Notes under the pieces: model-generated
The model's database searches: none
The model's input: the letters and a program-made list of their open reading frames with translations, nothing else
What the model was told of the DNA's origin: nothing
Shown here: one piece after another, positions 1 to 64,000 of the stretch
Numbering within the stretch: position 1 is the stretch's first letter
Layout of the letters: every line of letters begins with the position of its first letter
DNA from: Escherichia phage vB_Eco_ZCEC15
Length of the DNA: 64,000 bases
Reading direction: 5' to 3' (one strand)
Sequence record: PQ871103.1
Position numbers and translations under genes: made by a program

Positions 1-1607
<1,607 letters not shown>

Positions 1608-1648
1608 TAAATATTATAAACTAATTAAAGCCCAGATTAGGAGAAATC

Positions 1649-4789
<3,141 letters not shown>

Positions 4790-4817
4790 TATTAAAGCAT
4801 ATTAAAGAGGATTAAAA

Positions 4818-6797
4818 ATGACTTTATTATCTCCGGGCATTGAGCTCAAAGAAACTACGGTTCAAAGCACCGTGGTTAATAACTCTACTGGTACAGCAGC
4901 TTTGGCCGGTAAATTCCAGTGGGGTCCTGCTTTTCAGATTAAACAGGTTACAAACGAAGTAGATTTAGTTAATACTTTTGGTCAACCTACAGCTGAAACT
5001 GCTGACTATTTTATGTCTGCAATGAATTTCTTACAATATGGAAATGATTTGCGAGTTGTGCGCGCTGTCGATAGAGATACCGCTAAAAACTCATCTCCGA
5101 TTGCTGGTAATATTGAATACACAATTTCTACCCCAGGTAGTAACTACGCGGTTGGAGATAAAATCACGGTCAAATATGTTTCAGAAGATGTTGAAACAGA
5201 AGGTAAAATTACCGAAGTAGATGCTGATGGAAAAATTAAGAAAATTAATATTCCTACTGCAAAAATTATTGCTAAAGCTAAAGAAGTTGGCGAATACCCA
5301 ACATTAGGTTCTAACTGGACTGCAGAAATTTCTTCGTCTTCCTCTGGTTTAGCTGCAGTAATAACTCTTGGAAAAATTATTACTGATTCTGGTATTTTAT
5401 TAGCTGAAATTGAAAATGCTGAAGCTGCTATGACAGCTGTTGACTTTCAAGCAAGTCTCGAAAAATATGGAATTCCAGGAGTAGTAGCTCTTTATCCAGG
5501 TGAGTTGGGCGATAAAATTGAAATTGAAATCGTATCTAAAGCTGACTACGCAAAAGGGGCTTCTGCATTACTCCCAATTTATCCAGGTGGCGGAACACGC
5601 GCATCTACTGCCAAAGCAGTGTTTGGATATGGACCACAAACTGACTCGCAATACGCTATTATAGTTCGTCGCAATGATGCTATTGTTCAAAGCGTTGTTC
5701 TTTCAACGAAGCGTGGTGAAAAAGATATTTACGATAGTAACATCTATATTGATGACTTTTTCGCAAAAGGCGGTTCAGAATATATTTTTGCAACTGCACA
5801 AAACTGGCCAGAAGGCTTCTCTGGAATTTTAACTCTGTCTGGTGGATTATCATCAAATGCTGAAGTAACAGCAGGAGATTTGATGGAAGCTTGGGACTTC
5901 TTTGCTGACCGCGAATCTGTTGACGTTCAGTTGTTTATTGCGGGTTCTTGTGCCGGTGAATCTTTAGAAACAGCATCTACTGTCCAAAAACACGTCGTTT
6001 CAATTGGAGATGCTCGCCAAGATTGCTTAGTATTGTGCTCACCACCGCGTGAAACTGTTGTTGGAATTCCTGTAACTCGTGCTGTTGATAACTTAGTCAA
6101 TTGGAGAACCGCATCAGGTTCATACACTGATAATAACTTTAATATCAGTTCAACCTACGCAGCAATTGATGGTAACTACAAGTATCAGTATGACAAATAT
6201 AATGATGTAAATCGTTGGGTTCCATTAGCAGCTGACATTGCTGGTTTATGCGCGAGAACTGATAACGTTTCTCAGACTTGGATGTCTCCAGCTGGTTATA
6301 ATCGTGGCCAGATTCTTAACGTTATTAAACTTGCTATTGAAACTCGCCAAGCTCAGCGCGACCGTTTATATCAAGAAGCTATCAACCCAGTAACTGGTAC
6401 AGGTGGTGATGGTTACGTATTATATGGTGATAAAACAGCTACTTCTGTTCCTTCTCCATTTGATCGTATTAACGTTCGTCGTCTGTTTAATATGTTGAAA
6501 ACGAATATCGGACGTAGTTCAAAATATCGTTTGTTCGAATTAAACAACGCGTTTACTCGTTCATCATTCCGCACAGAAACTGCCCAGTACTTACAGGGAA
6601 TTAAAGCTCTCGGTGGAATTTATGAATATCGTGTAGTTTGCGATACAACAAATAATACTCCGTCAGTAATTGATAGAAATGAGTTTGTTGCAACATTCTA
6701 CATCCAACCGGCGCGCAGTATAAATTATATTACTTTGAATTTCGTCGCAACTGCTACTGGTGCAGACTTCGATGAGTTAACTGGTCTTGCAGGTTAA
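4818..6797 (+). CDS. 18: Tail sheath protein gp18
   Basis: 659 aa, same length as T4 gp18; position. Confidence 0.95.
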   Translation: MTLLSPGIELKETTVQSTVVNNSTGTAALAGKFQWGPAFQIKQVTNEVDLVNTFGQPTAETADYFMSAMNFLQYGNDLRVVRAVDRDTAKNSSPIAGNIEYTISTPGSNYAVGDKITVKYVSEDVETEGKITEVDADGKIKKINIPTAKIIAKAKEVGEYPTLGSNWTAEISSSSSGLAAVITLGKIITDSGILLAEIENAEAAMTAVDFQASLEKYGIPGVVALYPGELGDKIEIEIVSKADYAKGASALLPIYPGGGTRASTAKAVFGYGPQTDSQYAIIVRRNDAIVQSVVLSTKRGEKDIYDSNIYIDDFFAKGGSEYIFATAQNWPEGFSGILTLSGGLSSNAEVTAGDLMEAWDFFADRESVDVQLFIAGSCAGESLETASTVQKHVVSIGDARQDCLVLCSPPRETVVGIPVTRAVDNLVNWRTASGSYTDNNFNISSTYAAIDGNYKYQYDKYNDVNRWVPLAADIAGLCARTDNVSQTWMSPAGYNRGQILNVIKLAIETRQAQRDRLYQEAINPVTGTGGDGYVLYGDKTATSVPSPFDRINVRRLFNMLKTNIGRSSKYRLFELNNAFTRSSFRTETAQYLQGIKALGGIYEYRVVCDTTNNTPSVIDRNEFVATFYIQPARSINYITLNFVATATGADFDELTGLAG

Positions 6798-7454
6798 TTG
6801 ATTATGGGGCTTCGGCCCCTATTCTCGAGGAAACAAGTGATTATTTCTAAGTTTGTTAAAGTGAAAATTGTACCATCAAATTTTAAACATTATCAATCAA
6901 AGGGTTATAAATTAACACCTCTTGGAGCGGTTAAACATGGATTTAGGTATTATGAAATTGATGTTAAAGTTGAAGACATTAAAGGTAGTACCGCGTATGT
7001 AAAATGCCGTTGCGATAAATGTGGAATTGAATATAACCAACGCATTGGAAGAAACACTGATATTTGTCGTGATTGCCGTCATAAAGATAAAATGCGCAAT
7101 AATTCATATGGTTCCGCGAATAAAGGAAAAACAGTAGAATGTATGCATGGCGTAAATCATCCAAGATGGAACCCAAATAAATCTGAAATGCGTGAATATA
7201 TTTCATTGGTATATAAAGAAACTCGTAAGCATAAGAAAATTTGGTCAAAATGGCCAAATGCTGATAAAATAGGAGTGTGCGGTACAAAAGGTGCTTACCA
7301 ACTTGATCATAAGGTATCTATCAAATACGGTTTTGATAATTTAATTCCTGCTGAAATAATTGGCGGTATTAATAATTTAGAAATAATCACTTGGGAATCT
7401 AACCGAGAAAAATCAAAAAGAAATAGTGTAGATCTTTGGGATTTACTAGAATGA
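6798..7454 (+). CDS. Zinc-finger/HNH-family endonuclease (free-standing homing-endonuclease-like); true start may be GTG at 6837 after GAGG
   Basis: Cys cluster CRCDKCG...CRDCRH followed by HNH-like core QLDHKVSIKYG...NNLEIITWESNREKS; ORF start as listed is TTG inside the gp18 terminator hairpin. Confidence 0.65.
   Translation: MIMGLRPLFSRKQVIISKFVKVKIVPSNFKHYQSKGYKLTPLGAVKHGFRYYEIDVKVEDIKGSTAYVKCRCDKCGIEYNQRIGRNTDICRDCRHKDKMRNNSYGSANKGKTVECMHGVNHPRWNPNKSEMREYISLVYKETRKHKKIWSKWPNADKIGVCGTKGAYQLDHKVSIKYGFDNLIPAEIIGGINNLEIITWESNREKSKRNSVDLWDLLE
6806..6819 (+). terminator. GC hairpin GGGGCTTCGGCCCC after gene 18
   Basis: Perfect 5-bp GC stem with TTCG loop 9 nt after gp18 stop. Confidence 0.5.
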
Positions 7455-7460
7455 TTCTAA

Positions 7461-7479
7461 AGGCCTGTTTCGGCAGGCC
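7461..7479 (+). terminator. Hairpin AGGCCTG-TTTCGG-CAGGCC after HNH ORF
   Basis: Inverted repeat directly after ORF stop. Confidence 0.45.
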
Positions 7480-7480
7480 A

Positions 7481-7488
7481 TATAAATA
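7481..7488 (+). promoter_or_regulatory. Late promoter box TATAAATA (distal, gene 19)
   Basis: Exact TATAAATA in intergenic region. Confidence 0.5.
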
Positions 7489-7539
7489 CACTATATCCTT
7501 AATTCTTTAATTCTATATGCCCTAGGTTAAACATAGGGA

Positions 7540-7547
7540 TATAAATA
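7540..7547 (+). promoter_or_regulatory. Late promoter box TATAAATA (proximal, gene 19)
   Basis: Exact TATAAATA 15 nt upstream of gp19 ATG. Confidence 0.6.
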
Positions 7548-7561
7548 CTACAGAGGCTAAT

Positions 7562-8053
7562 ATGTTTGTAGATGATGTAACACGCGCGTTTGAATCGGGT
7601 GATTTTGCGCGACCTAACTTATTCCAAGTAGAAATTTCTTATCTTGGACAAAATTTTACGTTTCAATGTAAAGCCACTGCTTTACCAGCTGGTATTGTAG
7701 AAAAAATCCCAGTCGGATTTATGAACCGTAAAATTAACGTAGCAGGCGATCGTACATTCGATGACTGGACTGTTACAGTAATGAACGATGAAGCTCATGA
7801 TGCTCGCCAGAAGTTCGTTGATTGGCAAAGCATTGCTGCGGGGCAAGGAAACGAAATTACTGGTGGAAAACCTGCAGAGTATAAAAAGAGCGCTATCGTT
7901 CGTCAATATGCTCGTGATGCTAAAACAGTAACAAAAGAAATTGAAATTAAAGGTCTGTGGCCTACTAACGTGGGTGAACTTCAATTAGATTGGGATTCAA
8001 ACAATGAAATCCAAACATTTGAAGTAACTCTCGCTCTCGATTATTGGGAATAA
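7562..8053 (+). CDS. 19: Tail tube protein gp19
   Basis: 163 aa as T4 gp19; follows sheath gene. Confidence 0.95.
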   Translation: MFVDDVTRAFESGDFARPNLFQVEISYLGQNFTFQCKATALPAGIVEKIPVGFMNRKINVAGDRTFDDWTVTVMNDEAHDARQKFVDWQSIAAGQGNEITGGKPAEYKKSAIVRQYARDAKTVTKEIEIKGLWPTNVGELQLDWDSNNEIQTFEVTLALDYWE

Positions 8054-8060
8054 AATGAAT

Positions 8061-8074
8061 GGGGAGAAATCCCC
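8061..8074 (+). terminator. Hairpin GGGGAGAAATCCCC after gene 19
   Basis: GC stem-loop 8 nt after stop. Confidence 0.45.
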
Positions 8075-8085
8075 ATCCTGCTTAA

Positions 8086-9710
<1,625 letters not shown>

Positions 9711-9711
<1 letters not shown>

Positions 9712-9950
9712 TGGAAGGTTTAATTGAAGCTATTAAATCAAACGACCTCGTAGCCGCTCGTAAATTATTTGCTGAAGCCATGGCTGCAAGAACGACTGAT
9801 TTAATTAAAGAAGAAAAAATCGCTATCGCTCGTAATTTCTTAATCGAAGGTGAAGAACCTGATGACGAGGATGATGACGAAGACGAAGATAGTGATGATA
9901 AAGACGACAAAAAAGACAAAGACTCTGACGAAGACGAGGATGATGAATAA
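9711..9950 (+). CDS. 67: Prohead core protein gp67 (acidic C-terminus)
   Basis: 79 aa with poly-Asp/Glu tail; position between 20 and 68. Confidence 0.8.
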
Positions 9951-10375
9951 TGCTTCTGATCCCTGAAACTCATGAATTAGTTCTCGAGAATGTCGAAGCA
10001 CTTATTCCTGAAGCACAGGGTCGCTTTGACGAATTGTCTTCTGCTTTAAATAAAGACGATATAAATACAATTGTCGAGAATATGCTTGATGATGAAACTG
10101 ATTTAGCGGTTGCATTAGCTTCTATTAATGAAAATATGCCGTTAAATGAATTTATCGTTAAACATGTTTCTGCCCGTGGTGAAATTACTCGCACTAAAGA
10201 TCGCAAAACCCGCGAACGTAATGCATTTCAAACTACCGGGTTGTCTAAAGCAAAACGTAGACAAATTGCTCGTAAAGCTACCAAAACGAAGATTGCCAAT
10301 CCAGCAGGTCAATCTCGTGCTCAGCGTAAGCGTAAAAAAGCTCTTAAACGCCGTAAAGCATTAGGATTAAGCTAA
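9950..10375 (+). CDS. 68: Prohead core protein gp68
   Basis: 141 aa, basic C-terminus; position. Confidence 0.8.
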
Positions 10376-11013
10376 TGAATGAACCCCAATTACTAATTGA
10401 AACTTGGGGTCAACCTGGCGAAATTATTGATGGCGTACCAATGCTTGAATCTCATGATGGAAAAGACTTAGGTTTAAAACCGGGTTTATACATCGAAGGA
10501 ATATTCATGCAAGCGGAAGTCGTCAATAGAAATAAACGTCTTTATCCAAAACGTATATTAGAAAAAGCGGTAAAAGACTATATTAATGAGCAAGTTTTAA
10601 CTAAACAAGCTCTCGGAGAATTAAATCATCCTCCACGCGCTAATGTTGACCCGATGCAAGCCGCTATCATTATAGAAGATATGTGGTGGAAAGGAAATGA
10701 CGTATACGGACGAGCTCGTGTTATTGAAGGTGACCACGGTCCTGGAGATAAATTAGCAGCTAATATTCGTGCCGGATGGATTCCAGGAGTTTCTTCTCGT
10801 GGATTAGGTTCATTGACTGACACAAATAAAGGTTATCGTATCGTAAACGAAGGATTCAAATTAACTGTAGGTGTTGATGCAGTATGGGGTCCAAGTGCTC
10901 CAGATGCATGGGTAACTCCTAAGGAAATTACCGAATCACAGACGGCGGAAGCCGATACAAGTGCCGATGACGCCTATATGGCTCTCGCAGAGGCCATGAA
11001 AAAAGCGTTATAA
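10375..11013 (+). CDS. 21: Prohead core scaffold protease gp21
   Basis: 212 aa; position before scaffold gp22. Confidence 0.9.
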   Translation: MNEPQLLIETWGQPGEIIDGVPMLESHDGKDLGLKPGLYIEGIFMQAEVVNRNKRLYPKRILEKAVKDYINEQVLTKQALGELNHPPRANVDPMQAAIIIEDMWWKGNDVYGRARVIEGDHGPGDKLAANIRAGWIPGVSSRGLGSLTDTNKGYRIVNEGFKLTVGVDAVWGPSAPDAWVTPKEITESQTAEADTSADDAYMALAEAMKKAL

Positions 11014-11043
11014 ATATTATTATCTAAACAACAGGACTACAAA

Positions 11044-11853
11044 ATGCTTAAAGAACAACTGATTGCTGAAGCGCAAAAAATTGATGCTTCCGTTGCTCTT
11101 GATAGTATTTTCGAATCAGTTAATATTTCTCCGGAAGCAAAAGAAACTTTCGGCGCTGTATTCGAAGCTACCGTCAAGCAGCACGCCGTTAAATTAGCTG
11201 AATCTCATATCGCTAAAATTGCTGAAAAAGCAGAAGAAGAAGTAGAAAAAAATAAAGAAGAAGCCGAAGAAAAAGCTGAGAAGAAAATCGCTGAGCAAGC
11301 TTCTAAATTCATCGACCATCTTGCGAAAGAATGGCTCGCTGAAAATAAATTAGCAGTTGATAAAGGCATCAAAGCCGAACTGTTTGAATCCATGCTTGGT
11401 GGATTAAAAGAGCTCTTTGTTGAACACAACGTTGTTGTTCCAGAAGAATCAGTTGATGTTGTAGCTGAAATGGAAGAAGAGCTGCAAGAACATAAAGAAG
11501 AATCAGCTCGTCTGTTCGAAGAACTCAATAAGCGTGACGCATATATCAATTATGTGCAGCGTGAAGTGGCATTGAGCGAAAGTACTAAAGATCTGACTGA
11601 GTCTCAAAAAGAAAAAGTCTCTGCTCTGGTCGAAGGTATGGATTATTCAGATGCATTCTCAAGTAAATTGAGTGCCATCGTAGAAATGGTGAAGAAGTCT
11701 AATAAAGATGAAAGCACTATTACTGAGGGTATAAATACTCCTGATACTGAAGCAGCCGGACTGAATTTCGTCACTGAAGCTGTAGAAGATAAAACTGCAC
11801 CTGGTGCAGAAGATATTGTAAGTGTATATGCGAAAGTCGCATCTCGTTTCTAA
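11044..11853 (+). CDS. 22: Prohead core scaffolding protein gp22
   Basis: 269 aa, highly charged coiled-coil-like sequence; position. Confidence 0.9.
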   Translation: MLKEQLIAEAQKIDASVALDSIFESVNISPEAKETFGAVFEATVKQHAVKLAESHIAKIAEKAEEEVEKNKEEAEEKAEKKIAEQASKFIDHLAKEWLAENKLAVDKGIKAELFESMLGGLKELFVEHNVVVPEESVDVVAEMEEELQEHKEESARLFEELNKRDAYINYVQREVALSESTKDLTESQKEKVSALVEGMDYSDAFSSKLSAIVEMVKKSNKDESTITEGINTPDTEAAGLNFVTEAVEDKTAPGAEDIVSVYAKVASRF

Positions 11854-11871
11854 TTTTAAAGGTTAACACAA

Positions 11872-13437
11872 ATGACTATCAAAACTAAAGCTGAACTTTT
11901 GAACAAATGGAAGCCATTACTGGAAGGTGAAGGTTTACCGGAAATTGCTAATAGCAAACAAGCGATTATCGCTAAAATCTTTGAAAACCAGGAAAAAGAT
12001 TTCCAGACAGCTCCAGAATACAAAGACGAAAAAATCGCTCAGGCGTTCGGTTCTTTCTTAACAGAAGCTGAAATCGGTGGTGACCACGGTTACAACGCTA
12101 CTAACATCGCTGCTGGTCAGACTTCTGGCGCAGTAACTCAGATTGGCCCAGCTGTTATGGGTATGGTACGTCGTGCTATTCCTAACCTGATTGCTTTCGA
12201 TATTTGCGGTGTTCAGCCGATGAATAGCCCGACTGGCCAGGTATTCGCACTGCGTGCAGTATATGGTAAAGACCCAATCGCTGCTGATGCTAAAGAAGCA
12301 TTCCACCCAATGTATGGTCCAGATGCAATGTTCTCTGGTCAGGGTGCTGCTAAGAAATTCACTGCTTTAACTGCTGGCGCTACTACTGTCAAAGGTGACA
12401 TCTATACTTATTTCTTCCAGGAAACTGGTACTGTATATCTGCAGGCTTCCTCTGCAGTAAAAATTAGTTCAAGTGCTGTTGATGCAGCTAAATTAGATGC
12501 TGAAATTAAGAAACAAATGGAAGCTGGTGTACTGGTAGAAATCGCTGAAGGTATGGCTACTTCTATCGCTGAACTTCAGGAAGGTTTCAACGGTTCTACC
12601 GATAACCCATGGAATGAAATGGGCTTCCGTATCGATAAACAAGTTATCGAAGCTAAATCTCGTCAGCTGAAAGCTGCTTACTCTATCGAATTAGCACAAG
12701 ACCTCCGCGCTGTTCACGGTATGGATGCTGATGCTGAACTGTCTGGTATTCTGGCTACCGAAATCATGCTGGAAATCAACCGCGAAGTTGTTGATTGGAT
12801 TAACTACTCAGCTCAGGTTGGTAAATCTGGTATGACCCTGACTCCGGGTTCTAAAGCTGGTGTATTTGACTTCCAGGATCCGATTGATATTCGTGGTGCT
12901 CGCTGGGCGGGTGAATCCTTTAAAGCTCTGTTGTTCCAGATTGACAAAGAAGCAGTTGAAATTGCTCGTCAGACCGGTCGTGGTGAAGGTAACTTCATTA
13001 TCGCTTCCCGTAACGTAGTTAACGTTCTGGCTTCAGTTGATACTGGCATTTCTTATGCTGCACAGGGTCTGGCTACCGGCTTTAACACTGATACTACCAA
13101 GTCAGTATTTGCTGGTGTTCTGGGTGGTAAATACCGTGTATATATCGACCAGTATGCTAAACAGGATTATTTCACTGTAGGTTATAAAGGTCCGAACGAA
13201 ATGGATGCTGGTATTTACTACGCTCCATATGTAGCTCTGACTCCGCTGCGTGGTTCCGATCCGAAGAACTTCCAACCGGTAATGGGATTCAAAACTCGTT
13301 ACGGTATCGGTATCAACCCATTTGCAGAATCCGCTGCTCAGGCTCCGGCTTCTCGCATCCAGAGCGGTATGCCTTCTATTCTGAATAGCCTTGGTAAAAA
13401 TGCTTACTTCCGCCGTGTATATGTTAAAGGTATCTAA
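11872..13437 (+). CDS. 23: Major capsid protein gp23
   Basis: 521 aa; strongly biased codon usage (CTG/GGT/CGT/CCG) typical of very highly expressed gene. Confidence 0.97.
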   Translation: MTIKTKAELLNKWKPLLEGEGLPEIANSKQAIIAKIFENQEKDFQTAPEYKDEKIAQAFGSFLTEAEIGGDHGYNATNIAAGQTSGAVTQIGPAVMGMVRRAIPNLIAFDICGVQPMNSPTGQVFALRAVYGKDPIAADAKEAFHPMYGPDAMFSGQGAAKKFTALTAGATTVKGDIYTYFFQETGTVYLQASSAVKISSSAVDAAKLDAEIKKQMEAGVLVEIAEGMATSIAELQEGFNGSTDNPWNEMGFRIDKQVIEAKSRQLKAAYSIELAQDLRAVHGMDADAELSGILATEIMLEINREVVDWINYSAQVGKSGMTLTPGSKAGVFDFQDPIDIRGARWAGESFKALLFQIDKEAVEIARQTGRGEGNFIIASRNVVNVLASVDTGISYAAQGLATGFNTDTTKSVFAGVLGGKYRVYIDQYAKQDYFTVGYKGPNEMDAGIYYAPYVALTPLRGSDPKNFQPVMGFKTRYGIGINPFAESAAQAPASRIQSGMPSILNSLGKNAYFRRVYVKGI

Positions 13438-13451
13438 TCTTTGACGATTTA

Positions 13452-13469
13452 AGGGACCTTCGGGTCCCT
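13452..13469 (+). terminator. Terminator hairpin AGGGACCTTCGGGTCCCT plus T-run after gene 23
   Basis: Perfect GC stem, followed by TTAGTTGTTTTT. Confidence 0.7.
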
Positions 13470-13485
13470 TTAGTTGTTTTTATGG

Positions 13486-13493
13486 TATAAATA
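13486..13493 (+). promoter_or_regulatory. Late promoter box TATAAATA upstream of gene 24
   Basis: Exact motif 28 nt upstream of ATG. Confidence 0.6.
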
Positions 13494-13520
13494 AATCATA
13501 TAAACCAAAAGGAAAGCGCA

Positions 13521-14804
13521 ATGGCTAAAATCAACGAACTTCTGCGCGAATCAACCACAACGAATAGCAACTCAATCGGTCGCCCAAATCTCGTTGCTTT
13601 GACTCGCGCTACCACTAAATTAATATATTCTGACATTGTAGCAACGCAAAGAACTAATCAACCTGTTGCTGCTTTTTATGGTATCAAATACCTTAACCCG
13701 GATAACGAATTTACATTTAAAACTGGTGCTACTTATGCTGGCGAAGCTGGGTATGTAGACCGAGAACAAATCACAGAATTAACAGAAGAGTCTAAATTAA
13801 CTCTCAATAAAGGCGATTTATTCAAATATAATAATATCGTTTATAAAGTATTAGAAGATACACCATTTGCTGATATTGAAGAAAGCGATTTAGAATTAGC
13901 TCTTCAGATTGCAATTGTTCTTTTAAAGGTTCGTCTATTTTCTGATGCTGCAGTAACAAGCAAATTTGAAAGCTCTGATAGTGAAATTGCGGATGCTAGA
14001 TTCCAGATTAATAAATGGCAAACCGCAGTTAAATCTCGTAAACTTAAAACTGGCATCACAGTCGAATTAGCACAAGATTTAGAAGCAAATGGATTCGATG
14101 CTCCTAATTTCTTGGAAGATTTGCTTGCAACTGAAATGGCGGATGAAATCAATAAAGATATTCTACAGTCTTTGATTACAGTATCAAAACGCTATAAAGT
14201 TACAGGAATTACTGATACTGGATTCATTGATTTGAGTTATGCATCTGCACCTGAAGCTGGTCGTTCATTATACCGAATGGTGTGTGAAATGGTTTCACAT
14301 ATCCAGAAAGAATCAACTTATACAGCAACGTTCTGTGTTGCTTCAGCTCGTGCCGCTGCGATTCTTGCTGCATCAGGTTGGTTAAAACATAAACCAGAAG
14401 ATGACAAATATCTTTCACAAAATGCCTACGGGTTCTTAGCTAATGGTTTACCGCTTTATTGCGATACCAACAGTCCATTAGATTATGTAATCGTTGGCGT
14501 AGTAGAAAATATTGGTGAAAAAGAAATTGTTGGATCAATTTTCTATGCTCCGTATACAGAAGGTCTTGACTTAGATGACCCTGAACATGTAGGTGCATTT
14601 AAAGTTGTAGTTGATCCAGAAAGTTTGCAGCCATCTATCGGTTTATTAGTTAGATATGCTTTATCTGCAAATCCTTACACTGTAGCAAAAGATGAAAAAG
14701 AAGCAAGAGTAATTGATGGTGGAGATATGGATAAAATGGCGGGTCGTTCAGATTTGTCTGTTTTATTAGGTGTTAAGCTACCAAAAATTATCATTGATGA
14801 ATAA
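13521..14804 (+). CDS. 24: Capsid vertex protein gp24 (gp23 paralogue)
   Basis: 427 aa; position after gp23. Confidence 0.95.
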   Translation: MAKINELLRESTTTNSNSIGRPNLVALTRATTKLIYSDIVATQRTNQPVAAFYGIKYLNPDNEFTFKTGATYAGEAGYVDREQITELTEESKLTLNKGDLFKYNNIVYKVLEDTPFADIEESDLELALQIAIVLLKVRLFSDAAVTSKFESSDSEIADARFQINKWQTAVKSRKLKTGITVELAQDLEANGFDAPNFLEDLLATEMADEINKDILQSLITVSKRYKVTGITDTGFIDLSYASAPEAGRSLYRMVCEMVSHIQKESTYTATFCVASARAAAILAASGWLKHKPEDDKYLSQNAYGFLANGLPLYCDTNSPLDYVIVGVVENIGEKEIVGSIFYAPYTEGLDLDDPEHVGAFKVVVDPESLQPSIGLLVRYALSANPYTVAKDEKEARVIDGGDMDKMAGRSDLSVLLGVKLPKIIIDE

Positions 14805-14810
14805 AACAAA

Positions 14811-14826
14811 GGGACCGAAAGGTCCC
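14811..14826. terminator. Bidirectional terminator GGGACCGAAAGGTCCC flanked by A-run and T-run
   Basis: Between convergent genes 24 (+) and rnlB (-). Confidence 0.7.
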
Positions 14827-14833
14827 TTTTTAT

Positions 14834-15838
14834 TTAACTTACCAATTCAATCCAAGCCGGACGAAGTACATCTTGTACCATTTTAACTAATTCCTTCTTA
14901 ATCAAAGAAGGATTATCCGCTTGAGTTAGAGTAATACCTTCACGAGAAGTTTCTTCCAAAATATCTTGAACAGTTAGCCCCATCACCTTTCCAAAATCTT
15001 TTGGACCAATTTCACCAATTTTAGAAATAACGTTATTTACTCGGTTCAGTGTAACGTAACAAGCTAAAATTCCAACCAATTTGTTATCAGCTTCTGACAG
15101 TTCAACTTTAGCTTTAATAGGCTTATCAGACTTTTTCTTTTCACTAAATTTAGAGTTCTTGCATTTGATAGCTACGCGATTGCCATTAGGCATCCAAGAA
15201 GGATAACAAGGTTTCAATACATATCCTTCAGCGGTAAATACTTCGCCTTTTACTTCAGCATTCCAAACGCATTTATTTGCATCAACTAATCCAGCATGGT
15301 CTACCGTAAAATTATAATCCTGGACGACAGAATCTAAATCATTTGGCAATTTAATAAGTTCTTCAAATTTACCGCGACCTAAAAGTGGAGCCATTTTAAA
15401 TTTAAATGTATTACAGAATGATTCCATCATATAATCATCGACATAAGTCACATCACCACTTTCTGTAGTAACAATAATGTCAAATACATAAAAATCTTTA
15501 TCGCCATAATCGACATTCTTCTGAATGCCAGGTCCGGCAAATTCACCGAAGACTTGATAAGATACAACCGCTGAAGTTTCCATAATATCTTGTACTGCTT
15601 TAATGGAATCAGCGTAATTCTTCAAAATAATTTCATACCCAAAGAAATCTTCAGCAGGAAGAATAGGACCAGTTCGTTTAGCACAAGTTACTTTATCACG
15701 CTCAATAATCAATGAGAAATTTGTGCCATGAATCTTTTCACGAGCTACCCATTCGCCACCAGTCAATCCTAAACTATAAAGTTTTTCAATGAATTTAGAA
15801 TTGTAATGATTTTCAAGACTGCTATACTTTTTAAACAT
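14834..15838 (-). CDS. rnlB: RNA ligase 2 (Rnl2)
   Basis: 334 aa; nucleotidyltransferase motif I EKIHGTN (KxHG); position after gene 24. Confidence 0.9.
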
Positions 15839-15847
15839 AATTAATCC

Positions 15848-16126
15848 TCAAAATGTAATTTCTAACCAATCACCATCACGCTGATCACTATTGACTTTAA
15901 AGCTAAACCCTTCTTTTCTCAGCCAATCACCAATTTCTTCAGTAATCAATTTATCGCGAGCAGTACAATAATAACTAAAATATGTTTTACCTTGTTCAGC
16001 TGCTTTATTAGCAAGTTCCGAAAAATCTTTAATAAAACACTCTAACTTAAACTGTTTACTTTTAAGTGCTTTTTCACGTAATTGATTAGCAAAAGATTCA
16101 TTTTCATAAAGATCATACTGTTCCAT
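15848..16126 (-). CDS. Hypothetical protein (T4 24.2-like position)
   Basis: 92-aa ORF with AGGTGA RBS; conserved position. Confidence 0.55.
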   Translation of the reverse strand: MEQYDLYENESFANQLREKALKSKQFKLECFIKDFSELANKAAEQGKTYFSYYCTARDKLITEEIGDWLRKEGFSFKVNSDQRDGDWLEITF

Positions 16127-16129
16127 TTT

Positions 16130-16327
16130 TCACCTTTTATTAATATGTCTTTTTCTATAGACAACTTTTTCTCGAGTTTCAAATTTATTCTTAGCAGTCA
16201 TAGCTCGAGCCCATAATACAGCCACTTCTTTCGCCTGTAAGTTTAATTCACGAGCAATTTCAATGAATGACTTTCCAGACTCATGAAGAGTAAACACCAC
16301 AACCTCAGTTCTCATAATCAATCTCAT
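16130..16327 (-). CDS. Hypothetical small protein with possible helix-turn-helix (T4 24.3-like position)
   Basis: 65-aa ORF; segment SGKSFIEIARELNLQAKEV resembles an HTH. Confidence 0.5.
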   Translation of the reverse strand: MRLIMRTEVVVFTLHESGKSFIEIARELNLQAKEVAVLWARAMTAKNKFETREKVVYRKRHINKR

Positions 16328-16396
16328 GTTATCGAGTTGATGCCATTATATACATCATTTTCTGAGTATGTTTTGTGTGCTTTCAAAATGAAGAAA

Positions 16397-16410
16397 GGGG
16401 CCGAAGCCCC
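16397..16410 (-). terminator. Hairpin GGGGCTTCGGCCCC plus T-rich tract downstream of hoc
   Basis: GC stem-loop 13 nt after hoc stop on - strand. Confidence 0.6.
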
Positions 16411-16422
16411 TTATGATTATGA

Positions 16423-17559
16423 TTATGGATAGGTATAGATGATACCAGTTTCTAAAGCAGTTTTATGAATGATGTATCCATTACGTGATTCTTGAACATC
16501 AACTTCTGGATAGTCTTTCATCATCTTTTGAAGAGTGTAACGATGCAGATAGTATTTACTGTCTGGATCTTCAGTTTTCCAATCTTTACCTTCTTCGGTC
16601 ATTTTTTGGATTTCATCCATAACCCACCAACCGCACCAGATATAAGCTGAAGTACGATGTGGAAGAGGATGAACATAAGGCAATTCACCTTCTGGTTCCG
16701 GAGCAACTTTATCAGTTACCTGAACTTGGCCTGTTGCTTTAACTGTTTTACTATCATAGTCGGTTGCTGTAACGACAGCAGTAACTTCAATAGTTTGACT
16801 TCCAATAGATGAGGTGTCAACGGTGTATACGTTAGTTGACCCTTCTACAAGAGAAGAATCTTTCTTCCATGAATAAGTAATTTGTGCTGCTTCAGGTGCT
16901 CCAGTAACATTAGCCGTAAATGTAGCCGAAGCATCTTGCTGAACGTTAATAGAAGGAGGAGTCAATGTAACCTGTGGATTCATTGTCTTCTTATTAACTG
17001 TCAATGATACTTCATTAGAAGTAACTTCCTTTTCATTGTAATTTTCAGCCGTTACTTGGGCTACACACTTAACTGTTTTAGCTCCAACTGTGGTAGGAGT
17101 ATAGTTAAATGTAGCAGAAGTCGCTTCACCAATTTGAGAATCATCTACATACCACTGATACGTAGCGTTTGCACCTGATGGCTGTGAAGCTAAGGCAGCG
17201 GTAAATTCAATTGGAGTTCCAATCACTCCAGCATCAGGGCTACCAGGAGTTACAGCTAAAGTAGTTGTTTGTGTCTTATTTTGAACTGTGATAGTTGTCG
17301 TAGTTTCTGCTGTTTCAGGTTCAGCTTCAGATTCTGGAACTGTATTTGTTGCAACTACTTTAATAGTCTTTTGACCTGCAGGTCCTTTTAGTACATAGCT
17401 AAAAGTTGCTTCAGCTCCATCCTGTGGAACATTATCTACACTCCAAGCATAGGTAATAGTTCCACCTTCAGTTTGACCACTGGGTGTAGCAGTAAACTGC
17501 TTGGTTTCATCAATAACTCCTGTTGGGGTTTTAGGAGTTATATCAACTGTAAAAGTCAT
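16423..17559 (-). CDS. hoc: Hoc, highly immunogenic outer capsid protein (Ig-like repeats)
   Basis: 378 aa; repeated Thr/Val-rich Ig-like modules; position between rnlB block and inh. Confidence 0.85.
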   Translation of the reverse strand: MTFTVDITPKTPTGVIDETKQFTATPSGQTEGGTITYAWSVDNVPQDGAEATFSYVLKGPAGQKTIKVVATNTVPESEAEPETAETTTTITVQNKTQTTTLAVTPGSPDAGVIGTPIEFTAALASQPSGANATYQWYVDDSQIGEATSATFNYTPTTVGAKTVKCVAQVTAENYNEKEVTSNEVSLTVNKKTMNPQVTLTPPSINVQQDASATFTANVTGAPEAAQITYSWKKDSSLVEGSTNVYTVDTSSIGSQTIEVTAVVTATDYDSKTVKATGQVQVTDKVAPEPEGELPYVHPLPHRTSAYIWCGWWVMDEIQKMTEEGKDWKTEDPDSKYYLHRYTLQKMMKDYPEVDVQESRNGYIIHKTALETGIIYTYP

Positions 17560-17568
17560 AAGTTATCC

Positions 17569-18249
17569 TTATTTTAATGTTACGAAAGAAGAATTGCGTG
17601 TTTCACGAATTAGAACTGATCCGTCACGATTAATGTAGTAAATTAAGCTAAATAAAGTTTGATGCGCAGACGCATGTTCAAAACTGGTTGGGCGAGATTT
17701 CCAATCTGGAGTTTCAGCAATCCATTGGTAAATCCACCAAGGAACAGTGCAGAATCCTGGATTTTTTCCAATCAGCTGAAGATTCGGACTAAAGTTTTCC
17801 GGAAGAGTAAATACAGACGGCTTTTCAGATTCAATAATCTCAGATACAGCCTGTTCAAATTTTTCTTCAACAAAAGGAGTATCTTCAATCAAAACATCGG
17901 TATTTTCAGGAATTTTATCCGTTTCTACTACTTCAATTTTAATGTCAGATTTAACCGGAGAATCAATCAGAAGTGCTGCTTCTGGATTGACTTCTTCATC
18001 GTCATATTTTAATCCCTCTGCAGCATCAGCAGCATCAATTAAGTCTTTAATAGATAACCCATCAGTCTCCGGCATAGGTTCACTAGCGAGCTTCTGGAGG
18101 GCTTCTTCAATATCAACAACGATATTATCAAAAGATTTATTCTTTTTGACCTTTATACCAAACTGTTCAGCGTATTCAGCTAATTTAGCTTTAGCTTCTT
18201 TATTATCATCAAGAGCCTTCAGCTCTGCAATATAATCTTTATCTATCAT
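17569..18249 (-). CDS. inh: Inh, inhibitor of prohead protease
   Basis: 226 aa, position adjacent to hoc. Confidence 0.75.
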   Translation of the reverse strand: MIDKDYIAELKALDDNKEAKAKLAEYAEQFGIKVKKNKSFDNIVVDIEEALQKLASEPMPETDGLSIKDLIDAADAAEGLKYDDEEVNPEAALLIDSPVKSDIKIEVVETDKIPENTDVLIEDTPFVEEKFEQAVSEIIESEKPSVFTLPENFSPNLQLIGKNPGFCTVPWWIYQWIAETPDWKSRPTSFEHASAHQTLFSLIYYINRDGSVLIRETRNSSFVTLK

Positions 18250-18262
18250 AATATTTCCTCAG

Positions 18263-18270
18263 TATAAATA
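18263..18270 (+). promoter_or_regulatory. Late promoter box TATAAATA upstream of segE
   Basis: Exact motif 28 nt upstream of ATG 18299. Confidence 0.5.
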
Positions 18271-18298
18271 TAGATATATTTATTACTCGGAAAATAGT

Positions 18299-18916
18299 AT
18301 GTACCACTTTGTATATGAAACAACAAATCTAATAAATGGTAAAAAGTATATAGGAAAACACTCTACTGATGACTTGAATGATGGTTACCTTGGTTCCGGT
18401 AAGGCAATTCAGCAGGCTATAAAGAAATATGGTGAAAACAATTTCTCTAGAACAATACTAAAAGAGTTTAAAACTTCCGAAGAAGCGTACATGTATGAAG
18501 AAGAAATTATAACTCCTGAACTAATAAAAAGCAAAAATTATTATAATATGAAACCTGGTGGAATTGGTGGAATTGTTATGACTACAGAGGTTATAGCAAA
18601 GATGAAAGAATCTTCCGCTAAAAGATTTGAAAACTCACCAGGCACGGTATTAGGTAAAACTTGTTACACTAATGGAACTAAAAATATTTTTATTAAACCT
18701 GGAGAACTTGTTCCAGAAGGATTTGTAAAAGGGATGGTTCATCCTAATAGAAAGTCCAGAAAAGGATGTAAAGTCAAACCGACTACCACAGGAACTTTTT
18801 GGGTCAATAATGGCGCAATAAATAAATTAATACAACCAGACGGTATTATTCCCGACGGATTTATTAAAGGTCGTCTCATGAAAAGAGATTCTAAAGGCAA
18901 ATTTAGTAAGGCATAA
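18299..18916 (+). CDS. segE: GIY-YIG homing endonuclease SegE
   Basis: 205 aa; N-terminal FVY...(10)...YIGKH GIY-YIG motif; position between inh and uvsW. Confidence 0.8.
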   Translation: MYHFVYETTNLINGKKYIGKHSTDDLNDGYLGSGKAIQQAIKKYGENNFSRTILKEFKTSEEAYMYEEEIITPELIKSKNYYNMKPGGIGGIVMTTEVIAKMKESSAKRFENSPGTVLGKTCYTNGTKNIFIKPGELVPEGFVKGMVHPNRKSRKGCKVKPTTTGTFWVNNGAINKLIQPDGIIPDGFIKGRLMKRDSKGKFSKA

Positions 18917-18918
18917 TT

Positions 18919-20427
18919 ATGGATATTAAAGTACATTTTCACGACTTCAGTCATGTACGCATCGATTGTGAAGAGAGCACGTTCCACGAATTAAGAGATT
19001 TCTTTTCGTTTGAAGCTGATGGGTATAGATTTAACCCTCGCTTCAGATATGGCAACTGGGATGGACGAATCCGTCTTTTAGATTATAATCGACTTCTTCC
19101 ATTCGGCTTAGTCGGGCAAATTAAAAAGTTCTGTGATAACTTTGGCTATAAAGCCTGGATTGATCCACAAATTAACGAAAAAGAAGAATTATCAAGAAAA
19201 GATTTTGATGAATGGCTTTCTAAATTAGAAATCTATTCAGGAAATAAAAGAATTGAACCACACTGGTATCAAAAAGATGCAGTGTTCGAAGGATTAGTTA
19301 ATCGTCGTAGAATTCTTAATCTTCCAACATCCGCAGGTAAATCTTTAATTCAAGCTTTGCTTGCTCGGTATTATTTGGAAAATTATGAAGGTAAAATTCT
19401 TATCATTGTTCCAACAACTGCTCTGACAACTCAGATGGCTGATGACTTTGTTGACTATCGTTTATTCAGTCATGCAATGATAAAGAAAATCGGCGGTGGA
19501 GCATCAAAAGATGATAAATATAAAAATGATGCACCGGTCGTTGTTGGTACATGGCAAACTGTAGTAAAACAACCAAAAGAATGGTTCTCACAGTTTGGAA
19601 TGATGATGAATGATGAATGCCATCTTGCTACAGGAAAAAGTATTTCATCTATCATATCAGGTTTAAATAACTGTATGTTTAAATTTGGTTTGTCTGGTTC
19701 ATTGCGCGATGGCAAAGCCAATATCATGCAGTATGTTGGAATGTTTGGTGAAATATTTAAGCCAGTAACGACTTCTAAATTAATGGAAGATGGACAAGTA
19801 ACTGAGTTAAAAATTAATAGTATTTTTCTTCGCTATCCCGATGAGTTCACTACTAAATTAAAGGGAAAAACTTACCAAGAAGAAATAAAAATTATTACTG
19901 GGCTCAGTAAAAGAAATAAATGGATCGCTAAATTAGCTATTAAGCTTGCGCAAAAAGATGAAAACGCTTTTGTCATGTTTAAACACGTATCACATGGTAA
20001 AGCTATTTTCGATTTAATTAAAAATGAATACGATAAAGTTTATTACGTATCAGGGGAAGTTGATACCGAAACCCGCAATGTAATGAAAACCTTAGCTGAA
20101 AATGGTAAAGGAATAATTATAGTAGCTAGTTATGGTGTATTTTCTACTGGTATTTCAGTTAAAAATCTACATCACGTTGTTTTAGCGCACGGTGTTAAAT
20201 CAAAAATCATTGTATTACAAACAATCGGTCGTGTATTACGTAAGCATGGTTCTAAGACAATAGCAACAGTCTGGGACCTCATAGATGATTGCGGTGTTAA
20301 GCCAAAATCTGCTAATACGAAAAAGAAATACGTTCATTTGAACTATCTTTTAAAACACGGCATTGATCGTATTCAGCGCTACGCAGATGAAAAATTTAAT
20401 TACGTAATGAAAACAGTTAATTTATAA
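18919..20427 (+). CDS. uvsW: UvsW DNA/RNA helicase
   Basis: 502 aa; Walker A PTSAGKS; DECH box. Confidence 0.9.
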   Translation: MDIKVHFHDFSHVRIDCEESTFHELRDFFSFEADGYRFNPRFRYGNWDGRIRLLDYNRLLPFGLVGQIKKFCDNFGYKAWIDPQINEKEELSRKDFDEWLSKLEIYSGNKRIEPHWYQKDAVFEGLVNRRRILNLPTSAGKSLIQALLARYYLENYEGKILIIVPTTALTTQMADDFVDYRLFSHAMIKKIGGGASKDDKYKNDAPVVVGTWQTVVKQPKEWFSQFGMMMNDECHLATGKSISSIISGLNNCMFKFGLSGSLRDGKANIMQYVGMFGEIFKPVTTSKLMEDGQVTELKINSIFLRYPDEFTTKLKGKTYQEEIKIITGLSKRNKWIAKLAIKLAQKDENAFVMFKHVSHGKAIFDLIKNEYDKVYYVSGEVDTETRNVMKTLAENGKGIIIVASYGVFSTGISVKNLHHVVLAHGVKSKIIVLQTIGRVLRKHGSKTIATVWDLIDDCGVKPKSANTKKKYVHLNYLLKHGIDRIQRYADEKFNYVMKTVNL

Positions 20428-20452
20428 GGGCTTCGGCCCTTTGGAGAAAAAG

Positions 20453-20683
20453 ATGTTACTAGAATTTAAACAATTTCTTTATGAAGCTTCTATTGATGAA
20501 TTTATGGGTAAAATTGCCTCTTGTCAAACAATAGAAGGTCTAGAAGAACTTGAAGCTTATTATAAGAAAAGAGTTAAAGAAACTGAATTAAAAGATACTG
20601 ATGACATCTCTGTGAGAGATGCTTTGGCAGGAAAAAGAGCTGAATTAGAAGATTCAGACGATGAAGTAGAAGAAAGCTTTTAA
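20453..20683 (+). CDS. uvsW.1: UvsW.1 small helicase-associated protein
   Basis: 76 aa from ATG 20453 (GGAG upstream); listed ORF start 20441 is TTG in hairpin GGGCTTCGGCCC. Confidence 0.7.
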   Translation: MLLEFKQFLYEASIDEFMGKIASCQTIEGLEELEAYYKKRVKETELKDTDDISVRDALAGKRAELEDSDDEVEESF

Positions 20684-20692
20684 ATTAAAAAA

Positions 20693-20715
20693 GGCCCAAC
20701 CAAAAAGGAAGGGCC
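20693..20715 (-). terminator. Hairpin GGCCC...GGGCC followed by T6 on - strand (end of uvsY operon)
   Basis: Stem-loop downstream of the 55-codon ORF stop. Confidence 0.45.
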
Positions 20716-20738
20716 AAAACTATAGACTAAAGGTCACA

Positions 20739-20906
20739 CTATAGCAAAAGTTGTGTTTCATTTAATTGTTCTTCCGAACTTTCTGAAACTGGTAGTTCTT
20801 TAATGTAATTATAACAAGGCCCAGGATGTACAGGACCTTTGTCTGTTTCAACAACCAATGCAGAATCGATTGGAGTTTTACAGACAACGCAAATCTTATC
20901 TGACAT
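20739..20906 (-). CDS. uvsY.-2: Small Cys-containing protein (uvsY.-2-like), not in supplied ORF track
   Basis: 55 codons read by eye: ATG with GAGGAG RBS; MSDKICVVCKTPIDS...HPGPCYNY. Confidence 0.6.
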   Translation of the reverse strand: MSDKICVVCKTPIDSALVVETDKGPVHPGPCYNYIKELPVSESSEEQLNETQLLL

Positions 20907-20934
20907 GATTGTCTCCTCTAAATTATATATCTAT

Positions 20935-21159
20935 TTATATAACTCTCATATGCATATCAATGCCCATATCTTTAGAATAAAAATATTCATCAAGATATCC
21001 GGCAAATTTTCCTTTAACATAAAGTACATCTTCACCACATGGATGGTCGGCCAGGATACGAATATCCTGACGCTTGAGATTATACTTTTTCATTAAGAAT
21101 TGAATTTCCGTTTCGAATTCTTCTTCATAATTAAAAGCATCATCAATGCTATATTTCAT
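20935..21159 (-). CDS. uvsY.-1: Hypothetical protein (uvsY.-1-like)
   Basis: 74 aa; start overlaps uvsY stop. Confidence 0.65.
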   Translation of the reverse strand: MKYSIDDAFNYEEEFETEIQFLMKKYNLKRQDIRILADHPCGEDVLYVKGKFAGYLDEYFYSKDMGIDMHMRVI

Positions 21160-21572
21160 TATTTTCCAGCCTCAAATGCTCGCATGTCTTGAATATGCTT
21201 AATAGCAAATCCGCGTGATTTAATAGCATCAAGAGCTCCGCTACAGAAATCCAATAAAATTCCCCAATACTGCAATGAAGTATCAACTTTTAAAACATCC
21301 TTATCAGCTGATAGAACTGTCTTCATTTCTGATTTCTCATAACGGTCCATACTAAATTCATCACCATCTCCTCGTCCCGAGTAGTAGTCTAATTTAGCTT
21401 TAAGAGCAACTTTTTTCTGTGCTTCAATTCTAAGCATTTCCTTTTTAATACTTGAATGCTTATTGAGCCATTTACTATATAACATCACATTATTAGCTGC
21501 TTCATACTGTAATTTAGTCGAATCTATAAACACATCTTTCTTCAATTCTTCTTGAAGATCTTCTAATTTCAT
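21159..21572 (-). CDS. uvsY: UvsY recombination mediator protein
   Basis: 137 aa as T4 UvsY; position. Confidence 0.9.
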   Translation of the reverse strand: MKLEDLQEELKKDVFIDSTKLQYEAANNVMLYSKWLNKHSSIKKEMLRIEAQKKVALKAKLDYYSGRGDGDEFSMDRYEKSEMKTVLSADKDVLKVDTSLQYWGILLDFCSGALDAIKSRGFAIKHIQDMRAFEAGK

Positions 21573-21612
21573 ATTGTTCTCTATTCAATTGTTATTGGAT
21601 GGACTTAGATTC

Positions 21613-21639
21613 ATTATACCACGTTTATACGTGAAGCAT
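21613..21639 (-). promoter_or_regulatory. Middle (MotA-dependent) promoter for uvsY: MotA box ATGCTTCA, 13-nt spacer, -10 TATAAT
   Basis: - strand reads ATAATGCTTCAcgtataaacgtggTATAAT about 40 nt upstream of uvsY ATG. Confidence 0.6.
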
Positions 21640-22037
21640 TATACTCTGTTACTGGAAGCCAGTTGTAGTTTTATCTGCTCAATATCATCAGGGTTATCGA
21701 TGACTGAAAAGCGTATTTCTACTATCAGAGTATAATCATCATAAACCGGTATTACATTAACTGCTAATTTATCAATACGTGGCTCGTAGTTTCTTACTGC
21801 GCTTTCAATGTTACGCTCAACAGTATCAGCAGTAAGAGGAGTCATATTCTCAAAAAGCTGATCAGATAAATCGCATCCAAATTCTGGGTCAAATGGCCTT
21901 GACCCTTTCCTGGTTGTAATAATTCCTAAAAGGCTATTTTTAATTGACCTTAATCCAAGGGATCTAGAAACATCTTTATCCCAATCCATTTTCATTTCTG
22001 GGTCAATGTCAGAATAAAGCTTATTAATATTTGCCAT
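21639..22037 (-). CDS. 25: Baseplate wedge protein gp25
   Basis: 132 aa as T4 gp25; position. Confidence 0.9.
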   Translation of the reverse strand: MANINKLYSDIDPEMKMDWDKDVSRSLGLRSIKNSLLGIITTRKGSRPFDPEFGCDLSDQLFENMTPLTADTVERNIESAVRNYEPRIDKLAVNVIPVYDDYTLIVEIRFSVIDNPDDIEQIKLQLASSNRV

Positions 22038-22663
22038 TACAATAGCTCAAAGAATTCTTTGAGTCCTCTTATTACATGAGCGTGAGTTTTTCCACACTCT
22101 GGACACTTAATTGGAACAGCCAAATAAACAGTAGGCTTTAAAAGCATATCTTTTATAGCTACAATATCTGACTCTGTGATGATAGAATATAAATCTTCCA
22201 GTTCTTTTTCATTTAAGTCTTCAACTGGAATGCTTTCACCGTTAGCATGAATCGTTTCTATACATGATACTATCATGTGGGCTATATTTTTATCATCAAA
22301 AATTTTAGGGTAATGGAACTTAATTTTAATGTCACCCAGTGTATACCAGAGGTCTTCTGGTGCATCTATTTGTGTATGTAATAGATTTATATGGGTTGGT
22401 ATTTCAGTTCCACAGGTGCACTTCCAGGAGTTTTCATGATTAACTTCTCCAAGAGAATGCGCCCATAAATGAATCAGCAGTAGTTCTGATTCTTGACGGT
22501 TTAAATCTTTTGCATTTGTGCATTCTTTAATTAGCTTTTTAACGATCTCTTCTACTGAACCGTTCTTTTTAGCAGTAATAAGTTCTAGATATTCTTTAAG
22601 AGTAAATGCGCGACAGTTGATTATTTTAGAACCAACTCTCACATCAAATTTGTATTCATACAT
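22037..22663 (-). CDS. 26: Baseplate hub protein gp26
   Basis: 208 aa; position. Confidence 0.85.
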
Positions 22664-22684
22664 ATTTAGCTCCTTTATTTATCA

Positions 22685-22696
22685 TATTTATAAATA
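22685..22696. promoter_or_regulatory. Divergent late promoters (TATAAATA on both strands) for gene 26 (-) and gene 51 (+)
   Basis: Sequence TATTTATAAATA contains the late box in both orientations. Confidence 0.55.
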
Positions 22697-22713
22697 GAAT
22701 AAAAGGAGCATCT

Positions 22714-23466
22714 ATGGCAAACATTATTCGCTGTAAATTACCAGATGGTGTTCATCGTTTTAAACCATTTACGGTAGAAGATTATCGAGATTTTTTGTTA
22801 GTTCGAAACGATATAGAACATCGGTCACCACAAGAACAAAAAGAAATAATTGCTGATTTAATTGCTGATTATTTTGGAGACTATCCAAAGACTTGGCAGC
22901 CATTTATATTTTTGCAGGTATTTGTAGGGTCAATAGGTAAAACTAAAGTACCGGTCACATTTGTATGTCCAAAATGCAAAAAAGAAAAGACAGTTCCATT
23001 TGAAATATATCAAAAAGAATTAAAGGAACCTGTTTTTGATGTAGCTAATGTTAAAATTAAATTAAAGTTTCCTTCTGAGTTTTATGAAAATAAAGCAAAG
23101 ATGATTACTGAAAATATTCATTCCGTTCAAGTAGATGAAATGTGGTATGATTGGAAGGAAATTAGCGAATCGAGTCAAATAGAACTTGTTGATGCCATCG
23201 AGATAGAAACATTAGAAAAAATTCTCGATGCAATGAATCCTATTAATTTAACACTGCATATGTCGTGTTGTAATAAGTATGTAAAAAAATACACTGATAT
23301 AGTAGATGTGTTTAAGCTATTAGTTAATCCAGATGAGATATTTACTTTTTATCAAATTAATCACACACTTGTAAAAAGTAATTATAGCTTAAATTCAATA
23401 ATGAAAATGATTCCTGCTGAGCGCGGATTCGTATTAAAACTGATTGAGAAGGATAAACAACAATGA
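22714..23466 (+). CDS. 51: Baseplate hub assembly catalyst gp51
   Basis: 250 aa; position. Confidence 0.85.
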
Positions 23467-24638
23467 GTATGTTGCAACGCCCCGGATATCCAAATCTCAG
23501 CGTTAAATTATTTGAGAGTTATGACGCTTGGAGTAATAATAGATTTGTTGAATTAGCTGCTACTATTACCACATTAACTATGCGGGATTCTCTTTATGGT
23601 CGAAATGAAGGAATGCTGCAGTTTTATGATTCTAAAAATATCCATACAAAAATGGATGGAAATGAAATAATTCAGATTTCTGTAGCTAATGCAAACGATA
23701 TTAATAATGTTAAAACACGAATTTATGGGTGTAAGCACTTTTCCGTATCGGTAGATTCAAAGGGTGATAACATCATTGCTATTGAATTGGGAACTATTCA
23801 TTCTATAGAAAATCTTAAATTTGGCAGACCGTTTTTCTCTGATGCAGGTGAATCTATAAAGGAAATGCTTGGTGTCATTTATCAGGATCGCACGTTATTA
23901 ACTCCAGCAATAAATGCTATAAATGCTTATGTTCCTGATATTCCATGGACTAGCACATTTGAAAACTATTTGTCGTATGTCAGAGAAGTTGCTCTAGCTG
24001 TAGGAAGTGACAAATTTGTATTTGTATGGCAAGACATCATGGGAGTTAACATGATGGACTATGATATGATGATAAATCAAGAACCATATCCAATGATTGT
24101 CGGTGAGCCATCTTTAATAGGTCAATTCATCCAAGAATTAAAATATCCATTAGCATATGATTTCGTTTGGTTGACTAAATCGAATCCTCATAAACGCGAC
24201 CCAATGAAAAATGCTACTATCTATGCTCATTCATTTTTAGATTCTTCATTGCCAATGATTACTACAGGAAAGGGCGAAAACTCTATTGTAGTGTCAAGGT
24301 CAGGTGCTTATTCTGAAATGACTTATAGGAATGGATATGAAGAAGCTATTCGTCTTCAAACTATGGCGCAATATGATGGCTATGCTAAATGTTCTACTGT
24401 CGGTAATTTTAACTTGACTCCTGGTGTTAAAATTATTTTTAATGATAGTAAAAACCAATTTAAAACAGAATTTTACGTTGATGAAGTTATCCATGAATTA
24501 TCAAATAATAATTCAGTAACTCATCTATATATGTTCACTAATGCAACGAAACTGGAAACAATAGACCCAGTTAAGGTTAAAAATGAATTTAAATCTGATA
24601 CTACCACTGAAGAAAGTAGTTCTTCCAATAAGCAATAA
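23463..24638 (+). CDS. 27: Baseplate hub subunit gp27
   Basis: 391 aa as T4 gp27. Confidence 0.9.
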
Positions 24639-25116
24639 AGAAGTTTCTATTCCTAAAATGGGTCTTAAACATTATAACATTTTAAAAGATGTTAAAGGTC
24701 CTGATGAAAATTTAAAACTTTTGATCGATTCTATTTGTCCGAATTTATCACCAGCAGAAGTTGATTTCGTTTCCATTCATTTATTGGAATTTAATGGAAA
24801 GATTAAATCTCGTAAAGAAATAGATTGTTATACTTATGACATAAATGACGTTTATGTATGCCAAAGATTAGAATTTCAATACCGAGGAAATACATTTTAT
24901 TTTAGACCTCCTGGAAAATTTGAGCAATTTTTGACAGTAAGCGATATGTTATCTAAATGCTTGCTTAAGGTCAATGATGAAGTTAAAGAAATTAATTTTC
25001 TTGAGATGCCAGCATTTGTATTAAAATGGGCAAATGATATTTCTACAACTTTAGCAATTCCTGGCCCTAATGGTCCAATAACTGGAATTGGCAATATTAT
25101 TGGATTATTTGAATGA
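24583..25116 (+). CDS. 28: Baseplate hub distal subunit gp28 (overlaps 3' end of gene 27)
   Basis: 177 aa; AAGG RBS; 56-nt overlap with gp27. Confidence 0.8.
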
Positions 25117-26885
25117 AAAAGCCACAAGAAATGCAAACGATGCGTAGAAAAGTTATTTCAGATAATAAACCAGTTCAGGAAGCGGCTAAATCCGCTTCTA
25201 ACACTTTATCTGGGCTTAATGACATTTCTACAAAATTGGATGATGCTCAAGCTGCTTCTGAATTAATAGCTCAAACCGTTGAAGAAAAATCGAATGAAAT
25301 AATTAGAGCAATTGACAATGTAGAAAGCGCAGTGAGTGATACTACTGCTGGTTCTGAGTTAATTGCTGAAACTGTAGAAATTGGCAACAATATTAATAAA
25401 GAAATCGGTGAATCACTCGGAAGTAAATTAGATAAATTAACGAGTTTACTAGAACAAAAAATTCAAACAGCTGGAATTCAACAGACAGGAACCAGCTTAG
25501 CTGTAGTCGAAAGTGCTATTCCCGTTAAAGTTGTCGAGGATGATACAGCTGAATTTGTTGGTCCATTATTACCAGCTCCTGAAGCAGTTAATAATGATCC
25601 TGACGCTGATTTTTTCCCTGCCCCTCAACCAGTTGAACCTAAGCGAGAGTCACCGGAAGAAAAACAGAAAAAAGAAGCATTTAATTTAAAATTATCTCAA
25701 GCTTTAGATAAATTAACAAAGACTGTTGATTTTGGATTTAAAAAATCCATTTCAATTACTGATAAAATATCAAGCATGCTATTTAAGTATACTGTCAGTG
25801 CTGCTATTGAAGCTGCTAAAATGGTTGCATTAATAATGGCTGTTGTTATTGGAATAGACCTACTGATGGTTCATTTTAAATATTGGTCAGATAAATTTTC
25901 AAAAGCCTGGGATTTGTTTAGCACTGATTTTAAAACTTTTTCAAGCGAAACCGGAACTTGGGGTCCTTTATTACAGAGCATCTTTGAATCTATTGATGAA
26001 ATTAAAAAGTTCTGGGAAGCGGGAGATTGGGGCGGTTTGACGGTAGCTATTGTAGAAGGGCTTGGAAAGGTTCTTTATAATTTAGGAGAACTTATTCAGC
26101 TTGGAATGGCTAAATTATCAGCAGCAATTCTTCGAGTTATTCCTGGTATGAAAGATACTGCTGACGAAGTAGAAGGAAGAGCACTGGAAAATTTCCAAAA
26201 TTCTACTGGAGCATCTCTCAATAAAGAAGACCAGGAAAAAGTTGCGAATTATCAAGATAAACGAATGAATGGAGACCTTGGTCCGATAGCAGAAGGACTA
26301 GACAAAATTGCGAACTGGAAAACCCGTGCATCTAACTGGATTCGTGGTGTTGATAATAAAGAAGCATTGACAACTGATGAAGAACGCGCAGCAGAAGAAG
26401 AAAAATTAAAGCAACTTTCACCAGAAGAAAGAAAAAATGCTTTAATGAAGGCTAATGAAGCCCGTGCCGCGATGATTCGTTTTGAAAAATATGCTGATTC
26501 AGCTGATATGAGTAAAGACTCAACGGTTAAATCAGTTGAAGCTGCCTATGAAGACCTTAAAAAACGGATGGATGACCCGGATTTAAATAATTCACCGGCA
26601 GTTAAAAAAGAACTTGCTGCTAGATTTTCTAAAATTGATGCTACTTATCAAGAGCTCAAGAAAAATCAGCCTAATGCCAAACCTGAAACTTCTGCTAAAT
26701 CGCCAGAAGCAAAACAAGTCCAGGTAATAGAAAAGAACAAAGCACAGCAAGCTCCTGTTCAACAAGCATCTCCTTCAATCAATAATACTAATAATGTTAT
26801 TAAGAAAAATACTGTCGTTCATAATATGACACCCGTAACGAGCACAACTGCTCCTGGTGTATTTGGCGCGACTGGAGTTAATTAA
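25113..26885 (+). CDS. 29: Baseplate hub / tail length determinator gp29
   Basis: 590 aa; position. Confidence 0.9.
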   Translation: MKKPQEMQTMRRKVISDNKPVQEAAKSASNTLSGLNDISTKLDDAQAASELIAQTVEEKSNEIIRAIDNVESAVSDTTAGSELIAETVEIGNNINKEIGESLGSKLDKLTSLLEQKIQTAGIQQTGTSLAVVESAIPVKVVEDDTAEFVGPLLPAPEAVNNDPDADFFPAPQPVEPKRESPEEKQKKEAFNLKLSQALDKLTKTVDFGFKKSISITDKISSMLFKYTVSAAIEAAKMVALIMAVVIGIDLLMVHFKYWSDKFSKAWDLFSTDFKTFSSETGTWGPLLQSIFESIDEIKKFWEAGDWGGLTVAIVEGLGKVLYNLGELIQLGMAKLSAAILRVIPGMKDTADEVEGRALENFQNSTGASLNKEDQEKVANYQDKRMNGDLGPIAEGLDKIANWKTRASNWIRGVDNKEALTTDEERAAEEEKLKQLSPEERKNALMKANEARAAMIRFEKYADSADMSKDSTVKSVEAAYEDLKKRMDDPDLNNSPAVKKELAARFSKIDATYQELKKNQPNAKPETSAKSPEAKQVQVIEKNKAQQAPVQQASPSINNTNNVIKKNTVVHNMTPVTSTTAPGVFGATGVN

Positions 26886-26893
26886 GGAATAAT

Positions 26894-27988
26894 ATGGCAA
26901 TTGTTAAAGAAATAACTGCTGATTTAATCAAAAAGTCCGGTGAGAAAATTTCAGCCGGACAGAGTACTAAATCAGAAGTAGGAACTAAAACATACACAGC
27001 CCAGTTTCCAACTGGGCGTGCTAGTGGGAATGACACTACAGGGGACTTCCAGGTAACAGATCTATATAAGAATGGATTATTATTTACTGCATACAATATG
27101 TCATCTAGGGATTCTGGAAGTCTCAGAACGATGAGATCTAACTACTCTTCTTCATCTTCTAGTATTTTACGTACAGCCAGAAACACTATCAGTAATACAG
27201 TATCAAAGCTGTCAAATGGATTAATATCAGATAATAATTCAGGAACAATAAGTAAAGTTCCTGTTGCAAATATTCTTTTACCGAGATCTAAATCCGATGT
27301 TGATACATCATCACATAGATTTAACGATGTTCAAGATAGTCTTATTACAAAAGGTGGAGGTACTGCTACTGGCGTGTTAAGCAATATGGCTTCAACTGCA
27401 GTATTTGGAGCACTGGAAAGTATAACACAAGGTATAATGGCTGATAATAATGAACAGATTTATACGACAGCCAGAAGTATGTATGGTGGTGCTGAGAATA
27501 GAACTAAAGTGTTCACTTGGGATTTGACTCCGCGTTCCACAGAAGATTTAATGGCTATTATTAATATCTATCAATATTTTAACTATTTTTCTTACGGTGA
27601 AACGGGTAAATCTCAATATGCTGCTGAAATAAAAGGATATCTAGATGAGTGGTATCGCTCTACTTTTATTGAGCCATTAACTCCAGAAGATGCAGTTAAA
27701 AATAAGACGTTATTTGAGAAAATGACATCGAGTTTAACTAACGTTCTTGTAGTTTCAAACCCGACAATTTGGATGGTTAAAAACTTTGGCGCAACTTCTA
27801 AATTTGACGGAAAAACAGAAGTGTTTGGACCGTGTCAAATTCAAAGTATTAGATTTGATAAAACTCCGAATGGTAATTTTAACGGATTAGCTATTGCTCC
27901 AAACCTCCCTAGTACATTTACTCTTGAGATTACTATGAGAGAAATTATCACGTTAAACCGTGCTTCTTTATATGCGGGGACTTTTTAA
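26894..27988 (+). CDS. 48: Baseplate tail tube cap gp48
   Basis: 364 aa; position. Confidence 0.9.
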   Translation: MAIVKEITADLIKKSGEKISAGQSTKSEVGTKTYTAQFPTGRASGNDTTGDFQVTDLYKNGLLFTAYNMSSRDSGSLRTMRSNYSSSSSSILRTARNTISNTVSKLSNGLISDNNSGTISKVPVANILLPRSKSDVDTSSHRFNDVQDSLITKGGGTATGVLSNMASTAVFGALESITQGIMADNNEQIYTTARSMYGGAENRTKVFTWDLTPRSTEDLMAIINIYQYFNYFSYGETGKSQYAAEIKGYLDEWYRSTFIEPLTPEDAVKNKTLFEKMTSSLTNVLVVSNPTIWMVKNFGATSKFDGKTEVFGPCQIQSIRFDKTPNGNFNGLAIAPNLPSTFTLEITMREIITLNRASLYAGTF

Positions 27989-28953
27989 TGTATTCTTTAG
28001 AGGAATTTAATAATCAAGCAATAAACGCAGATTTTCAACGTAATAATATGTTTAGCTGCGTTTTTGCGACAACTCCATCAACTAAAAGCTCTTCGTTGAT
28101 AAGTTCAATTAGCAACTTTTCTTATAATAATTTGGGTCTAAATTCAGACTGGTTAGGATTGTCTCAAGGCGATATTAATCAGGGAATTACCACGCTAATT
28201 ACTGCTGGCACACAAAAACTGATAAGAAAATCAGGGGTTAGTAAATATCTTATTGGTGCCATGAGTCAACGTACAGTTCAAAGTTTATTGGGCTCATTTA
28301 CAGTCGGTACATATTTAATTGACTTCTTTAACATGGCATATAACTCATCTGGGTTGATGATATATTCTGTAAAAATGCCAGAGAATAGATTATCCTATGA
28401 AACTGACTGGAACTATAATTCTCCTAATATTCGTATAACTGGGAGAGAATTAGACCCTTTGGTTATTTCATTTAGAATGGATTCAGAAGCTTGTAACTAT
28501 CGTGCAATGCAAGACTGGGTTAACGCTGTTCAAGACCCAGTAACTGGACTGCGTGCTTTGCCACAAGATGTCGAGGCAGATATTCAGGTTAATCTTCATG
28601 CTCGTAATGGATTACCTCATACTGCGGTGATGTTCACTGGATGCATTCCAGTGTCAGTGAGCGCTCCTGAGTTATCATATGATGGAGATAACCAAATAAC
28701 TACATTTGATGTTACTTTTGCATATAGAGTCATGCAGGCTGGAGCAGTTGATAGACAAGCTGCCCTTGAATGGCTTGAATCTGCTGCTATAAACGGTATT
28801 CAAAGCGTTCTCGGAAATAGTGGAGGTGTCACTGGATTATCTAATTCGCTTTCACGACTTAGTAGATTAGGGGGAACTGCTGGAAGCATTTCAAACATTA
28901 ATACTATGACGGGAATTGTCAACTCGCAAAGTAAAATATTAGGAGCAATATAA
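27988..28953 (+). CDS. 54: Baseplate tail tube initiator gp54
   Basis: 321 aa; position. Confidence 0.9.
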   Translation: MYSLEEFNNQAINADFQRNNMFSCVFATTPSTKSSSLISSISNFSYNNLGLNSDWLGLSQGDINQGITTLITAGTQKLIRKSGVSKYLIGAMSQRTVQSLLGSFTVGTYLIDFFNMAYNSSGLMIYSVKMPENRLSYETDWNYNSPNIRITGRELDPLVISFRMDSEACNYRAMQDWVNAVQDPVTGLRALPQDVEADIQVNLHARNGLPHTAVMFTGCIPVSVSAPELSYDGDNQITTFDVTFAYRVMQAGAVDRQAALEWLESAAINGIQSVLGNSGGVTGLSNSLSRLSRLGGTAGSISNINTMTGIVNSQSKILGAI

Positions 28954-28956
28954 CAA

Positions 28957-28974
28957 TGGGGACCTTTTGGTCCC
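28957..28974 (+). terminator. Terminator hairpin GGGGACCTTTTGGTCCCC plus T-rich tract
   Basis: After gp54 stop, between convergent genes. Confidence 0.65.
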
Positions 28975-28981
28975 CATATTT

Positions 28982-29272
28982 TTATTTACGGAATGAAATA
29001 AAAGCAGCAACTGAAGCAACTAAACTGTCTTCAATATAAACTTCAATTTTTACCGGAGCTTCTGACTCAAATTTACCTGTTACTACACCTTGGAAAATGC
29101 TTTCAGTCTGTTCTGGCTTTGAAAAATTTTCAGAAGGAAAAATTCCGAACTTTTTATCTGTTCCAAAAATTTTGATAAATTCATCATAAACTGCTTCATT
29201 AAAAGCGTTATCAGCAGGAATAACGCCTTCAACTACAAGTTCTTGACCTAAAAAGCGTAAAGAAGATTTCAT
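28982..29272 (-). CDS. Hypothetical protein (alt.-3-like position)
   Basis: 96-aa ORF, GAGGA RBS, directly downstream of early promoter cassette. Confidence 0.6.
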   Translation of the reverse strand: MKSSLRFLGQELVVEGVIPADNAFNEAVYDEFIKIFGTDKKFGIFPSENFSKPEQTESIFQGVVTGKFESEAPVKIEVYIEDSLVASVAAFISFRK

Positions 29273-29279
29273 TTTGTGT

Positions 29280-29333
29280 TCCTCATGTTATGTCAGTAAG
29301 ATTATTATAACACAACACGAGGGACTTGTAAAC
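29280..29333 (-). promoter_or_regulatory. Early promoter-leader cassette, copy 1 (-35 GTTTAC, 17-nt spacer, -10 TATAAT, leader to GAGGA)
   Basis: - strand GTTTACAAGTCCCTCGTGTTGTGTTATAATAATCTTACTGACATAACATGAGGA; identical 54-mer at 44848..44901. Confidence 0.7.
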
Positions 29334-31390
29334 TACATCTTGAACTTTTTAGACATTTCGTTGATGTTAACCAAAGAAGCCAAGATTTGAGAAACTTCGT
29401 TTTCCTCTTCTTTTGATTCTTCTACAAGGAATTGATTAAACCCAGCCATTGGACGAACTTCGCCAGTTTCCATTAGATGATCGCCATCATATACCGATTC
29501 TTCTAATTGTTCAGAAGGAGGAACGATTGTGCCTTCGATTAGATACTTGTTATAAGCAGTTTCTTTCATCATGTACGTGCTTACTTTATTAATCTTCAAC
29601 AAAATTCCACGCGGTAGAATAACTTCAGCTTCTGATGGAAATCCTGATAAATGACCTGGAACGATAACTTTGATTCGCTCAGCCCCTTTAATTACCATAC
29701 CTACGCTAGCTTCAGCATCTTCATTAGCATATGCAGAATGACTACCCATATGCATTAAATCTTCAGCATCAACAGAACCTTCTCCTTCACCAGAAAATAC
29801 TGCGCCGGAATCATCTAGAGCCATATAGTTTTTACCATGCTCACCGAAGATATTTGGTTTAAGCGACGTGGATACGAAGTTCTTGAAATAGAACATTTTA
29901 TTTTCAATATTATGACGTAAAGTTTTAAAAGTAACTTCTTGCCCACGATAAAGCGTAGTTCCTGGAGGAAGAACTGATCCTTTGGCGAATGCAGAATCCA
30001 GCGTCTCGATGTGTTTAATAGCTCGTTCAATGTATTCTTCACGGGTAGAATCTGGTTTACCCAAGAGGAACGAGTTCATTTCAACATATGAATCTGCACA
30101 ATAATCTTCAATTACATCAGACTCAGCCTGAGTCAGTCCTTTTGGAGTTACTTCGGTGCTTGCATATTCATACGCCTGAGCAGCAGATGCATTAATCAAT
30201 TTATAAATGCCATTCATGACAAATCGAATAATAGCTACCTTTTCGTCTGGTGTGGCTTTAGAACCTTTAACTAAATCATTGATAATTTTCTTAATAACAT
30301 CAAAGCTATTAGAAATATTAATGTCAGCGAGATCGCTCAAAATTTTATCGGTTTTATAATCAAAAAATTCTTTATTCTTTAAATATTCTTGAGAACCTTG
30401 ATGTGTTATATCGCTCTGCAGTCTGATAGACGGATCACGTAAACGTGCATGGGCCAATGCAATATCATTTCGGAAGCTTTCTAGTTCATAATCGTTAGAT
30501 TTAAAACGAGAAGCACTTCTCATACCACCGATAGCTCCTTTGCTGAAGTTTGAACCAATCTGAATAACGCCAGAGTTCATTGATCCTTCTGCTTTATATA
30601 CCGGAACTTTAGATTCAAACTCTTGATATTTCTTGGCAGCGAAGCTATCACCCTGTAGCGAAGCATCGACAGTAGAATATTGAGCTTGCGCTGCTAATCG
30701 ACGACTAATTTTAGTTTTCTGAATAACAGCTTGATCCGTGCGCTTATCATTTTCTAAAGCAACAGAAGCAGCAACAGCAACAGCTTTAGGAACAGCATTA
30801 CCTGTTTTAACATCTACATAAACATCACCAACCTTTGATTCAACTTTTGTGAATAACTCAGTTGAAATAGGAGGTACACCTGGAATGTCTTCTAAATTGG
30901 CATTTTTACGGTAAACCATAATATATGCATACTTTTTATCGTAATCCCAGATTTCCTTTAAAAGAACATATCGACCTGCTCCTTTAGTACGTACTAAACG
31001 GTCAGCAATAACTTGCATCTGACGAGCAGCGCCATTTGTTTTACTTTTTAGTACGCGGAATAGGCATGCGTCAATTTTATACTGTTTCATTGTTTGAAGA
31101 GCAGTATCAAAAACCGCATTAATGACACCAATTGGATTTCCACCCAAGTTTTTAAGTTTAACTAATGATAGTTTCTCATTAACACCTATCATTACGATAT
31201 GCATCATTTTATCGCCTGGCTTAACGTTTTTATTTGTATCACCGCCAGAGGTGTATGTACAAAATCTAAATCCAGGAAGCACGCTTTCTTCACCGGCTTG
31301 AATAGCAAAAATTTGAGGTATTTTATGCTTAGGATTTAAGTTAACAACCGGCGCCGAAGCGCCGTCAAATAATTCTGTAATAAGTTCCAT
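29333..31390 (-). CDS. Alt-like ADP-ribosyltransferase paralogue
   Basis: 685 aa; R-S-E ART motif (YRGQ, FVSTS, EAEVILPRG); N-terminus near-identical to upstream paralogue. Confidence 0.8.
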   Translation of the reverse strand: MELITELFDGASAPVVNLNPKHKIPQIFAIQAGEESVLPGFRFCTYTSGGDTNKNVKPGDKMMHIVMIGVNEKLSLVKLKNLGGNPIGVINAVFDTALQTMKQYKIDACLFRVLKSKTNGAARQMQVIADRLVRTKGAGRYVLLKEIWDYDKKYAYIMVYRKNANLEDIPGVPPISTELFTKVESKVGDVYVDVKTGNAVPKAVAVAASVALENDKRTDQAVIQKTKISRRLAAQAQYSTVDASLQGDSFAAKKYQEFESKVPVYKAEGSMNSGVIQIGSNFSKGAIGGMRSASRFKSNDYELESFRNDIALAHARLRDPSIRLQSDITHQGSQEYLKNKEFFDYKTDKILSDLADINISNSFDVIKKIINDLVKGSKATPDEKVAIIRFVMNGIYKLINASAAQAYEYASTEVTPKGLTQAESDVIEDYCADSYVEMNSFLLGKPDSTREEYIERAIKHIETLDSAFAKGSVLPPGTTLYRGQEVTFKTLRHNIENKMFYFKNFVSTSLKPNIFGEHGKNYMALDDSGAVFSGEGEGSVDAEDLMHMGSHSAYANEDAEASVGMVIKGAERIKVIVPGHLSGFPSEAEVILPRGILLKINKVSTYMMKETAYNKYLIEGTIVPPSEQLEESVYDGDHLMETGEVRPMAGFNQFLVEESKEEENEVSQILASLVNINEMSKKFKM

Positions 31391-31393
31391 GAT

Positions 31394-33490
31394 TTATCCT
31401 TGAACGAACTTGTAAGGCATGTTTGCAATATCTATGCAAGATGCAATAATTCCAAGAGATGATTCTACTTTTTGTTTAACATTTGATGAAACAAATGTTG
31501 CAAAGTCAACTCTGTCTTCTATTTCAATATCATCTGTCATTGCAACTACTTCACCAGTTTCCATTAGACTGTCACCGTCATAAATTACCGATTCGGTGAG
31601 TTCTTCTGTAGTCATAACTTCAGCTTGAATGAGTTTTGTATTATTAGATGTTGTTCCGTCATTATTAGAAGCATCAGTTATTTTATTAACTTTGACCATC
31701 AATCCGCGCGGCAGAATAACTTCAGCTTCTGTTGCTATTCCGAGACTTCCTGGATATACAACATTAACTTTATGAGCTCCATCAATTGCCCATCCTATTT
31801 GAACTTTAACGTATTCAGGATTTTCTTTATACGCTCTTATTTCATTTGGATTAATAGTTATTCCTTCTTCATTTTTATCAACTGTTAATTCATTACGAGC
31901 TTCTGGTTCTAAAAGACCAATACCAGCATGCGTAATTCCAAAACGTCCAAAAATGATAGGAGTTAAAGAAGTAGATACAAAATTTCTGAAATAGAACACT
32001 TTATTTTTAACTAGTGCTTCGTATATAGGAGCAGTCATGCTTTGAGCACGATAAACTGTAATGCCTTCTGGTATACGGTCACCATTTTCAAAGGCTGAAT
32101 CTAAATTATTTATCGCAGATTCAATTTCTTTTTCACTCATTACCTCATATCGTTCTGGATTGTAGCGACCTAAAAGAAGATTATTGATGTCAGTATATCC
32201 TGAACCACAATACTCTCTAATGCCGCGCTTTTGTGATGGAGTATATTTAGAACCATCACGAGCAATAGTAATATCAATCATTGGACCTGCACCAATTCCA
32301 GAAAAACTATAAATCATTCTTTTGAGGAATTTAGTTTTTGCTGCGTTCCAGGAATTTTTAGTTATTTCTTCCCAGACTTCATCTGTCTGTCCTTTACGAG
32401 TTTTATTATGTTTATCAAGCCAGTTATCTTTATATTCTTCAAATAATTGATTAACAACTGTTGCGTATTTCTCTAAACATTTTATTGAAGTAGTTGGTTC
32501 ATTTTTAATCGCATTAAGAATTACATCTTTAATTTTTTCAGAAACTTCATTAACCTCACTTTTTGAAAAGAATTTATAGTCATAATGAAGTTCATCTGCA
32601 GTTCCTTCAGCAATAATTTTTGCTGCCTTAGTTTTAGAAGCTAATGAATTAATTCCAAGCTTCATTTCTTCTGCTTCGGGAATTAAAGGAGCTGTAGCAG
32701 GTTTATTGAAATTAGCTGCGGTAGATTCATACTTCTGGAATAATTCACTTTCAAATCTAGAAGATTCCAATGATTGACTTTGTGCAATTGCTCTACGGGA
32801 AATTTTAACTTTAACGATTACAGCTTGGTCAGAACGTTTATCATTTTCTAGTGCAATAGATGCTGCAATTGCCTCATTTTTAGTTACTTGAGCTCCAGTA
32901 TCTTTATTGATATAAACATCACCGACTTTCGATTCAACTTTAGTAAAGAGCTCGGTACTAATTTCTGGAACTCCTGGAATGTCTTCTAATGATACATTTT
33001 TGCGATGTATAAGAATATATGCATACTTTTTATCATAATCCCAGAGTTCCTTAAGAAGGACGTATCTGCCACCTGAGCGACTACGGATAAGTCTATCAGC
33101 AATAACTTGAATTTGTCGAGCTTGACCAGCAGTTTTAGACTTAAGAATACGGAGCATACAGGCATCAATTTTATACTGACGCATTGTTTGCATTGCAACA
33201 GTAAAAACTGAATTGATATAATTAATTGGGCTTGGACCAAGACCTTTCAATTTAGCAATTGAACCTTTAGCAGTTAATGTAAAAGGAACAATATGCATCA
33301 TTTTATCGCCCATCTTTAAATCACGATTAGTATCACCTCCAGATGTATAGGTACATAAACGAAAGCCTGGTTGTTCAATTGCATCATCAACATGAACTGA
33401 AAAAATTTGTGGTATTTTCTTCTTTGGATTTAAGTTTGTAATCGGAAGAGTAGTATCTTCGTCAAATAATTCTGTAATGAGTTCCATCAT
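31394..33490 (-). CDS. alt: Alt ADP-ribosyltransferase (virion-packaged, modifies host RNA polymerase)
   Basis: 698 aa; R-S-E ART motif (YRAQ, FVSTS, EAEVILPRG); late promoter upstream. Confidence 0.8.
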   Translation of the reverse strand: MMELITELFDEDTTLPITNLNPKKKIPQIFSVHVDDAIEQPGFRLCTYTSGGDTNRDLKMGDKMMHIVPFTLTAKGSIAKLKGLGPSPINYINSVFTVAMQTMRQYKIDACMLRILKSKTAGQARQIQVIADRLIRSRSGGRYVLLKELWDYDKKYAYILIHRKNVSLEDIPGVPEISTELFTKVESKVGDVYINKDTGAQVTKNEAIAASIALENDKRSDQAVIVKVKISRRAIAQSQSLESSRFESELFQKYESTAANFNKPATAPLIPEAEEMKLGINSLASKTKAAKIIAEGTADELHYDYKFFSKSEVNEVSEKIKDVILNAIKNEPTTSIKCLEKYATVVNQLFEEYKDNWLDKHNKTRKGQTDEVWEEITKNSWNAAKTKFLKRMIYSFSGIGAGPMIDITIARDGSKYTPSQKRGIREYCGSGYTDINNLLLGRYNPERYEVMSEKEIESAINNLDSAFENGDRIPEGITVYRAQSMTAPIYEALVKNKVFYFRNFVSTSLTPIIFGRFGITHAGIGLLEPEARNELTVDKNEEGITINPNEIRAYKENPEYVKVQIGWAIDGAHKVNVVYPGSLGIATEAEVILPRGLMVKVNKITDASNNDGTTSNNTKLIQAEVMTTEELTESVIYDGDSLMETGEVVAMTDDIEIEDRVDFATFVSSNVKQKVESSLGIIASCIDIANMPYKFVQG

Positions 33491-33510
33491 ATCCTCTCTA
33501 GTGTTTATTC

Positions 33511-33518
33511 TATTTATA
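33511..33518 (-). promoter_or_regulatory. Late promoter box TATAAATA (- strand) upstream of alt
   Basis: Exact motif about 21 nt upstream of alt ATG. Confidence 0.55.
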
Positions 33519-33524
33519 AAATTA

Positions 33525-33538
33525 AAGGCCCGAAGGCC
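33525..33538 (-). terminator. Hairpin GGCCTTCGGGCC
   Basis: Between 62-aa ORF and alt late promoter. Confidence 0.5.
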
Positions 33539-33539
33539 T

Positions 33540-33728
33540 TTAATAATCTATAGGTAAGAGAGTACGATATATTTCAAACTTTGGACCTTTTTCATAAGCA
33601 TCAAAAGTTTCTGTGAATTTATTATAAGCATATGCATCTATAAATTCAATCATAATTTGTGATACAGAAGTAGAAACATCTCCACCTTCTTTTTGAGCCA
33701 CGACAATTGTTTCTAAGTAAGCTTTCAT
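33540..33728 (-). CDS. Hypothetical protein
   Basis: 62-aa ORF overlapping ligase stop. Confidence 0.45.
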   Translation of the reverse strand: MKAYLETIVVAQKEGGDVSTSVSQIMIEFIDAYAYNKFTETFDAYEKGPKFEIYRTLLPIDY

Positions 33729-35185
33729 AGACCAGTTACCTCATGAAAATCACCAAATACATCCTCGAATGTATTAGCTTTAGTTTTATCTTCACGTAAA
33801 CGAATCGCAATCGGAAGAAATAATTTAACGTAATCAGTGCGGCCATCAGATTTTAACCAACCATTGCATTCACATTCTAGAATTTTTCCAATATAATAAT
33901 TTTGATTTTCCATAATGCGAGTACGGTCAAGTTCATGCGATTTTACACCGGCTTTATCTTTTAAGCCTGAACCAGCATTTACTTTAATTTTTCCACACTC
34001 TGATTCAAGAATAAATCCACCTGCTTTAGTAGGGTCTTTACGGTGAGGATAAATTCCTACAATTTTTAAATCAACATCAATTACTTCTTTAAATTTATAA
34101 AGATTTTTTGAACGAGCATTTTCCCACAATCCATCGGTATTTTTGAGAATAATACCTTCAAGACCTTGGTCAATATATTTTTTATAAATTACCTTAGCTT
34201 CATCTAGGTTATTTACTACCTGGTTTTCAATTAAAATTACTTTATCATATCCTGACGTCATTTGTTCTAATTTAGAAAAACGTACATCATATTTTAAACG
34301 AAACGCCGGAAGACCGTATATTTCTACCAACGGGACATAATCCCAGACCTGAAACTTCATGCATTTGGCTTCTTTTTCTGAAATAGTTCCCTTTAAAGAT
34401 TTATTGGCGATTCCATTAGAAGCAGTACGTGATTCAGCTACTTCGGCAAACTCTTTAACTTTACTATTTTCAGGAGCGTCAAAAAGAAAATCTAGGCCTT
34501 CTGGCTCCTTTTCAACTTGCTCGTGGTATACCAATTCGCCATCAATTAACACACCTTCTGGATGAATCTGGCGGGCTTCTGCAGTCATTTTGATTAACTC
34601 TTCCTTAAGAAGATCTAATCCTAGATATTCATTACCAGCTCGTGATAAAAGACGAACATCATCTAATTCATCACCTCGGACTTCAGCAAAACACCGAGCT
34701 CCATCTGCTTTTAACTGTGCAAAGGCTGGAAATTTGATATTCTTACTAATGCCTTTTTCATCATAAGAACTTGCCAGCATTTGAGGTTGTTCAGGAATTA
34801 AACCTGGCCAAACTTTATTTGCAATAGATACCGAAGCACCACATTCAAGGTCTCGCATCATAACTCGACGCAAAACTTCAACATCATCCTTTTTACCATC
34901 AGTGATATATCCAGTTAATTCCTCAATTGCAGCATTTCCAGTCAATTTCCGAGTAGCTAACGTGAATTCAATGAAGTCAAGCATATCGGTAATAGTCAGC
35001 ATTCCAAAACTCTGGGTAGAAATACCAGGTTTAGGCCATTTCTTGATATAATACTGTAACCCACGAGAATAAGTCAGACGATATACTCTTTTAAGCAATT
35101 CATTATCTTTATTCTTTTCAAGAATTGCTTGCTTCTGCTTAGTTGATCCAATAGATGCTATTTCATTCAGAATTTTAAGAATCAT
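33725..35185 (-). CDS. 30: ATP-dependent DNA ligase gp30
   Basis: 486 aa; adenylation motif KADGARC (KxDG). Confidence 0.95.
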   Translation of the reverse strand: MILKILNEIASIGSTKQKQAILEKNKDNELLKRVYRLTYSRGLQYYIKKWPKPGISTQSFGMLTITDMLDFIEFTLATRKLTGNAAIEELTGYITDGKKDDVEVLRRVMMRDLECGASVSIANKVWPGLIPEQPQMLASSYDEKGISKNIKFPAFAQLKADGARCFAEVRGDELDDVRLLSRAGNEYLGLDLLKEELIKMTAEARQIHPEGVLIDGELVYHEQVEKEPEGLDFLFDAPENSKVKEFAEVAESRTASNGIANKSLKGTISEKEAKCMKFQVWDYVPLVEIYGLPAFRLKYDVRFSKLEQMTSGYDKVILIENQVVNNLDEAKVIYKKYIDQGLEGIILKNTDGLWENARSKNLYKFKEVIDVDLKIVGIYPHRKDPTKAGGFILESECGKIKVNAGSGLKDKAGVKSHELDRTRIMENQNYYIGKILECECNGWLKSDGRTDYVKLFLPIAIRLREDKTKANTFEDVFGDFHEVTGL

Positions 35186-35451
35186 TGCTCATCCTTCAAG
35201 GTTTGGTTTACAGCTCTATTATAAATCAATTCATCATTAAGCTCAGGCAAAGACCTATGATATGTAGTTCTAACTTTATTTCCTTGCATCCAGTGCTTAA
35301 CGTAAATGAAACCTTGCTCTACACATTTTTTAAAAATTCGTTCGTCTTTTTGAGCTCGGAATTCTGGATTGCATCTAAAAAATTGATTTACGTGACCGTA
35401 ATCACGTGTAGTATTACCTTCATTTTCATAAATAGTGTGAACGACAAACAT
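35182..35451 (-). CDS. Hypothetical protein (30.1-like)
   Basis: 89-aa ORF in ligase operon. Confidence 0.55.
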   Translation of the reverse strand: MFVVHTIYENEGNTTRDYGHVNQFFRCNPEFRAQKDERIFKKCVEQGFIYVKHWMQGNKVRTTYHRSLPELNDELIYNRAVNQTLKDEQ

Positions 35452-36290
35452 TAGAATGCTCCTTGGAAAATATTATCACCGCTAGTAGGTCTATTATACA
35501 AATACTCTATGCCACCAGGTTTAATATAGTTCCATGTCTGAAATGGATGTGTCTGATATGGATGATATAGATGATTATAAGGATTAAATCCAGGCGTTCT
35601 CCAGGTAGTGTTCCAAGGAAAAGAATCGTTTTTAACCATCTTCTCAATTAAATCTTTTATAGCTTTTTCACTATCAAAACTTTCTTTATTTTCCTTCGGC
35701 GAAAAAAGCTTATTTTCTACATCATTCCATGTATAAACTCGCTGAGCAGTTTTTGGAATATTGTCACGCTCTCCTCGAGCCATCCAATAAACAGGAACAT
35801 TTAATATTTCACTCGCATGATCGCAGTGATGAGCGAGATCGTCAATATAACAAATTACGTTATATTTCTCTTTTGCCTTTTTAAACAACTCTTCTTTTGA
35901 AGAATCATGACCACACATCATTACTTCTGAGAAGGCACCAGGAAAAAGAGCATTCAAATTAAATTGACGATTCAACAGAGCGTCAATAGAATCACCCAAT
36001 GCTGTGACAGCTACAAAATTATAATCTTCTTTTAATTTGTTAATTACACACAGTGCATCTTTATATGGAGACAAGTAACGAATAAAATCTGATCGATTAT
36101 ATTTTTCAATTAGCTTGACACCAAGTTCTTCATCACAATTAAAGAGTTTACCTGGAGAAATAAATTTCTCATCTTGGATCATTTTTAAAATATGTTCTAA
36201 CGGAAGATTATATTTCTGAGCAAAATAAGGAAGACCTGATTGCCAGCTTAAACATACTCCATCAATATCAGTTAAAATAGTAGGCTTCAT
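35451..36290 (-). CDS. HAD-superfamily hydrolase-like protein (30.2-like)
   Basis: 279 aa; N-terminal LTDIDGV (DxDGx HAD motif I). Confidence 0.6.
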   Translation of the reverse strand: MKPTILTDIDGVCLSWQSGLPYFAQKYNLPLEHILKMIQDEKFISPGKLFNCDEELGVKLIEKYNRSDFIRYLSPYKDALCVINKLKEDYNFVAVTALGDSIDALLNRQFNLNALFPGAFSEVMMCGHDSSKEELFKKAKEKYNVICYIDDLAHHCDHASEILNVPVYWMARGERDNIPKTAQRVYTWNDVENKLFSPKENKESFDSEKAIKDLIEKMVKNDSFPWNTTWRTPGFNPYNHLYHPYQTHPFQTWNYIKPGGIEYLYNRPTSGDNIFQGAF

Positions 36291-36745
36291 AGAGAGTCTC
36301 TTAATAGGTTTAACACATCAATAAATTCAGCTTCGGTTAGTATTGTATCATCTTTTGTTAGACCACTAGCCATGCTGTGCTTCAAAACTTTTCCTTTCGA
36401 GGCTTGTAATGCATCGCGAAAGCCCTTGTTTTGGAACGCTGCTTCAAAATATGCATTTGTGTATAATTCTTTCCACGCTGGAGAGTATCTTGAAAACGGA
36501 ACTCCAAGCCAGAAGAGGGTCCCACGGTCCTGAGCTCTAGCATAAGACCTTCCAGCTTGTTGGGCGGCAAGCCCGGATAACCCAAATATACGTCTTTGCT
36601 GTTCAACATTTTTCACCTTACATCCTTGGAGGAATCCTTCGAGACCTCCAAATTGAATGTCATCCATAACGAAAGGCCATTGGGCGAAATTACTTAATGC
36701 ACATGATGGCCATTTAAAATTGCTTCTAATCTCTAACTCAGACAT
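36287..36745 (-). CDS. NADAR/YbiA (DUF1768)-like protein (30.3-like)
   Basis: 152 aa; LSNF...PF...D..F.S.E...Q..K and C-terminal segments resemble NADAR fold; by eye only. Confidence 0.5.
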   Translation of the reverse strand: MSELEIRSNFKWPSCALSNFAQWPFVMDDIQFGGLEGFLQGCKVKNVEQQRRIFGLSGLAAQQAGRSYARAQDRGTLFWLGVPFSRYSPAWKELYTNAYFEAAFQNKGFRDALQASKGKVLKHSMASGLTKDDTILTEAEFIDVLNLLRDSL

Positions 36746-36953
36746 CTTTAATACTTATAATTTCAATATCAGCCCAATGACCGTAACTTGGTAAACGGTC
36801 TTCAATAGATAATCCGCCATCATATTTAAGCATTTTAATTGTCATAATATATGGCTCTAAATGGTCTTCAGTGAGCGGAGAGACATCAGTCACACGATAA
36901 GTAACTTCGACCATTTCCGTGCCCAGTAATTTCTTGATTAATTTCTTAAACAT
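36738..36953 (-). CDS. Hypothetical protein
   Basis: 71-aa ORF. Confidence 0.5.
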   Translation of the reverse strand: MFKKLIKKLLGTEMVEVTYRVTDVSPLTEDHLEPYIMTIKMLKYDGGLSIEDRLPSYGHWADIEIISIKDV

Positions 36954-36957
36954 TTTA

Positions 36958-37245
36958 TTAGAACCTCATCTGAAAACCGTGCGATTTAACATTACCGCCG
37001 CCAATATCAGAAATGTTAATTTCACGCGCAATTGAAGGGTCAATGTCAATTTCACGATTGAGTTTAGTGATAGCTAAAGTATCGCGGCCATTTACAGTAC
37101 GGAACTCTAAAGGACATACTACATTAACGTAGTTTTTAATCGATTCGCTGGTAGGTTGCAAATGAGCAGGAAGGTCTTTAGGCGCCTTAGAGAAAACCAC
37201 TTCACAGAAATTTTTGCGGGTGTCAAAATAAGTAGTCATAAACAT
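36958..37245 (-). CDS. Hypothetical protein
   Basis: 95-aa ORF; GAGGAAA RBS. Confidence 0.55.
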   Translation of the reverse strand: MFMTTYFDTRKNFCEVVFSKAPKDLPAHLQPTSESIKNYVNVVCPLEFRTVNGRDTLAITKLNREIDIDPSIAREINISDIGGGNVKSHGFQMRF

Positions 37246-37286
37246 AGTATTTTCCTCAGTAAGGGGCCGAAGCCCCTCATTTTATT

Positions 37287-37664
37287 TTAAATATCAAATT
37301 CGTTAAGAACTACATCAAAGATTGCTTCAAGATGCTCAGGTTTAGCTCTGTTACTCAGAATATGACGAATCCAAGTTTTAACCAGAAGCTTGCGATTAAC
37401 GCCATTCCAGCAAGGATGAGTCCCTAAATCGCGTTGACGAAAATCATCATCCAAAGCGATTTTGAAGTTGGAACCTTCCATTGTGATTGAAACCGTGATG
37501 CCATTTTCAAATCGCATATAAACGTAGTTAGGAGTCATATACTGTTCAATTTCGCATACTGATCCATTTTGATGTTTCCAAAGGCAAATAGTATCAATAG
37601 AACCTGCAATACCATTAGAAACATATTTACGTTCAAAGTTGATGTAGTTCATTTTATTCTCCAA
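37287..37664 (-). CDS. Hypothetical protein
   Basis: 125-aa ORF. Confidence 0.55.
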   Translation of the reverse strand: MENKMNYINFERKYVSNGIAGSIDTICLWKHQNGSVCEIEQYMTPNYVYMRFENGITVSITMEGSNFKIALDDDFRQRDLGTHPCWNGVNRKLLVKTWIRHILSNRAKPEHLEAIFDVVLNEFDI

Positions 37665-37719
37665 GATGTTTAATTGCGGTACAGGTATATAATATCATAT
37701 CCTGTACCAAAGTAAACAA

Positions 37720-38052
37720 TTATTTTACTACTTTCCAGTGCTGCATGTCAAGTTTACCAACTTTTTTCATCTTCTCAATTAAGCGTTCGGCACGTTGGCG
37801 AGCTGTAACATAATACCATTCACCCAATTCATTTTGTTCAATTTTTCCAACGATTACCGTATTCAATTCATAAATCCAACCAGTAAAGAAATTATGAACT
37901 TGAATTGTAAAGGTGAAATCTGTTCCCATACCTTCTGTTGTTTCTACTTCAATAATATCACCTTCAACTGCCATTAAGAACCACATAGTTTCATCATATT
38001 TACCGTTGAAGCATTTAGTTTTAACTGCAGCGTTCAGATTAATTGTTTTCAT
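37720..38052 (-). CDS. Hypothetical protein
   Basis: 110-aa ORF; AAGGAGAA RBS. Confidence 0.55.
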   Translation of the reverse strand: MKTINLNAAVKTKCFNGKYDETMWFLMAVEGDIIEVETTEGMGTDFTFTIQVHNFFTGWIYELNTVIVGKIEQNELGEWYYVTARQRAERLIEKMKKVGKLDMQHWKVVK

Positions 38053-38079
38053 TTTATTCTCCTTTGTTTGTGTAAGATA

Positions 38080-38109
38080 ATACTATCACAAAGGAACCAT
38101 ACTGTAAAC
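38080..38109 (-). promoter_or_regulatory. Putative early promoter (GTTTAC-N18-TAGTAT)
   Basis: - strand GTTTACagtatggttcctttgtgaTAGTAT upstream of the 110-aa ORF. Confidence 0.4.
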
Positions 38110-38138
38110 AACTTTGTGCAGTCTTTGGAAAATAAAAA

Positions 38139-38158
38139 AGGACTCCCGAAGGAGTCCT
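38139..38158 (-). terminator. Terminator hairpin AGGACTCCTTCGGGAGTCCT followed by T-run on - strand
   Basis: Perfect 8-bp stem then TTTTTTATTTT. Confidence 0.7.
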
Positions 38159-38162
38159 CAAC

Positions 38163-38381
38163 TTATGCTTTCTGCTTACCAAAACGAGAAGCATCATCTC
38201 GAAGAACCGCACGTGCTCGGCGCATGATCTTCTCAACAGTTTGATTGATACGAGAGTTCGACCCACGCTTGTAACCAGCGCGTTTAGAATCACCAACTTT
38301 CTTTTCAACTGCTTTCTTTGCTTTAGCTTGTTTTGCCATTATAAATTCTCTTTTAAATGAAAATGCAGGACTTATTGGCAT
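38163..38381 (-). CDS. Small basic protein (30.9-like position); start may be internal Met (MAKQAK...)
   Basis: 72-aa Lys/Arg-rich ORF. Confidence 0.45.
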   Translation of the reverse strand: MPISPAFSFKREFIMAKQAKAKKAVEKKVGDSKRAGYKRGSNSRINQTVEKIMRRARAVLRDDASRFGKQKA

Positions 38382-38533
38382 TGCCTGCGCAAGCCCTCAA
38401 GGGGAACATAGGTTTTGAATATTTACCGACAGGATAACCATAAACCTCGTCAACATTCAAGAGGTACACCGTAAAACAAAGTTCGACGGCTCCTCGATTT
38501 TAGCTCACACTAAGGCAGTGAATCTCCAATAAA

Positions 38534-38782
38534 TTACTTCAGTGTTACCACAAAGTGACGAACTGCTTTTCGTGCAGCAGAAGCCAGTGGCTTAGCATAT
38601 TTAAGTTCATCTTTTTCCTGAAGCTCAGCAGCTAATGCAGTTTGAGCAGGATTCAGATGTTTGAAATAACGCAGGATTTCAAGAGCTTCGGCTTCAACAT
38701 CAATAGATGCGCCATAGTTTTCGTGACCATTATTCCATGCGTTTCGTTGCAGTTCAAGAGCGTGTTGTAATTGTTTAATCAT
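38534..38782 (-). CDS. rIII: rIII lysis-inhibition accessory protein
   Basis: 82 aa; position immediately downstream of gene 31. Confidence 0.7.
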   Translation of the reverse strand: MIKQLQHALELQRNAWNNGHENYGASIDVEAEALEILRYFKHLNPAQTALAAELQEKDELKYAKPLASAARKAVRHFVVTLK

Positions 38783-38908
38783 TTAAAAATTCTCGTTAGA
38801 GATTAAAACTCGGTAGTCACGTTCTTCTGAATTTCATCTTCTTTCGACAGATCTCTCAGTTGTAGACTACCACATAGAATTGAAACCCAATTCATATTAT
38901 TATTTATA

Positions 38909-39244
38909 TCACTTATAAAGACACGGAATAGCTTTATAGTGACAGGTAACGAATTTTTGTTTAATTTCTTTTGGCTGCTTAAGACCCAGAGCTACAAAAG
39001 GATGCGGAACGTTTCGAATTTGACCAACTGGAAGAGAAGTCAAATCACCAACTTCGCAGAAACCTTCAGGAACATCAGGACCAACGGAGTGAACTACACA
39101 CAGTTCAGGAACTTCACCTTGAACACGTTTACCGATAATAAGTCCTGATTCTGTAACTTCTTCATCACCGGCTTGTGCAGGTTCAGAAACTAAAATAACA
39201 TATTCACCGACAGCACGAATTGGTAGCTGTTGTACTTCAGACAT
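38909..39244 (-). CDS. 31: gp31 co-chaperonin (GroES analogue)
   Basis: 111 aa as T4 gp31; MotA-type promoter upstream. Confidence 0.9.
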
Positions 39245-39274
39245 CGTTTTTCCTTTTTGTTAACAGATGAATTA

Positions 39275-39302
39275 ATAATAACAAATAATTCTTAAAGCAT
39301 TT
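39275..39302 (-). promoter_or_regulatory. Middle promoter for gene 31: MotA box AAATGCTTTA, 12-nt spacer, -10 TATTAT
   Basis: - strand AAATGCTTTAagaattatttgtTATTAT 30 nt upstream of gp31 ATG. Confidence 0.6.
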
Positions 39303-39609
39303 ATTTACCAATAAATTGAAGCAAATGCTCAACTTTCATACCATTAACGGAAATCAATTTGTCAATAGAAAAACCTCGCCATGCACCAAGCTCAACATCA
39401 AATACTGGAACCATATCAGTAGATTCTTTCCGAGTAGATTCAGTCAATTTACCGGTTTGCATGGTTGGCATAAAATCGGCATCACGAGTACCTTTCATAG
39501 TACGAATAGTACCATCAGACTTTTCAAAAACTATGTTTGAAACCCCCATGGACAATTTAGTTTTCAAAATTTCACGAATTGCTACTTTTTGTTCAGTTGT
39601 CAGTTTCAT
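39301..39609 (-). CDS. Hypothetical protein (31.1-like)
   Basis: 102-aa ORF. Confidence 0.55.
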   Translation of the reverse strand: MKLTTEQKVAIREILKTKLSMGVSNIVFEKSDGTIRTMKGTRDADFMPTMQTGKLTESTRKESTDMVPVFDVELGAWRGFSIDKLISVNGMKVEHLLQFIGK

Positions 39610-39846
39610 TTATTTACCTATTACAGTTTTAATATGGGTTGTTCCACGTTCTTTAAGAGTGGAAAGCAATTTTTGGCATTTTTCTAAATCAGATTTCCAA
39701 CTATACGGCCTATCAATACTAGTCCAATCAGTTTTATAATACTGTTTCCATTTAGAGAAAAAATACTTCTTATACTCTACAGCAAATGAAATGTTCTCAT
39801 TAGAATAAGAACTAATTGCTGTGAGCTGTACCAAACGAAATTTCAT
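39610..39846 (-). CDS. Hypothetical protein (31.2-like)
   Basis: 78-aa ORF. Confidence 0.5.
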   Translation of the reverse strand: MKFRLVQLTAISSYSNENISFAVEYKKYFFSKWKQYYKTDWTSIDRPYSWKSDLEKCQKLLSTLKERGTTHIKTVIGK

Positions 39847-40427
39847 TATTCACCACAGAATTCGTTGATGTTTTCCCAGTTTAACTTATTCAAGTTTTTC
39901 TTAGGAACATTAAACACTTCAATACCTGCATTTCGCAGAATATCATCCCAGCCAGGTTTATTTTTATCGTATGTTTCGCAATAAACCAGCTTTTTAATAC
40001 CAGATTGAGCTATCGCTTTTGCACAATCTGGGCAAGGAGAAAGTGTTACATACATAGTAGCACCTTCAATTGAAGAACCGTTTCGTGCAGCAAACAAAAT
40101 CGCATTTAGTTCAGCATGAATTTCATTTTTAGACGACCATTCAGAGTGCGCGCTACGGTGTTCTTTCGCCAAGACAAAACGATCAGTTGAACCAAATGAT
40201 ACGCATTCAGGCTTATGACCTTGAATGATAGTATGTTTAGGCTTATTCAGCAACCAACCTTGCTCAGCAGCATAATCACAGCAATTCACACCACCTGCAG
40301 GTGAACCATTATATCCGGTAGAAATAATACGTCCATTCTTTTCAATTACTGCTCCTACCTTCCAGGAGCAACATTTTGATTCTTGCGATACTAAATATGC
40401 AATTTGAAGTACTGTACTCGCTTTCAT
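39846..40427 (-). CDS. cd: dCMP deaminase
   Basis: 193 aa; zinc-binding HAE...PCPDC deaminase motifs. Confidence 0.95.
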   Translation of the reverse strand: MKASTVLQIAYLVSQESKCCSWKVGAVIEKNGRIISTGYNGSPAGGVNCCDYAAEQGWLLNKPKHTIIQGHKPECVSFGSTDRFVLAKEHRSAHSEWSSKNEIHAELNAILFAARNGSSIEGATMYVTLSPCPDCAKAIAQSGIKKLVYCETYDKNKPGWDDILRNAGIEVFNVPKKNLNKLNWENINEFCGE

Positions 40428-40762
40428 TTCATAATCACCAAATAAGCAGATTTAGCAGTTTCAACACGATAAATTTCGTGACGAAGTTTAGTTATACTTT
40501 TAATAACAGAACTAATTATATTCTGCCCATCTTTAAAGCGGTTTTTCTTATCAATAAAAATTGCGCCAACCATCTTTTTGTGAAGCTCAACTGGATACTT
40601 CGTCACAATAATAGCATCATACACAGAAGGATGAATACTATTCACTAGAGTATCATTCATTAAAGTTATTCTAATAAACTGTGCTGTTTCAGAGTCAAGC
40701 GCTCTATGATCGCCAGTATCATTTTCAAGACAATTATCAATTATATCAGTTAAATTCATCAT
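40424..40762 (-). CDS. Hypothetical protein (cd.1-like)
   Basis: 112-aa ORF. Confidence 0.55.
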   Translation of the reverse strand: MMNLTDIIDNCLENDTGDHRALDSETAQFIRITLMNDTLVNSIHPSVYDAIIVTKYPVELHKKMVGAIFIDKKNRFKDGQNIISSVIKSITKLRHEIYRVETAKSAYLVIMK

Positions 40763-40995
40763 AGTACGCCATACACCCTTTGTGCTTCAACTAATCCATC
40801 AAAATCCAATTTGAGATGTGTTATTTGGTCACCATCACCTGGATTCACAATTACTAATACTGAACGAGGAGTTTCGGTAATAACGCGAACCGATGTTTCT
40901 GGAAATCGTTCAGAAACCTTATTTACCAATTCCTGAGCAAATAGTTTAACTTTTTCTTGGAATTCTTTAACAGTAATTGGTTTTTCGCTTAGCAT
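40759..40995 (-). CDS. Hypothetical protein
   Basis: 78-aa ORF. Confidence 0.5.
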   Translation of the reverse strand: MLSEKPITVKEFQEKVKLFAQELVNKVSERFPETSVRVITETPRSVLVIVNPGDGDQITHLKLDFDGLVEAQRVYGVL

Positions 40996-41516
40996 GTTGA
41001 TCCTAGCTCCTTACTTTCAACGTTTTTAACTAATTTGACAGAAACTAATTCAGCATCTCGAGTAATCATTACCGGGCCTTCTTCATACTCTTCAAGATAT
41101 TCTAGAGCTTTCTTTTTAGCTTCTTCCTTCGTATCAGTTTGAGCATAGATATAAAACATGCAACCAGTAATACCTACTACTTTCCACTTAATTTCTTTAT
41201 CAGTTTTAATTTCAAATTTACTGACAGAATCATCTTTTTGAACTTCTTCGAAAAAAGAATATTCTAACATATAAGCAATTGAAAATAACGGGCTAACTTT
41301 ATAAGATTCGCCCATTACATCAACAGCTTTATACCAGCAGTCATCAATTTCGCGTTTAATGCTAATAACATTTTTCGCAGGATCTATTTTTACTTTAAAT
41401 GAATTTTCCCCAATAAACTGGGCAATTCGTTTATTAGCCCCGCAAGTTTCATTAAAAATATCTTTATACCCAGCTTTAAAGCGATAAACCTTATCTTCTT
41501 CAAACCATTCGCTCAT
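40989..41516 (-). CDS. Hypothetical protein
   Basis: 175-aa ORF; early promoter upstream. Confidence 0.55.
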   Translation of the reverse strand: MSEWFEEDKVYRFKAGYKDIFNETCGANKRIAQFIGENSFKVKIDPAKNVISIKREIDDCWYKAVDVMGESYKVSPLFSIAYMLEYSFFEEVQKDDSVSKFEIKTDKEIKWKVVGITGCMFYIYAQTDTKEEAKKKALEYLEEYEEGPVMITRDAELVSVKLVKNVESKELGSTC

Positions 41517-41546
41517 TTCAATTTCCTCATTTGTTTTGGTAGAGCT

Positions 41547-41576
41547 ATAATATCACAACTCTACCGTAAAGTAAAC
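41547..41576 (-). promoter_or_regulatory. Putative early promoter (GTTTAC-N18-TATTAT) with -10 inside inverted repeat GGTAGAG...CTCTACC
   Basis: - strand GTTTACtttacggtagagttgtgaTATTAT. Confidence 0.45.
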
Positions 41577-41578
41577 TG

Positions 41579-41860
41579 TTAAATTGCTTTGAATTCTGAT
41601 GTCTGTGATTCAAAGCGAATATCGCCTTTAATGACTAGCTCAGCATCAAGACCGAATACGACAATGATATGCGCAGAACCTGGATACAGCGTAATGGCAA
41701 TAGAATCCACCTGGTCTGGAAGCAAAGTGTTCAATACATGAGTCACTTGAGCATGAATTCGAAGCTCGGCTGCGTTATCAAGCTTTTCAAACATATTATT
41801 AGCGATAATTTGACTAAACACTACTTCTACGATTTTAGAATAAGTCGGAAACATATTCAC
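41579..41860 (-). CDS. Hypothetical protein
   Basis: 93-aa ORF. Confidence 0.5.
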   Translation of the reverse strand: MNMFPTYSKIVEVVFSQIIANNMFEKLDNAAELRIHAQVTHVLNTLLPDQVDSIAITLYPGSAHIIVVFGLDAELVIKGDIRFESQTSEFKAI

Positions 41861-42049
41861 CCCACATAATTTTCTTCAAGCCAATTAATAACATCCAACG
41901 CATTATCAAAAGTTGAACCATCTACTTTGTCTTCTGTTTCATAATCAAGAACATCTAAGCCTACTCTTCCATCAACAATAGGCCATAAACAAAATAGATA
42001 TTTCTTTTCTTTTTCAATTTTATCACAAAGCCGATAAATCTTTTCTATG

Positions 42050-42057
<8 letters not shown>
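41857..42057 (-). CDS. Hypothetical protein
   Basis: 66-aa ORF. Confidence 0.5.
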
Positions 42058-43472
<1,415 letters not shown>

Positions 43473-43475
43473 TTA

Positions 43476-43700
43476 TTATTTCTCAACCAATGATTGAATA
43501 TAATCATGCAGGTCTTTAGATGCTTTACCCCACTTATTTTGGTATTCATTTTTAAGATTAGCACGTGATTGAGCTAATAAAACATCATTAGTTGGAGGTA
43601 AAGATTCTAATCGCTGAATCTGGCGTCCGTAAATCATTGCAGCCATCTCGGATTCATAAATCAATCCTTTGAGATGTTCAAATTGATGCCATGAAATCAT
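43476..43700 (-). CDS. Hypothetical protein
   Basis: 74-aa ORF. Confidence 0.5.
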   Translation of the reverse strand: MISWHQFEHLKGLIYESEMAAMIYGRQIQRLESLPPTNDVLLAQSRANLKNEYQNKWGKASKDLHDYIQSLVEK

Positions 43701-43996
43701 TTACATTTATCCTCTTTTAACTCTTGACGATAATAACATATCATAGTTTTCTGATCATGTACATATCGTTTTACATCATTAAGCCAAATACGAAATTCCT
43801 GGGAATCTTCGAATGGCATACCGACCCAAGCTTTACCATCAATAACTTTAACTTGCCAGGATAGTTTAGCTTCATCATATGACTTTATTTGTACTGGCCA
43901 ATTAGGATGAACTGTTTCTTTCTTTACTTCTAGAGGCTTTGTCGAACAACCAACTAGAAGACCAATAGATAATATTACTGCTGATAGTTTAATCAT
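43697..43996 (-). CDS. Putative lipoprotein
   Basis: 99 aa; N-terminal signal MIKLSAVILSIGLLVGC with lipobox LVGC. Confidence 0.6.
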   Translation of the reverse strand: MIKLSAVILSIGLLVGCSTKPLEVKKETVHPNWPVQIKSYDEAKLSWQVKVIDGKAWVGMPFEDSQEFRIWLNDVKRYVHDQKTMICYYRQELKEDKCK

Positions 43997-44346
43997 TTAG
44001 AAAGGTCCTGGATGTCTTCTGCGAACTTGTTGAAGGAGTTGTTGATTTGTTTTTCAACCAATCCTGGCTTATGAGCCACCACATCCGCCTTCTTTGCGTC
44101 TTTGCGCAGTTTTTCATTTTCACGCTCAATAGCAGCAATTGCCTCACGATTTTTATTATTCATCGCATCAATATAATTATACTGAATTCGCAAATTATTT
44201 AATGCTAAAGCGTTTTCATTGGCCGTTTTTGTAATTTCTACAACAGACGTTTCTAATCTTTCAATTTTATTTTTTAAAATTAAAGAAGTTCCGCCCAATG
44301 CAATTACAATTAATAGCAAACCTGTTGTCGTATTACTTAATTGCAT
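43993..44346 (-). CDS. Putative membrane-anchored coiled-coil protein
   Basis: 117 aa; hydrophobic segment LLLIVIALGGTSLIL then charged helical region. Confidence 0.55.
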   Translation of the reverse strand: MQLSNTTTGLLLIVIALGGTSLILKNKIERLETSVVEITKTANENALALNNLRIQYNYIDAMNNKNREAIAAIERENEKLRKDAKKADVVAHKPGLVEKQINNSFNKFAEDIQDLSK

Positions 44347-44840
44347 AAAGTTTTAATAACCTCTACAATATCGTCTTGAGAAAGACCGTTAATTAAAATA
44401 TGATGTTCAGCCGGAGATTTAGAAATTTTAAAGCATGCCTCAACATCTTCTGCCATATCTGATGCACTACGATTTGGATTACTAATTCCAAGACGATGTT
44501 TTCCCGTTAAAGGATTAACGATGATATAGCATTTACAGTTGTTAATATGAACATTAGGTTGAGTCTGATTAATGAACACATCACAATCATATTTCGCAAG
44601 CTGATTTTCTAAAAAGACTTTCATCTCCTCAACCGCATCAGGAAGCATATCACGGGCTTGCTCAAGACGACGATTTCGATATTCTTTAATGGTCGTTTTC
44701 CGCTTGACTTGCTTAGCTAAATCTTTCTTAAGATCGGTGATATATCCAACTCGACGATTTCCTTTAAATACAGAAATCCCATCTGTAGTATCACCGTATG
44801 CTTCAACGACCATCTCAGTAGTAATAAGCTGCAAATCCAT
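44337..44840 (-). CDS. alc: Alc-like protein (host transcription shut-off), assignment by size and position
   Basis: 167 aa; between pseT-distal ORFs and rnlA; early promoter immediately upstream. Confidence 0.6.
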   Translation of the reverse strand: MDLQLITTEMVVEAYGDTTDGISVFKGNRRVGYITDLKKDLAKQVKRKTTIKEYRNRRLEQARDMLPDAVEEMKVFLENQLAKYDCDVFINQTQPNVHINNCKCYIIVNPLTGKHRLGISNPNRSASDMAEDVEACFKISKSPAEHHILINGLSQDDIVEVIKTLCN

Positions 44841-44847
44841 TATAAAG

Positions 44848-44901
44848 TCCTCATGTTATGTCAGTAAGATTATTATAACACAACACGAGGGACTTGTAAA
44901 C
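44848..44901 (-). promoter_or_regulatory. Early promoter-leader cassette, copy 2 (identical to 29280..29333)
   Basis: Exact 54-nt identity; starts 1 nt after rnlA stop, ends at GAGGA 7 nt before the alc-like ATG. Confidence 0.7.
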
Positions 44902-44904
44902 AGC

Positions 44905-46492
<1,588 letters not shown>

Positions 46493-46500
46493 AATAAAAT

Positions 46501-46514
46501 GGGCCTTGCGGCCC
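46501..46514 (-). terminator. Hairpin GGGCCGCAAGGCCC plus T-rich tract after nrdB
   Basis: GC stem-loop 6 nt after nrdB stop. Confidence 0.6.
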
Positions 46515-46519
46515 ACTCC

Positions 46520-47698
46520 TTAAAAATATTTTTTAAAACTCATCATAACTTTATCATCAACATCATTATCAATCTGTGCTACAAGATAAGATGACAGTTC
46601 TACTTCTTGTGGCGCTGATTGAACATTATCAGAATTAAGATATTCACGAATCCAAGGATATGGATGTTTAACCGGAGCATCGGTAATTGGGCATGGAAGA
46701 CCACACTGTTTCATACGAGATACAGTTAAGTAATCAATAAAGCTCCACATGCTATTTGTATTTAATCCAGGAACATCGCCGTCTTTAAATAAATGAACTG
46801 CCCAGTCTTTTTCTTGGCGGTTAACTTCCATGAAAATATCAACTGCTTCTTGTTCACACTCTTGAGCAATTTTAACCCATTCATCACCATCAGTGCCAAG
46901 TTGAAGTTGACGAATAATATATTGGGTGCCTTTAAGGTGAAGTTGCTCATCACGTGCAATGAACTTCATAATCTTGGCATTACCTTCCATGATTTCCATG
47001 TTCTTATGGAAGTTAAAGGTACATGCGAAAGATACGTAAAAACGAATAGCTTCTAAGGCATTAATAACGTGCAAACAGAGGTAAAGAGATTTCATTAAAG
47101 CACGTTTAGCTTCGGCTTCTTGTTTAATAGCTCGGTTTAAACGAAAGACAGCATCAGGAGATTCTTTAGCTAGTTCTACAAATTCTTTAGCATTTTCCCA
47201 TTCACGGGTTTTAATCAGAACATCATCATAATAACGCCCAATGGATTCAGCACGTTTCATAATAGCTTCATCTAATACAATCTCATCAAATACCTTCGAT
47301 GGATCAGTATAAAGATTTCGCATGATATGAGTATATGAACGACTGTGAATAGTTTCACTAAAAGTCCATGTAGCAACCCATGTATCAAGACTTGGGTCTG
47401 AAATTAATGACATAAGTACAGCAGACGGTGCACGACCCTGAATGCTATCCAAAAGTGATTGATACTTCAAGTTGTTAGTAAAAATATTCTGCTGATACTG
47501 AGGAAGTTTATTAAATTGTGCAGCATCCATCATTAAGTTTACTTCTTCGGGACGCCAGAAAAATGATAATTGCTTTTCGGTTAAATCTTCAAAAACTTTA
47601 TGACGTTGAATATCATAACGCGCAATACCAAGACCTGAACCAAAAAACATAGGTTCTTTTAAAACATCAACTGGATTTGTATTAAAAACTGTGCTCAT
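46520..47698 (-). CDS. nrdB: Ribonucleotide reductase small subunit NrdB (uninterrupted, no intron)
   Basis: 392 aa continuous ORF with di-iron ligand motifs. Confidence 0.95.
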   Translation of the reverse strand: MSTVFNTNPVDVLKEPMFFGSGLGIARYDIQRHKVFEDLTEKQLSFFWRPEEVNLMMDAAQFNKLPQYQQNIFTNNLKYQSLLDSIQGRAPSAVLMSLISDPSLDTWVATWTFSETIHSRSYTHIMRNLYTDPSKVFDEIVLDEAIMKRAESIGRYYDDVLIKTREWENAKEFVELAKESPDAVFRLNRAIKQEAEAKRALMKSLYLCLHVINALEAIRFYVSFACTFNFHKNMEIMEGNAKIMKFIARDEQLHLKGTQYIIRQLQLGTDGDEWVKIAQECEQEAVDIFMEVNRQEKDWAVHLFKDGDVPGLNTNSMWSFIDYLTVSRMKQCGLPCPITDAPVKHPYPWIREYLNSDNVQSAPQEVELSSYLVAQIDNDVDDKVMMSFKKYF

Positions 47699-47749
47699 AA
47701 ATTTTCCACTTAGTTAATAGTTGGTGACTCGTCCGTGAGTCAAATTATA

Positions 47750-50014
47750 TCATAATTTACAGGATGAACAATCTTCAGCTTTTGGAGTTTCTATTTCATA
47801 ATCATCAGTACCAGAACCATCGCGGGTATTATGATAATAGAAATTTTTTCCGCCAAAATACCAAAAATACAAAAGGTCATCAATCATTATTGACATTGGA
47901 ACTTTTCCTTTTGGAAAAATCTGTGGGTCATAATATGTATTCGCTGAAGCTGATTGACATACCCATTTAAGCATAATAGCTACTTGCGTAAGATAAGGTT
48001 TATTACCTTTCTTAGCTAATTTCCACGTATAATCATAGAGGTCTATGTTATGCTCAATATTGGGCACGACTTGATTAAAGGAACCCTCTTTTGATTCTTT
48101 AACAGAGACTGGTCCACGTGGAGGCTCGATACCGTTTGTACTGTTAGAAACTTGGGAAGATGACTCACATGGCATAAGTGCTGATAATGTGCTATTACGG
48201 ATGCCAAAGAGCTTAAGGTCTTCCCGCAGCGACGACCAGTCACAAACGTATTTTGGAGCTGCGATTTGGTCAATCTTTTTATTGTACCAGTCGATAGGTA
48301 ATTCGCCTCGAGACCAACGAGTGTCTGAATAATATTCGCAAGGTCCTTTTTCTTTGGCGAGCTTAATGGATGCTTTAATGAGTCCATACTGTAATCTCTC
48401 AAATAGTTCATGTGTTAAATCGTTAGCATCTTCATAAGAAGCAAAATTACTTGCCAGCCAAGCTGCATAGTTAGTAACACCTACGCCAAGGTTTCGACGT
48501 TTTTTAGCTTTTTCTGCTTCAGGAACTGGATATCCTTGGTAATCCAAAAGATTATCAAGAGCACGAACTTGGACTTCTGCCAATTCATTAATTTTATCTT
48601 GGTCTTGCCAATCGAAGTTATCTAACACAAATGCAGATAACGTACACAATCCAATTTCAGCATCAGGACTATTCACATCATTTGTTGGAATAGCAATTTC
48701 ACAACACAAGTTGCTCTGACGAATAGGTGCCTTTTCACGAATAAACGGAGTATAGTTATTCGTATTATCAATGAACTGTACATAAATCCTTGCTGTTCCT
48801 GAGCGTTCAGTCATGAGCAATTCAAACAGTTCACGGGCTTTAATACGCTTTTTACGAATATTAGGGTCTTTTTCTGCAGCTTCGTATAATTCACGGAAAC
48901 GGTCTTGGTCTTTAAAATAAGAATAGTAAAGTTCGCCACCCATTTCATGCGGACTGAACAAAGTAATGTAATCATTCTTTCCAAATCGTTCCATCATCAA
49001 ATCATTCAGCTGGACGCCATAATCCATATGACGGATACGGTTTTCTTCTACACCTTTGTTATTTTTCAAAACGAGAAGATTTTCAACTTCCAAATGCCAA
49101 ATAGGATAATAAGCAGTAGCAGCGCCGCCACGAATTCCACCTTGTGAGCATGATTTAACAGCAGTTTGAAAATGTTTCCAAAAAGGAATAACACCAGTAT
49201 GGCGTACTTCACCCATGCCAATCTTAGAACCTTCGGCACGAATCATACCAACGTTAATACCAATTCCAGCGCGTTTGGAGATATATTCAACAATTGAAGC
49301 AGAAGCCTTGTTGATAGACTTTAATGAATCGCCTGCCTCAATAACAACGCATGAACTGAACTGTCGAGTGGGAGTACGACAACCAGCCATAATAGGAGTT
49401 GGCAATGAAATCTGTCGAGTAGATACTGCTTCATAAAAACGAATAACATGTTTTAATCTATCAACAGGTTCATCTTGATGCAATGCCATTCCAATAGTCA
49501 TAAATGCAAACTGTGGAGTTTCATAAATTTGACCAGTGGTTTTATCTTTAACTAGATATTTTTCTTTTAATTGCATCGCCCCGGAATAAGTAAATTCCAT
49601 ATCCCGTTCATGCTTAATTTTTGATTCTAAAAATGTAATTTCTTCTGCTGAATATTTTGACAACAATTCAGGGTCGTATTTACCTTCATTTACACAGTAA
49701 GAAATATGGTCAATAAATGAACGTGGTTCATACTGTCCATAAACATGCTTACGAAGAGCGAACATTAAACAGCGTGCAGCTACATATTGGTAATCAGGCT
49801 CTTCAACTGAAATAGAATTTGCAGCAGCCTTAATGACAATAGTCTGAATGTCATCAGTTGTCATTCCATCACGGAGATAAGATTTAATATTTTCATATAA
49901 TTCATAAGGATCTACTGATGTTCCCTCAGCTGCCCAAGATAAAACTTTAATAATTTTTTGTGGGTCAAAGCTCTGAGAAACACCACTACTTTTGATAACA
50001 TTAATTAATTGCAT
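47750..50014 (-). CDS. nrdA: Ribonucleotide reductase large subunit NrdA
   Basis: 754 aa; active-site NLCCEI segment and C-terminal CxxC. Confidence 0.95.
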   Translation of the reverse strand: MQLINVIKSSGVSQSFDPQKIIKVLSWAAEGTSVDPYELYENIKSYLRDGMTTDDIQTIVIKAAANSISVEEPDYQYVAARCLMFALRKHVYGQYEPRSFIDHISYCVNEGKYDPELLSKYSAEEITFLESKIKHERDMEFTYSGAMQLKEKYLVKDKTTGQIYETPQFAFMTIGMALHQDEPVDRLKHVIRFYEAVSTRQISLPTPIMAGCRTPTRQFSSCVVIEAGDSLKSINKASASIVEYISKRAGIGINVGMIRAEGSKIGMGEVRHTGVIPFWKHFQTAVKSCSQGGIRGGAATAYYPIWHLEVENLLVLKNNKGVEENRIRHMDYGVQLNDLMMERFGKNDYITLFSPHEMGGELYYSYFKDQDRFRELYEAAEKDPNIRKKRIKARELFELLMTERSGTARIYVQFIDNTNNYTPFIREKAPIRQSNLCCEIAIPTNDVNSPDAEIGLCTLSAFVLDNFDWQDQDKINELAEVQVRALDNLLDYQGYPVPEAEKAKKRRNLGVGVTNYAAWLASNFASYEDANDLTHELFERLQYGLIKASIKLAKEKGPCEYYSDTRWSRGELPIDWYNKKIDQIAAPKYVCDWSSLREDLKLFGIRNSTLSALMPCESSSQVSNSTNGIEPPRGPVSVKESKEGSFNQVVPNIEHNIDLYDYTWKLAKKGNKPYLTQVAIMLKWVCQSASANTYYDPQIFPKGKVPMSIMIDDLLYFWYFGGKNFYYHNTRDGSGTDDYEIETPKAEDCSSCKL

Positions 50015-50331
50015 AAGTCCTCAACTTGAAAATCGTCTTTAAACAATCGGTTAACTATATGAGCTATTATATCACCATGACACGGCTTTGGTTTACATGT
50101 GCATCCTAGCCTCATTCCACGTAAAGGCTCTAAATGTGCTTTAGTTATTTCTCCGGATTTAATTCGACGTATAAAATCTTTTTTGAATAATTCAATGGCA
50201 GCCTCCCGGCTGCCAGCATCTTTACCGACGTAATTTCCCCAAAATGTACCACGGTGAATATTAACATCAAAGTCGGATTTATATTTATTCACTACCCGAC
50301 ATAGACGGCCCGCGCGGTGATAATTCGGCAT
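50005..50331 (-). CDS. Hypothetical protein (nrdA.1-like)
   Basis: 108-aa ORF. Confidence 0.5.
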
Positions 50332-50560
50332 ATTGTTTTTCCGTTAAAACAGTAATATCGTAGTAACAGTCAGAAGAAGTTTTAACTGTGGAAATTTTAT
50401 TATCAAAATACTCACGAGTCATTTTATGAGTATAATATTTTTTGCTATAAATGATAATAGGCTGATTTGGTCCTGGAACTTCTAACTCGCTTGGGTTAGG
50501 AAGTGTAAAAAGAACTACACCAGAAGTATCTTTAAATCGTAAAATCATATATCCTCTCAA
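50285..50560 (-). CDS. Hypothetical protein (nrdA.2-like)
   Basis: 91-aa ORF, overlaps previous by 47 nt. Confidence 0.45.
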
Positions 50561-50571
50561 TTAAATTAAAA

Positions 50572-50883
50572 TTATACCGCCATCTTTCCTTTAATTGGCG
50601 GGTGAGATACATAGTTGTTAAGAACGAAATCTTTAGGTCTAAGTTTAAGAACATATTTTAATTGTTCTTTAGTAGAAAGATATCGGAATTTATAAGGTAG
50701 ACCACTTATTACCAACTCACAAAGCTCTTTAGGTTCACGCCTCAAAATTTCTTTACATTGTTCTACGTGATTCATATAGATATGAGTATTACCACCAGAA
50801 AATATCAAATCTCCTGGAATAAGATTACACATCTTAGCTACAATATGAACTAACGTAGCATATGATGCAATATTAAATGGAAG
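50572..50883 (-). CDS. td: Thymidylate synthase, exon 2 (103 codons)
   Basis: Begins LPFNIASYATL directly after intron 3' end ...CATAATG; continues exon 1. Confidence 0.9.
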   Translation of the reverse strand, partial: LPFNIASYATLVHIVAKMCNLIPGDLIFSGGNTHIYMNHVEQCKEILRREPKELCELVISGLPYKFRYLSTKEQLKYVLKLRPKDFVLNNYVSHPPIKGKMAV

Positions 50884-51899
50884 CATTATGTTCAGATAAG
50901 GTCGTTAATCTTACCCCGGAATTATATCCAGCTGCATGTCACCATGCAGATCAGACTATATCTCCAACTTGTTAAAGCAAGTTGTCTATCGTTTCGAGTC
51001 ACTTGACCCTACTCCCCAAAGGGATAGTCGTTAGGCATTTATGTAGAACCAATTCCATTTATCAGATTTTACACGATAAGTAACTAATCCAGACGAAATT
51101 TTAAAATGTCTAGCTGCATCTGCTGCACAATCAAAAATAACCCCATCACATGAAATCTTTTTAATATTACTAGGCTTTTTACCTTTCATCTTTTCTGATA
51201 TTTTAGATTTAGTTATGTCTGAATGCTTATGATTAAAGAATGAATTATTTTCACCTGAACGATTTCTGCATTTACTACAAGTATAAGCAGAAGTTTGTAT
51301 GCGAACACCGCACTTACAAAACTTATGGGTTTCTGGATTCCAACGCCCGTTTTTACTTCCGGGTTTACTGTAAAGAGCTTTCCGACCATCAGGTCCAAGT
51401 TTAAGCATCTTAGCTTTAACAGTTTCAGAACGTTTCTTAATAATTTCTTCTTTTAATGGATGCGTAGAACATGTATCACCAAACGTTGCATCAGCAATAT
51501 TGTATCCATTAATTTTAGAATTAAGCTCTTTAATCCAAAAATTTTCTCGTTCAATAATCAAATCTTTCTCATATGGAATTTCTTCCAAAATAGAACATTC
51601 AAACACATTACCATGTTTGTTAAAAGACCTCTGAAGCTTTATAGAAGAATGGCATCCTTTTTCTAAATCTTTAAAATGCCTCTTCCATCTCTTTTCAAAA
51701 TCTTTAGCACTTCCTACATATACTTTATTGTTTAAAGTATTTTTAATCTGATAAATTCCGCTTTTCATAAATACCTCTTTAAATATAGAAGTATTTATTA
51801 AAGGGCAGTCCTACAATTTAGCACGGGATTGTCTACTAGAGAGGTTCCCCGTTTAGATAGATTACAAGTATAAGTCACCTTATACTCAGGCCTCAATTA
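50884..51899 (-). ncRNA. Group I self-splicing intron of td (1016 nt) containing the I-TevI ORF
   Basis: 5' end TAATTGAGGCCTGAGTATAAGGTGACTTATACTTG... follows exon 1 ...CTTGGGT; 3' end ...CATAATG; interrupts TS between FLG and LPFN. Confidence 0.9.
51031..51768 (-). CDS. I-TevI: Intron-encoded GIY-YIG homing endonuclease I-TevI
   Basis: 245 aa; GIYQIKN...KVYVGSA GIY-YIG domain, Zn finger CKCG...CSKC, C-terminal DNA-binding region. Confidence 0.95.
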   Translation of the reverse strand: MKSGIYQIKNTLNNKVYVGSAKDFEKRWKRHFKDLEKGCHSSIKLQRSFNKHGNVFECSILEEIPYEKDLIIERENFWIKELNSKINGYNIADATFGDTCSTHPLKEEIIKKRSETVKAKMLKLGPDGRKALYSKPGSKNGRWNPETHKFCKCGVRIQTSAYTCSKCRNRSGENNSFFNHKHSDITKSKISEKMKGKKPSNIKKISCDGVIFDCAADAARHFKISSGLVTYRVKSDKWNWFYINA

Positions 51900-52448
51900 A
51901 CCCAAGAAAACATCTACTGATCGTTGATACCACTGCAAATCCAAATAGCCATTACGCACATTAAACTGATAGAACATATGACAAGGCGGTAATGCCATAT
52001 ATTTAAGTTCAGCTGGATTCCATGCAGAAACAATTTGACGCCTATCATTTGGCAGTTTTTTAATACGATCAATAACTTCTATAATTTGGTCTACACCGCC
52101 AAAATCGCGCCATTGTTTTCCATAAATTGGACCAAGTTCACCGCTATGGTATCCTAAATCTTTTGCTTGATTTTCGTAATTTTCATCCCAGACTGTTTTG
52201 CCTTGAATTAATGAATCATGTTGAATTAATCGCAAATCATTGACATTTGTGCTTCCCGATAAAAACCATATTAGCTCAGCAATGCAAGCTTTCCAGGCGA
52301 GCTTCTTAGTTGTTACGGCAGGAAAACCTTTAGTTAAATCCCAGCGTAATTTAGTACCGAACAAAGCAATTGTTCCTGTGCCTGTTCGGTCATCGGTTTC
52401 ATAGCCATTTTCAAAAATGTCTTTAATTAAATCTTGGTATTGTTTCAT
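51900..52448 (-). CDS. td: Thymidylate synthase, exon 1 (183 codons)
   Basis: Catalytic Cys in LPPCHMFYQF; ORF stops at TAA formed by first intron nucleotides. Confidence 0.9.
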
Positions 52449-52492
52449 TTAGTACCTTATATAAATTATAATACATTTTATGAAGCTAATAA

Positions 52493-53692
<1,200 letters not shown>

Positions 53693-53700
53693 ATTATCTC

Positions 53701-54036
53701 CTAATATAAAGGATCGGGAACATATCCACTGGCTTTAATCATTTTGATTAACGTTAGCAGTCCTTTATTAACTGCTTGTGAGATTTCATTAAAAACTTCA
53801 TCACTAAAAAGTTCTAACACTCCCTTCTGAACTTTTAATTTACAACCAACAATTTCATCATCGCCTATAGTAAATTCGTTTCCGCCAATTCCACCGAAAA
53901 ACTTAATTACACCAGTTAACTGTGTTCCACGAGAATATGGGTCGTGTGATAAAGTAATATGAGTCACCCCAGGTACAGTTTTAAATTGGCAGCGAATGTT
54001 TACTTGGGAAATTCCAGTTACATGAATGTCAGACAT
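53701..54036 (-). CDS. Hypothetical protein (frd.2-like)
   Basis: 111-aa ORF. Confidence 0.5.
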   Translation of the reverse strand: MSDIHVTGISQVNIRCQFKTVPGVTHITLSHDPYSRGTQLTGVIKFFGGIGGNEFTIGDDEIVGCKLKVQKGVLELFSDEVFNEISQAVNKGLLTLIKMIKASGYVPDPLY

Positions 54037-54046
54037 AATATTTTCC

Positions 54047-54289
54047 TCAAACAGACTTTTTCACAATTTTCCAATCAGCTTTAAACTGATCAACGTCAGA
54101 ATGGTAAATCCAGAATCCTGCGCTTTCTCCATCCTCATAAAGAGGGCATCCATCACATTCATCTTCCCATCCCATATCACGCAAAAGACGTTCAGCTTTT
54201 TCAACAAGTTCAGAATCTTTACCGATGATATTAAAATACCATTTACCTCTAACTTCTGAATCTTTAATGCTCTGACGTTGTAATCTCAT
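54047..54289 (-). CDS. Hypothetical protein (frd.3-like)
   Basis: 80-aa ORF. Confidence 0.5.
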   Translation of the reverse strand: MRLQRQSIKDSEVRGKWYFNIIGKDSELVEKAERLLRDMGWEDECDGCPLYEDGESAGFWIYHSDVDQFKADWKIVKKSV

Positions 54290-54398
54290 TTTATTCTCCT
54301 TAGCAAGCTTTAATCAAAAGGTATAAGCAAACTAACATAACTGCTGCCATAATATAAGGTGCGAACATTTTCTTTTCTCCATTAGTTTTGATAGGGTA

Positions 54399-54428
54399 AT
54401 AGTATCACACTACTACCCTTCTGTAAAC
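54399..54428 (-). promoter_or_regulatory. Putative early promoter (GTTTAC-N18-TACTAT) with -10 inside inverted repeat
   Basis: - strand GTTTACagaagggtagtagtgtgaTACTAT. Confidence 0.4.
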
Positions 54429-54823
54429 TACTTTTTGAAAGTTTTTCGCAAAAGTTCAATGATTTCGTCTACATTGTTTTCATCAACAATGCAGTGAATT
54501 TTTGTTACGCCAGAAACTGGGGTCTTATTAATGAAATCTATGGGTTGAAATGATTCTGGAGATACTTCAACAAAGTATTTGAATTCGTCTTCATATATTT
54601 CAAAAAATGAACCCGGTTTGCCGGCAGCATAAAATTTACTGCCGTCTTGCATAGTAACTCCTGTTACGAATGATACGTTGTCATCATCAACAACCATATC
54701 ATTGACAGTAAAACTAGGACCATGAATCTCAATCAAAGATACCATATCAGCATTTTGTGGGCATTCATCAGCAAAAGTAGCTTTGCATATAGGATTAATG
54801 ATATAAGTTTTTCCGATTTTCAT
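54428..54823 (-). CDS. Hypothetical protein
   Basis: 131-aa ORF with AGAGAAAATAA RBS region. Confidence 0.5.
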   Translation of the reverse strand: MKIGKTYIINPICKATFADECPQNADMVSLIEIHGPSFTVNDMVVDDDNVSFVTGVTMQDGSKFYAAGKPGSFFEIYEDEFKYFVEVSPESFQPIDFINKTPVSGVTKIHCIVDENNVDEIIELLRKTFKK

Positions 54824-54844
54824 TTATTTTCTCTCATTTTAATA

Positions 54845-54860
54845 GGGGCTTGATAGCCCC
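54845..54860 (-). terminator. Hairpin GGGGCTATCAAGCCCC
   Basis: GC stem-loop between gene 32 downstream region and next ORF. Confidence 0.55.
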
Positions 54861-54867
54861 TTGATAA

Positions 54868-55095
54868 TTACTGCTCAATAAATCCTGTGTAAAATTCTAC
54901 ATCTTCATCATCCATACCGTCACAGTATTCATTAACCATAAACTGTTTAAGACGATTTAAAGGACCTTCAATAACAACTGAAACATTGCAATTAGGATCA
55001 TTTAGTGCGCTTATGATATTAAGTTCAGGATAACGATTACGAATATTTTGAAGAAATTATTCGTAATCAATAACATCAATATCAACTTTAGCCAT
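54868..55095 (-). pseudogene. Reading frame interrupted by in-frame TAA: 12-codon ORF (MAKVDIDVIDYE) then 62 further open codons; possible disrupted gene or leader peptide plus hairpin
   Basis: AAAGAGGAAAACAAT-ATG start; TAA at 55057..55059 lies inside an 11-bp perfect inverted repeat. Confidence 0.35.
55035..55068. repeat. Perfect 11-bp inverted repeat GATTACGAATA / TATTCGTAATC with 12-nt loop
   Basis: Read directly from sequence. Confidence 0.8.
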
Positions 55096-55115
55096 ATTGT
55101 TTTCCTCTTTAATCA

Positions 55116-55949
55116 TCAGCAGTATTGCCGATAGTTGTATAGTACCATAGTTCTTGTGGCAAAATCATCAGCAACTTTATCAGCTTTCTTAGCGGCAGTC
55201 GCTGCGGCACCACCCATAGCAGCAGTTCCCATAACTTGACTGAACTTAGTGCTCAGTTCTTCAAACGATTTGAATTTATCTTTAGAAGTCATTTCAGAAA
55301 GGTCAACCATTTGTTCAAACAGTTCTTTCTGGAAAGATTCATCATCAATGTTTGGAATCGCAGATTGATTCAGGAATTTAGATTCGTCGTAGTTACTAAA
55401 ACCAGAAACTTGTTTAACTTTCAGTACAAAGTTAGCACCTTCCCACGGACAAGTTACATCAACCGGAGTTTCACCCATTTCAACATCAACTGCAATCATT
55501 GCATTGATTTTATCCCAGATTTTCTTGCCGAAACGGTATTTAAATACTTTACCTTCATTTTCTGGAGCAGCTGGGTCTTTTACTACAAGAATGTTAGCCC
55601 AGTAAGAAGTTTTACGTTTAACAAGACCGTACTCTTTATTGTCAGTGTTGTACAAATCATTTTTACTGATGTACTGACATACTGGGCAAGAATCGTAATC
55701 ACCGTGGGTAGATGAACAGTTTTCAATATACCATTTACCATTTTTCTTGAAACCGTGATTTACAAGAATTGCGAATGGTGCTTGTTCATCATTTTTAGAC
55801 GGAAGAAAACGAATTACTGCTTGACCGTTACCCGCATTATCGAGTTTCAGTTTCCACTCGCCTTTATCTTCAGAAGAAAAACCACCTTTATTTCCAGCCA
55901 GTTTAGCCATTTGTGCAGCGAGTTCAGCAGTGGATTTACGTTTAAACAT
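55116..55949 (-). CDS. 32: Single-stranded DNA-binding protein gp32 (ORF ends without acidic C-terminal domain)
   Basis: 277 aa; Zn site H...C...CPVC; ends [24 protein letters not shown]. Confidence 0.85.
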
Positions 55950-56030
55950 TTTTATTTCCTTTTTAATTTAATTAACAGTTGGTGCTATGACGATGTATGA
56001 CCTCATAGCTGGTCAGTGAGATAATTATAA
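55950..56030 (-). promoter_or_regulatory. Gene 32 translational operator: AU-rich unstructured leader and upstream pseudoknot
   Basis: - strand ...TGACCAGCTATGAGGTCATACATCGTCATAGCACC...TTAATTAAATTAAAAAGGAAATAAAAATG. Confidence 0.7.
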
Positions 56031-56032
56031 TC

Positions 56033-56040
56033 TATTTATA
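56033..56040 (-). promoter_or_regulatory. Late promoter box TATAAATA (- strand) for gene 32
   Basis: Exact motif about 85 nt upstream of gp32 ATG. Confidence 0.5.
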
Positions 56041-56048
56041 ATAAGCAA

Positions 56049-56702
56049 TTAATACTTGCAAGATTTCACAGTTTCAATAAAAACACTTTTAGCTTTCTGT
56101 GAATCAATATTTAAAATTTTTCTATAAGCCTTTAACTTTATAGAATAATTATTCCAGACTAAATTATCAGTCTGTTCATCATGTTTATCGATTATATTTA
56201 AAAACGAATCAAGCAAGATAAACGTTTCAAACGAAATTATATTCGATTGAAGTAGTTTAAAAATATAACTTGATTGGACTTTTGGATTATACTCAAAGAT
56301 TTCTTTAAAAGCAGAAACTTCAACTTTTTTACTAAAATAATAAATGTTGCGAATATCTTCTTCAAACTTAAATTTAATTTGCTTTAAGCGTCCGATATAT
56401 TCACGATAAAACACAAGTGCATCAGCGTCAGAGATGTCACCAATCCAAGCATCTTGGTTAGCAACAAGATTGCTTATAAAGATTAAAGCAAGTTCCTTTA
56501 ATTTATATTTTTCTGATAACTTCTGGAAAAAATACTTATCCCTTCGCTTTTGATAAGCGGCATCAGACACCCGCATGCACCAATTATACTTAATTACATC
56601 ATACTTTCCATTCATATGTTGTTTTATCATTAAGTATAATTTATAAACTGATTTACCATCAATGTATCTTTCACCACCAGCAGGCATGCGGAGTTTAATC
56701 AT
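56049..56702 (-). CDS. 59: gp59 helicase loader
   Basis: 217 aa as T4 gp59; position upstream of 32. Confidence 0.9.
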   Translation of the reverse strand: MIKLRMPAGGERYIDGKSVYKLYLMIKQHMNGKYDVIKYNWCMRVSDAAYQKRRDKYFFQKLSEKYKLKELALIFISNLVANQDAWIGDISDADALVFYREYIGRLKQIKFKFEEDIRNIYYFSKKVEVSAFKEIFEYNPKVQSSYIFKLLQSNIISFETFILLDSFLNIIDKHDEQTDNLVWNNYSIKLKAYRKILNIDSQKAKSVFIETVKSCKY

Positions 56703-57037
56703 AGTAGAAAATCTAATGTATTAGTTTTTTCACAACGAACAACAGAAGGACGTAAAAGATTTTCGTCAATAGCTTCTGACTGAATTTTTTCAATTATACC
56801 CGAAGGAATAAATTTAGCAAATTGAGTTTCAGGAATAGAATTTTCTTCTAAGAATGCTGTTGTAGCTTCAAGATAACTCATTCCAAACTCTTCTACCATT
56901 TTTTCAATAATAAATCCATTTTCTTGACGATCAAGAAGCTTTGCAATTTCATCTTTTTCTTTCTTAATTGAAAGTTCTTTTTCTGAAAGACCGGTCTCAT
57001 CGACCGGACGAATATCATTTAGAGAAAACTGCGTCAT
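56699..57037 (-). CDS. 33: gp33 late transcription co-activator
   Basis: 112 aa from internal Met MTQFSLNDIRP. Confidence 0.85.
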   Translation of the reverse strand: MTQFSLNDIRPVDETGLSEKELSIKKEKDEIAKLLDRQENGFIIEKMVEEFGMSYLEATTAFLEENSIPETQFAKFIPSGIIEKIQSEAIDENLLRPSVVRCEKTNTLDFLL

Positions 57038-57284
57038 AAAGTTCAACTACCTCTTCAGTTTCAGCTTCAAACACATCACGGTTATCTTTATGATACAAAG
57101 CTAACAGACGATTAAACATCTTGCCATCAACGCCAAGTTCATCTTTGGCACGAATTCGAATATCTTTAATCAATTCATTATAACCAGAAATTTTCAGTTT
57201 ATGATCAGATGCTTCTTTAATAAATTTAGCCAAATCTTCGCCATGGATAGCTTCATCAAATTCAACCATTTCTTTTTTAGCCAT
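57015..57284 (-). CDS. dsbA: DsbA double-stranded DNA-binding protein
   Basis: 89 aa; position between rnh and 33. Confidence 0.8.
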   Translation of the reverse strand: MAKKEMVEFDEAIHGEDLAKFIKEASDHKLKISGYNELIKDIRIRAKDELGVDGKMFNRLLALYHKDNRDVFEAETEEVVELYDAVFSK

Positions 57285-57292
57285 TATTCACC

Positions 57293-58210
57293 TCAAAATT
57301 CATTAATGCTATTAGTTAATTTAGAAAGACCCGCTTTTACAAAATATGAATAAATTTTGCCACGCGGTGGTAATTTATATGAATTATAGTAATTCACAAT
57401 GTTTGAAGCAATATTATCAGGAATATAATCAAAATCAATTAGAACTAAATTTTCTTTATAACGATTATATTCAGATTCTGTGAGAAGCACCTTAGCTTGC
57501 TCACGGTCATTAGCAATAGCTTCAACAATAGAGGTTTTCATTGAAGGAGTTCGTTCACCTTCAACTCTGGTAAACCAAAAGTCAGATCGTACTTTAACTG
57601 AAGCAACGTTATCCTTTTTGTCACCCTTAAGAATTTTAGTCATACAATCAATTTCAGCAGAACCGCTTTTAATTTTAACCCATTTCTTGTGCATCGGTGA
57701 CCATTGCTTAACATTTGGATATTTGTGAAGTTGAGTAAAGTCACCGTCCGATGAAATGATTAAAATCTTATGTCCTTCTAAAGAGAACTTTTTAACAAGA
57801 ACAGCAATGTGGTCATCTGCTTCATACTTATCAATATCCATAACAATGTATGGCATATAAGCTTTCAATTCATCTATAACTTTATGGCTGGATTCAAAAT
57901 AACCTTCCCAGTCCCAAGTAGATTCTTCTCGTGCTTTTCCACGGTTTTTCTTATAATAATAAGCGAAATCACGGCGCCAGTATCCAGATTTCGCGTTATC
58001 AATACACAGCACAATTTTAGTGTATCCAAGCGTTTTTGCTTTTTTGACATTAAACTTAATTGAGTTCAATATCAAATGACGAACCATTGATAAATTAATT
58101 TTTTCTTTATCTGGGAAGTTTACCAGAGCAGTTGAAAGAGCAATTTGACTAAAGTCAATAAAGCAAATTCCTTCTTTGTAATCTTCATCCAGCATCATTT
58201 CTAAATCCAT
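57293..58210 (-). CDS. rnh: RNase H (5'-3' exonuclease / flap endonuclease)
   Basis: 305 aa from internal Met MDLEMMLDEDYKEG. Confidence 0.9.
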   Translation of the reverse strand: MDLEMMLDEDYKEGICFIDFSQIALSTALVNFPDKEKINLSMVRHLILNSIKFNVKKAKTLGYTKIVLCIDNAKSGYWRRDFAYYYKKNRGKAREESTWDWEGYFESSHKVIDELKAYMPYIVMDIDKYEADDHIAVLVKKFSLEGHKILIISSDGDFTQLHKYPNVKQWSPMHKKWVKIKSGSAEIDCMTKILKGDKKDNVASVKVRSDFWFTRVEGERTPSMKTSIVEAIANDREQAKVLLTESEYNRYKENLVLIDFDYIPDNIASNIVNYYNSYKLPPRGKIYSYFVKAGLSKLTNSINEF

Positions 58211-58239
58211 ATGAACCTCGTTCAATTAGTGAGATTTCT

Positions 58240-58268
58240 ATTATATACTATCTAAATCTTAAAGTAAA
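58240..58268 (-). promoter_or_regulatory. Early promoter for rnh (GTTTAC-N17-TATAAT)
   Basis: - strand GTTTACtttaagatttagatagtaTATAAT about 30 nt upstream of rnh ATG. Confidence 0.55.
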
Positions 58269-58271
58269 CAG

Positions 58272-58279
58272 GTATAAAT
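58272..58279 (+). promoter_or_regulatory. Late promoter box TATAAATA upstream of gene 34
   Basis: Exact motif 36 nt upstream of ATG. Confidence 0.6.
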
Positions 58280-58314
58280 ACTTATTATTGAAAACACAAT
58301 AGGAGCCCGGGAGA

Positions 58315-61300
58315 ATGGCCGAGATTAAAAGAAAGTTCAGAGCAGAAGATGGTCTGGACGCAGGTGGCGATAAAATAATCAACGTAGCTTTAGCTGATCG
58401 TACCGTAGGAACTGACGGTGTTAACGTTGATTACTTAATTCAAGAAAACACAGTTCAGCAATATGATCCAACTCGTGGATATTTAAAAGATTTTGTAATC
58501 ATTTATGATAACCGCTTTTGGGCTGCTATAAATGATATTCCAAAACCAGCGGGAGCTTTTAATAGCGTACGTTGGAGAGCATTACGTACTGATGCAAACT
58601 GGACAACTGTTTCGTCAGGACCTTATCAATTAAAGTCAGGTGAATCAATTTCAGTTAATACTGCAGCAGGAAATGATATCACATTTACTTTGCCAACTTC
58701 TCCAATTGATGGAGATACTATCGTTCTTCAAGATATTGGTGGAAAACCTGGAGTTAACCAAGTTTTAATTGTAGCTCCAGTGCAAAGTATTGTAAACTTT
58801 AGAGGCGAACAAGTACGATCAGTACTAATGACCCATCCAAAATCACAGATAGTTTTAATTTTTAGTAATCGTCTGTGGCAAATGTATGTGGCTGATTATA
58901 GCAGAGAAGCGGTAGTTGTGACGCCAGCAAGTCTCTACCAGGCGCAGTCAAACGATTTTATCGTGCGCAGATTTACTTCTGCTGCACCGATAAATATTAA
59001 ACTTCCGAGATTTGCTAATCATGGCGATATTATTAATTTCGTTGATTTAGATAAATTAAATCCTCTTTATCATACAATTGTTACTACATATGATGAAACT
59101 ACATCAGTACAAGAAGATGGAACTCATTCCATTGAAGGCCGTACATCTATTGATGGTTTCTTGATGTATGATGATAATGAGAAATTATGGAGATTATTTG
59201 ACGGGGATAGTAAAGCACGTTTACGCATTATAACGACTAATTCAAACATTCGTCCAAATGAAGAAGTTATGGTATTTGGTGCGAATAATGGAACAACTCA
59301 AACGATTGAACTTCAGCTTCCAACTAATATTTCTGTTGGTGATACTGTTAAAATTTCCATGAATTACATGAGAAAAGGACAAACAGTTAAAATCAAAGCT
59401 GCCGGTGAAGATAAAATTGCTTCTTCAGTTCAATTGCTGCAATTCCCAAAACGCTCAGAATATCCACCTGAAGCTGAATGGGTGACTGTTCAAGAATTAG
59501 TTTTTAACGGTGAAACTAATTATGTTCCAGTTTTACAGCTTGCTTATATTGAAGATTCTGACGGAAAATACTGGGTTGTACAGCAAAACGTTCCAACTGT
59601 TGAAAGAGTCGATTCTTTAAATAATTCTACTAGAGCAAGATTAGGCGTAATTGCTTTAGCTACACAAGCCCAAGCTAACGTTGATTTAGAAAATTCTCCA
59701 CAAAAAGAATTAGCAATTACTCCAGAAACATTAGCTAACCGTACTGCTACAGAAACTCGTAGAGGTATCGCAAGAATAGCAACTACTGCTCAAGTAAATC
59801 AGAACACTACATTCTCTTTTGCTGATGACCTTATCATCACTCCTAAAAAGCTGAATGAAAGAACTGCTACAGAAACTCGCAGAGGTGTCGCTGAAATTGC
59901 TACGCAGCAGGAAACTAATACAGGTACTGATGATACTACAATCATCACTCCTAAAAAGCTTCAAGCTCGTCAAGGTTCTGAAACATTATCGGGTATTGTA
60001 ACTTTTGTATCTACCGCAGGAGCTACTCCAGCCTCTAGTCGTGAATTAAATGGTACAAATGTTTATAATAAAAATACTAATAATTTAGTTGTTTCGCCTA
60101 AAGCACTGGATCAGTATAAAGCTACTCCAACGCAACAAGGTGCAGTAATTTTAGCAGTTGAAAGTGAAGTAATTGCTGGACAAAGCCAAGAAGGATGGGC
60201 AAATGCGGTTGTAACACCAGAAACGTTACATAAAAAGACATCAACTGATGGAAGAATTGGTTTAATTGAAATTGCTACGCAAAGCGAAGTTAATACAGGA
60301 ACTGATTATACTCGCGCAGTCACTCCTAAAACTTTAAATGACCGTAGAGCAACTGAAAGTTTAAGTGGTATAGCTGAAATTGCTACGCAAGTTGAATTCG
60401 ACGCAGGCGTCGACGATACTCGTATCTCTACACCATTAAAAATTAAAACTAGATTTAATAGTACTGATCGTACTTCTGTTGTTGCTCTATCTGGATTAGT
60501 TGAATCAGGAACTCTCTGGGACCATTATACCCTTAATATTCTTGAAGCAAATGAGACACAACGTGGTACACTTCGTGTAGCTACACAAGTTGAAGCTGCT
60601 GCAGGAAAATTAGATAATGTTTTAATAACTCCTAAAAAGCTTTTAGGTACTAAATCTACCGAATCGCAAGAAGGTGTTATTAAAGTTGCAACTCAGTCTG
60701 AAACCGTGACTGGAACGTCAGCAAATACTGCTGTATCTCCAAAAAATTTAAAATGGATTGTGCAGAGTGAACCTACTTGGGCAGCCACTCCAGCCATAAG
60801 AGGATTTGTTAAAACTTCATCCGGTTCAATTACATTCGTTGGTAATGATACAGCTGGTTCTACGCAGGACTTAGAGCTATACGAGAAAAATAGTTATGCA
60901 GTATCACCATATGAATTAAACCGTGTATTAGCAAATTATTTGCCGTTAAAAGCAAAAGCTGCTGACGCAAATTTATTAGATGGTCTAGATTCATCTCAGT
61001 TCATTCGTAGGGATATTGCCCAGACAGTTAATGGTTCACTAACCTTAACCAAACAAACGAACCTGAGTGCCCCTCTTGTATCATCTAGTACTGCTACGTT
61101 TGGTGGATCAGTTTCAGCAAATAGTACACTAACTATTTCTAATACTGGAACGGCAACTCAATTAATTTTTGAGAAAGGACCTCAAACTGGAACAAACCCG
61201 ACTCAAACAATGACTGTAAAAGTGTGGGGAAATCAATTTAGTGGGGAGTCAGACACAACACGTTCTACTGTATTTGAAGTTAGTGATGAAACTTCTAGTC

Positions 61301-62184
61301 ATTTTTATTCTCAGCGTAATAAAGCTGGTAATATAACATTTAATATCAACGGTACAGTAACACCGATAAATGTGAATGCTTCAGGAACATTGAATGCGAA
61401 TGGTGTTGCTACATTTGGTAATTCAGTCACTGCAACTGGTGAAATTATTTCTCGAAGCGCAAATGCTTTCCGTGCTATTAATGGAAATTACGGTTTCATT
61501 ATTCGTAATGGCGGGTCAGTAACGAATTTTATGCTTACTGCATCAGGCAATCAAACTGGTGGATTTAATGGATTACGTCCATTGTCCATTAATAATCAAT
61601 CTGGGCAGGTCACAATTGGTGAAAGCTTGATCATTGCTAAAGGTGCTACTATAAATTCAGGGGGTTTAACTGTTAACTCGAGAATTCGTTCTCAAGGTGT
61701 TAAAACATCTGATTTATATACCCGTGCGCCGACATCTGATACTGTAGGATTCTGGTCAATCGATATTAATGATTCAGCCACTTATAACCAGTTCCCGGGT
61801 TATTTTAAAATGGTTGAAAAAACTAATGAAGTTACTGGACTTCCATACTTAGAACGTGGCGAAGAAGTTAAATCTCCTGGTACATTGACTCAGTTTGGTA
61901 ACACACTTGATTCACTTTACCAAGATTGGATTACTTATCCAACGACTCCAGAAGCACGTACCACTCGCTGGACACGTACATGGCAGAAAACCAAAAACTC
62001 TTGGTCAAGTTTTGTTCAGGTATTTGACGGAGGTAACCCTCCTCAACCTTCAGATATAGGAGCGATCCCATCTGATAACGGAATAATAGGTAATCTTACT
62101 ATTCGCGATTTCTTACGAATTGGTAATGTTCGCATTATTCCTGACCCAGTGAATAAAACTGTTAAATTTGAGTGGATTGAATAA
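58315..62184 (+). CDS. 34: Long tail fibre proximal subunit gp34
   Basis: 1289 aa as T4 gp34; internal repeated ATETRRG...ITPKKL units. Confidence 0.95.
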   Translation: MAEIKRKFRAEDGLDAGGDKIINVALADRTVGTDGVNVDYLIQENTVQQYDPTRGYLKDFVIIYDNRFWAAINDIPKPAGAFNSVRWRALRTDANWTTVSSGPYQLKSGESISVNTAAGNDITFTLPTSPIDGDTIVLQDIGGKPGVNQVLIVAPVQSIVNFRGEQVRSVLMTHPKSQIVLIFSNRLWQMYVADYSREAVVVTPASLYQAQSNDFIVRRFTSAAPINIKLPRFANHGDIINFVDLDKLNPLYHTIVTTYDETTSVQEDGTHSIEGRTSIDGFLMYDDNEKLWRLFDGDSKARLRIITTNSNIRPNEEVMVFGANNGTTQTIELQLPTNISVGDTVKISMNYMRKGQTVKIKAAGEDKIASSVQLLQFPKRSEYPPEAEWVTVQELVFNGETNYVPVLQLAYIEDSDGKYWVVQQNVPTVERVDSLNNSTRARLGVIALATQAQANVDLENSPQKELAITPETLANRTATETRRGIARIATTAQVNQNTTFSFADDLIITPKKLNERTATETRRGVAEIATQQETNTGTDDTTIITPKKLQARQGSETLSGIVTFVSTAGATPASSRELNGTNVYNKNTNNLVVSPKALDQYKATPTQQGAVILAVESEVIAGQSQEGWANAVVTPETLHKKTSTDGRIGLIEIATQSEVNTGTDYTRAVTPKTLNDRRATESLSGIAEIATQVEFDAGVDDTRISTPLKIKTRFNSTDRTSVVALSGLVESGTLWDHYTLNILEANETQRGTLRVATQVEAAAGKLDNVLITPKKLLGTKSTESQEGVIKVATQSETVTGTSANTAVSPKNLKWIVQSEPTWAATPAIRGFVKTSSGSITFVGNDTAGSTQDLELYEKNSYAVSPYELNRVLANYLPLKAKAADANLLDGLDSSQFIRRDIAQTVNGSLTLTKQTNLSAPLVSSSTATFGGSVSANSTLTISNTGTATQLIFEKGPQTGTNPTQTMTVKVWGNQFSGESDTTRSTVFEVSDETSSHFYSQRNKAGNITFNINGTVTPINVNASGTLNANGVATFGNSVTATGEIISRSANAFRAINGNYGFIIRNGGSVTNFMLTASGNQTGGFNGLRPLSINNQSGQVTIGESLIIAKGATINSGGLTVNSRIRSQGVKTSDLYTRAPTSDTVGFWSIDINDSATYNQFPGYFKMVEKTNEVTGLPYLERGEEVKSPGTLTQFGNTLDSLYQDWITYPTTPEARTTRWTRTWQKTKNSWSSFVQVFDGGNPPQPSDIGAIPSDNGIIGNLTIRDFLRIGNVRIIPDPVNKTVKFEWIE
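59735..59965 (+). repeat. Imperfect tandem repeat units (about 115 bp) within gene 34
   Basis: 20-mer ATCATCACTCCTAAAAAGCT at 59826 and 59941; ACTGCTACAGAAACTCG at 59743 and 59863. Confidence 0.7.
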
Positions 62185-62192
62185 GAGGTATT

Positions 62193-63308
62193 ATGGAAAA
62201 ATTTATGGCAGAGTTTGGACAAGGATATGTCCAAACGCCATTTTTATCGGAAAGTAATTCAGTAAGATACAAAATAAGTATAGCGGGTTCTTGCCCGCTT
62301 TCTACAGCAGGACCGTATGTTAAATTTCAGGATAATCCCGTTGGAAATCAAACATTTAGTGCAGGTCTTCATTTAAGAGTTTTTGACCCTTCTACGGGAG
62401 CATTAGTTGATAGCAAGTCATATGCTTTTTCTGCTTCAAACAATACAACATCTGCCGCTTTTGTCAGTTTCATGAATTCTTTGTCAAACAATAGACTTGT
62501 TGCTATATTAACTAGCGGAAAGGTTAATTTTCCTCCTGAAGTGGTATCTTGGTTAAGGGGAGCAGGAACTTCAGTTTTTCCATCAGATTCAGTATTGTCA
62601 AGATTTGACGTATCATATGCTGCTTTTTATACTTCTTCTAAAAGAGCTATTGCATTAGAGCATGTTAAACTAAGTAATAGAAAAAGCACAGATGATTATC
62701 AAACTATTTTAGATGTTGTATTTGATAGTTTAGAAGACGTCGGAGCGACAGGATTTCCAAAAAGAACTTATGAAAGTGTAGAGCAATTCATGTCAGCAGT
62801 TGGTGGAACTAATAACGAAATTGCGCGATTGCCAACTTCAGCTGCTATAAGTAAACTTTCTGACTATGATTTAATTCCTGGTGATGTTCTTTATCTTAAA
62901 GCACAGTTATATGTTGATGCTGATTTACTTGATCTTGGAACTACAAACATATCCATTCGTTTTTATGATGCATCAAATGGATATATTTCCTCGACCCAAG
63001 CTGAGTTTACTGGGCAAGCTGGGTCTTGGGAATTAAAAGAAGACTATGTAGTTGTTCCAGAAAACGCCGTAGGATTTACGATATATGCACAAAGAACTGC
63101 TCAAGCAGGTCAAGGCGGCATGAGAAATTTAAGCTTTTCTGAAGTATCAAGAAATGGCGGCATTTCAAAACCTGCCGAATTTGGCGTCAACGGTATTCGC
63201 GTTAATTATGTCTGTGAATCGGCTTCACCTCCAGATATAATGGTACTTCCTACACAAGCCTCTTCTAAAACTGGCAAAGTGTTTGGGCAAGAATTTAGAG
63301 AAGTTTAA
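62193..63308 (+). CDS. 35: Long tail fibre hinge protein gp35
   Basis: 371 aa; position between 34 and 36. Confidence 0.85.
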   Translation: MEKFMAEFGQGYVQTPFLSESNSVRYKISIAGSCPLSTAGPYVKFQDNPVGNQTFSAGLHLRVFDPSTGALVDSKSYAFSASNNTTSAAFVSFMNSLSNNRLVAILTSGKVNFPPEVVSWLRGAGTSVFPSDSVLSRFDVSYAAFYTSSKRAIALEHVKLSNRKSTDDYQTILDVVFDSLEDVGATGFPKRTYESVEQFMSAVGGTNNEIARLPTSAAISKLSDYDLIPGDVLYLKAQLYVDADLLDLGTTNISIRFYDASNGYISSTQAEFTGQAGSWELKEDYVVVPENAVGFTIYAQRTAQAGQGGMRNLSFSEVSRNGGISKPAEFGVNGIRVNYVCESASPPDIMVLPTQASSKTGKVFGQEFREV

Positions 63309-63313
63309 ACTGA

Positions 63314-63332
63314 GGGAGCCTTCGGGTTCCCT
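63314..63332 (+). terminator. Hairpin GGGAGCCTTCGGGTTCCC plus T-run
   Basis: After gp35 stop. Confidence 0.6.
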
Positions 63333-63339
63333 TTTTCTT

Positions 63340-63347
63340 TATAAATA
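63340..63347 (+). promoter_or_regulatory. Late promoter box TATAAATA upstream of gene 36
   Basis: Exact motif 24 nt upstream of ATG 63371. Confidence 0.6.
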
Positions 63348-63370
63348 ATATTAAAATAAAGGGGCATATA

Positions 63371-64000
63371 ATGGCTGATTTAAAAGTAGGTTCAACTGTG
63401 GGTGGATCTGTCATTTGGCATCAAGGAAATTTTCCATTGAATTCAGCCGGTGACGATGTACTCTACAAATCATTTAAAATATATTCAGAATATAATAAAC
63501 CGCTGGCAGCTGATAACGATTTCGTTTCTAAAGCTAATGGTGGTACTTACACCGGTCCAATTACTATTAATTACGGGGTAAATAGTTATCTTCAATTAAG
63601 TAATAATGAAACCCCCATTCGAATTCGTTCTGGTGGCGGTACCGGCAATACTCTTGTAGTTGGCGGCTCTTCTGGCGGTATTAGTTTTAGACCAGCAGGT
63701 AGTGAAATCACTACTGGACAAATTACTATTACGCCAGAAGGTTTGACAACATTTACCAAAGCTGTAACGGCTCCATCTGTAACTGTCACATCTACTCCTT
63801 CCGCAGCATCAGATGCTACTCGTAAAGATTATGTTGATGGAGCAATAAATACTGTTATAGCAAATGCAAACTCTAGGGTATTACGCTCTGGAGACACTAT
63901 GACAGGAAATTTAACTGCGCCAAACCTTTTTTCACAGAATCCTGCATCTCAACCTTCACACGTTCCACGATTTGACCAAATCGTAATTAAGGATTCTGTT
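63371..64000 (+). CDS. 36: Long tail fibre distal connector gp36, 3' end truncated by window edge
   Basis: Open frame from ATG 63371 to window end (210 codons); MADLKVGSTVGGSVIWHQGNFPL start. Confidence 0.8.
   Translation, partial: MADLKVGSTVGGSVIWHQGNFPLNSAGDDVLYKSFKIYSEYNKPLAADNDFVSKANGGTYTGPITINYGVNSYLQLSNNETPIRIRSGGGTGNTLVVGGSSGGISFRPAGSEITTGQITITPEGLTTFTKAVTAPSVTVTSTPSAASDATRKDYVDGAINTVIANANSRVLRSGDTMTGNLTAPNLFSQNPASQPSHVPRFDQIVIKDSV

Follow-up and report, generated by a model that had tools for sequence, protein, structure and literature searches.

A probable free-standing HNH homing endonuclease gene between tail sheath gene 18 and tail tube gene 19 of Escherichia phage vB_Eco_ZCEC15

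Tail sheath gene 18 (4818-6797) and tail tube gene 19 (7562-8053) of Escherichia phage vB_Eco_ZCEC15 are separated by an insert that is probably a free-standing gene cassette for an HNH homing endonuclease; we infer its catalytic activity and its homing. The window, a stretch of 64,000 nucleotides (sequence record PQ871103.1), was aligned to T4 and PP01; the alignment and exact anchors place the insert (656 bp, plus strand) at 6798-7453, with no gap to the stop codon of gene 18. In its place, T4, T2 and about 77% of Tequatrovirus records have the 8 nucleotides TACGGTGC. Exact anchors in 14 genomes gave lengths of 655-657 nt for one form of the insert (allele A), 643-644 nt for a second (allele B) and 8 nt for empty genomes. 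The short filler is TACGGTGC in five of six sampled empty genomes and, with one base changed, TACAGTGC in the sixth. That T4 lacks a gene here, as a preliminary description of the sequence had stated, agrees with its 18-19 spacer of 116 nt, a length shared by T2. Related phages either carry or lack the insert at this one precise position, which makes a selfish homing nuclease gene its most likely identity.

The ORF that had been described between the two tail genes is real, running on the plus strand from TTG 6798 or GTG 6837 to the TGA at 7452-7454; its PHROG match, its many library matches and its low dN/dS, all given below, show that it did not arise by chance. Its start had been left ambiguous between these two codons; homologue starts and the PHROG 5104 alignment decide for the GTG preceded by GAGG, and the TTG was rejected on the same two grounds. 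GTG 6837 is almost certainly the true start, giving a coding sequence (6837-7454) of 205 codons plus stop for a zinc-finger/HNH protein, on the following grounds: the Shine-Dalgarno sequence GAGG (6827-6830, plus strand) lies 6 nt 5' of the GTG and is kept in alleles A and B; the GTG codon is the first residue of the PHROG 5104 alignment; homologues in nine other phages from eight genera start with M/V/L-I/L-I/T at the equivalent position, several of them from GTG or TTG; and alleles A and B are 100% identical across 6798-6857. The same start is annotated in RB3, HY03 and Sf22. In some GenBank records the product is named 'gp19.1' or 'T6ORF160 hypothetical protein'.

The protein is predicted to consist of two domains. 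The N-terminal domain, some 95 residues around a four-cysteine zinc finger, most likely recognises DNA, and the C-terminal domain of about 105 residues (residues 100-205; 7134-7451, plus strand) would be an HNH-type (beta-beta-alpha-metal) nuclease, with H158 as general base and D157 and N189 as metal ligands. The Cys cluster and the QLDH...NNL...NREK motif lie at the positions given in the preliminary description. A zinc-binding CxxC-14-CxxC pattern (C59, C62, C77 and C80; 7011-7076, plus strand), identified from conservation and weak profile matches, is a putative treble-clef or zinc-ribbon nucleic-acid-binding element; among 115 diverse homologues C62 is invariant and the other three cysteines are at least 90% conserved. 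Pfam DUF4379, a 'probable treble clef zinc finger', matched 9-10 family members (best E 7e-6, none firmly significant), and PDB zinc-finger chains gave weak profile matches. The HNH-like core (7296-7412, plus strand) comprises strand 1 YQLDH (D157, H158), strand 2 NLEII (N180) and the helix WESNREK (N189, K192). L181 and K192 are at least 90% conserved in the 115 homologues, and D157, H158, N180 and N189 are invariant, although these sequences are 24-53% identical to the query.

Structure models (pLDDT 86 for the full-length protein, 94.6 for the C-domain) point the same way. The secondary structure read from them gives the two-stranded hairpin followed by a helix of a beta-beta-alpha metal site, with a histidine closing strand 1, an asparagine opening strand 2 and a further asparagine on the helix, as in HNH enzymes. 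The top structural matches of both models are HNH nucleases, the best two being Gme HNH and GVE2 HNH, with Cas9 HNH domains, McrA, T5 SciA, Cap5, PtuB, SspE-CTD, BrxU, VcaM4I, DraIII and endonuclease I lower down. Run with the full-length model, Foldseek placed the Nme1Cas9 HNH domain first among PDB structures, at a non-significant score (best E 0.38), and hhalign put D157/H158, N180 and N189 onto D839/H840, N854 and N863 of an SpCas9 HNH sequence. As judged from conservation and from these models, the protein shows HNH character at the level of both fold and motif.

The Pfam HNH search on the translation, a check that had been set beforehand, came out negative, an outcome that had been named in advance as refuting: the query has no HNH match at E<=1. 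Pfam, NCBIfam and PADLOC scans of the query returned zinc-ribbon noise alone (E>0.1), phmmer and HMMER profile searches of PDB sequences gave zinc-finger-type matches and no HNH chain, and a profile search with mostly full-length rows returned unannotated family members alone. Among the relatives, HNH_4 matched 3 of 115 (best E 3.5e-4) and HNH one (0.004), all below gathering scores; some carry homing-endonuclease modules, namely NUMOD3 (two members, 2.7e-8) and DUF7487, the latter also present in the Hef-like homing endonuclease F-LimVIII. The lack of a Pfam, NCBIfam or PADLOC model match for the query, and of any HNH protein in the HMMER profile searches of PDB sequences, counts against the homing reading. 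We judged the missing HNH match to be outweighed by the other evidence because Pfam holds no model of this nuclease family. The zinc finger and HNH-like core proposed earlier are thus upheld by the D-H...N...N invariance, the near-invariance of CxxC...CxxC, the structural matches and the weak Pfam matches of relatives.

That no curated HNH profile reaches threshold would also suit a catalytically inactive zinc-finger nucleic-acid binder that keeps an HNH-like shape, for instance a regulator of late tail genes, and a location with a terminator-like hairpin on one side and the late promoters of gene 19 on the other would fit such a role. We consider this very unlikely. The four would-be HNH active-site residues are the sole invariant non-cysteine positions among the 115 divergent sequences, the gene is dispensable in most relatives, and the orientation flips described below speak against a cis-linked regulatory function. 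A packaging aid of the terminase-associated type, as in HK97 gp74 and GVE2, is more improbable still: GVE2 HNH, one of the two best structural matches, is of this type (the other, Gme HNH, is a stand-alone nicking enzyme) and some 2 kb separate the ORF from the large terminase gene upstream, but the conserved neighbour is the sheath gene, which lies between the two. Moreover, the T4-type terminase has its own nuclease (T4 annotation), T4, T2 and about 77% of close relatives package normally although they lack the gene, and a dimorphic N-terminal zinc-finger domain would be unexpected in a terminase partner.

The distribution of the insert was determined in roughly 500 Tequatrovirus records with flank identity of at least 95%. 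Of these 496 records, 47 carry allele A (about 9%), some 70 carry allele B (about 14%) and around 380 are empty (about 77%). RB3 is a carrier of allele A and T6 of allele B, and T4 and T2 are empty. Comparison of the 18-19 junction across T-even genomes therefore finds most close relatives empty and the rest with the same nuclease family, rather than a conserved non-nuclease gene in all of them. Six allele-A and three allele-B genomes share identical insert boundaries. The flanks are otherwise about 96-99% identical. Allele B, the T6/PP01 type, has the same ends as allele A and a swapped N-terminal domain. Sliding identity against VEc20 delimits a variable cassette at 6858-7232 (plus strand; codons ~8-132, the N-terminal domain and linker), in which A and B share 40-60% of their DNA sequence, against about 90% in 7233-7453; the corresponding protein identities are 28% in the N-terminal and 86% in the C-terminal region. 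Swaps of the N-terminal domain between alleles occur in four phage lineages. The two N-terminal forms are 27-35% identical, and within each lineage both are joined to a lineage-specific nuclease domain that is 85-94% identical. From these sequence comparisons, the A and B recognition domains may be two ancient forms.

The position is kept far beyond this genus. All 20 full-length relatives whose context was examined adjoin the 3' end of a tail-sheath gene, 19 of them lying between sheath and tube, and two are on the opposite strand; they span three Straboviridae subfamilies, the genus Krischvirus, Sinorhizobium phage phiM7 and uncultured phages. The insert is thus a presence/absence polymorphism with site fidelity in both orientations. 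Its earlier description as a free-standing, homing-type insertion is strengthened by this polymorphism, by the identical boundaries and by members in this slot in very distant phages, two of them inverted. By analogy, the junction is putatively a known homing-endonuclease site, through the unrelated F-LimVIII of Dickeya phage LIMEstone1, a putative Hef-like enzyme annotated by homology, which is free-standing and inverted in the sheath-tube slot (PMC3296691). F-LimVIII has 596 aa and a nuclease domain of the Vsr/DUF559 type rather than HNH (PMC3239194), although its DUF7487 module is also fused to the HNH domain of the query's family in some metagenomic relatives. A Hef-like identity of the query was rejected: it has no DUF559 or MTES_1575 match, and hhalign against F-LimVIII gave a probability of 1%.

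Both selection and position could be read in another way. The ORF is under purifying selection and, on the sequence evidence, has stayed functional: allele A has a dN/dS of 0.10-0.16 and allele B one of 0-0.03, all nine sampled ORFs are intact, and no degraded copies were found among these nine. Against the homing reading, strong purifying selection without degraded copies fits a useful gene at least equally well, and the same position in distant phages could mean vertical descent with repeated loss. The gene might then be an accessory nuclease that has long been passed on vertically with the T4-type tail-gene block and that many lineages, T4 and T2 among them, have lost; it would serve the phage itself, perhaps in attack on competitor or host DNA or in counter-defence, without spreading by homing. 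Conservation of position as far as phiM7 and uncultured T4-like phages, strong purifying selection with no pseudogenes in the sample, and an own late promoter in some genera (VR7, Bp7 and AbTZA1) would favour such a gene, and in the T-even literature such nucleases are seen as a cause of phage exclusion (PMC2993671). We regard it as unlikely, given that two members are inverted inside the same spacer, that presence and absence are clean, with identical junctions in phages about 97% identical, that N-terminal domains have been swapped between alleles in four lineages, and that the nuclease domain is combined elsewhere with other DNA-binding modules. The two readings are, however, compatible, as T4 homing nucleases also cause marker exclusion.

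If the cassette is a homing endonuclease gene, its action would begin on co-infection with an insert-free relative such as T4 or T2, whose genome the enzyme would nick or cut at the sheath-tube junction or close to it. In the recombination-dependent repair of T4, the carrier genome would then serve as template for the cassette and adjacent markers, so that progeny would inherit the cassette in excess and lose the competitor's local alleles. Carriers would be protected in one of two ways: the insert interrupts the target, or their gene 18 3' end uses different synonymous codons. Catalysis, nicking as opposed to double-strand cutting, the target site and homing are all steps that we infer.

The flanks were compared for traces of such a process. 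Three haplotypes of the gene 18 3' end, in a hot spot at 6704-6749 (plus strand; codons ARSINYI(T/Q)LNFVA), show as many as 11 differences over 39 positions, almost all of them synonymous, and the 50-nt segment from -100 to -51 contains 17 variable sites, the maximum over 2.8 kb of flanks in 15 genomes. From sequence variation, this hot spot is a candidate region of target-site variation. Haplotype H1 is found in five of six allele-A genomes and H2 in all three allele-B genomes, but both also occur in empty genomes, which shows ordinary linkage with the alleles and nothing beyond it. Since about 60 empty genomes, T2 among them, share H1, the haplotype of the ZCEC15 stretch (a short-query megablast count), the gene 18 haplotype is not carrier-specific and was rejected as a co-conversion signature; this sharing also weighs against the homing reading. 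The flank haplotype comparison yielded no insert-specific co-conversion tract or immunity signature. Farther out in the flanks, haplotypes are mixed among carriers and empty genomes, which we count with the patchy distribution in favour of homing. Exact junction patterns in IMG/VR gave five empty and no carrier Tequatrovirus contigs, too few for a haplotype association. We suggest only tentatively that a very large unnamed lineage of homing nucleases is dedicated to the sheath-tube junction, with A and B as rival specificity classes at one site. If A and B recognise different sequences, each might cut empty genomes or those carrying the other form, and, were this rivalry true, an arms race would be recorded in the synonymous hot spot within the final 100 nt of gene 18.

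Expression of the cassette is predicted to be low. The ORF had been described as flanked by GC hairpins on both sides, of which the upstream one belongs to the insert and the downstream one does not. The former (GGGGC-UUCG-GCCCC, a cUUCGg tetraloop; 6806-6819, plus strand), recognised from sequence and fold, begins 8 nt past the gene 18 stop codon and probably ends or stabilises the gene 18 transcript, limiting read-through into the nuclease ORF; an intrinsic terminator was not called, as a T-run is absent 3' of the hairpin. We rejected the idea that this hairpin masks the ribosome-binding site, since an extended fold pairs two GAGG bases only and its energy is close to that of shuffled sequence (z -1.1). 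The downstream hairpin (GGCCUGU-UUCG-GCAGGCC; 7462-7479, plus strand; fold -14.1 kcal/mol, z -2.95) is the native T4 hairpin after gene 18, is the same in T4 and PP01 and lies outside the insert. Likewise, the two late-promoter boxes TATAAATA reported for gene 19 are present (7481-7488 and 7540-7547, plus strand; pattern search) but are native, identical in T4 and other insert-free phages, and were not brought by the insertion.

Comparable GC hairpins lie just 5' of the homologue in VR7, PSD9, AS-zj and phiS, and non-ATG starts with a GC hairpin closely upstream recur across genera. We count this recurrence, which as a sequence pattern would suit a low-expression design, for the homing reading. 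Homologues in VR7, Bp7 and AbTZA1 have a late promoter of their own; the nuclease gene here has none, and its transcription, late and at a low level, would depend on polymerases that start at the late promoter of gene 18 and read through the UUCG hairpin of the cassette. Translation is proposed to be weak because of the GTG start.

Among known systems, the T4 proteins MobA-MobE are likewise encoded by intergenic ORFs between conserved genes, are patchy in close relatives and combine an HNH-type catalytic domain with a distinct region for DNA binding; MobA and MobE are nicking enzymes that show over-inheritance in crosses (PMC2988022). Membership of the Mob family was nevertheless rejected. A tblastn search (E<=1e-3) that took in about 380 empty Tequatrovirus genomes, most presumably with mob genes as in T4, returned 235 records, a number explained by carriers of the query's own family, so that the lack of detected similarity to Mob is an indirect result. 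The domain order is also reversed (HNH N-terminal and binding region C-terminal in Mob, zinc finger N-terminal and HNH C-terminal here), and the query has an active-site helix with Asn (H-N-N) and a core without cysteine pairs. I-TevIII of RB3 and I-HmuI also join a phage HNH nuclease domain to modular DNA-binding zinc fingers or NUMOD elements (PMC2988022), but they lie inside group I introns, whereas the query ORF is free-standing, and no sequence similarity to them was detected. With Cas9-type HNH domains (Pfam HNH_4, PF13395) the query shares the pattern D-H ... N ... N-R-x-K, but the HNH_4 matches of its relatives stay below the family threshold and the context, without guide RNA or RuvC domain, is unrelated. 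Small stand-alone HNH nucleases, namely the Gme HNH nicking endonuclease (4h9d), GVE2 HNH (5h0o) and the T5 SciA nickase, also rank among the nearest known systems.

Free-standing homing nuclease genes are common in T4-like phages. T-even phages are the reference system for such enzymes, yet this nuclease family has no Pfam model and no name, and no description of it was found in the literature searched, where no paper treated a gene at the 18-19 position in T-even phages and those on 'gp19.1' concern SPP1. With the right assignment, annotations could be corrected in more than 200 sequenced phages and for thousands of metagenomic proteins, and the standard strains T6 (B), RB3 (A) and T4/T2 (empty) suffice for cleavage and marker-exclusion experiments. 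With two N-terminal forms attached to one shared nuclease domain, the family shows a possible route of specificity change, and a two-form nuclease may help to explain local mosaicism in essential tail genes of therapeutic phages. PHROG 5104, which matches the ORF at E 3e-91, is listed as 'unknown function', and GenBank labels range over hypothetical protein, gp19.1, holin, head morphogenesis protein, type II restriction endonuclease and homing endonuclease. In a library of 1.84 billion proteins, 6,202 cluster representatives match at E<=1e-3 and 1,502 at E<=1e-10, and the nuclease domain also occurs at other loci, joined to other zinc-ribbon N-terminal domains.

The window belongs to a phage of the T4 type (Tequatrovirus), and the 1.7-kb query around the ORF is 99.2% identical to HY03 and 98.7% identical to RB3. 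The genes run in the order 17 (large terminase, 2954-4786), 18 (tail sheath, 4818-6797), 19 (tail tube, 7562-8053) and 20 (portal, 8125-9711), with a real ORF between genes 18 and 19, as first proposed, extending from TTG 6798 or GTG 6837 to the TGA at 7452-7454. The preliminary description took T4 to have no gene at this position, and comparison of the junction across T-even phages confirmed this: the 18-19 spacer is 116 nt in T4 and the same in T2. Alignment of the window with T4 and PP01, together with exact anchors in 14 genomes, placed the insertion at 6798-7453, the anchors giving a length of 655-657 nt for the window-type form (allele A); insert-free phages carry an 8-nt filler, TACGGTGC, at the same position. 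The hairpins reported on both sides of the ORF both exist, but only the upstream one (GGGGC-UUCG-GCCCC, 6806-6819, 8 nt past the gene 18 stop) is insert-borne; the downstream one (7462-7479) is native to T4 and unchanged in empty genomes. Likewise, the two TATAAATA boxes described after the ORF (7481-7488 and 7540-7547) are present but are ordinary T4 sequence kept in empty genomes. Folding gave a UUCG tetraloop in both hairpins. The cassette thus gives gene 18 a new 3' hairpin, replacing the native one, which in the carrier now lies 660 nt downstream.

The start codon, previously left ambiguous between TTG 6798 and GTG 6837, is on sequence evidence assigned to GTG 6837. This codon has GAGG 6 nt 5' of it, encodes the first residue of the PHROG 5104 alignment and is the annotated start in RB3, HY03 and Sf22. 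Homologues in nine other phages, from eight genera, have an equivalent start (M/V/L-I/L-I/T) with their own ribosome-binding sites, five of the nine using GTG or TTG, and alleles A and B (the T6 type) are 100% identical over 6798-6857. The protein is therefore 205 residues long. A pattern search of the window found no late promoter belonging to the cassette, the nearest upstream TATAAATA being that of gene 18 (4782-4789), so transcription of the ORF must pass through the UUCG hairpin. This dependence on read-through, with the GTG start, suggests low expression, as expected of a nuclease able to harm its own genome. A TATAAATA box stands directly 5' of the homologue in VR7, Bp7 and AbTZA1, which fits late expression there. 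A larger fold hiding the ribosome-binding site was considered and found unsupported (z -1.1).

A Pfam search with the translation gave no match better than E 0.15; some relatives weakly match HNH families (HNH_4 in three, best E 3.5e-4; HNH in one). NCBIfam gave nothing useful and PADLOC nothing; the protein falls in PHROG 5104, labelled 'unknown function'. A profile of 31 homologues searched against 1.84 billion proteins recovered 6,202 cluster representatives at E ≤ 1e-3, of which 1,502 reach E ≤ 1e-10. In an alignment of 115 diverse family members (24-53% identical to the query) only C62, D157, H158, N180 and N189 are invariant, with C59, C77, C80, Y121, V125, L181 and K192 conserved in at least 90%. 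These positions amount to a zinc site of four cysteines (CxxC-14-CxxC) together with the pattern D-H ... N-L ... N-R-x-K, the active-site signature of an H-N-N-type HNH nuclease. AlphaFold2 models were confident (pLDDT 86 for the whole protein, 94.6 for residues 100-205): one strand ends with D157-H158, the next begins with N180, and the helix after it bears N189. The Gme HNH nicking enzyme was one of the two top structural matches; below these two came many further HNH or beta-beta-alpha-metal nucleases, namely Cas9 HNH domains, McrA, T5 SciA, Cap5, PtuB, SspE-CTD, BrxU, VcaM4I, DraIII and endonuclease I. Scores were modest, as is usual with so small a fold, and Foldseek returned no significant match.

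The sequence-level bridge to HNH families is weak but consistent. Aligned by hhalign with an SpCas9 HNH sequence, the four key residues fall on D839/H840, N854 and N863 (E 0.012, probability 3.6%), which we take as a pointer and not as a test. Two relatives contain NUMOD3 motifs, such as homing endonucleases typically have, and four contain DUF7487. In 9-10 members the zinc-finger region gives a weak match to Pfam DUF4379 ('probable treble clef zinc finger'). The Cys cluster and HNH-like core originally noted are thus borne out by conservation, models and structural matches. We assign the C-terminal half to an HNH-type nuclease domain with good but not complete confidence; the N-terminal half is a zinc-finger domain that probably binds nucleic acid. 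That the protein is an inactive binder is very unlikely, given that it is exactly the catalytic positions that are invariant.

The flanks are at least 95% identical in 496 phage records. Allele A is found in 47 of these (RB3, HY03, HP3, Sf22 and pSs-1 among them) and allele B in about 70 (among them T6, PP01, ECML-134 and PST); about 380, with T4 and T2, are empty. Alleles A and B share the same boundaries. Distal flank polymorphisms are shuffled relative to insert status, a haplotype block 1.2-1.4 kb upstream being common to HY03 (A), SNUABM01 (B) and Sf23 (empty). The ORF is intact in every copy examined (6/6 A, 3/3 B), with dN/dS of 0.10-0.16 for A and 0-0.03 for B. The two alleles are ~90% identical in DNA over 7233-7453 and just 40-60% over the central 375 nt (approximately codons 8-132), corresponding to protein identities of 86% in the C-terminal and 28% in the N-terminal region. 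Three further homologue pairs from other phage lineages repeat the pattern (N-terminal 27-35%, C-terminal 85-94%), indicating that the two N-terminal forms are old and have been joined, by recurrent recombination, to nuclease domains particular to each lineage. Should the N-terminal domain determine target specificity, one genomic site would hold two specificity classes, and this is the most interesting point raised by the family.

We examined the context of 20 full-length members: Tequatrovirus alleles A and B, Gaprivervirus VR7 (homologue annotated 'gp19.1'), Dhakavirus Bp7 and PSD9, Krischvirus phiS, Aeromonas phage AS-zj, Acinetobacter phage AbTZA1, Sinorhizobium phage phiM7, five distinct metagenomic contig types and six IMG/VR loci. 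A tail-sheath gene immediately precedes the member in all 20, and 19 lie between sheath and tube genes; two (L035 and L036) are on the strand opposite to the tail genes. Relatives whose similarity is confined to the nuclease domain, and whose N-termini are other zinc-ribbon or DUF7487 domains, are found at other loci. Keeping its site and not its orientation, and pairing its nuclease domain with varied binding modules, the gene behaves as a site-specific mobile nuclease gene would, and not as would be expected of one integrated into the function of the tail operon. Deep positional conservation and strong purifying selection would also suit an accessory nuclease of ancestral origin that has been lost repeatedly. 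The two inversions, the clean indel between nearly identical phages and the swapped domains make this a minority possibility, and it is compatible with homing rather than exclusive of it. A role as an HNH helper of terminase is scarcely credible, the gene being absent from T4 and T2 and linked to the sheath rather than the terminase gene. The original interpretation, a homing-endonuclease-type insertion, is correct in outline: a polymorphic insert with constant boundaries, loyal to its site and not to its orientation.

Neighbouring junctions of several metagenomic loci hold NUMOD3, DUF7487 or IS605 elements. The sheath-tube spacer of L036 (GCA_013565555.1 contig; regions 1732-4783 and 6695-8783) contains the inverted family member along with two small ORFs and a TnpB/OrfB gene of IS605 type. 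Between its terminase and sheath genes a 453-aa DUF7487 protein is encoded, and the terminase gene has a weak intein-splicing match; mobile elements crowd this late structural block. Two metagenomic T4-like loci, L030 and L031, share the same family member and gene order, and L031 alone has in addition a 188-aa ORF (5116-5682) at the tube-portal junction. This ORF, which contains a NUMOD3 motif and weakly matches an AHH-type HNH, is a further nuclease gene of variable presence, located at the next junction downstream. An uncultured T4-like phage with a sheath-tube family member (L028) encodes a 204-aa NUMOD3 ORF (1440-2054, E 1.3e-7) between large terminase and sheath. In Bp7 a further 193-aa ORF (L006 3670-4251; weak SegE GIY-YIG match, E 0.0046) separates tube and portal, and the portal gene (4309-5531) is annotated as split in two (4309-4632 and from 4638 on). 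Either another nuclease insertion or a problem in the sequencing or annotation may explain this. A 549-aa metagenomic protein (L046 2916-4565) has the family HNH domain mid-protein (GAYQLDHKVSV...NLQMLPW) and a C-terminal extension of ~300 residues.

Over 2.8 kb of flanks, variable sites cluster most densely in the last 100 nt of gene 18, with 17 in the -100..-51 window against a mean of ~6 per 50 nt. Three haplotypes are separated by as many as 11 differences in 39 positions; nearly all of these are synonymous, and there is one T/Q replacement. H1 occurs in five of six allele-A genomes, H2 in all three allele-B genomes and H3 in T4-type empty genomes. Empty genomes also carry H1 and H2, H1 occurring in ~60 records including T2. 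These haplotypes show linkage and a local hot spot, not proof of co-conversion or target immunity. Among allele-A genomes, Shigella phage sb2 alone has a T4-like haplotype in the gene 18 flank; its annotation has gp18 in two fragments and a truncated nuclease ORF, and sequencing errors may be involved. To the right (7454-7583) the first 100 nt hold two variable sites in 15 genomes, while 7-14% of sites vary in the adjoining coding sequence. This spacer contains a hairpin, two late promoters and the gene 19 ribosome-binding site, and its near-invariance probably reflects regulatory constraint. The target could equally be the gene 18 hot spot or the empty junction, in which case the insert would split it.

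Beside the observed anatomy, conservation and distribution of the insert, we infer its chemistry, target and gene conversion as follows. Enzyme made late in infection and at a low level would, in mixed infection, use its zinc-finger domain to bind an insert-free genome at a site within or next to the sheath-tube junction, and its single HNH site would nick or cut there. Nicking seems more likely, by analogy with MobA/MobE and the Gme enzyme. T4 recombination-dependent replication from the carrier would then repair the break, copying the cassette and nearby markers. The ORF would thus work like the T4 Mob proteins but falls outside their family, with no detectable similarity to them and a reversed domain order; unlike them, it has an H-N-N active site and a core without cysteines. 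F-LimVIII of Dickeya phage LIMEstone1 occupies the same junction but is an unrelated protein with DUF7487 and a Vsr/DUF559 domain, published as a putative Hef-like homing endonuclease annotated by homology (PMC3296691). A Hef-like identity for the ORF was rejected.

The ORF thus adds a new family, so far without a name, to a well-known kind of element, and for that reason would surprise a specialist only moderately. Its value is raised by how large the family is, by how strictly it is tied to one essential-tail-gene junction and by its two-form recognition domain, for which T6, RB3, T4 and T2 offer an immediate experimental system. Neither the T4 mobile-element review nor the T4-related-genome survey describes it (PMC2988022, PMC2993671), and Table 5 of the latter lists no 'other HNH' for RB3, though RB3 carries allele A (PMC2993671). 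GenBank names for the ORF and its homologues are hypothetical protein, gp19.1 and T6ORF160, with sporadic use of 'homing endonuclease', 'HNH endonuclease', 'type II restriction endonuclease', 'holin' (as in the ZCEC14 record) and 'head morphogenesis protein'. Several other records look mislabelled: the 32-kb 'Staphylococcus phage SAJK-IND' (MG010123.1) is 97.9% identical to the coliphage region, PsgM02F and vB_PSGBLB0006 bear Pseudomonas phage names on near-identical Tequatrovirus sequence, and gp18 is annotated 'long tail fiber proximal subunit' in HY03 and 'chaperone for long tail fiber formation' in T2 (AP018813).

Follow-up and report, generated by a model that had tools for sequence, protein, structure and literature searches.

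A duplicated early-promoter cassette with a predicted Shine–Dalgarno-masking hairpin in Escherichia phage vB_Eco_ZCEC15 and other Tequatrovirus phages

Among the closest known relatives of the repeat described here are the promoter-early stem-loop (PeSL) cassettes of T4-like phages (Arbiol et al. 2010, PMC2839356; Comeau et al. 2014, PMC4122927). A PeSL combines a sigma-70-type early promoter (TTTACW-N17-TAYWAT in its T4/PST form) with an overlapping stem-loop, is repeated in the genome, adjoins non-essential genes and offers copies that could plausibly undergo homologous recombination with one another; the cassette of phage vB_Eco_ZCEC15 resembles it in all these respects. About 50 bp of homology suffices for recombination in T4 (Singer et al. 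1982, cited in PMC2839356). A related arrangement is found in the T4 genes e, soc, 49 and I-TevI, where a promoter lies within a hairpin that sequesters the ribosome-binding site (PMC3014915). What is found here belongs to a known class of phage regulatory cassettes, and as an event it is neither recent nor novel.

The window analysed is a stretch of 64,000 nucleotides from Escherichia phage vB_Eco_ZCEC15 (PQ871103.1). It contains two exact copies of a 54-mer, GTTTACAAGTCCCTCGTGTTGTGTTATAATAATCTTACTGACATAACATGAGGA, on the - strand: copy A at 29280–29333 and copy B at 44848–44901 (100% identity over 54 nt in a repeat-family search, spacing 15,568). The repeat reported in the first-pass annotation, twice, 15.6 kb apart and in the same orientation, was thus re-found, and a scan of the window with the 54-mer detected these two copies and no further match at up to 3 mismatches. 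No copy appeared in 100 dinucleotide-preserving shuffles, and none is expected by chance. The homology of the copies ends sharply on both sides, the 150 nt flanking each side being 26–31% identical between A and B, which is the random level. With the 6 differing bases 3′ of the repeat included, the copies are 92% alike; unrelated early-promoter cassettes are 55–76% alike. Judged by sequence, the copies are a true homologous duplicate, beyond two promoters fitting one consensus, because they agree over all 54 nt as against 55–76% for the unrelated cassettes.

Copy A is located between alt.-2, an Alt-like ADP-ribosyltransferase paralogue of 685 aa (29333–31390, - strand), and alt.-3 (28982–29272, - strand), which it serves. 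Copy B separates rnlA (44905–46029, - strand), coding for RNA ligase 1, from alc (44337–44840, - strand), the gene that it serves. The start of rnlA was set from the T4 length of 374 aa; the listed ORF begins at a GTG, 46065. Pfam assigned the 96-aa ORF downstream of copy A to DUF5498, i.e. T4 Alt.-3 (E 1e-64), the 167-aa ORF downstream of copy B to Alc (Pfam ALC, E 1e-91) and the two upstream genes to the ADP-ribosyltransferase and RNA ligase 1 functions given above. The interval between the copies encodes DNA ligase, Cpn10 (gp31), dCMP deaminase and the polynucleotide kinase PNK (pseT). These matches bear out the names given earlier (Alt-like paralogue, rnlA and alc-like, with ligase, cd and pseT in the interval).

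Both copies had been described as starting right after the stop codon of the upstream gene. This is so for copy A, whose initial G doubles as the final base of the Alt-like paralogue's TAG stop; copy B begins 3 nt (GCT) past the TAA stop of rnlA. The other boundary is as annotated, both copies ending at GAGGA exactly 7 nt before an ATG (at 29272 and 44840). As in a PeSL, the intergenic unit therefore has the upstream stop codon at one edge and the downstream Shine–Dalgarno (SD) sequence and ATG at the other. Unlike the PeSLs described in the two papers, it has no AT-rich tract from the stop to the −35, which starts 0 nt (A) or 3 nt (B) after the stop.

A scan with the sigma-70 consensus found TTTACA-17-TATAAT with 11 of 12 consensus matches and a TG before the −10 in both copies, which therefore carry the elements of a T4-class early promoter: −35 hexamer, 17-nt spacer, TATAAT-like −10 and extended TGn. 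The −35 hexamer TTTACA is at 29327–29332 in copy A and 44895–44900 in copy B (both - strand); written in the T4 early form GTTTAC, the motif of copy A takes its G from the end of the TAG stop of the preceding gene. The extended −10, TGTTATAAT, with TG before the second hexamer, occupies 29304–29312 and 44872–44880 (- strand), respectively. The DNA 5′ of the −35, in the position of an UP element, is coding and moderately A-rich; it lies outside the repeat and differs between the copies. Placing +1 at the usual 7-nt distance from the −10 puts it at ~29297 in copy A and ~44865 in copy B, cassette position ~37. All the elements that had been proposed to form one unit, −35, −10, start site and SD, were located in both copies, the start site by prediction.

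The annotation of phage SA21RB places a T4-type early promoter at each of the two cassette sites, and the T4 copies are 94–96% identical to those found here. Literature searches, both with the cassette sequence and for a T4 start-site map, yielded nothing usable. In T4, alc and alt.-3 are classed as early-RNA/early-protein genes (PMC9697503 supplement); of the genes upstream, rnlA is early-RNA/late-protein, alt.-1 and alt.-2 are middle at the RNA level and alt is late (PMC9697503). The cassette promoter is probably active in the present phage, with initiation at the predicted start site.

In RNA, cassette positions 12–26 are predicted to pair with positions 39–53 in a 15-bp stem (−20.4 kcal/mol for the 54-mer, z −5.4), and none of 200 shuffles folded as stably; the antisense strand gives −11.4 kcal/mol, against −20.4 for the sense strand. 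This stem joins CCUC, an anti-SD sequence in the promoter spacer, to the SD GAGG. With the −10 at cassette positions 25–30 and the loop at 27–38, the predicted +1 falls inside the loop, and a stable stem-loop is tied to the promoter, as in a PeSL, the 15-bp stem spanning the −10. The 5′ arm of copy A, CCTCGTGTTGTGTTA (29308–29322, - strand), contains CCUC, the anti-SD, and precedes the predicted start site; the loop, TAATAATCTTAC (29296–29307, - strand), comprises the predicted +1 along with a portion of the −10; the 3′ arm, TGACATAACATGAGG (29281–29295, - strand), includes the SD GAGG at 29281–29284. In copy B, the 5′ arm with the anti-SD is at 44876–44890 and the 3′ arm at 44849–44863, including GAGG at 44849–44852 (both - strand). 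In contrast to PeSL stem-loops, the cassette stem is long (15 bp), extends to the SD and has no T-run behind it.

In read-through RNA, the predicted probability that the SD is unpaired is 0.00–0.03 for both copies (0.00 in copy A), and the predicted cost of opening GAGG is 10.9 kcal/mol in copy A and 9.7 kcal/mol in copy B. For the cassette's own transcript, the corresponding predictions are 4.0 kcal/mol, reflecting a partial SD pairing that is retained, in copy A and 0.26 kcal/mol in copy B. Across 22 distinct Tequatrovirus sequences, 98.2% of the stem cells are paired. The three mismatches of the stem are each G.U on the sense strand. Covariation within Tequatrovirus is not significant (one double change; 89 of 500 shuffles attain the observed score) and was not counted as evidence for the fold. 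Pair-breaking variants exist, namely C12A, T19C, and G50A with C15 in SA21RB. No Rfam family was detected at either cassette even at a permissive threshold; two sub-threshold matches elsewhere in the sequence are probably due to chance. The hairpin had gone unnoticed in the first-pass annotation.

The reading that we favour, with a probability of roughly 0.6, is that of a dual-function PeSL-type cassette, an early promoter combined with an SD-hiding hairpin, which was duplicated long ago and is subject to gene conversion. As DNA, it would be a strong T4-class early promoter (GTTTACA −35, 17-nt spacer, TGn-extended TATAAT) read by the host sigma-70 RNA polymerase and giving rise to a short-leader immediate-early mRNA for alt.-3 or alc. 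As RNA transcribed from upstream, it would adopt the 12–26/39–53 pairing, in which CCUC of the promoter spacer masks the SD GAGG. Since the start site lies in the loop, the cassette's own transcripts would lack the 5′ arm and keep an open ribosome-binding site, whereas that of read-through transcripts would be closed. The latter would be the late alt/alt.-2 mRNA at copy A and the nrd-denA-rnlA mRNA at copy B, and the folding model suggests that alt.-3 and alc are translationally silenced on them. The cassette would in this way confine the synthesis of Alt.-3 and Alc to the time of early promoter firing. The conservation of promoter, spacer, leader and ribosome-binding site as a block would find its meaning in the spacer and the leader being the two arms of one RNA helix.

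The likeness to the hairpins of T4 e, soc, 49 and I-TevI is close. Here too the SD is in a helix whose 5′ strand is predicted to lie upstream of the promoter start site; sequestration of the SD is predicted on transcripts initiated upstream, so that long transcripts would be untranslatable and promoter-proximal ones translatable. The difference is that the nested promoter of the T4 genes is late, which makes translation late-only, whereas here it is early and the predicted outcome is early-only. We advance tentatively, as a proposal with somewhat less than an even chance of being correct, that Alc and Alt.-3 synthesis is limited to the period of early-promoter firing, the two copies being synchronised by gene conversion near the T4 minimum homology. 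Such an early-only gate, if true, would be the mirror image of the lysozyme-type late-only gate of T4, and would provide a simple rule for how T4-like phages might hold genes strictly immediate-early despite heavy read-through. Many PeSL stem-loops may then be translational insulators rather than terminators.

Read-through across copy A is expected, because alt has a late promoter motif in front of it and no terminator is called until past alt.-3. The T4-type late promoter motif TATAAATA (33511–33518, - strand), annotated at the same site in phage SA21RB, probably gives rise to the late transcripts that would run through copy A. Between this motif and the end of alt.-3, the terminator scan gave no call before the bidirectional terminator-like hairpin that follows alt.-3 at 28956–28977.

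The hairpin could alternatively be mainly a transcriptional boundary, which terminates, attenuates or 3′-stabilises the rnlA or alt/alt.-2 message, with an incidental overlap of the SD. PeSL stem-loops were reported as terminators in a reporter assay (PMC2839356), and other early promoters of the window, at 54428, 41576 and 37717, lie in hairpins that exclude the SD. However, neither copy is followed by a T-run (copy A continues into ACACAAAATG), the terminator scan gave no call at either cassette, and the predicted cost of opening the SD is large, about 10 kcal/mol. We consider this alternative fairly unlikely.

The comparison with other genera bears on the same question. Each genus was folded separately, since stems in different registers misalign across genera. 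A hairpin was found in the rnlA–alc spacer in eight of the nine genera or lineages sampled, with stem sequences that differ. Outside Tequatrovirus, it spans the promoter in Karam-, Moon-, Dhaka-, Marfa- and Tegunavirus, in Klebsiella phage Roth01 and in Yersinia phage MHG19 (z −2.3 to −7.1); the Mosigvirus spacer has no significant hairpin. The SD is within the stem at the alc site in six of the nine, Tequatrovirus counted, and this recurrence of anti-SD/SD pairing in stems of differing sequence argues against a boundary function with incidental SD overlap. In Tegunavirus and MHG19, by contrast, the SD is outside the stem, which ends 4–5 nt before it, as a transcriptional boundary would allow. 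Because of these two cases and of Mosigvirus, SD sequestration cannot be the sole conserved role. At the alt.-3 site, the other genera have a different, smaller hairpin. The 72% likeness of the A and B sites of Mosigvirus was rejected as a sign of paralogy, as it falls inside the 55–76% background of unrelated early promoters.

Translational coupling via hairpin melting is a known principle, and ribosomes ending the upstream gene might melt the stem and so open alt.-3 and alc on read-through mRNA only where the upstream gene is itself translated. The upstream stop codons, 0–3 nt before the cassette, would suit such coupling, but the stem starts at cassette position 12, 11–16 nt beyond the stops and probably at or past the reach of a terminating ribosome, and the downstream ATG is ~61 nt away. 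The late appearance of the T4 rnlA protein as against the early one of Alc also speaks against coupling, which we regard as improbable.

The comparison with T4 and its relatives that the first-pass annotation had recommended detected the cassette pair in 499 Tequatrovirus records (997 places), T4 included, with the same 54-nt boundaries throughout; a pattern scan of IMG/VR gave 8 loci from 5 contigs. Given this distribution, the duplication predates the genus Tequatrovirus. The annotation had suggested recent copying of a promoter cassette. Its premise, exact identity, stands and is accounted for by homogenisation, but the duplication itself is old. That one copy was pasted into a second site in the lineage of this phage would agree with the exact identity of the copies in the present genome. 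It is, however, very improbable, since T4 and essentially all Tequatrovirus records have the same two sites and boundaries, and other genera also have an early promoter abutting the Alt stop before alt.-3. The pair at the same sites across Tequatrovirus rules out a recent duplication in this lineage.

The copies appear to undergo concerted evolution. In a sample of 17 genomes with both copies, drawn from GenBank phage records, copies A and B of one genome differ on average by 1.35 nt, and orthologous copies of different genomes by 2.97 nt (A–A) or 2.09 nt (B–B); the permutation p for within-genome likeness is ≤ 1e-5, in a test that takes no account of how the genomes are related. In this sample, copies A and B are not set apart by a fixed difference at any site. 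Some rare variants are shared by the two copies of a single genome (C12A in ZCEC14, T33A in BF15, T19C in UGKSEcP2, G16A in RB51), and A29 together with A32 is present in both copies of the present window, of PP01 and of G28. It is because of the smaller within-genome difference, of the rare variants found in both copies and of the absence of A/B-fixed sites that we think the copies are kept alike by gene conversion. This non-reciprocal recombination would maintain the likeness of a duplication as old as Tequatrovirus, and the exact identity in the present genome is best understood as a reflection of continuing homogenisation, with a recent conversion event that likely re-homogenised the two copies.

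Strong purifying selection might by itself, without exchange, keep the copies alike. In its favour, the cassette has several functions, and an alignment of the sampled copies, covering the 54-mer and 10 further nt, shows no variation in 45 of its 64 columns. Yet between-genome variation of the cassette equals or exceeds that of flanking coding DNA (4.2–6.3% versus 2.4–4.4%). At seven variable sites a derived base is common to both copies of the same genome, for which selection would need repeated identical parallel mutations, and the lack of A/B-fixed sites is likewise unfavourable to it. We give this alternative little chance. Gene conversion, the explanation we retain, makes the pair similar to other dispersed short repeats in concerted evolution, in which same-genome copies are closer than orthologues and variants are common to both. 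Compared with general cases of gene conversion, the repeat is only 54 bp, near the reported minimum homology, and exchange is deduced from sequence comparison. The pair may offer a clean natural setting for measuring gene conversion when dispersed repeats are very short and the phage recombines very actively. A third cassette in phage G28 was considered as a cassette-mediated rearrangement and rejected; it belongs to a 351-bp local tandem duplication with its junction in alc/rnlA coding sequence.

It had also been suggested that homologous recombination between the direct repeats might delete the segment between them. Mechanically this could happen, but a viable phage is an unlikely product, and deletion between the copies should be lethal because DNA ligase (gene 30) and the co-chaperonin gp31 would be lost. 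The location of the copies 15.6 kb apart around essential genes distinguishes them from PeSLs, as does the fact that homogenisation is seen here and not gene shuffling or mini-circles. The sole record found with the junction of such a deletion, PP500713.1, has both its ends precisely at the 54-mer and looks like an assembly break. A 54-mer repeated exactly can fragment de Bruijn assemblies made with short k, which would seem to be why the 15.6 kb between the copies are missing from at least one ‘complete genome’ in GenBank.

An exact 54-nt sequence occurs twice in the window, at 29280-29333 (copy A) and 44848-44901 (copy B), both on the minus strand, as the first-pass annotation had reported; a repeat finder recovered the same pair at 100% identity (family D7). 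No further copy was found in the window at up to three mismatches, and 100 shuffles yielded 0. The homology edges are sharp, the 150-nt flanks of the two copies being just 26-31% identical, and the repeat is real and non-random. Copy A starts at the G of the TAG stop codon of a 685-aa ADP-ribosyltransferase paralogue (alt.-2) and stops 7 nt short of the ATG of a 96-aa ORF, assigned by Pfam to DUF5498 (T4 Alt.-3). Copy B starts 3 nt past the TAA stop codon of RNA ligase 1 (rnlA) and runs to 7 nt before the start codon, ATG, of a 167-aa ORF, assigned to Alc. The proposed span, from upstream stop to 7 nt before the ATG, therefore holds apart from the 1-base overlap with the stop at copy A and the 3-nt offset at copy B, and the intergenic space at both sites is essentially all cassette. 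Pfam places DNA ligase, Cpn10 (gp31), dCMP deaminase and polynucleotide kinase between the copies. Through C-terminal extensions of Alt.-3, a non-essential and uncharacterised protein, T4 can escape the CmdTAC defence system (PMC11618068).

At repeat positions 48-50, counted along the minus strand, an ATG opens a mini-ORF of 4-5 codons (29270-29286 and 44838-44854, minus strand) encoding MRNTK (copy A) or MRTL (copy B). Its stop codon and the main gene's start codon overlap in both contexts, despite the differing 7 nt after the repeat. This arrangement may be a coincidence, since no Shine-Dalgarno sequence precedes the mini-ORF.

The identity of the copies had been taken as a sign of recent copying, which their distribution argues against. 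A blastn search of 50,697 phage records matched the 54-mer in 499 records at 997 places, two per genome, all in T4-like phages and mostly in phages of Escherichia and Shigella. T4 itself is among them, with one copy before alc and one before alt.-3. The window belongs to Tequatrovirus (close relatives EPIMAM01, UGKSEcP2, Kha5h and HY01), and both copies are present genus-wide; in 17 genomes from which both were taken for comparison, the boundaries enclose the same 54 nt throughout. The pair is thus ancient, an early-promoter cassette of the type known as PeSL (promoter-early stem-loop) in T4-like phages. Among the genera compared, Tequatrovirus alone carries one and the same cassette before both genes, which implies that in the ancestor of this genus the cassette of one site took the place of the other. 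Judging from the architecture, an alc-type cassette may have replaced the alt.-3 one, a direction that sequence identities leave unsettled. Cassettes may have been exchanged between the two sites in other lineages too, as the alt.-3 cassette of Dhakavirus FB (L030:343-400) and the alc cassette of Mosigvirus AV118 (L029:341-400) are 82% identical, more than the 55-76% seen as background between early promoters that are unrelated. A third copy is carried by phage vB_EcoM-G28 (NC_054916.1; L014:635-1039), in which 351 bp comprising the 3' end of rnlA, the cassette and the opening ~190 nt of alc are duplicated in tandem; as the junction falls within a coding sequence, the cassette did not mediate this event.

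Concerted evolution of the copies is well supported. T4 has TATAGTAGT in both copies where the window has TATAATAAT in both, and several rare variants are likewise shared by the two copies of a genome: C12A in ZCEC14, T33A in BF15, T19C in UGKSEcP2, G16A in RB51, and A29 with A32 in this window, PP01 and G28. Within a genome, A and B differ by a mean of 1.35 nt (A = B in 7 of the 17 genomes); for orthologues in different genomes the figures are 2.97 nt for A-A and 2.09 nt for B-B. Re-pairing the copies by shuffling never reached the low observed mean (p <= 1e-5, in a test that ignores relatedness among the genomes), and no site distinguishes A from B across the 17 genomes. Gene conversion is the most economical explanation, because the copies are this similar even though the cassette shows no exceptional conservation: orthologues of it diverge by 4.2-6.3%, against 2.4-4.4% in flanking coding DNA. 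Occasional conversion would also predict mosaics such as EPIMAM01, F13076 and GBLB0003, in which A and B differ at 4 sites. T4 recombination has been reported on patches of ~50 bp (Singer 1982, as cited in PMC2839356).

The identification of the cassette as an early promoter is well supported. Both copies match the sigma-70 promoter at 11/12 positions, with a -10 extended by TG and a spacer of 17 nt; the -35, GTTTAC, has the T4 early form, and the annotation of phage SA21RB marks both sites as early promoters of T4 type. The earlier view of -35, -10, transcript start and ribosome-binding site as one unit is thereby upheld for the promoter, the start site being predicted. Published omics data on T4 agree with this: alc and alt.-3 are early-RNA/early-protein genes, rnlA is early-RNA/late-protein, alt.-1/-2 fall in the middle RNA class and alt in the late class (PMC9697503). 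At both sites, therefore, the cassette stands where one temporal class gives way to another.

The sense strand also contains a hairpin absent from the first-pass annotation, in which positions 12-26 (CCTCGTGTTGTGTTA) pair with 39-53 (TGACATAACATGAGG) in a stem of 15 pairs, 12 Watson-Crick and 3 G.U. Folded by itself, the 54-mer has an energy of -20.4 kcal/mol (z -5.4; 0/200 shuffles equally stable), and this helix also prevails in folds that include the flanks and in both copies of T4. The antisense fold reaches only -11.4 kcal/mol, since the G.U pairs turn into C.A mismatches. Most of the -10 lies in the loop (positions 27-38), as does the predicted start, at about position 37, and at the base of the stem CCUC from the promoter spacer pairs with GAGG of the Shine-Dalgarno sequence. 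Transcripts started upstream would thus have the ribosome-binding site buried, and those started in the cassette would lack the 5' arm. By partition function, opening GAGG costs 10.9 (copy A) and 9.7 kcal/mol (copy B) in read-through RNA, and 4.0 and 0.26 kcal/mol, respectively, in the cassette's own transcript. Read-through across copy A is expected, because a late-promoter motif, TATAAATA, lies at 33511-33518 (minus strand), ~20 nt before alt, and the first terminator-like hairpin downstream of it, at 28956-28977, is past alt.-3. Each copy is probably a translational insulator against read-through transcripts, a gate predicted from structure with comparative support and solid precedent.

Across 22 distinct Tequatrovirus sequences, 98.2% of stem cells are paired. 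G16A (G.U to A-U), G40A (U.G to U-A), C15T and C42T (both to G.U) and the double change C15T+G50A are compatible with pairing; three stem variants break pairs. Stem covariation within the genus is not significant (89/500 shuffles reach the observed score), and other genera offer stronger evidence for the hairpin. Their rnlA-alc spacer is always 57-63 nt long and starts, adjoining the stop codon, with GTTTAC or TTTACA (GTGTAC in Yersinia phage MHG19). Seven other lineages have a promoter-spanning hairpin there, with a different stem sequence in each: Karamvirus (CUCCAUUUGGUU / AACCAAAUGGAG; z -7.1), Moonvirus (-23.4 kcal/mol; z -6.3), Tegunavirus (-22.9; z -6.0), MHG19 (-21.5; z -4.5), Dhakavirus (CUCCUCAU / AUGAGGAG; z -4.3), Marfavirus (-12.0; z -2.85) and Klebsiella phage Roth01 (-12.5; z -2.3). 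The Mosigvirus spacer showed no significant structure on folding. The Shine-Dalgarno sequence lies within the stem in 6 of 9 genera or lineages, Tequatrovirus included; in Tegunavirus and MHG19 the stem ends 4-5 nt before it. At the alt.-3 site of other genera, the early promoter abuts the Alt stop codon and the spacer hairpin is small and different; in Kanagawavirus a helix buries the AUG instead.

PeSL cassettes combine early promoters with stem-loops, are repeated in T4-like genomes and recombine with one another (Arbiol et al. 2010, PMC2839356; Comeau et al. 2014, PMC4122927). The pair belongs to this class; however, it lacks an AT-rich tract between stop codon and -35, its stem extends to the Shine-Dalgarno sequence and no T-run follows. 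In T4 e, soc, 49 and I-TevI, a late promoter lies inside a hairpin sequestering the ribosome-binding site (PMC3014915). The translational logic predicted here is the same, but the nested promoter is early, so that early-only rather than late-only translation would follow. Our literature search found no paper describing such gating for alc or alt.-3; the novelty is modest, both elements being of known kinds with an early promoter nested in place of a late one. Four other early promoters in the window are embedded in hairpins. Three of GTTTAC type (54399-54428, 41547-41576 and 37689-37717, minus strand) have a 10-16-bp hairpin over the -10 that stops before the Shine-Dalgarno sequence, and are typical PeSL-like units. 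The fourth, GTTTAC-18-TAGTAT at 38050-38109 (minus strand), precedes a 110-aa ORF (37720-38052; gp30.8 homologue) and is a candidate second site for the same gating. Its 5' arm UCCUUUGUG pairs with leader CAAAGGA, and the Shine-Dalgarno AAGGAG is covered too.

The direct repeats had also been proposed to mediate deletion. With a crossover, alc, pseT, cd, gene 31, rIII, gene 30, alt and the Alt paralogue would be lost; because T4 cannot do without genes 30 and 31, a viable deletion phage is unlikely. Exactly this junction exists in one GenBank record, PP500713.1 (Escherichia phage EC.W15-4, 152,184 bp, labelled complete). Its base 1 is the first base of copy A (positions 1-54; L038:1-54), its last base is that of copy B (152131-152184; L037:832-885), and ~15.6 kb from alc to alt.-2 is missing, DNA ligase and gp31 included. 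As the ends fall exactly on the shared 54-mer, we do not read the record as a real deletion. An assembly break is most likely, since de Bruijn assembly at k = 55, with the 54-mer as a node common to two loci, would give such ends.

Several neighbouring features were recorded. One Rfam match at 38124-38207 (minus strand), to the Rhizobiales sRNA Atu_C8, stayed below threshold (31.4 bits, gathering score 50, E 0.007) and is probably due to chance. The hairpin at 28956-28977, between the convergent alt.-3 and gene 54, is a perfect, GC-rich 9-bp stem (ATGGGGACC-TTTT-GGTCCCCAT) that scores as a terminator on both strands. Before alt, a terminator-like hairpin (AAAGGCCTTCGGGCCTTT) with a T-run is immediately followed by the late-promoter motif, making 33511-33545 (minus strand) a compact late-class boundary of terminator plus promoter. 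Two full-length Alt-like ADP-ribosyltransferase genes (685 and 698 aa; 29333-31390 and 31394-33490, minus strand) lie in tandem and share stretches of DNA with 72-94% identity, spaced ~2.1 kb apart (repeat families D1, D5, D6, D14 and D20). T4 keeps mere fragments of the second such gene (alt.-1, alt.-2).

Follow-up and report, generated by a model that had tools for sequence, protein, structure and literature searches.

The tandem alt locus

The window is a 64,000-nucleotide stretch of DNA from Escherichia phage vB_Eco_ZCEC15 (PQ871103.1), a T6-like Tequatrovirus. As reported in the preliminary description, it carries two adjacent minus-strand open reading frames of 685 and 698 aa, which stand where alt lies in T4, flanked by gene 30/alt.1 on one side and alt.-3/gene 54 on the other. 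The genes and their predicted expression signals are as follows:

33520..33544, minus strand: terminator-like hairpin after alt.1, UUCG loop then AAUUUU (sequence and RNA fold)
33511..33518, minus strand: T4-type late promoter box TATAAATA, exact match, predicted for the alt-alt2 transcript
31394..33490, minus strand: copy 1, alt, T6-type allele, 698 aa from the ATG at 33490
31397..31401, minus strand: AAGGA ribosome-binding site of copy 2, within the last codons of copy 1
29333..31390, minus strand: copy 2, alt2, 685 aa, full length
29304..29332, minus strand: sigma-70-type, T4 early-like promoter, TTTACA-17-TATAAT with extended TG, 11 of 12 positions matching
28982..29272, minus strand: alt.-3 homologue, the downstream neighbour, DUF5498, 96 aa, profile match 215 bits
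28956..28977, no strand assigned: bidirectional terminator hairpin in the alt.-3/gene 54 gap, -16.9 kcal/mol, z = -3.8

Copy 1 ends at a stop codon at 31396-31394 (minus strand), and a second ATG at 33487 would give a product of 697 aa. In a Pfam profile search (cut-off 23.4), PF03496 (ADPrib_exo_Tox) was matched by copy 1 with 128.8 bits and by copy 2 with 71.7 bits, and both proteins matched phrog_802 end to end (residues 1-696, E = 1e-270, and residues 1-685, E = 1e-254, respectively). PF26846 (Tevenvirinae_ADPRT) is precomputed for homologues that are 98% identical to the window proteins, an assignment taken from those homologues' records. Both genes are under strong purifying selection, with dN/dS values of 0.02-0.11 overall (0.05-0.11 for copy 1, 0.02-0.08 for copy 2) and of at most 0.15 in every region; the value for the ADP-ribosyltransferase (ART) domain is low, at 0.05.

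The pair is no discovery in itself. It is annotated in hundreds of phage genomes, usually as two genes labelled "Alt-like", and alt duplications are mentioned in the comparative-genomics literature (PMC1524935; PMC4177764). The tandem arrangement was present in 341 phage records (at least 80% coverage of a 4.9-kb query), the best matches among those listed having 97.5-98.6% nucleotide identity, and phage T6, whose Alt is 98.1% identical to copy 1, carries the same pair. Copy 2 was found in 396 phage records at 95-99% identity.

The exact TATAAATA box at 33518-33511, which had been noted earlier for the upstream copy, stands 21 nt upstream of the first ATG of copy 1, and T4 has the same late box at alt. 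Exact copies occur 18 times in the window against 8.9 expected, while one-mismatch matches are no commoner than chance. No exact box lies upstream of copy 2, in keeping with the earlier view that this gene relies on read-through or an internal start; its ATG follows the copy 1 stop after a 3-nt spacer and is served by its own AAGGA site, and the junction in T4 is identical. The 3-nt gap, together with the lack of any minus-strand terminator-like site between the late promoter and 28977, suggests that copy 2 is co-transcribed with copy 1. The hairpin at 28956..28977 is the first such site downstream of the late promoter, and the early-like promoter that begins right after the copy 2 stop is predicted to serve alt.-3. 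On the upstream side, the hairpin at 33520..33544 (-13.5 kcal/mol, z = -4.0) appears to insulate alt against upstream transcription; a conserved terminator upstream of alt was reported by Nolan et al. 2006 (PMC1524935).

Domain architecture and similarity of the two proteins

Each protein can be divided into four parts, all encoded on the minus strand:

32774..33487: copy 1 N-terminal domain, aa 1-238, including the MELITE propeptide; candidate head-packaging module
32243..32773: copy 1 central region, aa 239-415, hypervariable, all-helical (model and alignment)
31613..32242: copy 1 ART domain, aa 416-625 (Pfam and motifs)
32042-32053: copy 1 YRAQ (catalytic Arg), ART motif
31967-31981: copy 1 FVSTS, ART motif
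31703-31729: copy 1 EAEVILPRG, ART motif
31397..31612: copy 1 C-terminal tail, aa 626-697, containing YDGDSLMETGE
31550-31582: copy 1 YDGDSLMETGE, candidate gp21 C-terminal processing site
30680..31390: copy 2 N-terminal domain, aa 1-237, including the MELITE propeptide
30146..30679: copy 2 central region, aa 238-415, hypervariable, all-helical
29516..30145: copy 2 ART domain, aa 416-625
29939-29950: copy 2 YRGQ (catalytic Arg), ART motif
29864-29878: copy 2 FVSTS, ART motif
29606-29632: copy 2 EAEVILPRG, ART motif
29336..29515: copy 2 C-terminal tail, aa 626-685, containing YDGDHLMETGE
29459-29491: copy 2 YDGDHLMETGE, conserved C-terminal motif

The R-S-E signature attributed to both copies is present in full, and on alignment the triad is intact in each (YR480AQ, FVS505TS507 and E587AE589 in copy 1; YR482GQ, FVS507TS509 and E587AE589 in copy 2), so that a missing catalytic residue, which would have undone the earlier reading, is excluded. 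The fold is that of the R-S-E clade of ARTs, and both proteins are members of the T4 Alt family with an intact R-S-ExE ART domain. A Glu-to-Ala substitution, reported as E577A, inactivates T4 Alt (PMC11404850). By RefSeq numbering the ExE residue is E576, a difference of one that fits counting from the upstream ATG.

The preliminary description overstated the similarity of the two proteins. Their N-terminal 238 aa, described as near-identical, are ~66-67% identical, and the likeness claimed for the last ~60 residues is confined to a 21-residue block around YDGDxLMETGE (62%), the ~75-residue C-terminus as a whole being 31% identical. The ART domains are ~34-36% identical, and the stretch between the STS and ExE motifs only 13-27%. 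The description of the central regions as unrelated holds at the sequence level (~17-18% identity over residues 239-415). No profile-level similarity was found between the two centres (copy 2 against the copy 1/T4 type, hhalign E = 0.14), and no BLAST path linked their classes through 73 family members, among which the hypervariable helical region falls into 37 mutually unlinked sequence classes. The copy 1 centre belongs to a 16-member class and is 33% identical to that of T4 Alt and 65% to that of WG01 gp200; the copy 2 centre belongs to a 10-member class that includes WG01 gp199 (45-46% identical) and matches the KM16 type with hhalign E = 2e-10. Within each class the region is under purifying selection (dN/dS 0.07-0.15).

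AF2 models (pLDDT 73 for copy 1 and 77 for copy 2) give an alpha/beta fold for the copy 1 N-domain and a low-confidence or disordered tail beyond the C-terminal motif (residues 652-697 of copy 1; residues 630-685 of copy 2 with pLDDT <50). In this structure check, which had been named beforehand, both centres are predicted to be all-helical with similar helix spacing. The two regions may thus share a fold despite their unrelated sequences, in which case a different class need not mean a different function.

Both copies have I-T-E at residues 4-6 (MELITE). This element, like the L-M-E motif, is conserved among the Alts that were aligned, YDGDxLMETGE being present in every full-length one; in a second comparison five of six Alts had it, the exception being WG01 gp201, which is shorter. 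T4 Alt occurs in ~40 copies in the head and is processed at both ends; copies 1 and 2 of the window retain the elements that correspond to its gp21-processed propeptides (PMC9026906). A gp21 protease gene is present in the window (PF03420), and the L/I-x-E rule points to the probable position of C-terminal cleavage.

Exchange and loss of alt modules

Domain-wise comparison with the tandem alt arrays of other genera showed N-domains to be most alike within a genome or genus (62-68% identity among the three WG01 copies, 42-47% for cross-genus pairs), whereas effector bodies group by type across genera. The copy 1 ART domain is 96% identical to that of Dhakavirus WG01 gp200 but 60-65% identical to that of T4 Alt; copy 2 resembles WG01 gp199 (centre 45-46%, ART domain 58%), and the T4 Alt ART domain is 78% identical to that of Bp7 alt'. 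At the nucleotide level copy 1 is a recombinant, T4-like at both ends and Dhakavirus-like in the middle. Tandem alt genes recur in Dhakavirus, Gaprivervirus and Biquartavirus, as does the pairing of distinct body types. Since the groupings of N-domains and bodies disagree and copy 1 is recombinant, the N-terminal similarity within a genome reflects recombination or lineage-specific constraint. The effector bodies are old cassettes exchanged horizontally between genera, and the pair itself is old, its N-domain following the phage lineage, whether by recombination between the tandem copies, by co-evolution with the head core, or by both. The mosaic pattern thus stems from module swapping rather than from simple duplication and drift.

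Copy number at the locus is unstable. T4 alt.-1/alt.-2 (NP_049810, NP_049809), which RefSeq notes as a duplication of the first part of alt, is the wreck of copy 2: it retains the N-terminal ~118 codons in nearly identical DNA at the same position, and the matches of its PHROG families to copy 2 are about double the strength of those to copy 1. The window gene is intact, but the T4 remnant is broken by a 1-nt deletion in an A-run, causing a frameshift, and by a 1,699-bp deletion between 9-bp direct repeats:

31043..31051, minus strand: 9-bp direct repeat CTAAAAAGT, left copy, one edge of the T4 1,699-bp deletion
29344..29352, minus strand: 9-bp direct repeat CTAAAAAGT, right copy

In ECML-134, SCS4 and PST the pair has collapsed into a natural single-gene chimera, with the copy 1 N-terminus on the copy 2 body. 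The chimeras show clean single crossovers, with the shared N-domain as the recombination substrate. T4 and the chimeric phages manage with a single Alt body, so any distinct function of a second one is dispensable on their hosts.

Proposed function and comparison with known systems

We consider it probable, at about two in three, that the locus encodes two functional paralogous Alt-family enzymes that are expressed late, packaged and injected, that probably have different targets, and that combine a lineage-specific N-domain with exchangeable effector cassettes. Both genes would be expressed from one late message starting at TATAAATA, each copy being translated from its own ribosome-binding site. 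The MELITE propeptide and the ~230-residue alpha/beta N-domain would direct incorporation into the prohead core; they would be followed by the ~180-residue all-helical hypervariable region, a C3/VIP2-like R-S-ExE ART domain and a disordered tail, the last cut off at YDGDxLME by the gp21 prohead protease. On injection together with the DNA, the mature enzymes would use NAD+ to mono-ADP-ribosylate host proteins at arginines. In R-S-E toxins the substrate-recognition loops sit between STS and ExE. Given the unrelated helical classes and the low identity of the ART domains, above all in this stretch, the two enzymes most likely modify different host targets. The analysis itself shows that the genes are intact, along with their motifs and fold, the selection acting on them, their synteny, the history of recombination and the regulatory signals; for both copies, we infer packaging, processing sites and enzymatic activity as well as distinct targets. 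More tentatively, and with somewhat less than even odds, the N-domain could be a lineage-specific packaging adaptor for swappable cassettes of helical region plus ART domain, and copy 2 an injected ART with its own targets, possibly acting in counter-defence.

The preliminary description suggested a duplication and then diversification of a target-recognition module, the capsid-targeting and catalytic parts being kept. In its strict form this would be a recent tandem duplication in situ with rapid divergence limited to the central module. The catalytic motifs are indeed identical between the copies, and within the genome similarity is highest in the N-domain (66%) and lowest in the centre (17%). 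The trees of the N-domain and the ART domain, which are incongruent, nonetheless contradict this account: the grouping of N-domains by genus is the reverse of what vertical divergence after a recent duplication would give, the copy 2 body is closer to the downstream Alt of WG01 (45% and 58%) than to copy 1 (18% and 34%), and copy 1 is a recombinant whose ART domain is 96% identical to that of WG01 gp200. The ART domains of the two copies, moreover, are themselves only 36% identical, and the centre is constrained within each class. We therefore regard such a history as distinctly improbable.

A further reading, also rather unlikely, makes copy 2 redundant, a matter of dosage, or chiefly a structural part of the prohead core, with a specificity not meaningfully unlike that of copy 1. 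Its loss from T4, the single chimeric gene of three sequenced phages, the similar helix pattern of the two centres and the description of Alt as a non-essential head core protein (PMC9026906; PMC11404850) would all fit, but the strictly conserved triad and the ART dN/dS indicate that an enzyme is maintained and not just a scaffold, and the retention of copy 2 in 396 records, the divergent STS-to-ExE surface and the repeated pairing of distinct body types across genera argue for a separate role. That copy 2 is unpackaged and acts late in the producing cell, as a late-acting analogue of ModA/ModB, seems very improbable: the gene has no promoter of its own and is predicted to be expressed only late, and literature searches found no experimental data on its activity or targets and no virion proteomics showing it packaged, but it retains MELITE, the N-domain and the L-M-E motif, features of the packaged T4 Alt, and its N-domain is interchangeable with that of copy 1 in the natural chimeras. 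The T4 pseudogene remnant might suggest that copy 2 is itself decaying, or the tandem an assembly artefact; this is refuted by the whole arrangement in 341 independent records including T6, and by the full-length copy 2 frame with its low dN/dS, and is scarcely credible.

What is known of Alt biochemistry comes almost entirely from T4, where only the wreck of the second gene remains; if copy 2 is a second injected enzyme, this loss would explain why it has never been studied. A further ADP-ribosyltransferase, still uncharacterised, appears to be injected by about 400 of the Tequatroviruses sequenced so far, T6 among them. Should its targets differ from those of Alt, the common T-even phages would have a broader host-takeover or counter-defence repertoire than the T4 model implies, which would bear on phage-therapy candidates in Tequatrovirus. 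A testable rule for the diversification of injected enzymes in T4-like phages follows as well from the modular pattern, in parallel to the capsid targeting of internal proteins.

The closest known system is T4 Alt (gpAlt, NP_049811), a head-packaged, injected NAD+:arginine mono-ADP-ribosyltransferase that shares with the window the locus between alt.1/gene 30 and alt.-3/gene 54, the late promoter and upstream terminator, the four-part architecture, the R-S-ExE motifs and the terminal processing motifs. It is 99% identical to copy 1 in the N-domain and 91% in the C-terminal tail, but its centre (33%) and ART domain (60-65%) represent another allele, those of copy 1 being of T6/Dhakavirus type; to copy 2 its overall identity is 42-44%, the central regions being unrelated. 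ADP-ribosylation of the alpha subunit of RNA polymerase, among other host proteins, counts among the properties by which the T4 Alt family is known. Further Straboviridae have two or three Alt genes head to tail at the same locus, namely T6, Bp7 (alt/alt'), WG01 (three copies), SP18 (alta/altb), Aeromonas phages 31 and 44RR, JS98, Ac42 and ZZ1. The T6 pair is ~98% identical to that of the window, whereas the paired body types otherwise vary by genome: in Bp7 alt' a WG01 gp199-type N-domain is joined to a body of T4 type, and in ZZ1 one Alt copy is split into an N-domain ORF and a body ORF (PMC4177764). The C3/VIP2/iota/Vis R-S-E toxins (PF03496), in contrast, have no Tevenvirinae N-domain, no helical hypervariable region and no termini processed by gp21, and are delivered by secretion or binary toxin components and not by a phage head. 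In the way proposed here for Alt, the T-even internal proteins IPI, IPII, IPIII and their relatives join a conserved packaging and processing signal to highly diverse injected bodies, which differ among related phages (PMC9026906; PMC12373910); they are small and carry a capsid-targeting sequence of ~10 residues, whereas Alt would use a domain of ~230 residues in the same putative packaging role.

Two Alt-family genes in tandem

The window is a segment of a Tequatrovirus (T4/T6-like) genome in which the portal, the gp21 protease, the scaffold and gp23 are all encoded, and tRNA and Rfam scans of it gave no match. Two large ORFs lie in tandem on its minus strand; we refer to the upstream gene as copy 1 and to the downstream gene (alt2) as copy 2.

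31394-33490, minus strand: copy 1, ORF of 698 aa from the first of two tandem ATGs (697 aa from the second)
29333-31390, minus strand: copy 2, ORF of 685 aa
Plus-strand neighbours: gp48 and gp54
Minus-strand neighbours: alt.-3 (DUF5498), alt.1 ('Phage_blade') and DNA ligase

Both proteins score well over the PF03496 cut-off, each fits phrog_802 ('Alt-like RNA polymerase ADP-ribosyltransferase') from end to end, and the R-S-E signature of the ADP-ribosyltransferase (ART) domain noticed in the preliminary description is complete in both, with the arginine (YRAQ/YRGQ), FVSTS and EAEVILPRG all found. A PDB sequence search with copy 2 as query gave no match. AF2 models (pLDDT 77 for copy 2 and 73 for copy 1) have one architecture in common: an alpha/beta N-domain at about residues 15-215, an all-helical stretch at about 230-470 whose helices are similarly spaced in both copies, the ART domain and a low-confidence C-terminal tail. 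Superposition on SP18 Alt from BFVD, an indirect comparison of the central folds, gave a TM of 0.70 for copy 2 and only 0.36 for copy 1, the latter probably due to domain orientation and a lower pTM of 0.54.

By megablast, 341 phage records cover at least 80% of the 4.9-kb region, the best matches among those listed being 97.5-98.6% identical and many being annotated 'Alt-like ... (x2)' or alt_1/alt_2. The pair is also present in phage T6, and copy 2 is found at 95-99% identity in 396 records. When the window was compared with T6, G28, PhiZZ30 and UPWr_E2, dN/dS was 0.05-0.11 for copy 1 and 0.02-0.08 for copy 2, with every region of both at or below 0.15, which means that purifying selection acts on each allele class, its central region included. 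An assembly artefact is ruled out by the 341 records with the pair and by T6; a pseudogene is ruled out by the full-length ORF and the dN/dS values. We conclude that both Alt-family genes are intact and under selection, with a late promoter ahead of them, a full set of catalytic motifs and an ART fold. The novelty of the pair is low, since hundreds of genomes already carry it with annotation, and alt duplications have been mentioned for 44RR, RB49, Ac42, JS98, Bp7 and ZZ1 (PMC1524935; PMC4177764). Shigella phage sb4 (L006, PQ666542) was left out of the comparison; in its record the ligase, gp48 and both alt genes are fragmented, which most likely reflects uncorrected sequencing errors rather than biology.

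Transcription and translation signals

33518-33511, minus strand: exact T4-type late promoter box TATAAATA, upstream of copy 1
29304-29332, minus strand: strong sigma-70/T4-early-like promoter TTTACA-17-TATAAT with extended TG
28956-28977: bidirectional terminator hairpin
22685-22696: two exact late-promoter boxes on opposite strands, overlapping within TATTTATAAATA

The late box previously proposed for copy 1 is exact and directly follows a stable UUCG hairpin. Copy 2 has no exact TATAAATA, and a degenerate late promoter upstream of it was not found either, one-mismatch matches occurring at chance frequency with none well placed. Its start lies 3 nt past the copy 1 stop codon, the ribosome-binding site AAGGA precedes it by 6 nt, and there is no minus-strand terminator-like site before 28977. 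Given the missing box and terminator, the 3-nt gap and the separate AAGGA, the simplest reading is that the two genes would be co-transcribed and their translation initiated separately. The earlier suggestion that copy 2 relies on read-through or an internal start is supported as far as the missing late promoter is concerned, and the AAGGA site of copy 2 points to separate initiation.

The early-like promoter begins directly past the copy 2 stop and serves alt.-3, and the terminator, common to gene 54, lies past alt.-3, an arrangement that places an early gene inside the late operon, at its 3' end. Elsewhere in the window, the overlapping boxes in TATTTATAAATA lie between the divergent ORFs 22037-22663 (minus strand) and 22714-23466 (plus strand), each about 20 nt from a start codon.

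Regional divergence and predicted function

Identity of copy 1 and copy 2 by region (global alignment, copy 1 numbering)
Residues 1-238: 66%
Residues 239-415: 17%
ART domain, 416-620: 36% (13-27% between STS and ExE)
C-terminal ~75 residues: 31%; block around YDGDxLMETGE up to 62%

It can be seen that calling both ends near-identical, as was done from first inspection, overstated their likeness. The centre was correctly described as unrelated, at the level of both sequence and profile: profile-profile similarity between the copy 1 and copy 2 classes was absent (hhalign E=0.14, with shallow profiles). The copy 2 centre matches the KM16-type centre with an hhalign E of 2e-10. Among 73 family members taken from a 1.84-billion-protein representative library, the N-domains are mutually alignable, as are the ART domains; the central regions form 37 unlinked classes, with copy 1 and copy 2 in different ones.

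T4 Alt is present at about 40 copies per head and is ejected with the DNA, gp21 having removed propeptides at both termini (PMC9026906). An N-terminal motif, M-E-[LIN]-[IL]-[TN]-E, and a C-terminal motif, YDGDx[LF][ML]E[TS]GE, are conserved across aligned full-length Alt sequences; WG01 gp201, the shortest paralogue examined, is without the latter. On this sequence evidence, the preliminary interpretation appears right in that both genes would encode working Alt enzymes whose processing ends are conserved. Both proteins would use the N-domain for packaging, undergo cleavage after Glu6 and L-M-E, and be injected to ADP-ribosylate host arginines, and their targets would probably differ, given that the helical regions are unrelated and the STS-to-ExE segment is divergent.

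The residue changed in the catalytically inactive T4 Alt variant 'E577A' (PMC11404850) has a number one higher than E576, which belongs to the ExE motif when counted as in RefSeq. This offset and the '7-residue' N-propeptide (PMC9026906) fit translation from the upstream tandem ATG, also in T4. The ATG pair opens alt at 33485-33490 in the window and at 7501-7506 in T4 (L001), and RefSeq annotates the second. Literature searches found no functional study of a second Alt, the subject of PMC12373910 being internal proteins, not Alt. The residual interest lies in the activity and targets of copy 2, a gene that T4 lacks in intact form.

Origin of the mosaic

31051-31043 and 29352-29344, minus strand: copies of the 9-bp direct repeat CTAAAAAGT, at the edges of the T4 deletion

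Alignment of the window with T4 showed that alt.-1/alt.-2 (L001 5066-5451), which the T4 RefSeq record already attributes to duplication of the beginning of alt, derive from copy 2 itself instead of being an incomplete second alt. Almost no DNA differences are seen in the first ~370 nt; T4 has lost 1 nt from an A-run, which produces the stop of alt.-1 and the restart of alt.-2, and 1,699 bp more in a deletion with the direct repeat CTAAAAAGT at its two ends. The PHROG families of the two fragments score 138 and 131 bits to copy 2, and 78 and 70 bits to copy 1. The alt.-2 tail SLQVPRVVL comes from DNA that in the window is the alt.-3 early promoter region.

Copy 1 and T4 Alt form an even more mosaic pair than copy 1 and copy 2, with identities of 99% in the N-domain, 33% in the centre (13-17% over residues 271-330), 60% in the ART domain and 91% in the tail. 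Nucleotides 1-714 of copy 1 are T4-like (95-100%), 1342-1878 are Dhakavirus-like (89-96%) and 1969-2094 are T4-like again. The T6-type alt allele (31394-33487, compared with L001 and the WG01 locus L009) is a recombinant whose internal ~1.2 kb is nearest to Dhakavirus alt, at 89-96% nucleotide identity over the ART domain.

Recombination between the N-terminal segments of the two copies, which share 67.5% nucleotide identity with a longest exact run of 21 nt, is directly visible in natural single-copy chimeras (L003 (ECML-134) 2501-4561; L002 5001-7061). In ECML-134, SCS4 and Yersinia phage PST the only alt gene has a copy 1 N-terminus and a copy 2 body (centre plus ART domain), joined at a clean crossover at nt 442-453. 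A metagenomic variant has its crossover at nt 660-669, and further variants have intermediate N-terminal compositions. In certain T4-like phages of Acinetobacter, such as ZZ1 (BFVD match I3WW50; PMC4177764) and Henu6 (BFVD match A0A410T5F4), the N-domain and the body of one Alt are encoded by two ORFs, the break lying close to the module boundaries proposed from these comparisons.

The preliminary description had explained the pattern by duplication followed by diversification of a central module. Its observation is real, if partly overstated, and this evolutionary account is wrong: domain-wise identity matrices and NJ trees of tandem alt arrays are incongruent between domains, copy 1 is recombinant and chimeras are seen. 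N-domains group by genus or genome (67% between copy 1 and copy 2, 62-68% among WG01 copies, 42-47% for cross-genus pairs), and effector bodies group by type irrespective of genus. These comparisons indicate that the mosaic arose by ancient paralogy, cassette exchange and N-domain homogenisation, and not by a recent duplication in which the centre drifted.

Tandem alt genes occupy the same locus in Dhakavirus (three copies in WG01, two in Bp7), in Gaprivervirus SP18 (two) and, as an array, in Biquartavirus Aeromonas phage 31. The ART domain of copy 1 is 96% identical to that of WG01 gp200 and 94% to that of Bp7 alt; that of Bp7 alt' is 78% identical to T4 Alt's; WG01 gp199 resembles copy 2 (centre 45%, ART domain 58%). 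In Bp7 alt' a T4-type body follows an N-domain of the gp199 type (91%). The N-domains of the downstream Dhakavirus alts (L012 (Bp7) 4998-7052 and L009 (WG01) 6001-8124) are 91% identical, but their bodies are T4-type and copy 2-type respectively, a further exchange of cassettes where N-domain and body meet.

Follow-up and report, generated by a model that had tools for sequence, protein, structure and literature searches.

Genes 30.3 and 30.2 of this T4-like phage are adjacent early genes that, with a probability of about 0.8, do separate jobs: 30.3 encodes the anti-DarTG1 enzyme AdfN, and 30.2 encodes an NT5C-like HAD phosphatase. Both open reading frames are present in the window (the whole stretch of 64,000 nucleotides that was analysed) where the preliminary description had placed them. 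Their products are nearly identical to T4 gp30.3 (148 of 152 residues, 97%, at equal length) and T4 gp30.2 (271 of 279 residues, 97%), which confirms that observation. Both are real, conserved genes: each occurs in approximately 1,450-1,500 phage records, and their counts per genus are almost the same. The earlier annotation was accurate and its suggestion of a role in counter-defence was correct, yet both are largely known: the NADAR/AdfN half was published in 2024-2025.

The two genes are part of a compact array on the minus strand, in the order 30.4, 30.3, 30.2, 30.1, gene 30 (DNA ligase), alt.1 and two Alt-like genes. These gene names agree in the syntenic records of T4 and one annotated relative, and many Tequatrovirus (T4-like) genomes are 97-98% identical to the 5-kb region around the two genes. 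adfN (T4 gene 30.3; 36287-36745, 152 aa) encodes the orphan NADAR-family protein, a predicted DNA ADP-ribosylglycohydrolase. Directly upstream of it, and overlapping it by 8 nt, is gene 30.4 (36738-36953, 71 aa). Downstream is 30.2 (35451-36290 for the whole ORF in the ORF list, 279 aa), followed by 30.1 (35182-35451), a DUF3045 gene (Pfam PF11243, E 1.6e-63) that lies between the HAD gene and the gene for the ATP-dependent DNA ligase (gene 30; 33725-35185, from the ORF and the annotation of a syntenic record). Two tandem genes for Alt-like ADP-ribosyltransferases of 685 and 698 aa (29333-33490, comprising 29333-31390 and 31394-33490) are found beyond the ligase gene. Codons are shared at the junctions of 30.3 with 30.2 (ATGA), 30.2 with 30.1 (TAATG) and 30.1 with the ligase gene (ATGA). 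Because start and stop overlap at every junction from 30.4 to ligase, these genes make up a single, tightly packed unit of transcription and translation. A scan of the operon for promoters and terminators gave counts no higher than expected from shuffled sequence, and PADLOC, run on the four surrounding proteins, returned no matches. There is no NADAR-adjacent DarT1 toxin at the locus, as there would be in a DarTG1 layout; the neighbours of adfN are 30.4 and 30.2. adfN in the window is thus an orphan antitoxin-like gene, as AdfN was described.

The 152-aa protein is a NADAR protein, based on family profiles, fold comparison and near-identity to a characterised protein. It matches the Pfam family PF08010 (Phage_30_3; E 2e-68), and it does not match the Pfam NADAR model PF08719 at E<=1. 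Searching PDB sequences and NCBIfam with the 152-aa and 279-aa proteins as single sequences yielded nothing of use. Since neither window protein matches a Pfam NADAR, HAD or NT5C model at E<=1, both were placed through transitive profile links and predicted structures. The profile searches proposed as a check came out differently at the two levels: family profiles placed the proteins with NADAR and HAD, and the generic Pfam models did not match the window proteins at that threshold. A database search for adfN found 101 homologues, several of which are annotated as YbiA or DUF1768 in their source records and one of which carries both PF08010 and PF08719. PF08719 is matched by 28 of 73 members of the adfN family on their own, with a best E of 1.5e-7. 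When the adfN family profile was compared with the PDB, the top match was E. coli YbiA (E 0.0026), and the alignment pairs the SNF and E-x3-Q-x2-K motifs exactly.

The predicted structure bears out the resemblance to NADAR/YbiA proteins that had been noticed by eye. The AlphaFold2 model of AdfN from the window (pLDDT 93, pTM 0.89) has an alpha-helical core flanked by two small beta-sheets, and Foldseek places it in the NADAR fold. Its best match in the PDB is YbiA (2b3w; E 1.7e-5, TM 0.68), followed in ranks 2 and 3 by a DarG1-type NADAR from Geobacter lovleyi (8bat) and a Phytophthora NADAR (PnNADAR) with ADP-ribose (8bau). All three matches have a probability of at least 0.99, and the lower-ranked matches are noise.

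The residues that matter for catalysis are retained. In an alignment of 73 adfN sequences, the invariant residues are S18-N19-F20, E36, Q40, K43, R86 and H123. The codons of E36, K43 and the phage-type H123 are at 36638-36640, 36617-36619 and 36377-36379, respectively, on the minus strand. The catalytic residues and guanine specificity of NADARs were defined in two studies (Schuller et al., PMC11543638; Toxins 2024, PMC11125620). A glutamate and a lysine bind the distal ribose and phosphate, E43 and K50 in PnNADAR and E36 and K43 in AdfN (PMC11543638, PMC11825919). The residue in the last strand is Glu in YbiA, Asp in DarG1 and His in the NADARs of the phage gp30.3 type, and the invariant H123 puts the window protein in this phage subtype as defined previously (PMC11543638, PMC11125620). 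The window protein differs from T4 AdfN by four substitutions (window residue first: K11R, D29G, F104I and M125I), and its C-terminal helix (aa 138-151) is intact. Because E36, K43 and H123 are retained and the protein is full length, we consider it an intact adfN orthologue.

The function of AdfN has been worked out in T4. Resistance of T-even phages to DarTG1 was mapped to gene 30.3, which was renamed adfN (Johannesman et al., Nat Commun 2025, PMC11825919). Purified T4 AdfN strips ADP-ribose from DarT1-modified DNA, and the E36A and K43A substitutions weaken it (PMC11825919). [quoted passage not shown] NADAR activity has been demonstrated on ADP-ribose linked to guanine, and not to thymidine, in DNA (PMC11543638, PMC11125620, PMC11825919), and hydrolysis of guanine-N2-ADP-ribose on DNA has been found both in vitro and in vivo for the T4 protein that is 97% identical to the one described here (PMC11825919, PMC11125620). 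Insertions in 30.3 were also lost under DarTG1 in an independent T4 transposon-sequencing preprint (10.1101/2025.11.20.689424). Thus, the counter-defence role that had been suggested from the locus is established for T4 AdfN against DarT1 (PMC11825919, PMC11125620), and by orthology AdfN of the window probably has the same activity. In the likely sequence of events, host DarT1 would attach ADP-ribose to guanine N2 in phage DNA and so block replication. AdfN would then hydrolyse the N-glycosidic bond and restore the base, using E36 and K43, with H123 probably substituting for the Glu or Asp of other NADARs. T4 AdfN does not rescue cells from DarT1 toxicity outside of T-even infection (PMC11825919). 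Because it is fully effective only in T-even infection, an additional phage factor has been postulated (PMC11825919).

The membership of gp30.2 in the HAD superfamily is secure, based on motifs, transitive profiles and predicted structure. The protein opens with the HAD motif LTDIDGV, as had been noted, and its residues follow the pattern of the superfamily (DxDx[TV] in motif I, S/T in II, K in III, and DD or GDxxxD in IV): D8-x-D10 (36261-36269) in motif I, T96 in motif II, K132 in motif III and D150-D151 in motif IV. A near-invariant tryptophan, W16, comes after motif I. The residues of all four motifs are conserved among the 100 homologues listed; D8 and D10 are invariant among 62 homologues, and conservation is at least 90% at T96 and D150. 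In a wider alignment of 78 sequences, which reaches down to approximately 22% identity, D8, D10, K132 and D151 still do not vary, and T96 is near-invariant. D10, the second aspartate of motif I, is a mark of phosphotransferases.

In the model of gp30.2, a very confident Rossmannoid core is interrupted after motif I by a helical cap (pLDDT ~97 over aa 1-190); where a HAD-like hydrolase had been proposed, structure prediction yielded a capped HAD protein. The catalytic domain (aa 1-195; 35706-36290, minus strand) has the features of a HAD-superfamily phosphatase, and its large helical C1 cap (aa 12-85) sits over the active site in the model. Foldseek found 110 PDB matches at E<1e-3, and the best 50 of the 110 are HAD-superfamily entries. 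Among the matches listed, the top target-normalised TM-scores are those of 3bwv, which is deoxyribonucleotidase-like (0.71), and of the cytosolic 5'(3')-deoxyribonucleotidase cdN (0.63-0.67), and these NT5C-like folds are just slightly ahead of other capped HADs (YfnB and haloacid dehalogenases).

Profiles point in the same direction. An exhaustive profile search gathered 1,343 cluster representatives of the gp30.2 family, mostly of about 200 aa. The top PDB match of the widened profile is 3bwv, a putative 5'(3')-deoxyribonucleotidase from S. epidermidis, at E 8.7e-6 and over the full length; further matches, at E up to about 0.01, include Sdt1/SSM1 and an XMP phosphatase, which act on nucleotides. 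Three distant family members that were scanned exceed the gathering score of Pfam NT5C (PF06941; 24.8 bits). Among the 62 close homologues, PF06941 has 13 weak matches (best 1.2e-4), and PF00702 and PF13419 have 14 and 9 (best E 3.5e-4). The Pfam HAD models (PF00702 and PF13419), NT5C and NCBIfam do not match gp30.2 of the window itself. The protein belongs to PHROG 420, and it weakly matches the PHROG family of polynucleotide kinase (E 0.002). In an alignment to cdN, W16 of gp30.2 occupies the position of the phenylalanine after motif I, which in cdN stacks on the base. An affiliation with NT5C-like enzymes is therefore probable.

We postulate that gp30.2 is a Mg2+-dependent HAD phosphatase in which D8 would be the nucleophile and D10 the acid/base, with a four-helix cap that would enclose a small substrate. 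Since gp30.2 is closest to the 5'(3')-deoxyribonucleotidases, its most likely substrate for dephosphorylation is a (deoxy)nucleoside monophosphate or another small phosphoester of this kind. The NT5C-like fold matches are barely above those of other capped HADs, and so the case for a nucleotide substrate is weak. Homologues of gp30.2 sit amid phage replication and repair genes, and the fold and neighbourhood suggest that gp30.2 may serve a DNA/nucleotide-metabolism module of the phage beside DNA ligase. Searches of the literature by name, locus tag and accession found no work on gp30.2, and no biochemical report on its homologues.

Beyond the catalytic domain, gp30.2 has a C-terminal tail (aa 196-279 plus the stop codon; 35451-35705, minus strand) with one predicted helix (aa 207-220) followed by a disordered stretch rich in aromatic residues and proline; pLDDT is below 50 for aa 228-231 and 240-279. 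Some homologues lack the tail, and it varies among the others. It contains a short motif, GGIEYLYNRPT, and the pattern GIEY..QPT recurs in 14 of 100 homologues listed. Pfam found no informative extra domain in fusion proteins of the gp30.2 family of 591, 660, 430 and 365 aa.

Gene neighbourhoods were compared in two sets, one of 80 viral loci seeded with gp30.2 and one of 80 loci seeded with adfN, the latter forming 43 clusters at 80% identity. In the first set, 69 loci have DNA ligase as the next gene downstream of the gp30.2 homologue, and 75 have it anywhere at the locus. In 37 loci, which come from diverged T4-like phages, the HAD gene is directly preceded on its own strand by adfN, and gene 30.1 is present in just 24. 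Thus, gp30.2 tracks ligase (69/80) more than it tracks adfN (37/80). In the second set, a gp30.2-like gene is near adfN in 6 of the 43 clusters and there is none nearby in the other 37. The ligase gene is near adfN in 7 clusters, and no other neighbour family is more recurrent. Two ORFs of 254 and 199 aa that neighbour distant adfN homologues gave hhalign probabilities below 1% when compared with HAD, and a relaxed HMM search added a single divergent HAD gene beside adfN. In several complete T4-like genomes, adfN and the HAD gene are approximately 55 kb apart, and the HAD gene remains beside ligase. Because adfN and gp30.2 are both near-universal in Straboviridae, their co-occurrence is uninformative. 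The attachment of gp30.2 to ligase could reflect function, or it could just be conserved T4-like gene order.

Published tables of T4 Tn-seq bear on whether the neighbours of adfN contribute to its function. The sheets used are those for LB, M9 and DarTG1; the DarTG1 sheet is Data S6, which was identified by its position two before Data S8. Under DarTG1, where its disruption is lethal, 30.3 is depleted with a log2FC of -7.25, whereas 30.2 has a log2FC of -0.12 (p 0.61, 71 TA sites) and alt a log2FC of -0.01. Insertions in adfN have no cost without DarTG1, and insertions in 30.2 are found at 72 of 72 TA sites in LB and are neutral in M9. Since 30.2 is neutral where 30.3 drops, AdfN does not require gp30.2 as a partner to counter DarTG1, and joint action of the two genes in counter-defence is not supported. 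Likewise, the neutrality of alt indicates that Alt is not involved. The data argue that the phage factor needed by AdfN is neither gp30.2 nor Alt. Gene 30.4 is mildly depleted under DarTG1 (log2FC -1.79, adjusted p 0.014), which could be due to an effect on adfN translation, given the 8-nt overlap of the genes, or to a genuine helper role.

The proximity of adfN to the Alt genes had led to the proposal of a writer/eraser pairing, in which AdfN reverses ADP-ribosylation by the phage's own nearby Alt (or by ModA/ModB). We consider this extremely unlikely. adfN and 30.2 are within about 3 kb of the two Alt paralogues in a common early region, and NADARs of T4-like phages are expressed early together with ARTs (Iyer et al., PMC9503650). 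However, Alt is near adfN in just 4 of the 43 adfN lineages, T4 adfN insertions are costless without DarTG1, and alt insertions are neutral with it. Moreover, Alt is well established to modify protein arginines, whereas the substrate demonstrated for NADARs, as described above, is guanine-linked ADP-ribose in DNA. The pairing is unsupported, its sole basis being proximity in Tequatrovirus-type genomes. It is also very unlikely that gp30.2 is a T-even-specific helper of AdfN, or that it processes a phosphoribosyl remnant or the ADP-ribose that AdfN sets free, so that 30.3 and 30.2 form a two-enzyme repair cassette. Several observations would fit such a cassette: the ATGA overlap of the two genes, the 37 gp30.2 loci with adfN directly upstream, the near-identical taxonomic distribution of both genes, and the need of T4 AdfN for a further T-even factor. 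The co-distribution is explained by near-universality in Straboviridae, though, and the separation of the genes by ~55 kb in many T4-like genomes, with the HAD gene still beside ligase, argues against a cassette. We rejected gp30.2 as the missing helper of AdfN, as 30.2 is neutral under DarTG1 and 37 of the 43 adfN lineages lack a HAD gene nearby.

Other readings concern the substrates of the two enzymes. The location of the HAD gene directly upstream of ligase, often with overlapping codons, would suit a DNA-end 3'-phosphatase, similar to the HAD domain of PNKP, that makes nicks ready for the neighbouring DNA ligase. The weak match to the polynucleotide kinase PHROG agrees with this, and NT5C-type enzymes are established to accept 3'-phosphates too. 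We nevertheless find it unlikely, since the model of gp30.2 has a large helical C1 cap, and in the HAD superfamily such caps accompany small-molecule substrates, whereas DNA 3'-phosphatases are capless. In addition, T4 already has this activity in PseT (Pnk), and there is no PNKP-type phosphatase among the top PDB fold or profile matches. A more speculative scheme, which we think quite unlikely, is that gp30.2 is not a housekeeping nucleotidase but a ligase-linked phosphatase for phosphoesters that arise from damage or defence (e.g., an immune signalling nucleotide, or an adduct of a nucleotide or phosphoribosyl group), with its conserved C-terminal peptide GIEY..QPT docking it to the replication/repair machinery, and that, separately, gp30.4 and not gp30.2 is the T-even factor needed by AdfN. 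We are similarly doubtful that the main substrates of AdfN are small molecules, either immune signals derived from ADP-ribose or, as for YbiA, intermediates of the riboflavin pathway, with DNA repair secondary. Phage NADARs have been proposed to prefer soluble ADP-ribose derivatives (Iyer et al., PMC9503650), the nearest fold match is YbiA, and in the phage clade a His takes the place of the acidic residue in the last strand. Against this stand the direct de-ADP-ribosylation of DarT1-modified DNA by purified T4 AdfN, the phenotypes of E36A and K43A, and the specificity of the Tn-seq loss for DarTG1.

We therefore favour separate jobs for the two neighbours. adfN has the makings of a textbook example: a lytic phage reverses a DNA modification made by its host with an enzyme that resembles an antitoxin but is an orphan. 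gp30.2 is an ordinary-looking HAD phosphatase that is dispensable in the laboratory and that is found in more than 1,400 phage genomes, nearly always next to DNA ligase.

The closest known systems resemble the two proteins to different degrees. AdfN of the window is like T4 AdfN (PMC11825919) in 148 of 152 residues, length, E36/K43/H123, the intact C-terminal helix and the position between 30.4 and 30.2. The loci differ in the four substitutions and, upstream, in 30.4, which in the window is a divergent allele (gp30.4 is 49% identical to that of T4), and in 30.5, which is absent. With the NADAR antitoxins of the DarG1/BC4488 type and with YbiA (8bat, 8bau and 2b3w), AdfN shares the fold, the Glu and Lys residues that bind ADP-ribose and, from the literature, the guanine-ADPr hydrolase chemistry. 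In contrast to these proteins, AdfN of the window is without the N-terminal extension, has His rather than Asp or Glu in the last strand, and is only 16-17% identical. Furthermore, it is an orphan with no adjacent DarT toxin, and in uninfected cells its T4 counterpart does not serve as an antitoxin. gp30.2 resembles the NT5C family (cdN, mdN and 3bwv; PF06941) in its capped HAD fold, in the DxDGV motif I with an aromatic residue after it, in the T/S of motif II, the K of motif III and the DD of motif IV, and in the full-length profile match to 3bwv. It differs from that family in falling below every Pfam HAD/NT5C threshold, in an extra disordered tail of approximately 85 aa, and in its conserved position upstream of a phage DNA ligase gene.

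Among the 80 viral loci seeded with gp30.2 (L090-L169), an ATP-dependent DNA ligase gene lies directly downstream of the gene for this predicted HAD-fold phosphatase in 69, often with overlapping codons, and adfN, the orthologue of T4 gene 30.3, is present at only 37. Gene 30.1 separates the HAD gene from the ligase gene at only 24 of the 80. At L052, on a viral contig of 166 kb, adfN is immediately preceded by a divergent ORF of the gp30.2 type (4709-5305 and 5980-6453), which matches the gp30.2 family profile with an E value of 1e-19. The order of these two genes in T4 is the opposite of that in L052.

The tail of gp30.2 (residues 196-279; window 35451-35705, minus strand) is predicted to be disordered, and the tails of its homologues cannot be aligned. 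Even so, one short motif stands out in it: G-(T)-G-I-E-Y-x3-(Q/R)-P-T, seen in 14 of the 100 homologues listed, could be a docking peptide.

gp30.4, encoded directly upstream of adfN (window 36738-36953, minus strand), is just 49% identical to T4 gp30.4, in contrast to the adjacent 30.3 and 30.2, which are 97% identical to those of T4, and gene 30.5 is absent from the window (30.4 region and junction to 36958). The divergent 30.4 and missing 30.5 (36738-36953 and the junction to 36958) mark a local mosaic replacement. In published T4 Tn-seq data, 30.4 was mildly depleted under DarTG1 (log2FC -1.79, adjusted p 0.014), either because insertions in it affect the coupled adfN gene or because gp30.4 is a genuine helper; both readings are possible. 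Farther along, a GC-rich hairpin, AGGGGCCGAAGCCCCT (window 37262-37277), lies between genes 30.7 and 30.6, just 5' of the 30.6 ribosome-binding site; in a terminator scan its terminator-like score was on the plus strand only.

T4 gp30.3 is 152 residues long, whereas a construct described as "E. coli T4 phage NADAR (gp30.3; residues 1-208)" was cloned in a 2024 study in Toxins (methods; PMC11125620). The longer construct may contain additional sequence, or its source may be a different T4-like phage. The AdfN match to the PHROG 652 profile is confined to positions 126-272 of 296, which also points to longer members of the family.

adfN also contains an alternative-frame ORF of 75 amino acids (window 36382-36609, minus strand), open in the window as well; the T4 record names its equivalent 30.3' ("internal translation, in a different reading frame"). 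Another comparison with T4 concerns the Alt-like ADP-ribosyltransferases. The window has two full-length paralogues in tandem on the minus strand (29333-31390, 685 amino acids; 31394-33490, 698 amino acids), whereas T4 has a single alt gene accompanied by two short remnants, alt.-1 and alt.-2; the T4 annotation attributes these to a partial duplication of old date.

Follow-up and report, generated by a model that had tools for sequence, protein, structure and literature searches.

The td-nrdA-nrdB locus of Escherichia phage vB_Eco_ZCEC15 (record PQ871103.1; the window analysed was a stretch of 64,000 nucleotides) raised the question of which homing elements known from T4 it carries, and whether their pattern sets the phage apart from its relatives. 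Variable occupancy of T-even phages by introns and mobE entered the literature in the years 1987-2009. Genes td, nrdA, nrdB and the neighbouring small ORFs were all located on the minus strand (46520-52448; features in Table 1), and with high confidence they correspond to the td-nrdA-nrdB region of an ordinary Tequatrovirus: T2-type nrd genes without homing elements, combined with a mobile td intron.

The original prediction of a T-even relative other than the T4 reference was borne out: identity to T4 in the alignment was 96-97% across most of the td-nrd region, the best database matches to the window reached about 95-97.5%, and a 24-kb comparison against the phage collection returned no identical record (best matches at around 95-96%). 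Judged from these identities, the phage is a Tequatrovirus distinct from T4. The small genes nrdA.1 and nrdA.2 (50005-50560) matched phrog_464 and phrog_2458. Phage ZCEC14 was 100% identical to the window, over short stretches only.

Table 1. Features of the td-nrdA-nrdB region, in window coordinates.
Feature	Position	Strand	Remarks
td exon 1, 549 nt	51900-52448	-	97.1% identical to T4 exon 1
td group I intron, exactly 1016 nt	50884-51899	-	boundaries read directly, same as T4
I-TevI homing endonuclease ORF, 245 aa, within the td intron	51031-51768	-	100% amino acid identity to T4
td exon 2, 312 nt including stop	50572-50883	-	read directly
nrdA.2	50285-50560	-	collinear with T4 nrdA.2
nrdA.1	50005-50331	-	collinear with T4 nrdA.1
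nrdA, 754 aa, uninterrupted	47750-50014	-	inside a block 97% identical to T4
nrdA-nrdB spacer, 51 bp	47699-47749	-	nrdA stop TGA at 47750-47752, nrdB ATG at 47696-47698
TATAAT directly after the nrdA stop	47744-47749	-	probable -10 element of an nrdB middle promoter
Hairpin TGACTC/GAGTCA, loop ACGGAC (mRNA strand)	47725-47742	-	conserved, not a terminator; TGACTC 47725-47730, loop 47731-47736, GAGTCA 47737-47742
nrdB, 392 codons, one ORF	46520-47698	-	Pfam Ribonuc_red_sm; length as in T2 and PST
Equivalents of the MobE-dependent T2 nrdB nick sites (nt 122-126)	47573-47577	-	comparison with T2
Unoccupied nrdB intron insertion site, between ...TTTCGCAT and GTACCTTTAAC	47022-47023	-	598-nt intron of T4 located exactly here

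A 1016-nt group I intron carrying I-TevI had been proposed for td, and its boundaries, length, spliced ORF and ORF identity to T4 all agreed with this. Exon 1 ended in ...TTTTCTTGGGT (last nucleotides TTGGGT), the intron began with TAATTGAGGCCTGAG and ended in ...CTGAACATAATG, and exon 2 began with CTTCCATTTAATATTGC (also given as CTTCCATTTAAT). In group I introns, the 5' exon terminates in a U whose partner in P1 is a G in the internal guide sequence, and the intron ends in G; here the ends were ...TTGGGT for exon 1 and ...ATAATG for the intron, and by inspection the guide sequence at intron nucleotides 9-14 (GCCUGA) can pair with the exon sequence UUGGGU. The T4 td intron (NC_000866, T4p237/T4p238) has the same insertion site, intron ends and length class: 3 positions differed from NC_000866.4 (about 99.7% identity), whose copy is 1017 nt long, with one extra T near intron position 92. 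The core of the Rfam family RF00028 (Intron_gpI) was matched at 50932-51162 with an E-value of 5.4e-9; its 42.5 bits fall short of the family's gathering score (50). This match was obtained with an E-value threshold on a 2-kb slice only, and at gathering thresholds no match was returned for 44000-55000. The core is thus recognised at a sub-threshold score only, as is expected where a looped-out ORF (738 nt) splits the model; group I membership draws support from the approximately 99.7% identity to the intron of T4, which has been characterised by experiment. Two other Rfam matches in the 2-kb slice, PhotoRC-II and snoR66, were rejected as chance matches (E 0.5-0.9).

The I-TevI protein was identical to that of T4 (NP_049849), and its three domains, GIY-YIG (PF01541), I-TevI_ZnF (PF22635) and I-TevI_DNA-bd (PF20987), all scored above the Pfam cut-offs. 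The spliced td ORF encoded a thymidylate synthase of 286 amino acids with T32S as the sole difference from T4; at the nucleotide level the exon flanks of the intron departed from T4 at -22 in exon 1 and at +3, +6 and +18 in exon 2. The last 6 nt of exon 1 were of the T4/PST type, the remaining flank was T2-like, and the first 26 nt of exon 2 were identical to the intronless T2 allele. An intron nearly identical among phages, flanked by T2-like exons, fits the idea that the intron was acquired horizontally, and recently, with a co-conversion tract that was very short. From the identity to T4 we infer that the td pre-mRNA would self-splice, giving the 286-amino acid enzyme, and that I-TevI would cut the intronless td of co-infecting relatives, with the intron being copied in during repair.

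The nrd genes were free of such elements. The nrdB gene, predicted to be uninterrupted, was indeed one continuous ORF of 392 codons whose reading frame ran through the intron site; no intron with I-TevIII was inserted between ...TTTGCGT and GTACCTTT.... The coordinates also agreed with the predicted spacer of 51 bp, devoid of ORFs (it is too short for one) and containing TGACTC-N6-GAGTCA, and no mobE, nrdB.1 or hef-type insertion was found in it. A hef-type replacement of mobE has reportedly been described in the literature. In T4, mobE encodes a free-standing HNH endonuclease, and its ORF lies in the nrdA-nrdB interval and overlaps the nrdA stop. The T4 arrangement named in the original prediction was found in NC_000866, where nrdB is annotated as a join of two pieces that enclose I-TevIII, and the nrdA-nrdB interval is occupied by mobE and nrdB.1. 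The alignment proposed as a check, to the T4 intron site and the mobE locus, located 600 and 700 extra T4 bases at exactly these points; they correspond to the 598-nt nrdB intron and to the 700-bp mobE/nrdB.1 block, both missing from the window. The T4 block replaces the entire spacer and has no counterpart in the window. All elements of the T4 mobE/I-TevIII trans-homing system (nrdB.1, mobE, the intron and I-TevIII) were thus absent, and the window has the recipient-type sites instead, namely the region of the MobE nicks and the point of intron insertion.

Two relatives served as the closest terms of comparison. Phage T2 (PV958097) was like the window in having an uninterrupted nrdB of 392 codons, the same hairpin in a spacer of 51 bp, and no mobE; unlike the window, its td is intronless, its spacer differs at 3 positions, and its nrdB includes a patch, some 120 nt long, with an identity of only 43-57%. 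Yersinia phage PST (KF208315 / NC_027404) has already been annotated with the architecture seen in the window, each gene included: denA, nrdB (1179 nt), a spacer of 51 bp identical to the one described here, nrdA, nrdA.1, nrdA.2, td-B, I-TevI, td-A, an extra ORF and frd. Identity to PST was about 96% over 7 kb, with differences in the 5' part of nrdB, where codon 42 of PST is AAA. At least 12 further phages matched the 7-kb query collinearly in one piece. The architecture is confirmed and had been rightly interpreted; it is also already known, being common and annotated in sequenced relatives.

The distribution of these states among phage records pointed in the same direction. In 407 of 543 matching phage records the nrdA-nrdB junction was contiguous, a less stringent search across genera gave 827 of 1066, and the nrdB site was free of an intron in 609 of 738. 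For td, 274 of 454 records had a contiguous junction, and 196 records carried the full intron, with an identity of 99% or more in 193. The empty nrdB site and spacer are the majority state and T4 is the exception, in line with its description as an outlier in homing-endonuclease load (PMC2988022). The empty sites had been put forward as identifying the phage: they do distinguish it from T4, but, emptiness being the majority state, they do not single it out. The locus is a textbook case; like most relatives, the phage has a smaller set of homing elements than T4, and the finding matters little. For annotation, td needs to be entered as a two-exon gene, and a comparison with T4 should not lead to deletions being called in nrdB or the spacer.

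These data bear on the history and the activity of the mobile elements. The nrdB gene and the spacer would represent the ancestral unoccupied state; in the T4 line, mobE/nrdB.1 would have taken the place of the entire spacer, and nrdB would have acquired a group I intron. Alternatively, this lineage once had mobE and the nrdB intron and lost both precisely, its sites having been “cured”. Homing endonuclease genes are, on the accepted model, repeatedly gained and lost, and past conversion could have left the hypervariable patch of nrdB and the mosaicism between the nick and intron sites. However, the T4 block replaces the whole spacer, so an empty allele would have had to be recombined in to restore it, and a deletion would not suffice; yet the spacer of the window is that of PST, and its TATAAT-hairpin module is common to the window and six other genera. 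The large majority of empty records also argues against secondary loss, no relics of mobE or the intron were present in the spacer or nrdB, and we consider this history improbable. A further alternative concerns td, whose intron copy might be decayed, neither splicing nor homing. Derivatives without the ORF, or divergent ones, do exist in other phages, but the present copy was full length, with few differences from T4 and an unchanged I-TevI, and several phages isolated independently had introns of exactly this sequence (100% identity); moreover, a non-splicing intron would inactivate td. Decay is accordingly very improbable, and a presumably functional td intron next to ancestrally empty nrd sites remains the preferred reading.

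The original prediction had also marked the two nrd sites as empty homing targets. Both were unoccupied, but they were not equally convincing as targets. MobE-dependent nicks were mapped at nt 122-126 of T2 nrdB, and T2, which has neither mobE nor the nrdB intron, acquires both from T4 (Wilson & Edgell 2009, PMC2790892). The MobE nick region of the window was identical to that of T2 (nrdB nt 97-128, with AAG at codon 42), and the FFWRPEE motif was present, so that the predicted status of nrdB as a MobE target is well grounded. At the intron site, differences from the spliced T4 sequence were found at positions -3, -6 and -14, all synonymous; -14 is one of the two cleavage positions of I-TevIII in the T4 intron-deleted homing site (PMC1865063). 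The site is a putative I-TevIII target, less certain than the MobE target because of these three differences from the T4 homing site, one of them at a cleavage position. The stretch of nrdB from the nick site of MobE to the intron site was mosaic, and the hypervariable patch lies in this gene. Like T2, the phage would be expected to serve as a recipient when a T4-like donor infects the same cell; in mixed infection with T4 itself, it would be expected to receive mobE and the nrdB intron.

The spacer had been described as holding only an inverted repeat. The repeat was there, but it was not mere filler: it forms a conserved, covarying hairpin, and the spacer is most likely the nrdB middle-promoter region together with a stem-loop formed by the RNA when transcription reads through from nrdA to nrdB. 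In order, the spacer has a -10-like TATAAT, the conserved hairpin and the nrdB ribosome-binding region. TATAAT was invariant in 8 of 8 sequences from 7 genera. In T4-type middle promoters, a MotA box (wwwTGCTTtA) lies 12+/-1 bp upstream of a sigma-70 -10 element, TAtaaT (PMC2988021). By inspection, no convincing MotA box was found at that distance from TATAAT in the window; in Mosigvirus, Dhakavirus and Jiaodavirus, the C-terminal codons of nrdA give AAGCTTTA 11-12 bp upstream (also by inspection). A transcript starting 7 nt after TATAAT would retain just the final base of the hairpin's 5' arm, so no hairpin could form in it.

Seen in the window alone, the repeat could pass for a chance palindrome without function. 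Perfect 6-bp inverted repeats with loops of 3-8 nt numbered 252 in the window (about 0.2 per 51 bp), and the 101-nt context folded no better than shuffled sequence (z = -1.2), so the repeat by itself is not significant. Across genera the result was different: the hairpin was located 2-3 nt after TATAAT, in the same place, in 8 sequences from 7 Tevenvirinae genera, the stem had five different sequences while its YGGA loop was conserved; 3 of the 6 stem pairs changed on both sides, 90.9% of cells were paired vs. 20-39% in slid controls, and none of 500 shuffles reached the observed covariation score. Chance, very unlikely in view of this conservation and covariation, was rejected as an explanation. 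An intrinsic terminator parting nrdA from nrdB transcription would agree with the stability of the 6-bp stem (the 51-nt spacer folded at -9.5 kcal/mol, z = -2.2), but the stem runs into CCAACUAUUAAC with no U-tract after it, and a terminator scan of 47400-48100 returned 0 sites; in addition, phages without mobE have been reported to lack a terminator in the nrdA-nrdB spacer (PMC2790892). The terminator reading, even less probable than chance, was rejected on the missing U-tract and the empty scan.

A conserved stem-loop in the read-through transcript is the most likely reading. In a literature search for an nrdA-nrdB stem-loop, only the T4 mobE-internal terminator was found described. It is conceivable, and we propose it tentatively, that the hairpin is an undescribed cis-acting RNA element of the ribonucleotide reductase operons of Tevenvirinae; one possibility is a processing or stabilising signal setting the nrdB:nrdA expression ratio from read-through transcripts. 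This is the one point of the locus that perhaps deserves a short follow-up. Such an element would have escaped study because the model phage, T4, lost the hairpin when mobE replaced the spacer.

The original prediction was confirmed in every detail of observation and its interpretation was sound. An ORF reading placed the td-nrdA-nrdB region on the minus strand throughout; td was split by an intron of the predicted length, every quoted junction string was found, nrdB was uninterrupted, and the short nrdA-nrdB junction carried the inverted repeat TGACTC-N6-GAGTCA.

Features of the td-nrdA-nrdB region, in gene order
Feature	Coordinates	Strand	Remarks
frd	52830-53447	-	first in gene order
119-aa ORF	52493-52852	-	between frd and td; phrog_1928, unknown function
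td exon 1	51900-52448	-	ends ...CTTGGGT
td intron	50884-51899	-	exactly 1016 nt; start TAATTGAGGCC, end ...CATAATG
td exon 2	50572-50883	-	start CTTCCATTTAAT
nrdA.2, then nrdA.1		-	between td exon 2 and nrdA
nrdA	47750-50014	-	
nrdA-nrdB spacer	47699-47749	-	51 bp
spacer inverted repeat	47725-47730 (TGACTC), 47737-47742 (GAGTCA)	-	6-nt loop
nrdB	46520-47698	-	single 392-codon ORF
denA	46082-46516	-	last in gene order

The T4 state given in the prediction was also correct. In the T4 reference annotation (NC_000866.4), nrdB consists of two joined pieces with an I-TevIII remnant inside, and mobE and nrdB.1 sit between nrdA and nrdB. Alignment to both loci, proposed as a check, showed 600 extra T4 bases at 47022/47025, corresponding to the 598-nt nrdB intron (boundaries ...TTTGCGT/AAAATGCG...CATACG/GTACC), and 700 extra bases replacing the spacer. 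In T4, mobE begins with an ATG that overlaps the nrdA stop, and nrdB.1 ends in a stop overlapping the nrdB ATG, so that no ancestral spacer is left. The nrdB intron and mobE are present in T4 and absent in T2 (PMC2790892), and T4 is an outlier among T-even phages in its homing-endonuclease load (PMC2988022).

By sequence comparison the phage is a mosaic Tequatrovirus, a T-even relative distinct from T4 as predicted: the best database matches over 7 kb or 24 kb showed about 95-97.5% identity, with no identical record over either length among the phage records compared. The state of the locus is ordinary, long known and annotated before; variable intron occupancy was reportedly described in 1987 and 1989, going by reference titles. 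Yersinia phage PST is already annotated with precisely the same gene arrangement (denA, nrdB of 1179 nt, 51-bp spacer, nrdA, nrdA.1, nrdA.2, td-B, I-TevI, td-A, extra ORF, frd), and at least 12 other phages gave a single collinear match of about 7000 bp to the 7-kb query. T2 shares this nrdB and spacer, but its td lacks the intron. The nrdA-spacer-nrdB junction was contiguous in 407 of 543 matching records (827 of 1066 at lower stringency, across several genera) and the nrdB insertion site was intron-free in 609 of 738. The full td intron was found in 196 of 289 matching records (193 of them at ≥99% identity) and a contiguous td exon junction in 274 of 454. By these counts td is occupied in roughly 40% of records, and the nrdB site and spacer are empty in most of them by a wide margin; the combination in this phage is common.

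Joined in silico, the td exons encoded a thymidylate synthase of 286 aa that differed from that of T4 by one substitution. The predicted I-TevI was borne out by the intron ORF (51031-51768), whose 245-aa product was identical to T4 I-TevI and contained a GIY-YIG domain together with the zinc-finger and DNA-binding domains of I-TevI. The Rfam group I model matched the 3' catalytic core (50932-51162, E 5.4e-9) below the family gathering score, as is expected of an intron with a looped-out ORF of 738 nt. The intron differed from the T4 copy at 3 positions and was 100% identical to those of several independently isolated phages, whereas the flanking exons were only about 97% identical to T4. Near the junction these exons were T2-like: the start of exon 2 (CTTCCATTTAATATTGCATC) was that of the intron-less T2 allele and exon 1 position -22 carried the T2 base, but exon 1 ended in TTCTTGGGT in this phage, T4 and PST, and in TTTCTTGGT in T2. 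By inspection, UUGGGU at the end of exon 1 forms a better P1 pairing with intron GCCUGA than the exon end of T2 would. The pattern as a whole fits gain of the intron by homing, in which a td allele of the T2 type would have undergone co-conversion over a very short tract; selection for a splice-competent P1 could alternatively account for it.

Other td introns varied. The NC_000866.4 copy is 1017 nt long (one extra T near position 92), that of PST is 1016 nt, as here, and the 1016-nt query spanned 1016 bases in other T4 records. Some relatives carried derivatives without the I-TevI ORF (24-45% of the intron covered, in two pieces), and TuIa and JM17 a variant about 90% identical. In FL33 and FL34, nrdA was split by an additional homing-endonuclease insertion.

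The description of the unoccupied sites as empty homing targets is well supported for MobE and less certain for I-TevIII. Nucleotides 97-128 of nrdB were identical to T2 (codon 42 AAG, then the FFWRPEE block), and MobE-dependent nicks in T2 nrdB map to nt 122-126 (PMC2790892). At -3, -6 and -14 the intron insertion site (...TACGTATCTTTCGCAT/GTACC) departed from the intron-deleted homing site of T4; since I-TevIII cleaves at -14 and -16 (PMC1865063), the susceptibility of this site is uncertain. Although mobE is missing from PST, codon 42 of its nrdB is AAA rather than AAG, so the 2009 generalization that all mobE-less phages carry AAG fails in the larger data set. The otherwise conserved nrdB contained a hypervariable patch (47099-47219, nt ~480-600, aa ~170-200), situated between the MobE nick site and the point of intron insertion, with only 43-57% nucleotide identity to T2 and PST; the T4 version is a third one, shorter by 4 codons.

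The conserved hairpin in the spacer offers a minor lead, and no description of it was found in the literature searched. On window statistics alone the repeat was unremarkable (about 0.2 expected per 51 bp). A reading as an intrinsic terminator was rejected: there was no U-tract and a terminator scan found nothing, in agreement with the published absence of a terminator from the spacers of mobE-less phages (PMC2790892). Spacers were compared in eight phages of seven Tevenvirinae genera: Tequatrovirus (this phage and T2), Dhakavirus, Mosigvirus, Gaprivervirus, Jiaodavirus, Winklervirus and an unclassified Klebsiella phage. In all eight, a stem of 5-7 bp enclosing a YGGA loop came 2-3 nt after an invariant TATAAT, with differing stem sequences (GACTC/GAGTC, ACTCA/TGAGT, GCTCA/TGAGC, GGCTC/GAGCC, GACCA/TGGTT, GGACA/TGTCC). 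Aligned stem cells were paired in 90.9% of cases (20-39% with partner columns slid), three of six stem pairs changed on both sides, and none of 500 shuffles matched the observed covariation score. In this small sample of related sequences, covariation supports the hairpin without proving it, and a stem that varies while its loop is conserved is more in keeping with a hairpin than with a palindromic protein-binding site; one G-U pair, in Jiaodavirus, is consistent with the mRNA strand. TATAAT is the probable -10 element of the nrdB middle promoter, which is located at the nrdA 3' end or in the spacer (PMC2790892). As the middle-promoter -10 element covers -12 to -7 (PMC2988021), +1 would lie seven nt past TATAAT and the transcript would thus start at the last base of the hairpin 5' arm; only read-through RNA from nrdA into nrdB would then contain the hairpin, possibly as a processing site, a stabilizer or something else. 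Phages that bear mobE, T4 included, have lost it. Because the TATAAT-hairpin spacer is common to several genera and empty sites are numerically dominant, comparison of the sequences indicates that the empty state is ancestral and T4 occupancy derived, though this lineage may instead have lost the elements by recombination with an empty allele.

Several other differences from T4 were seen in the window. Where the 119-aa ORF lies, with homologues in the corresponding position in T2 and PST, T4 frd and td overlap instead. Two small ORFs of 81 and 111 aa (phrog_3183, phrog_3566; 53447-54036, minus strand) lay between frd and frd.1, in a 569-bp segment not in T4. Insertions with respect to T4 were found between cd.2 and cd.3 (40989-41516, minus strand; a 175-aa ORF, phrog_3710) and between pseT and pseT.1 (43153-43465, 313 bp). 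Two tandem full-length alt-like ORFs of 685 and 698 aa (29333-33490, minus strand) lay where T4 has alt and the fragments alt.-1 and alt.-2. The segE region was collinear with T4; segD, in T4 a free-standing GIY-YIG endonuclease gene between genes 23 and 24, was absent, with 57 bp (13449-13505) in place of 785 bp.
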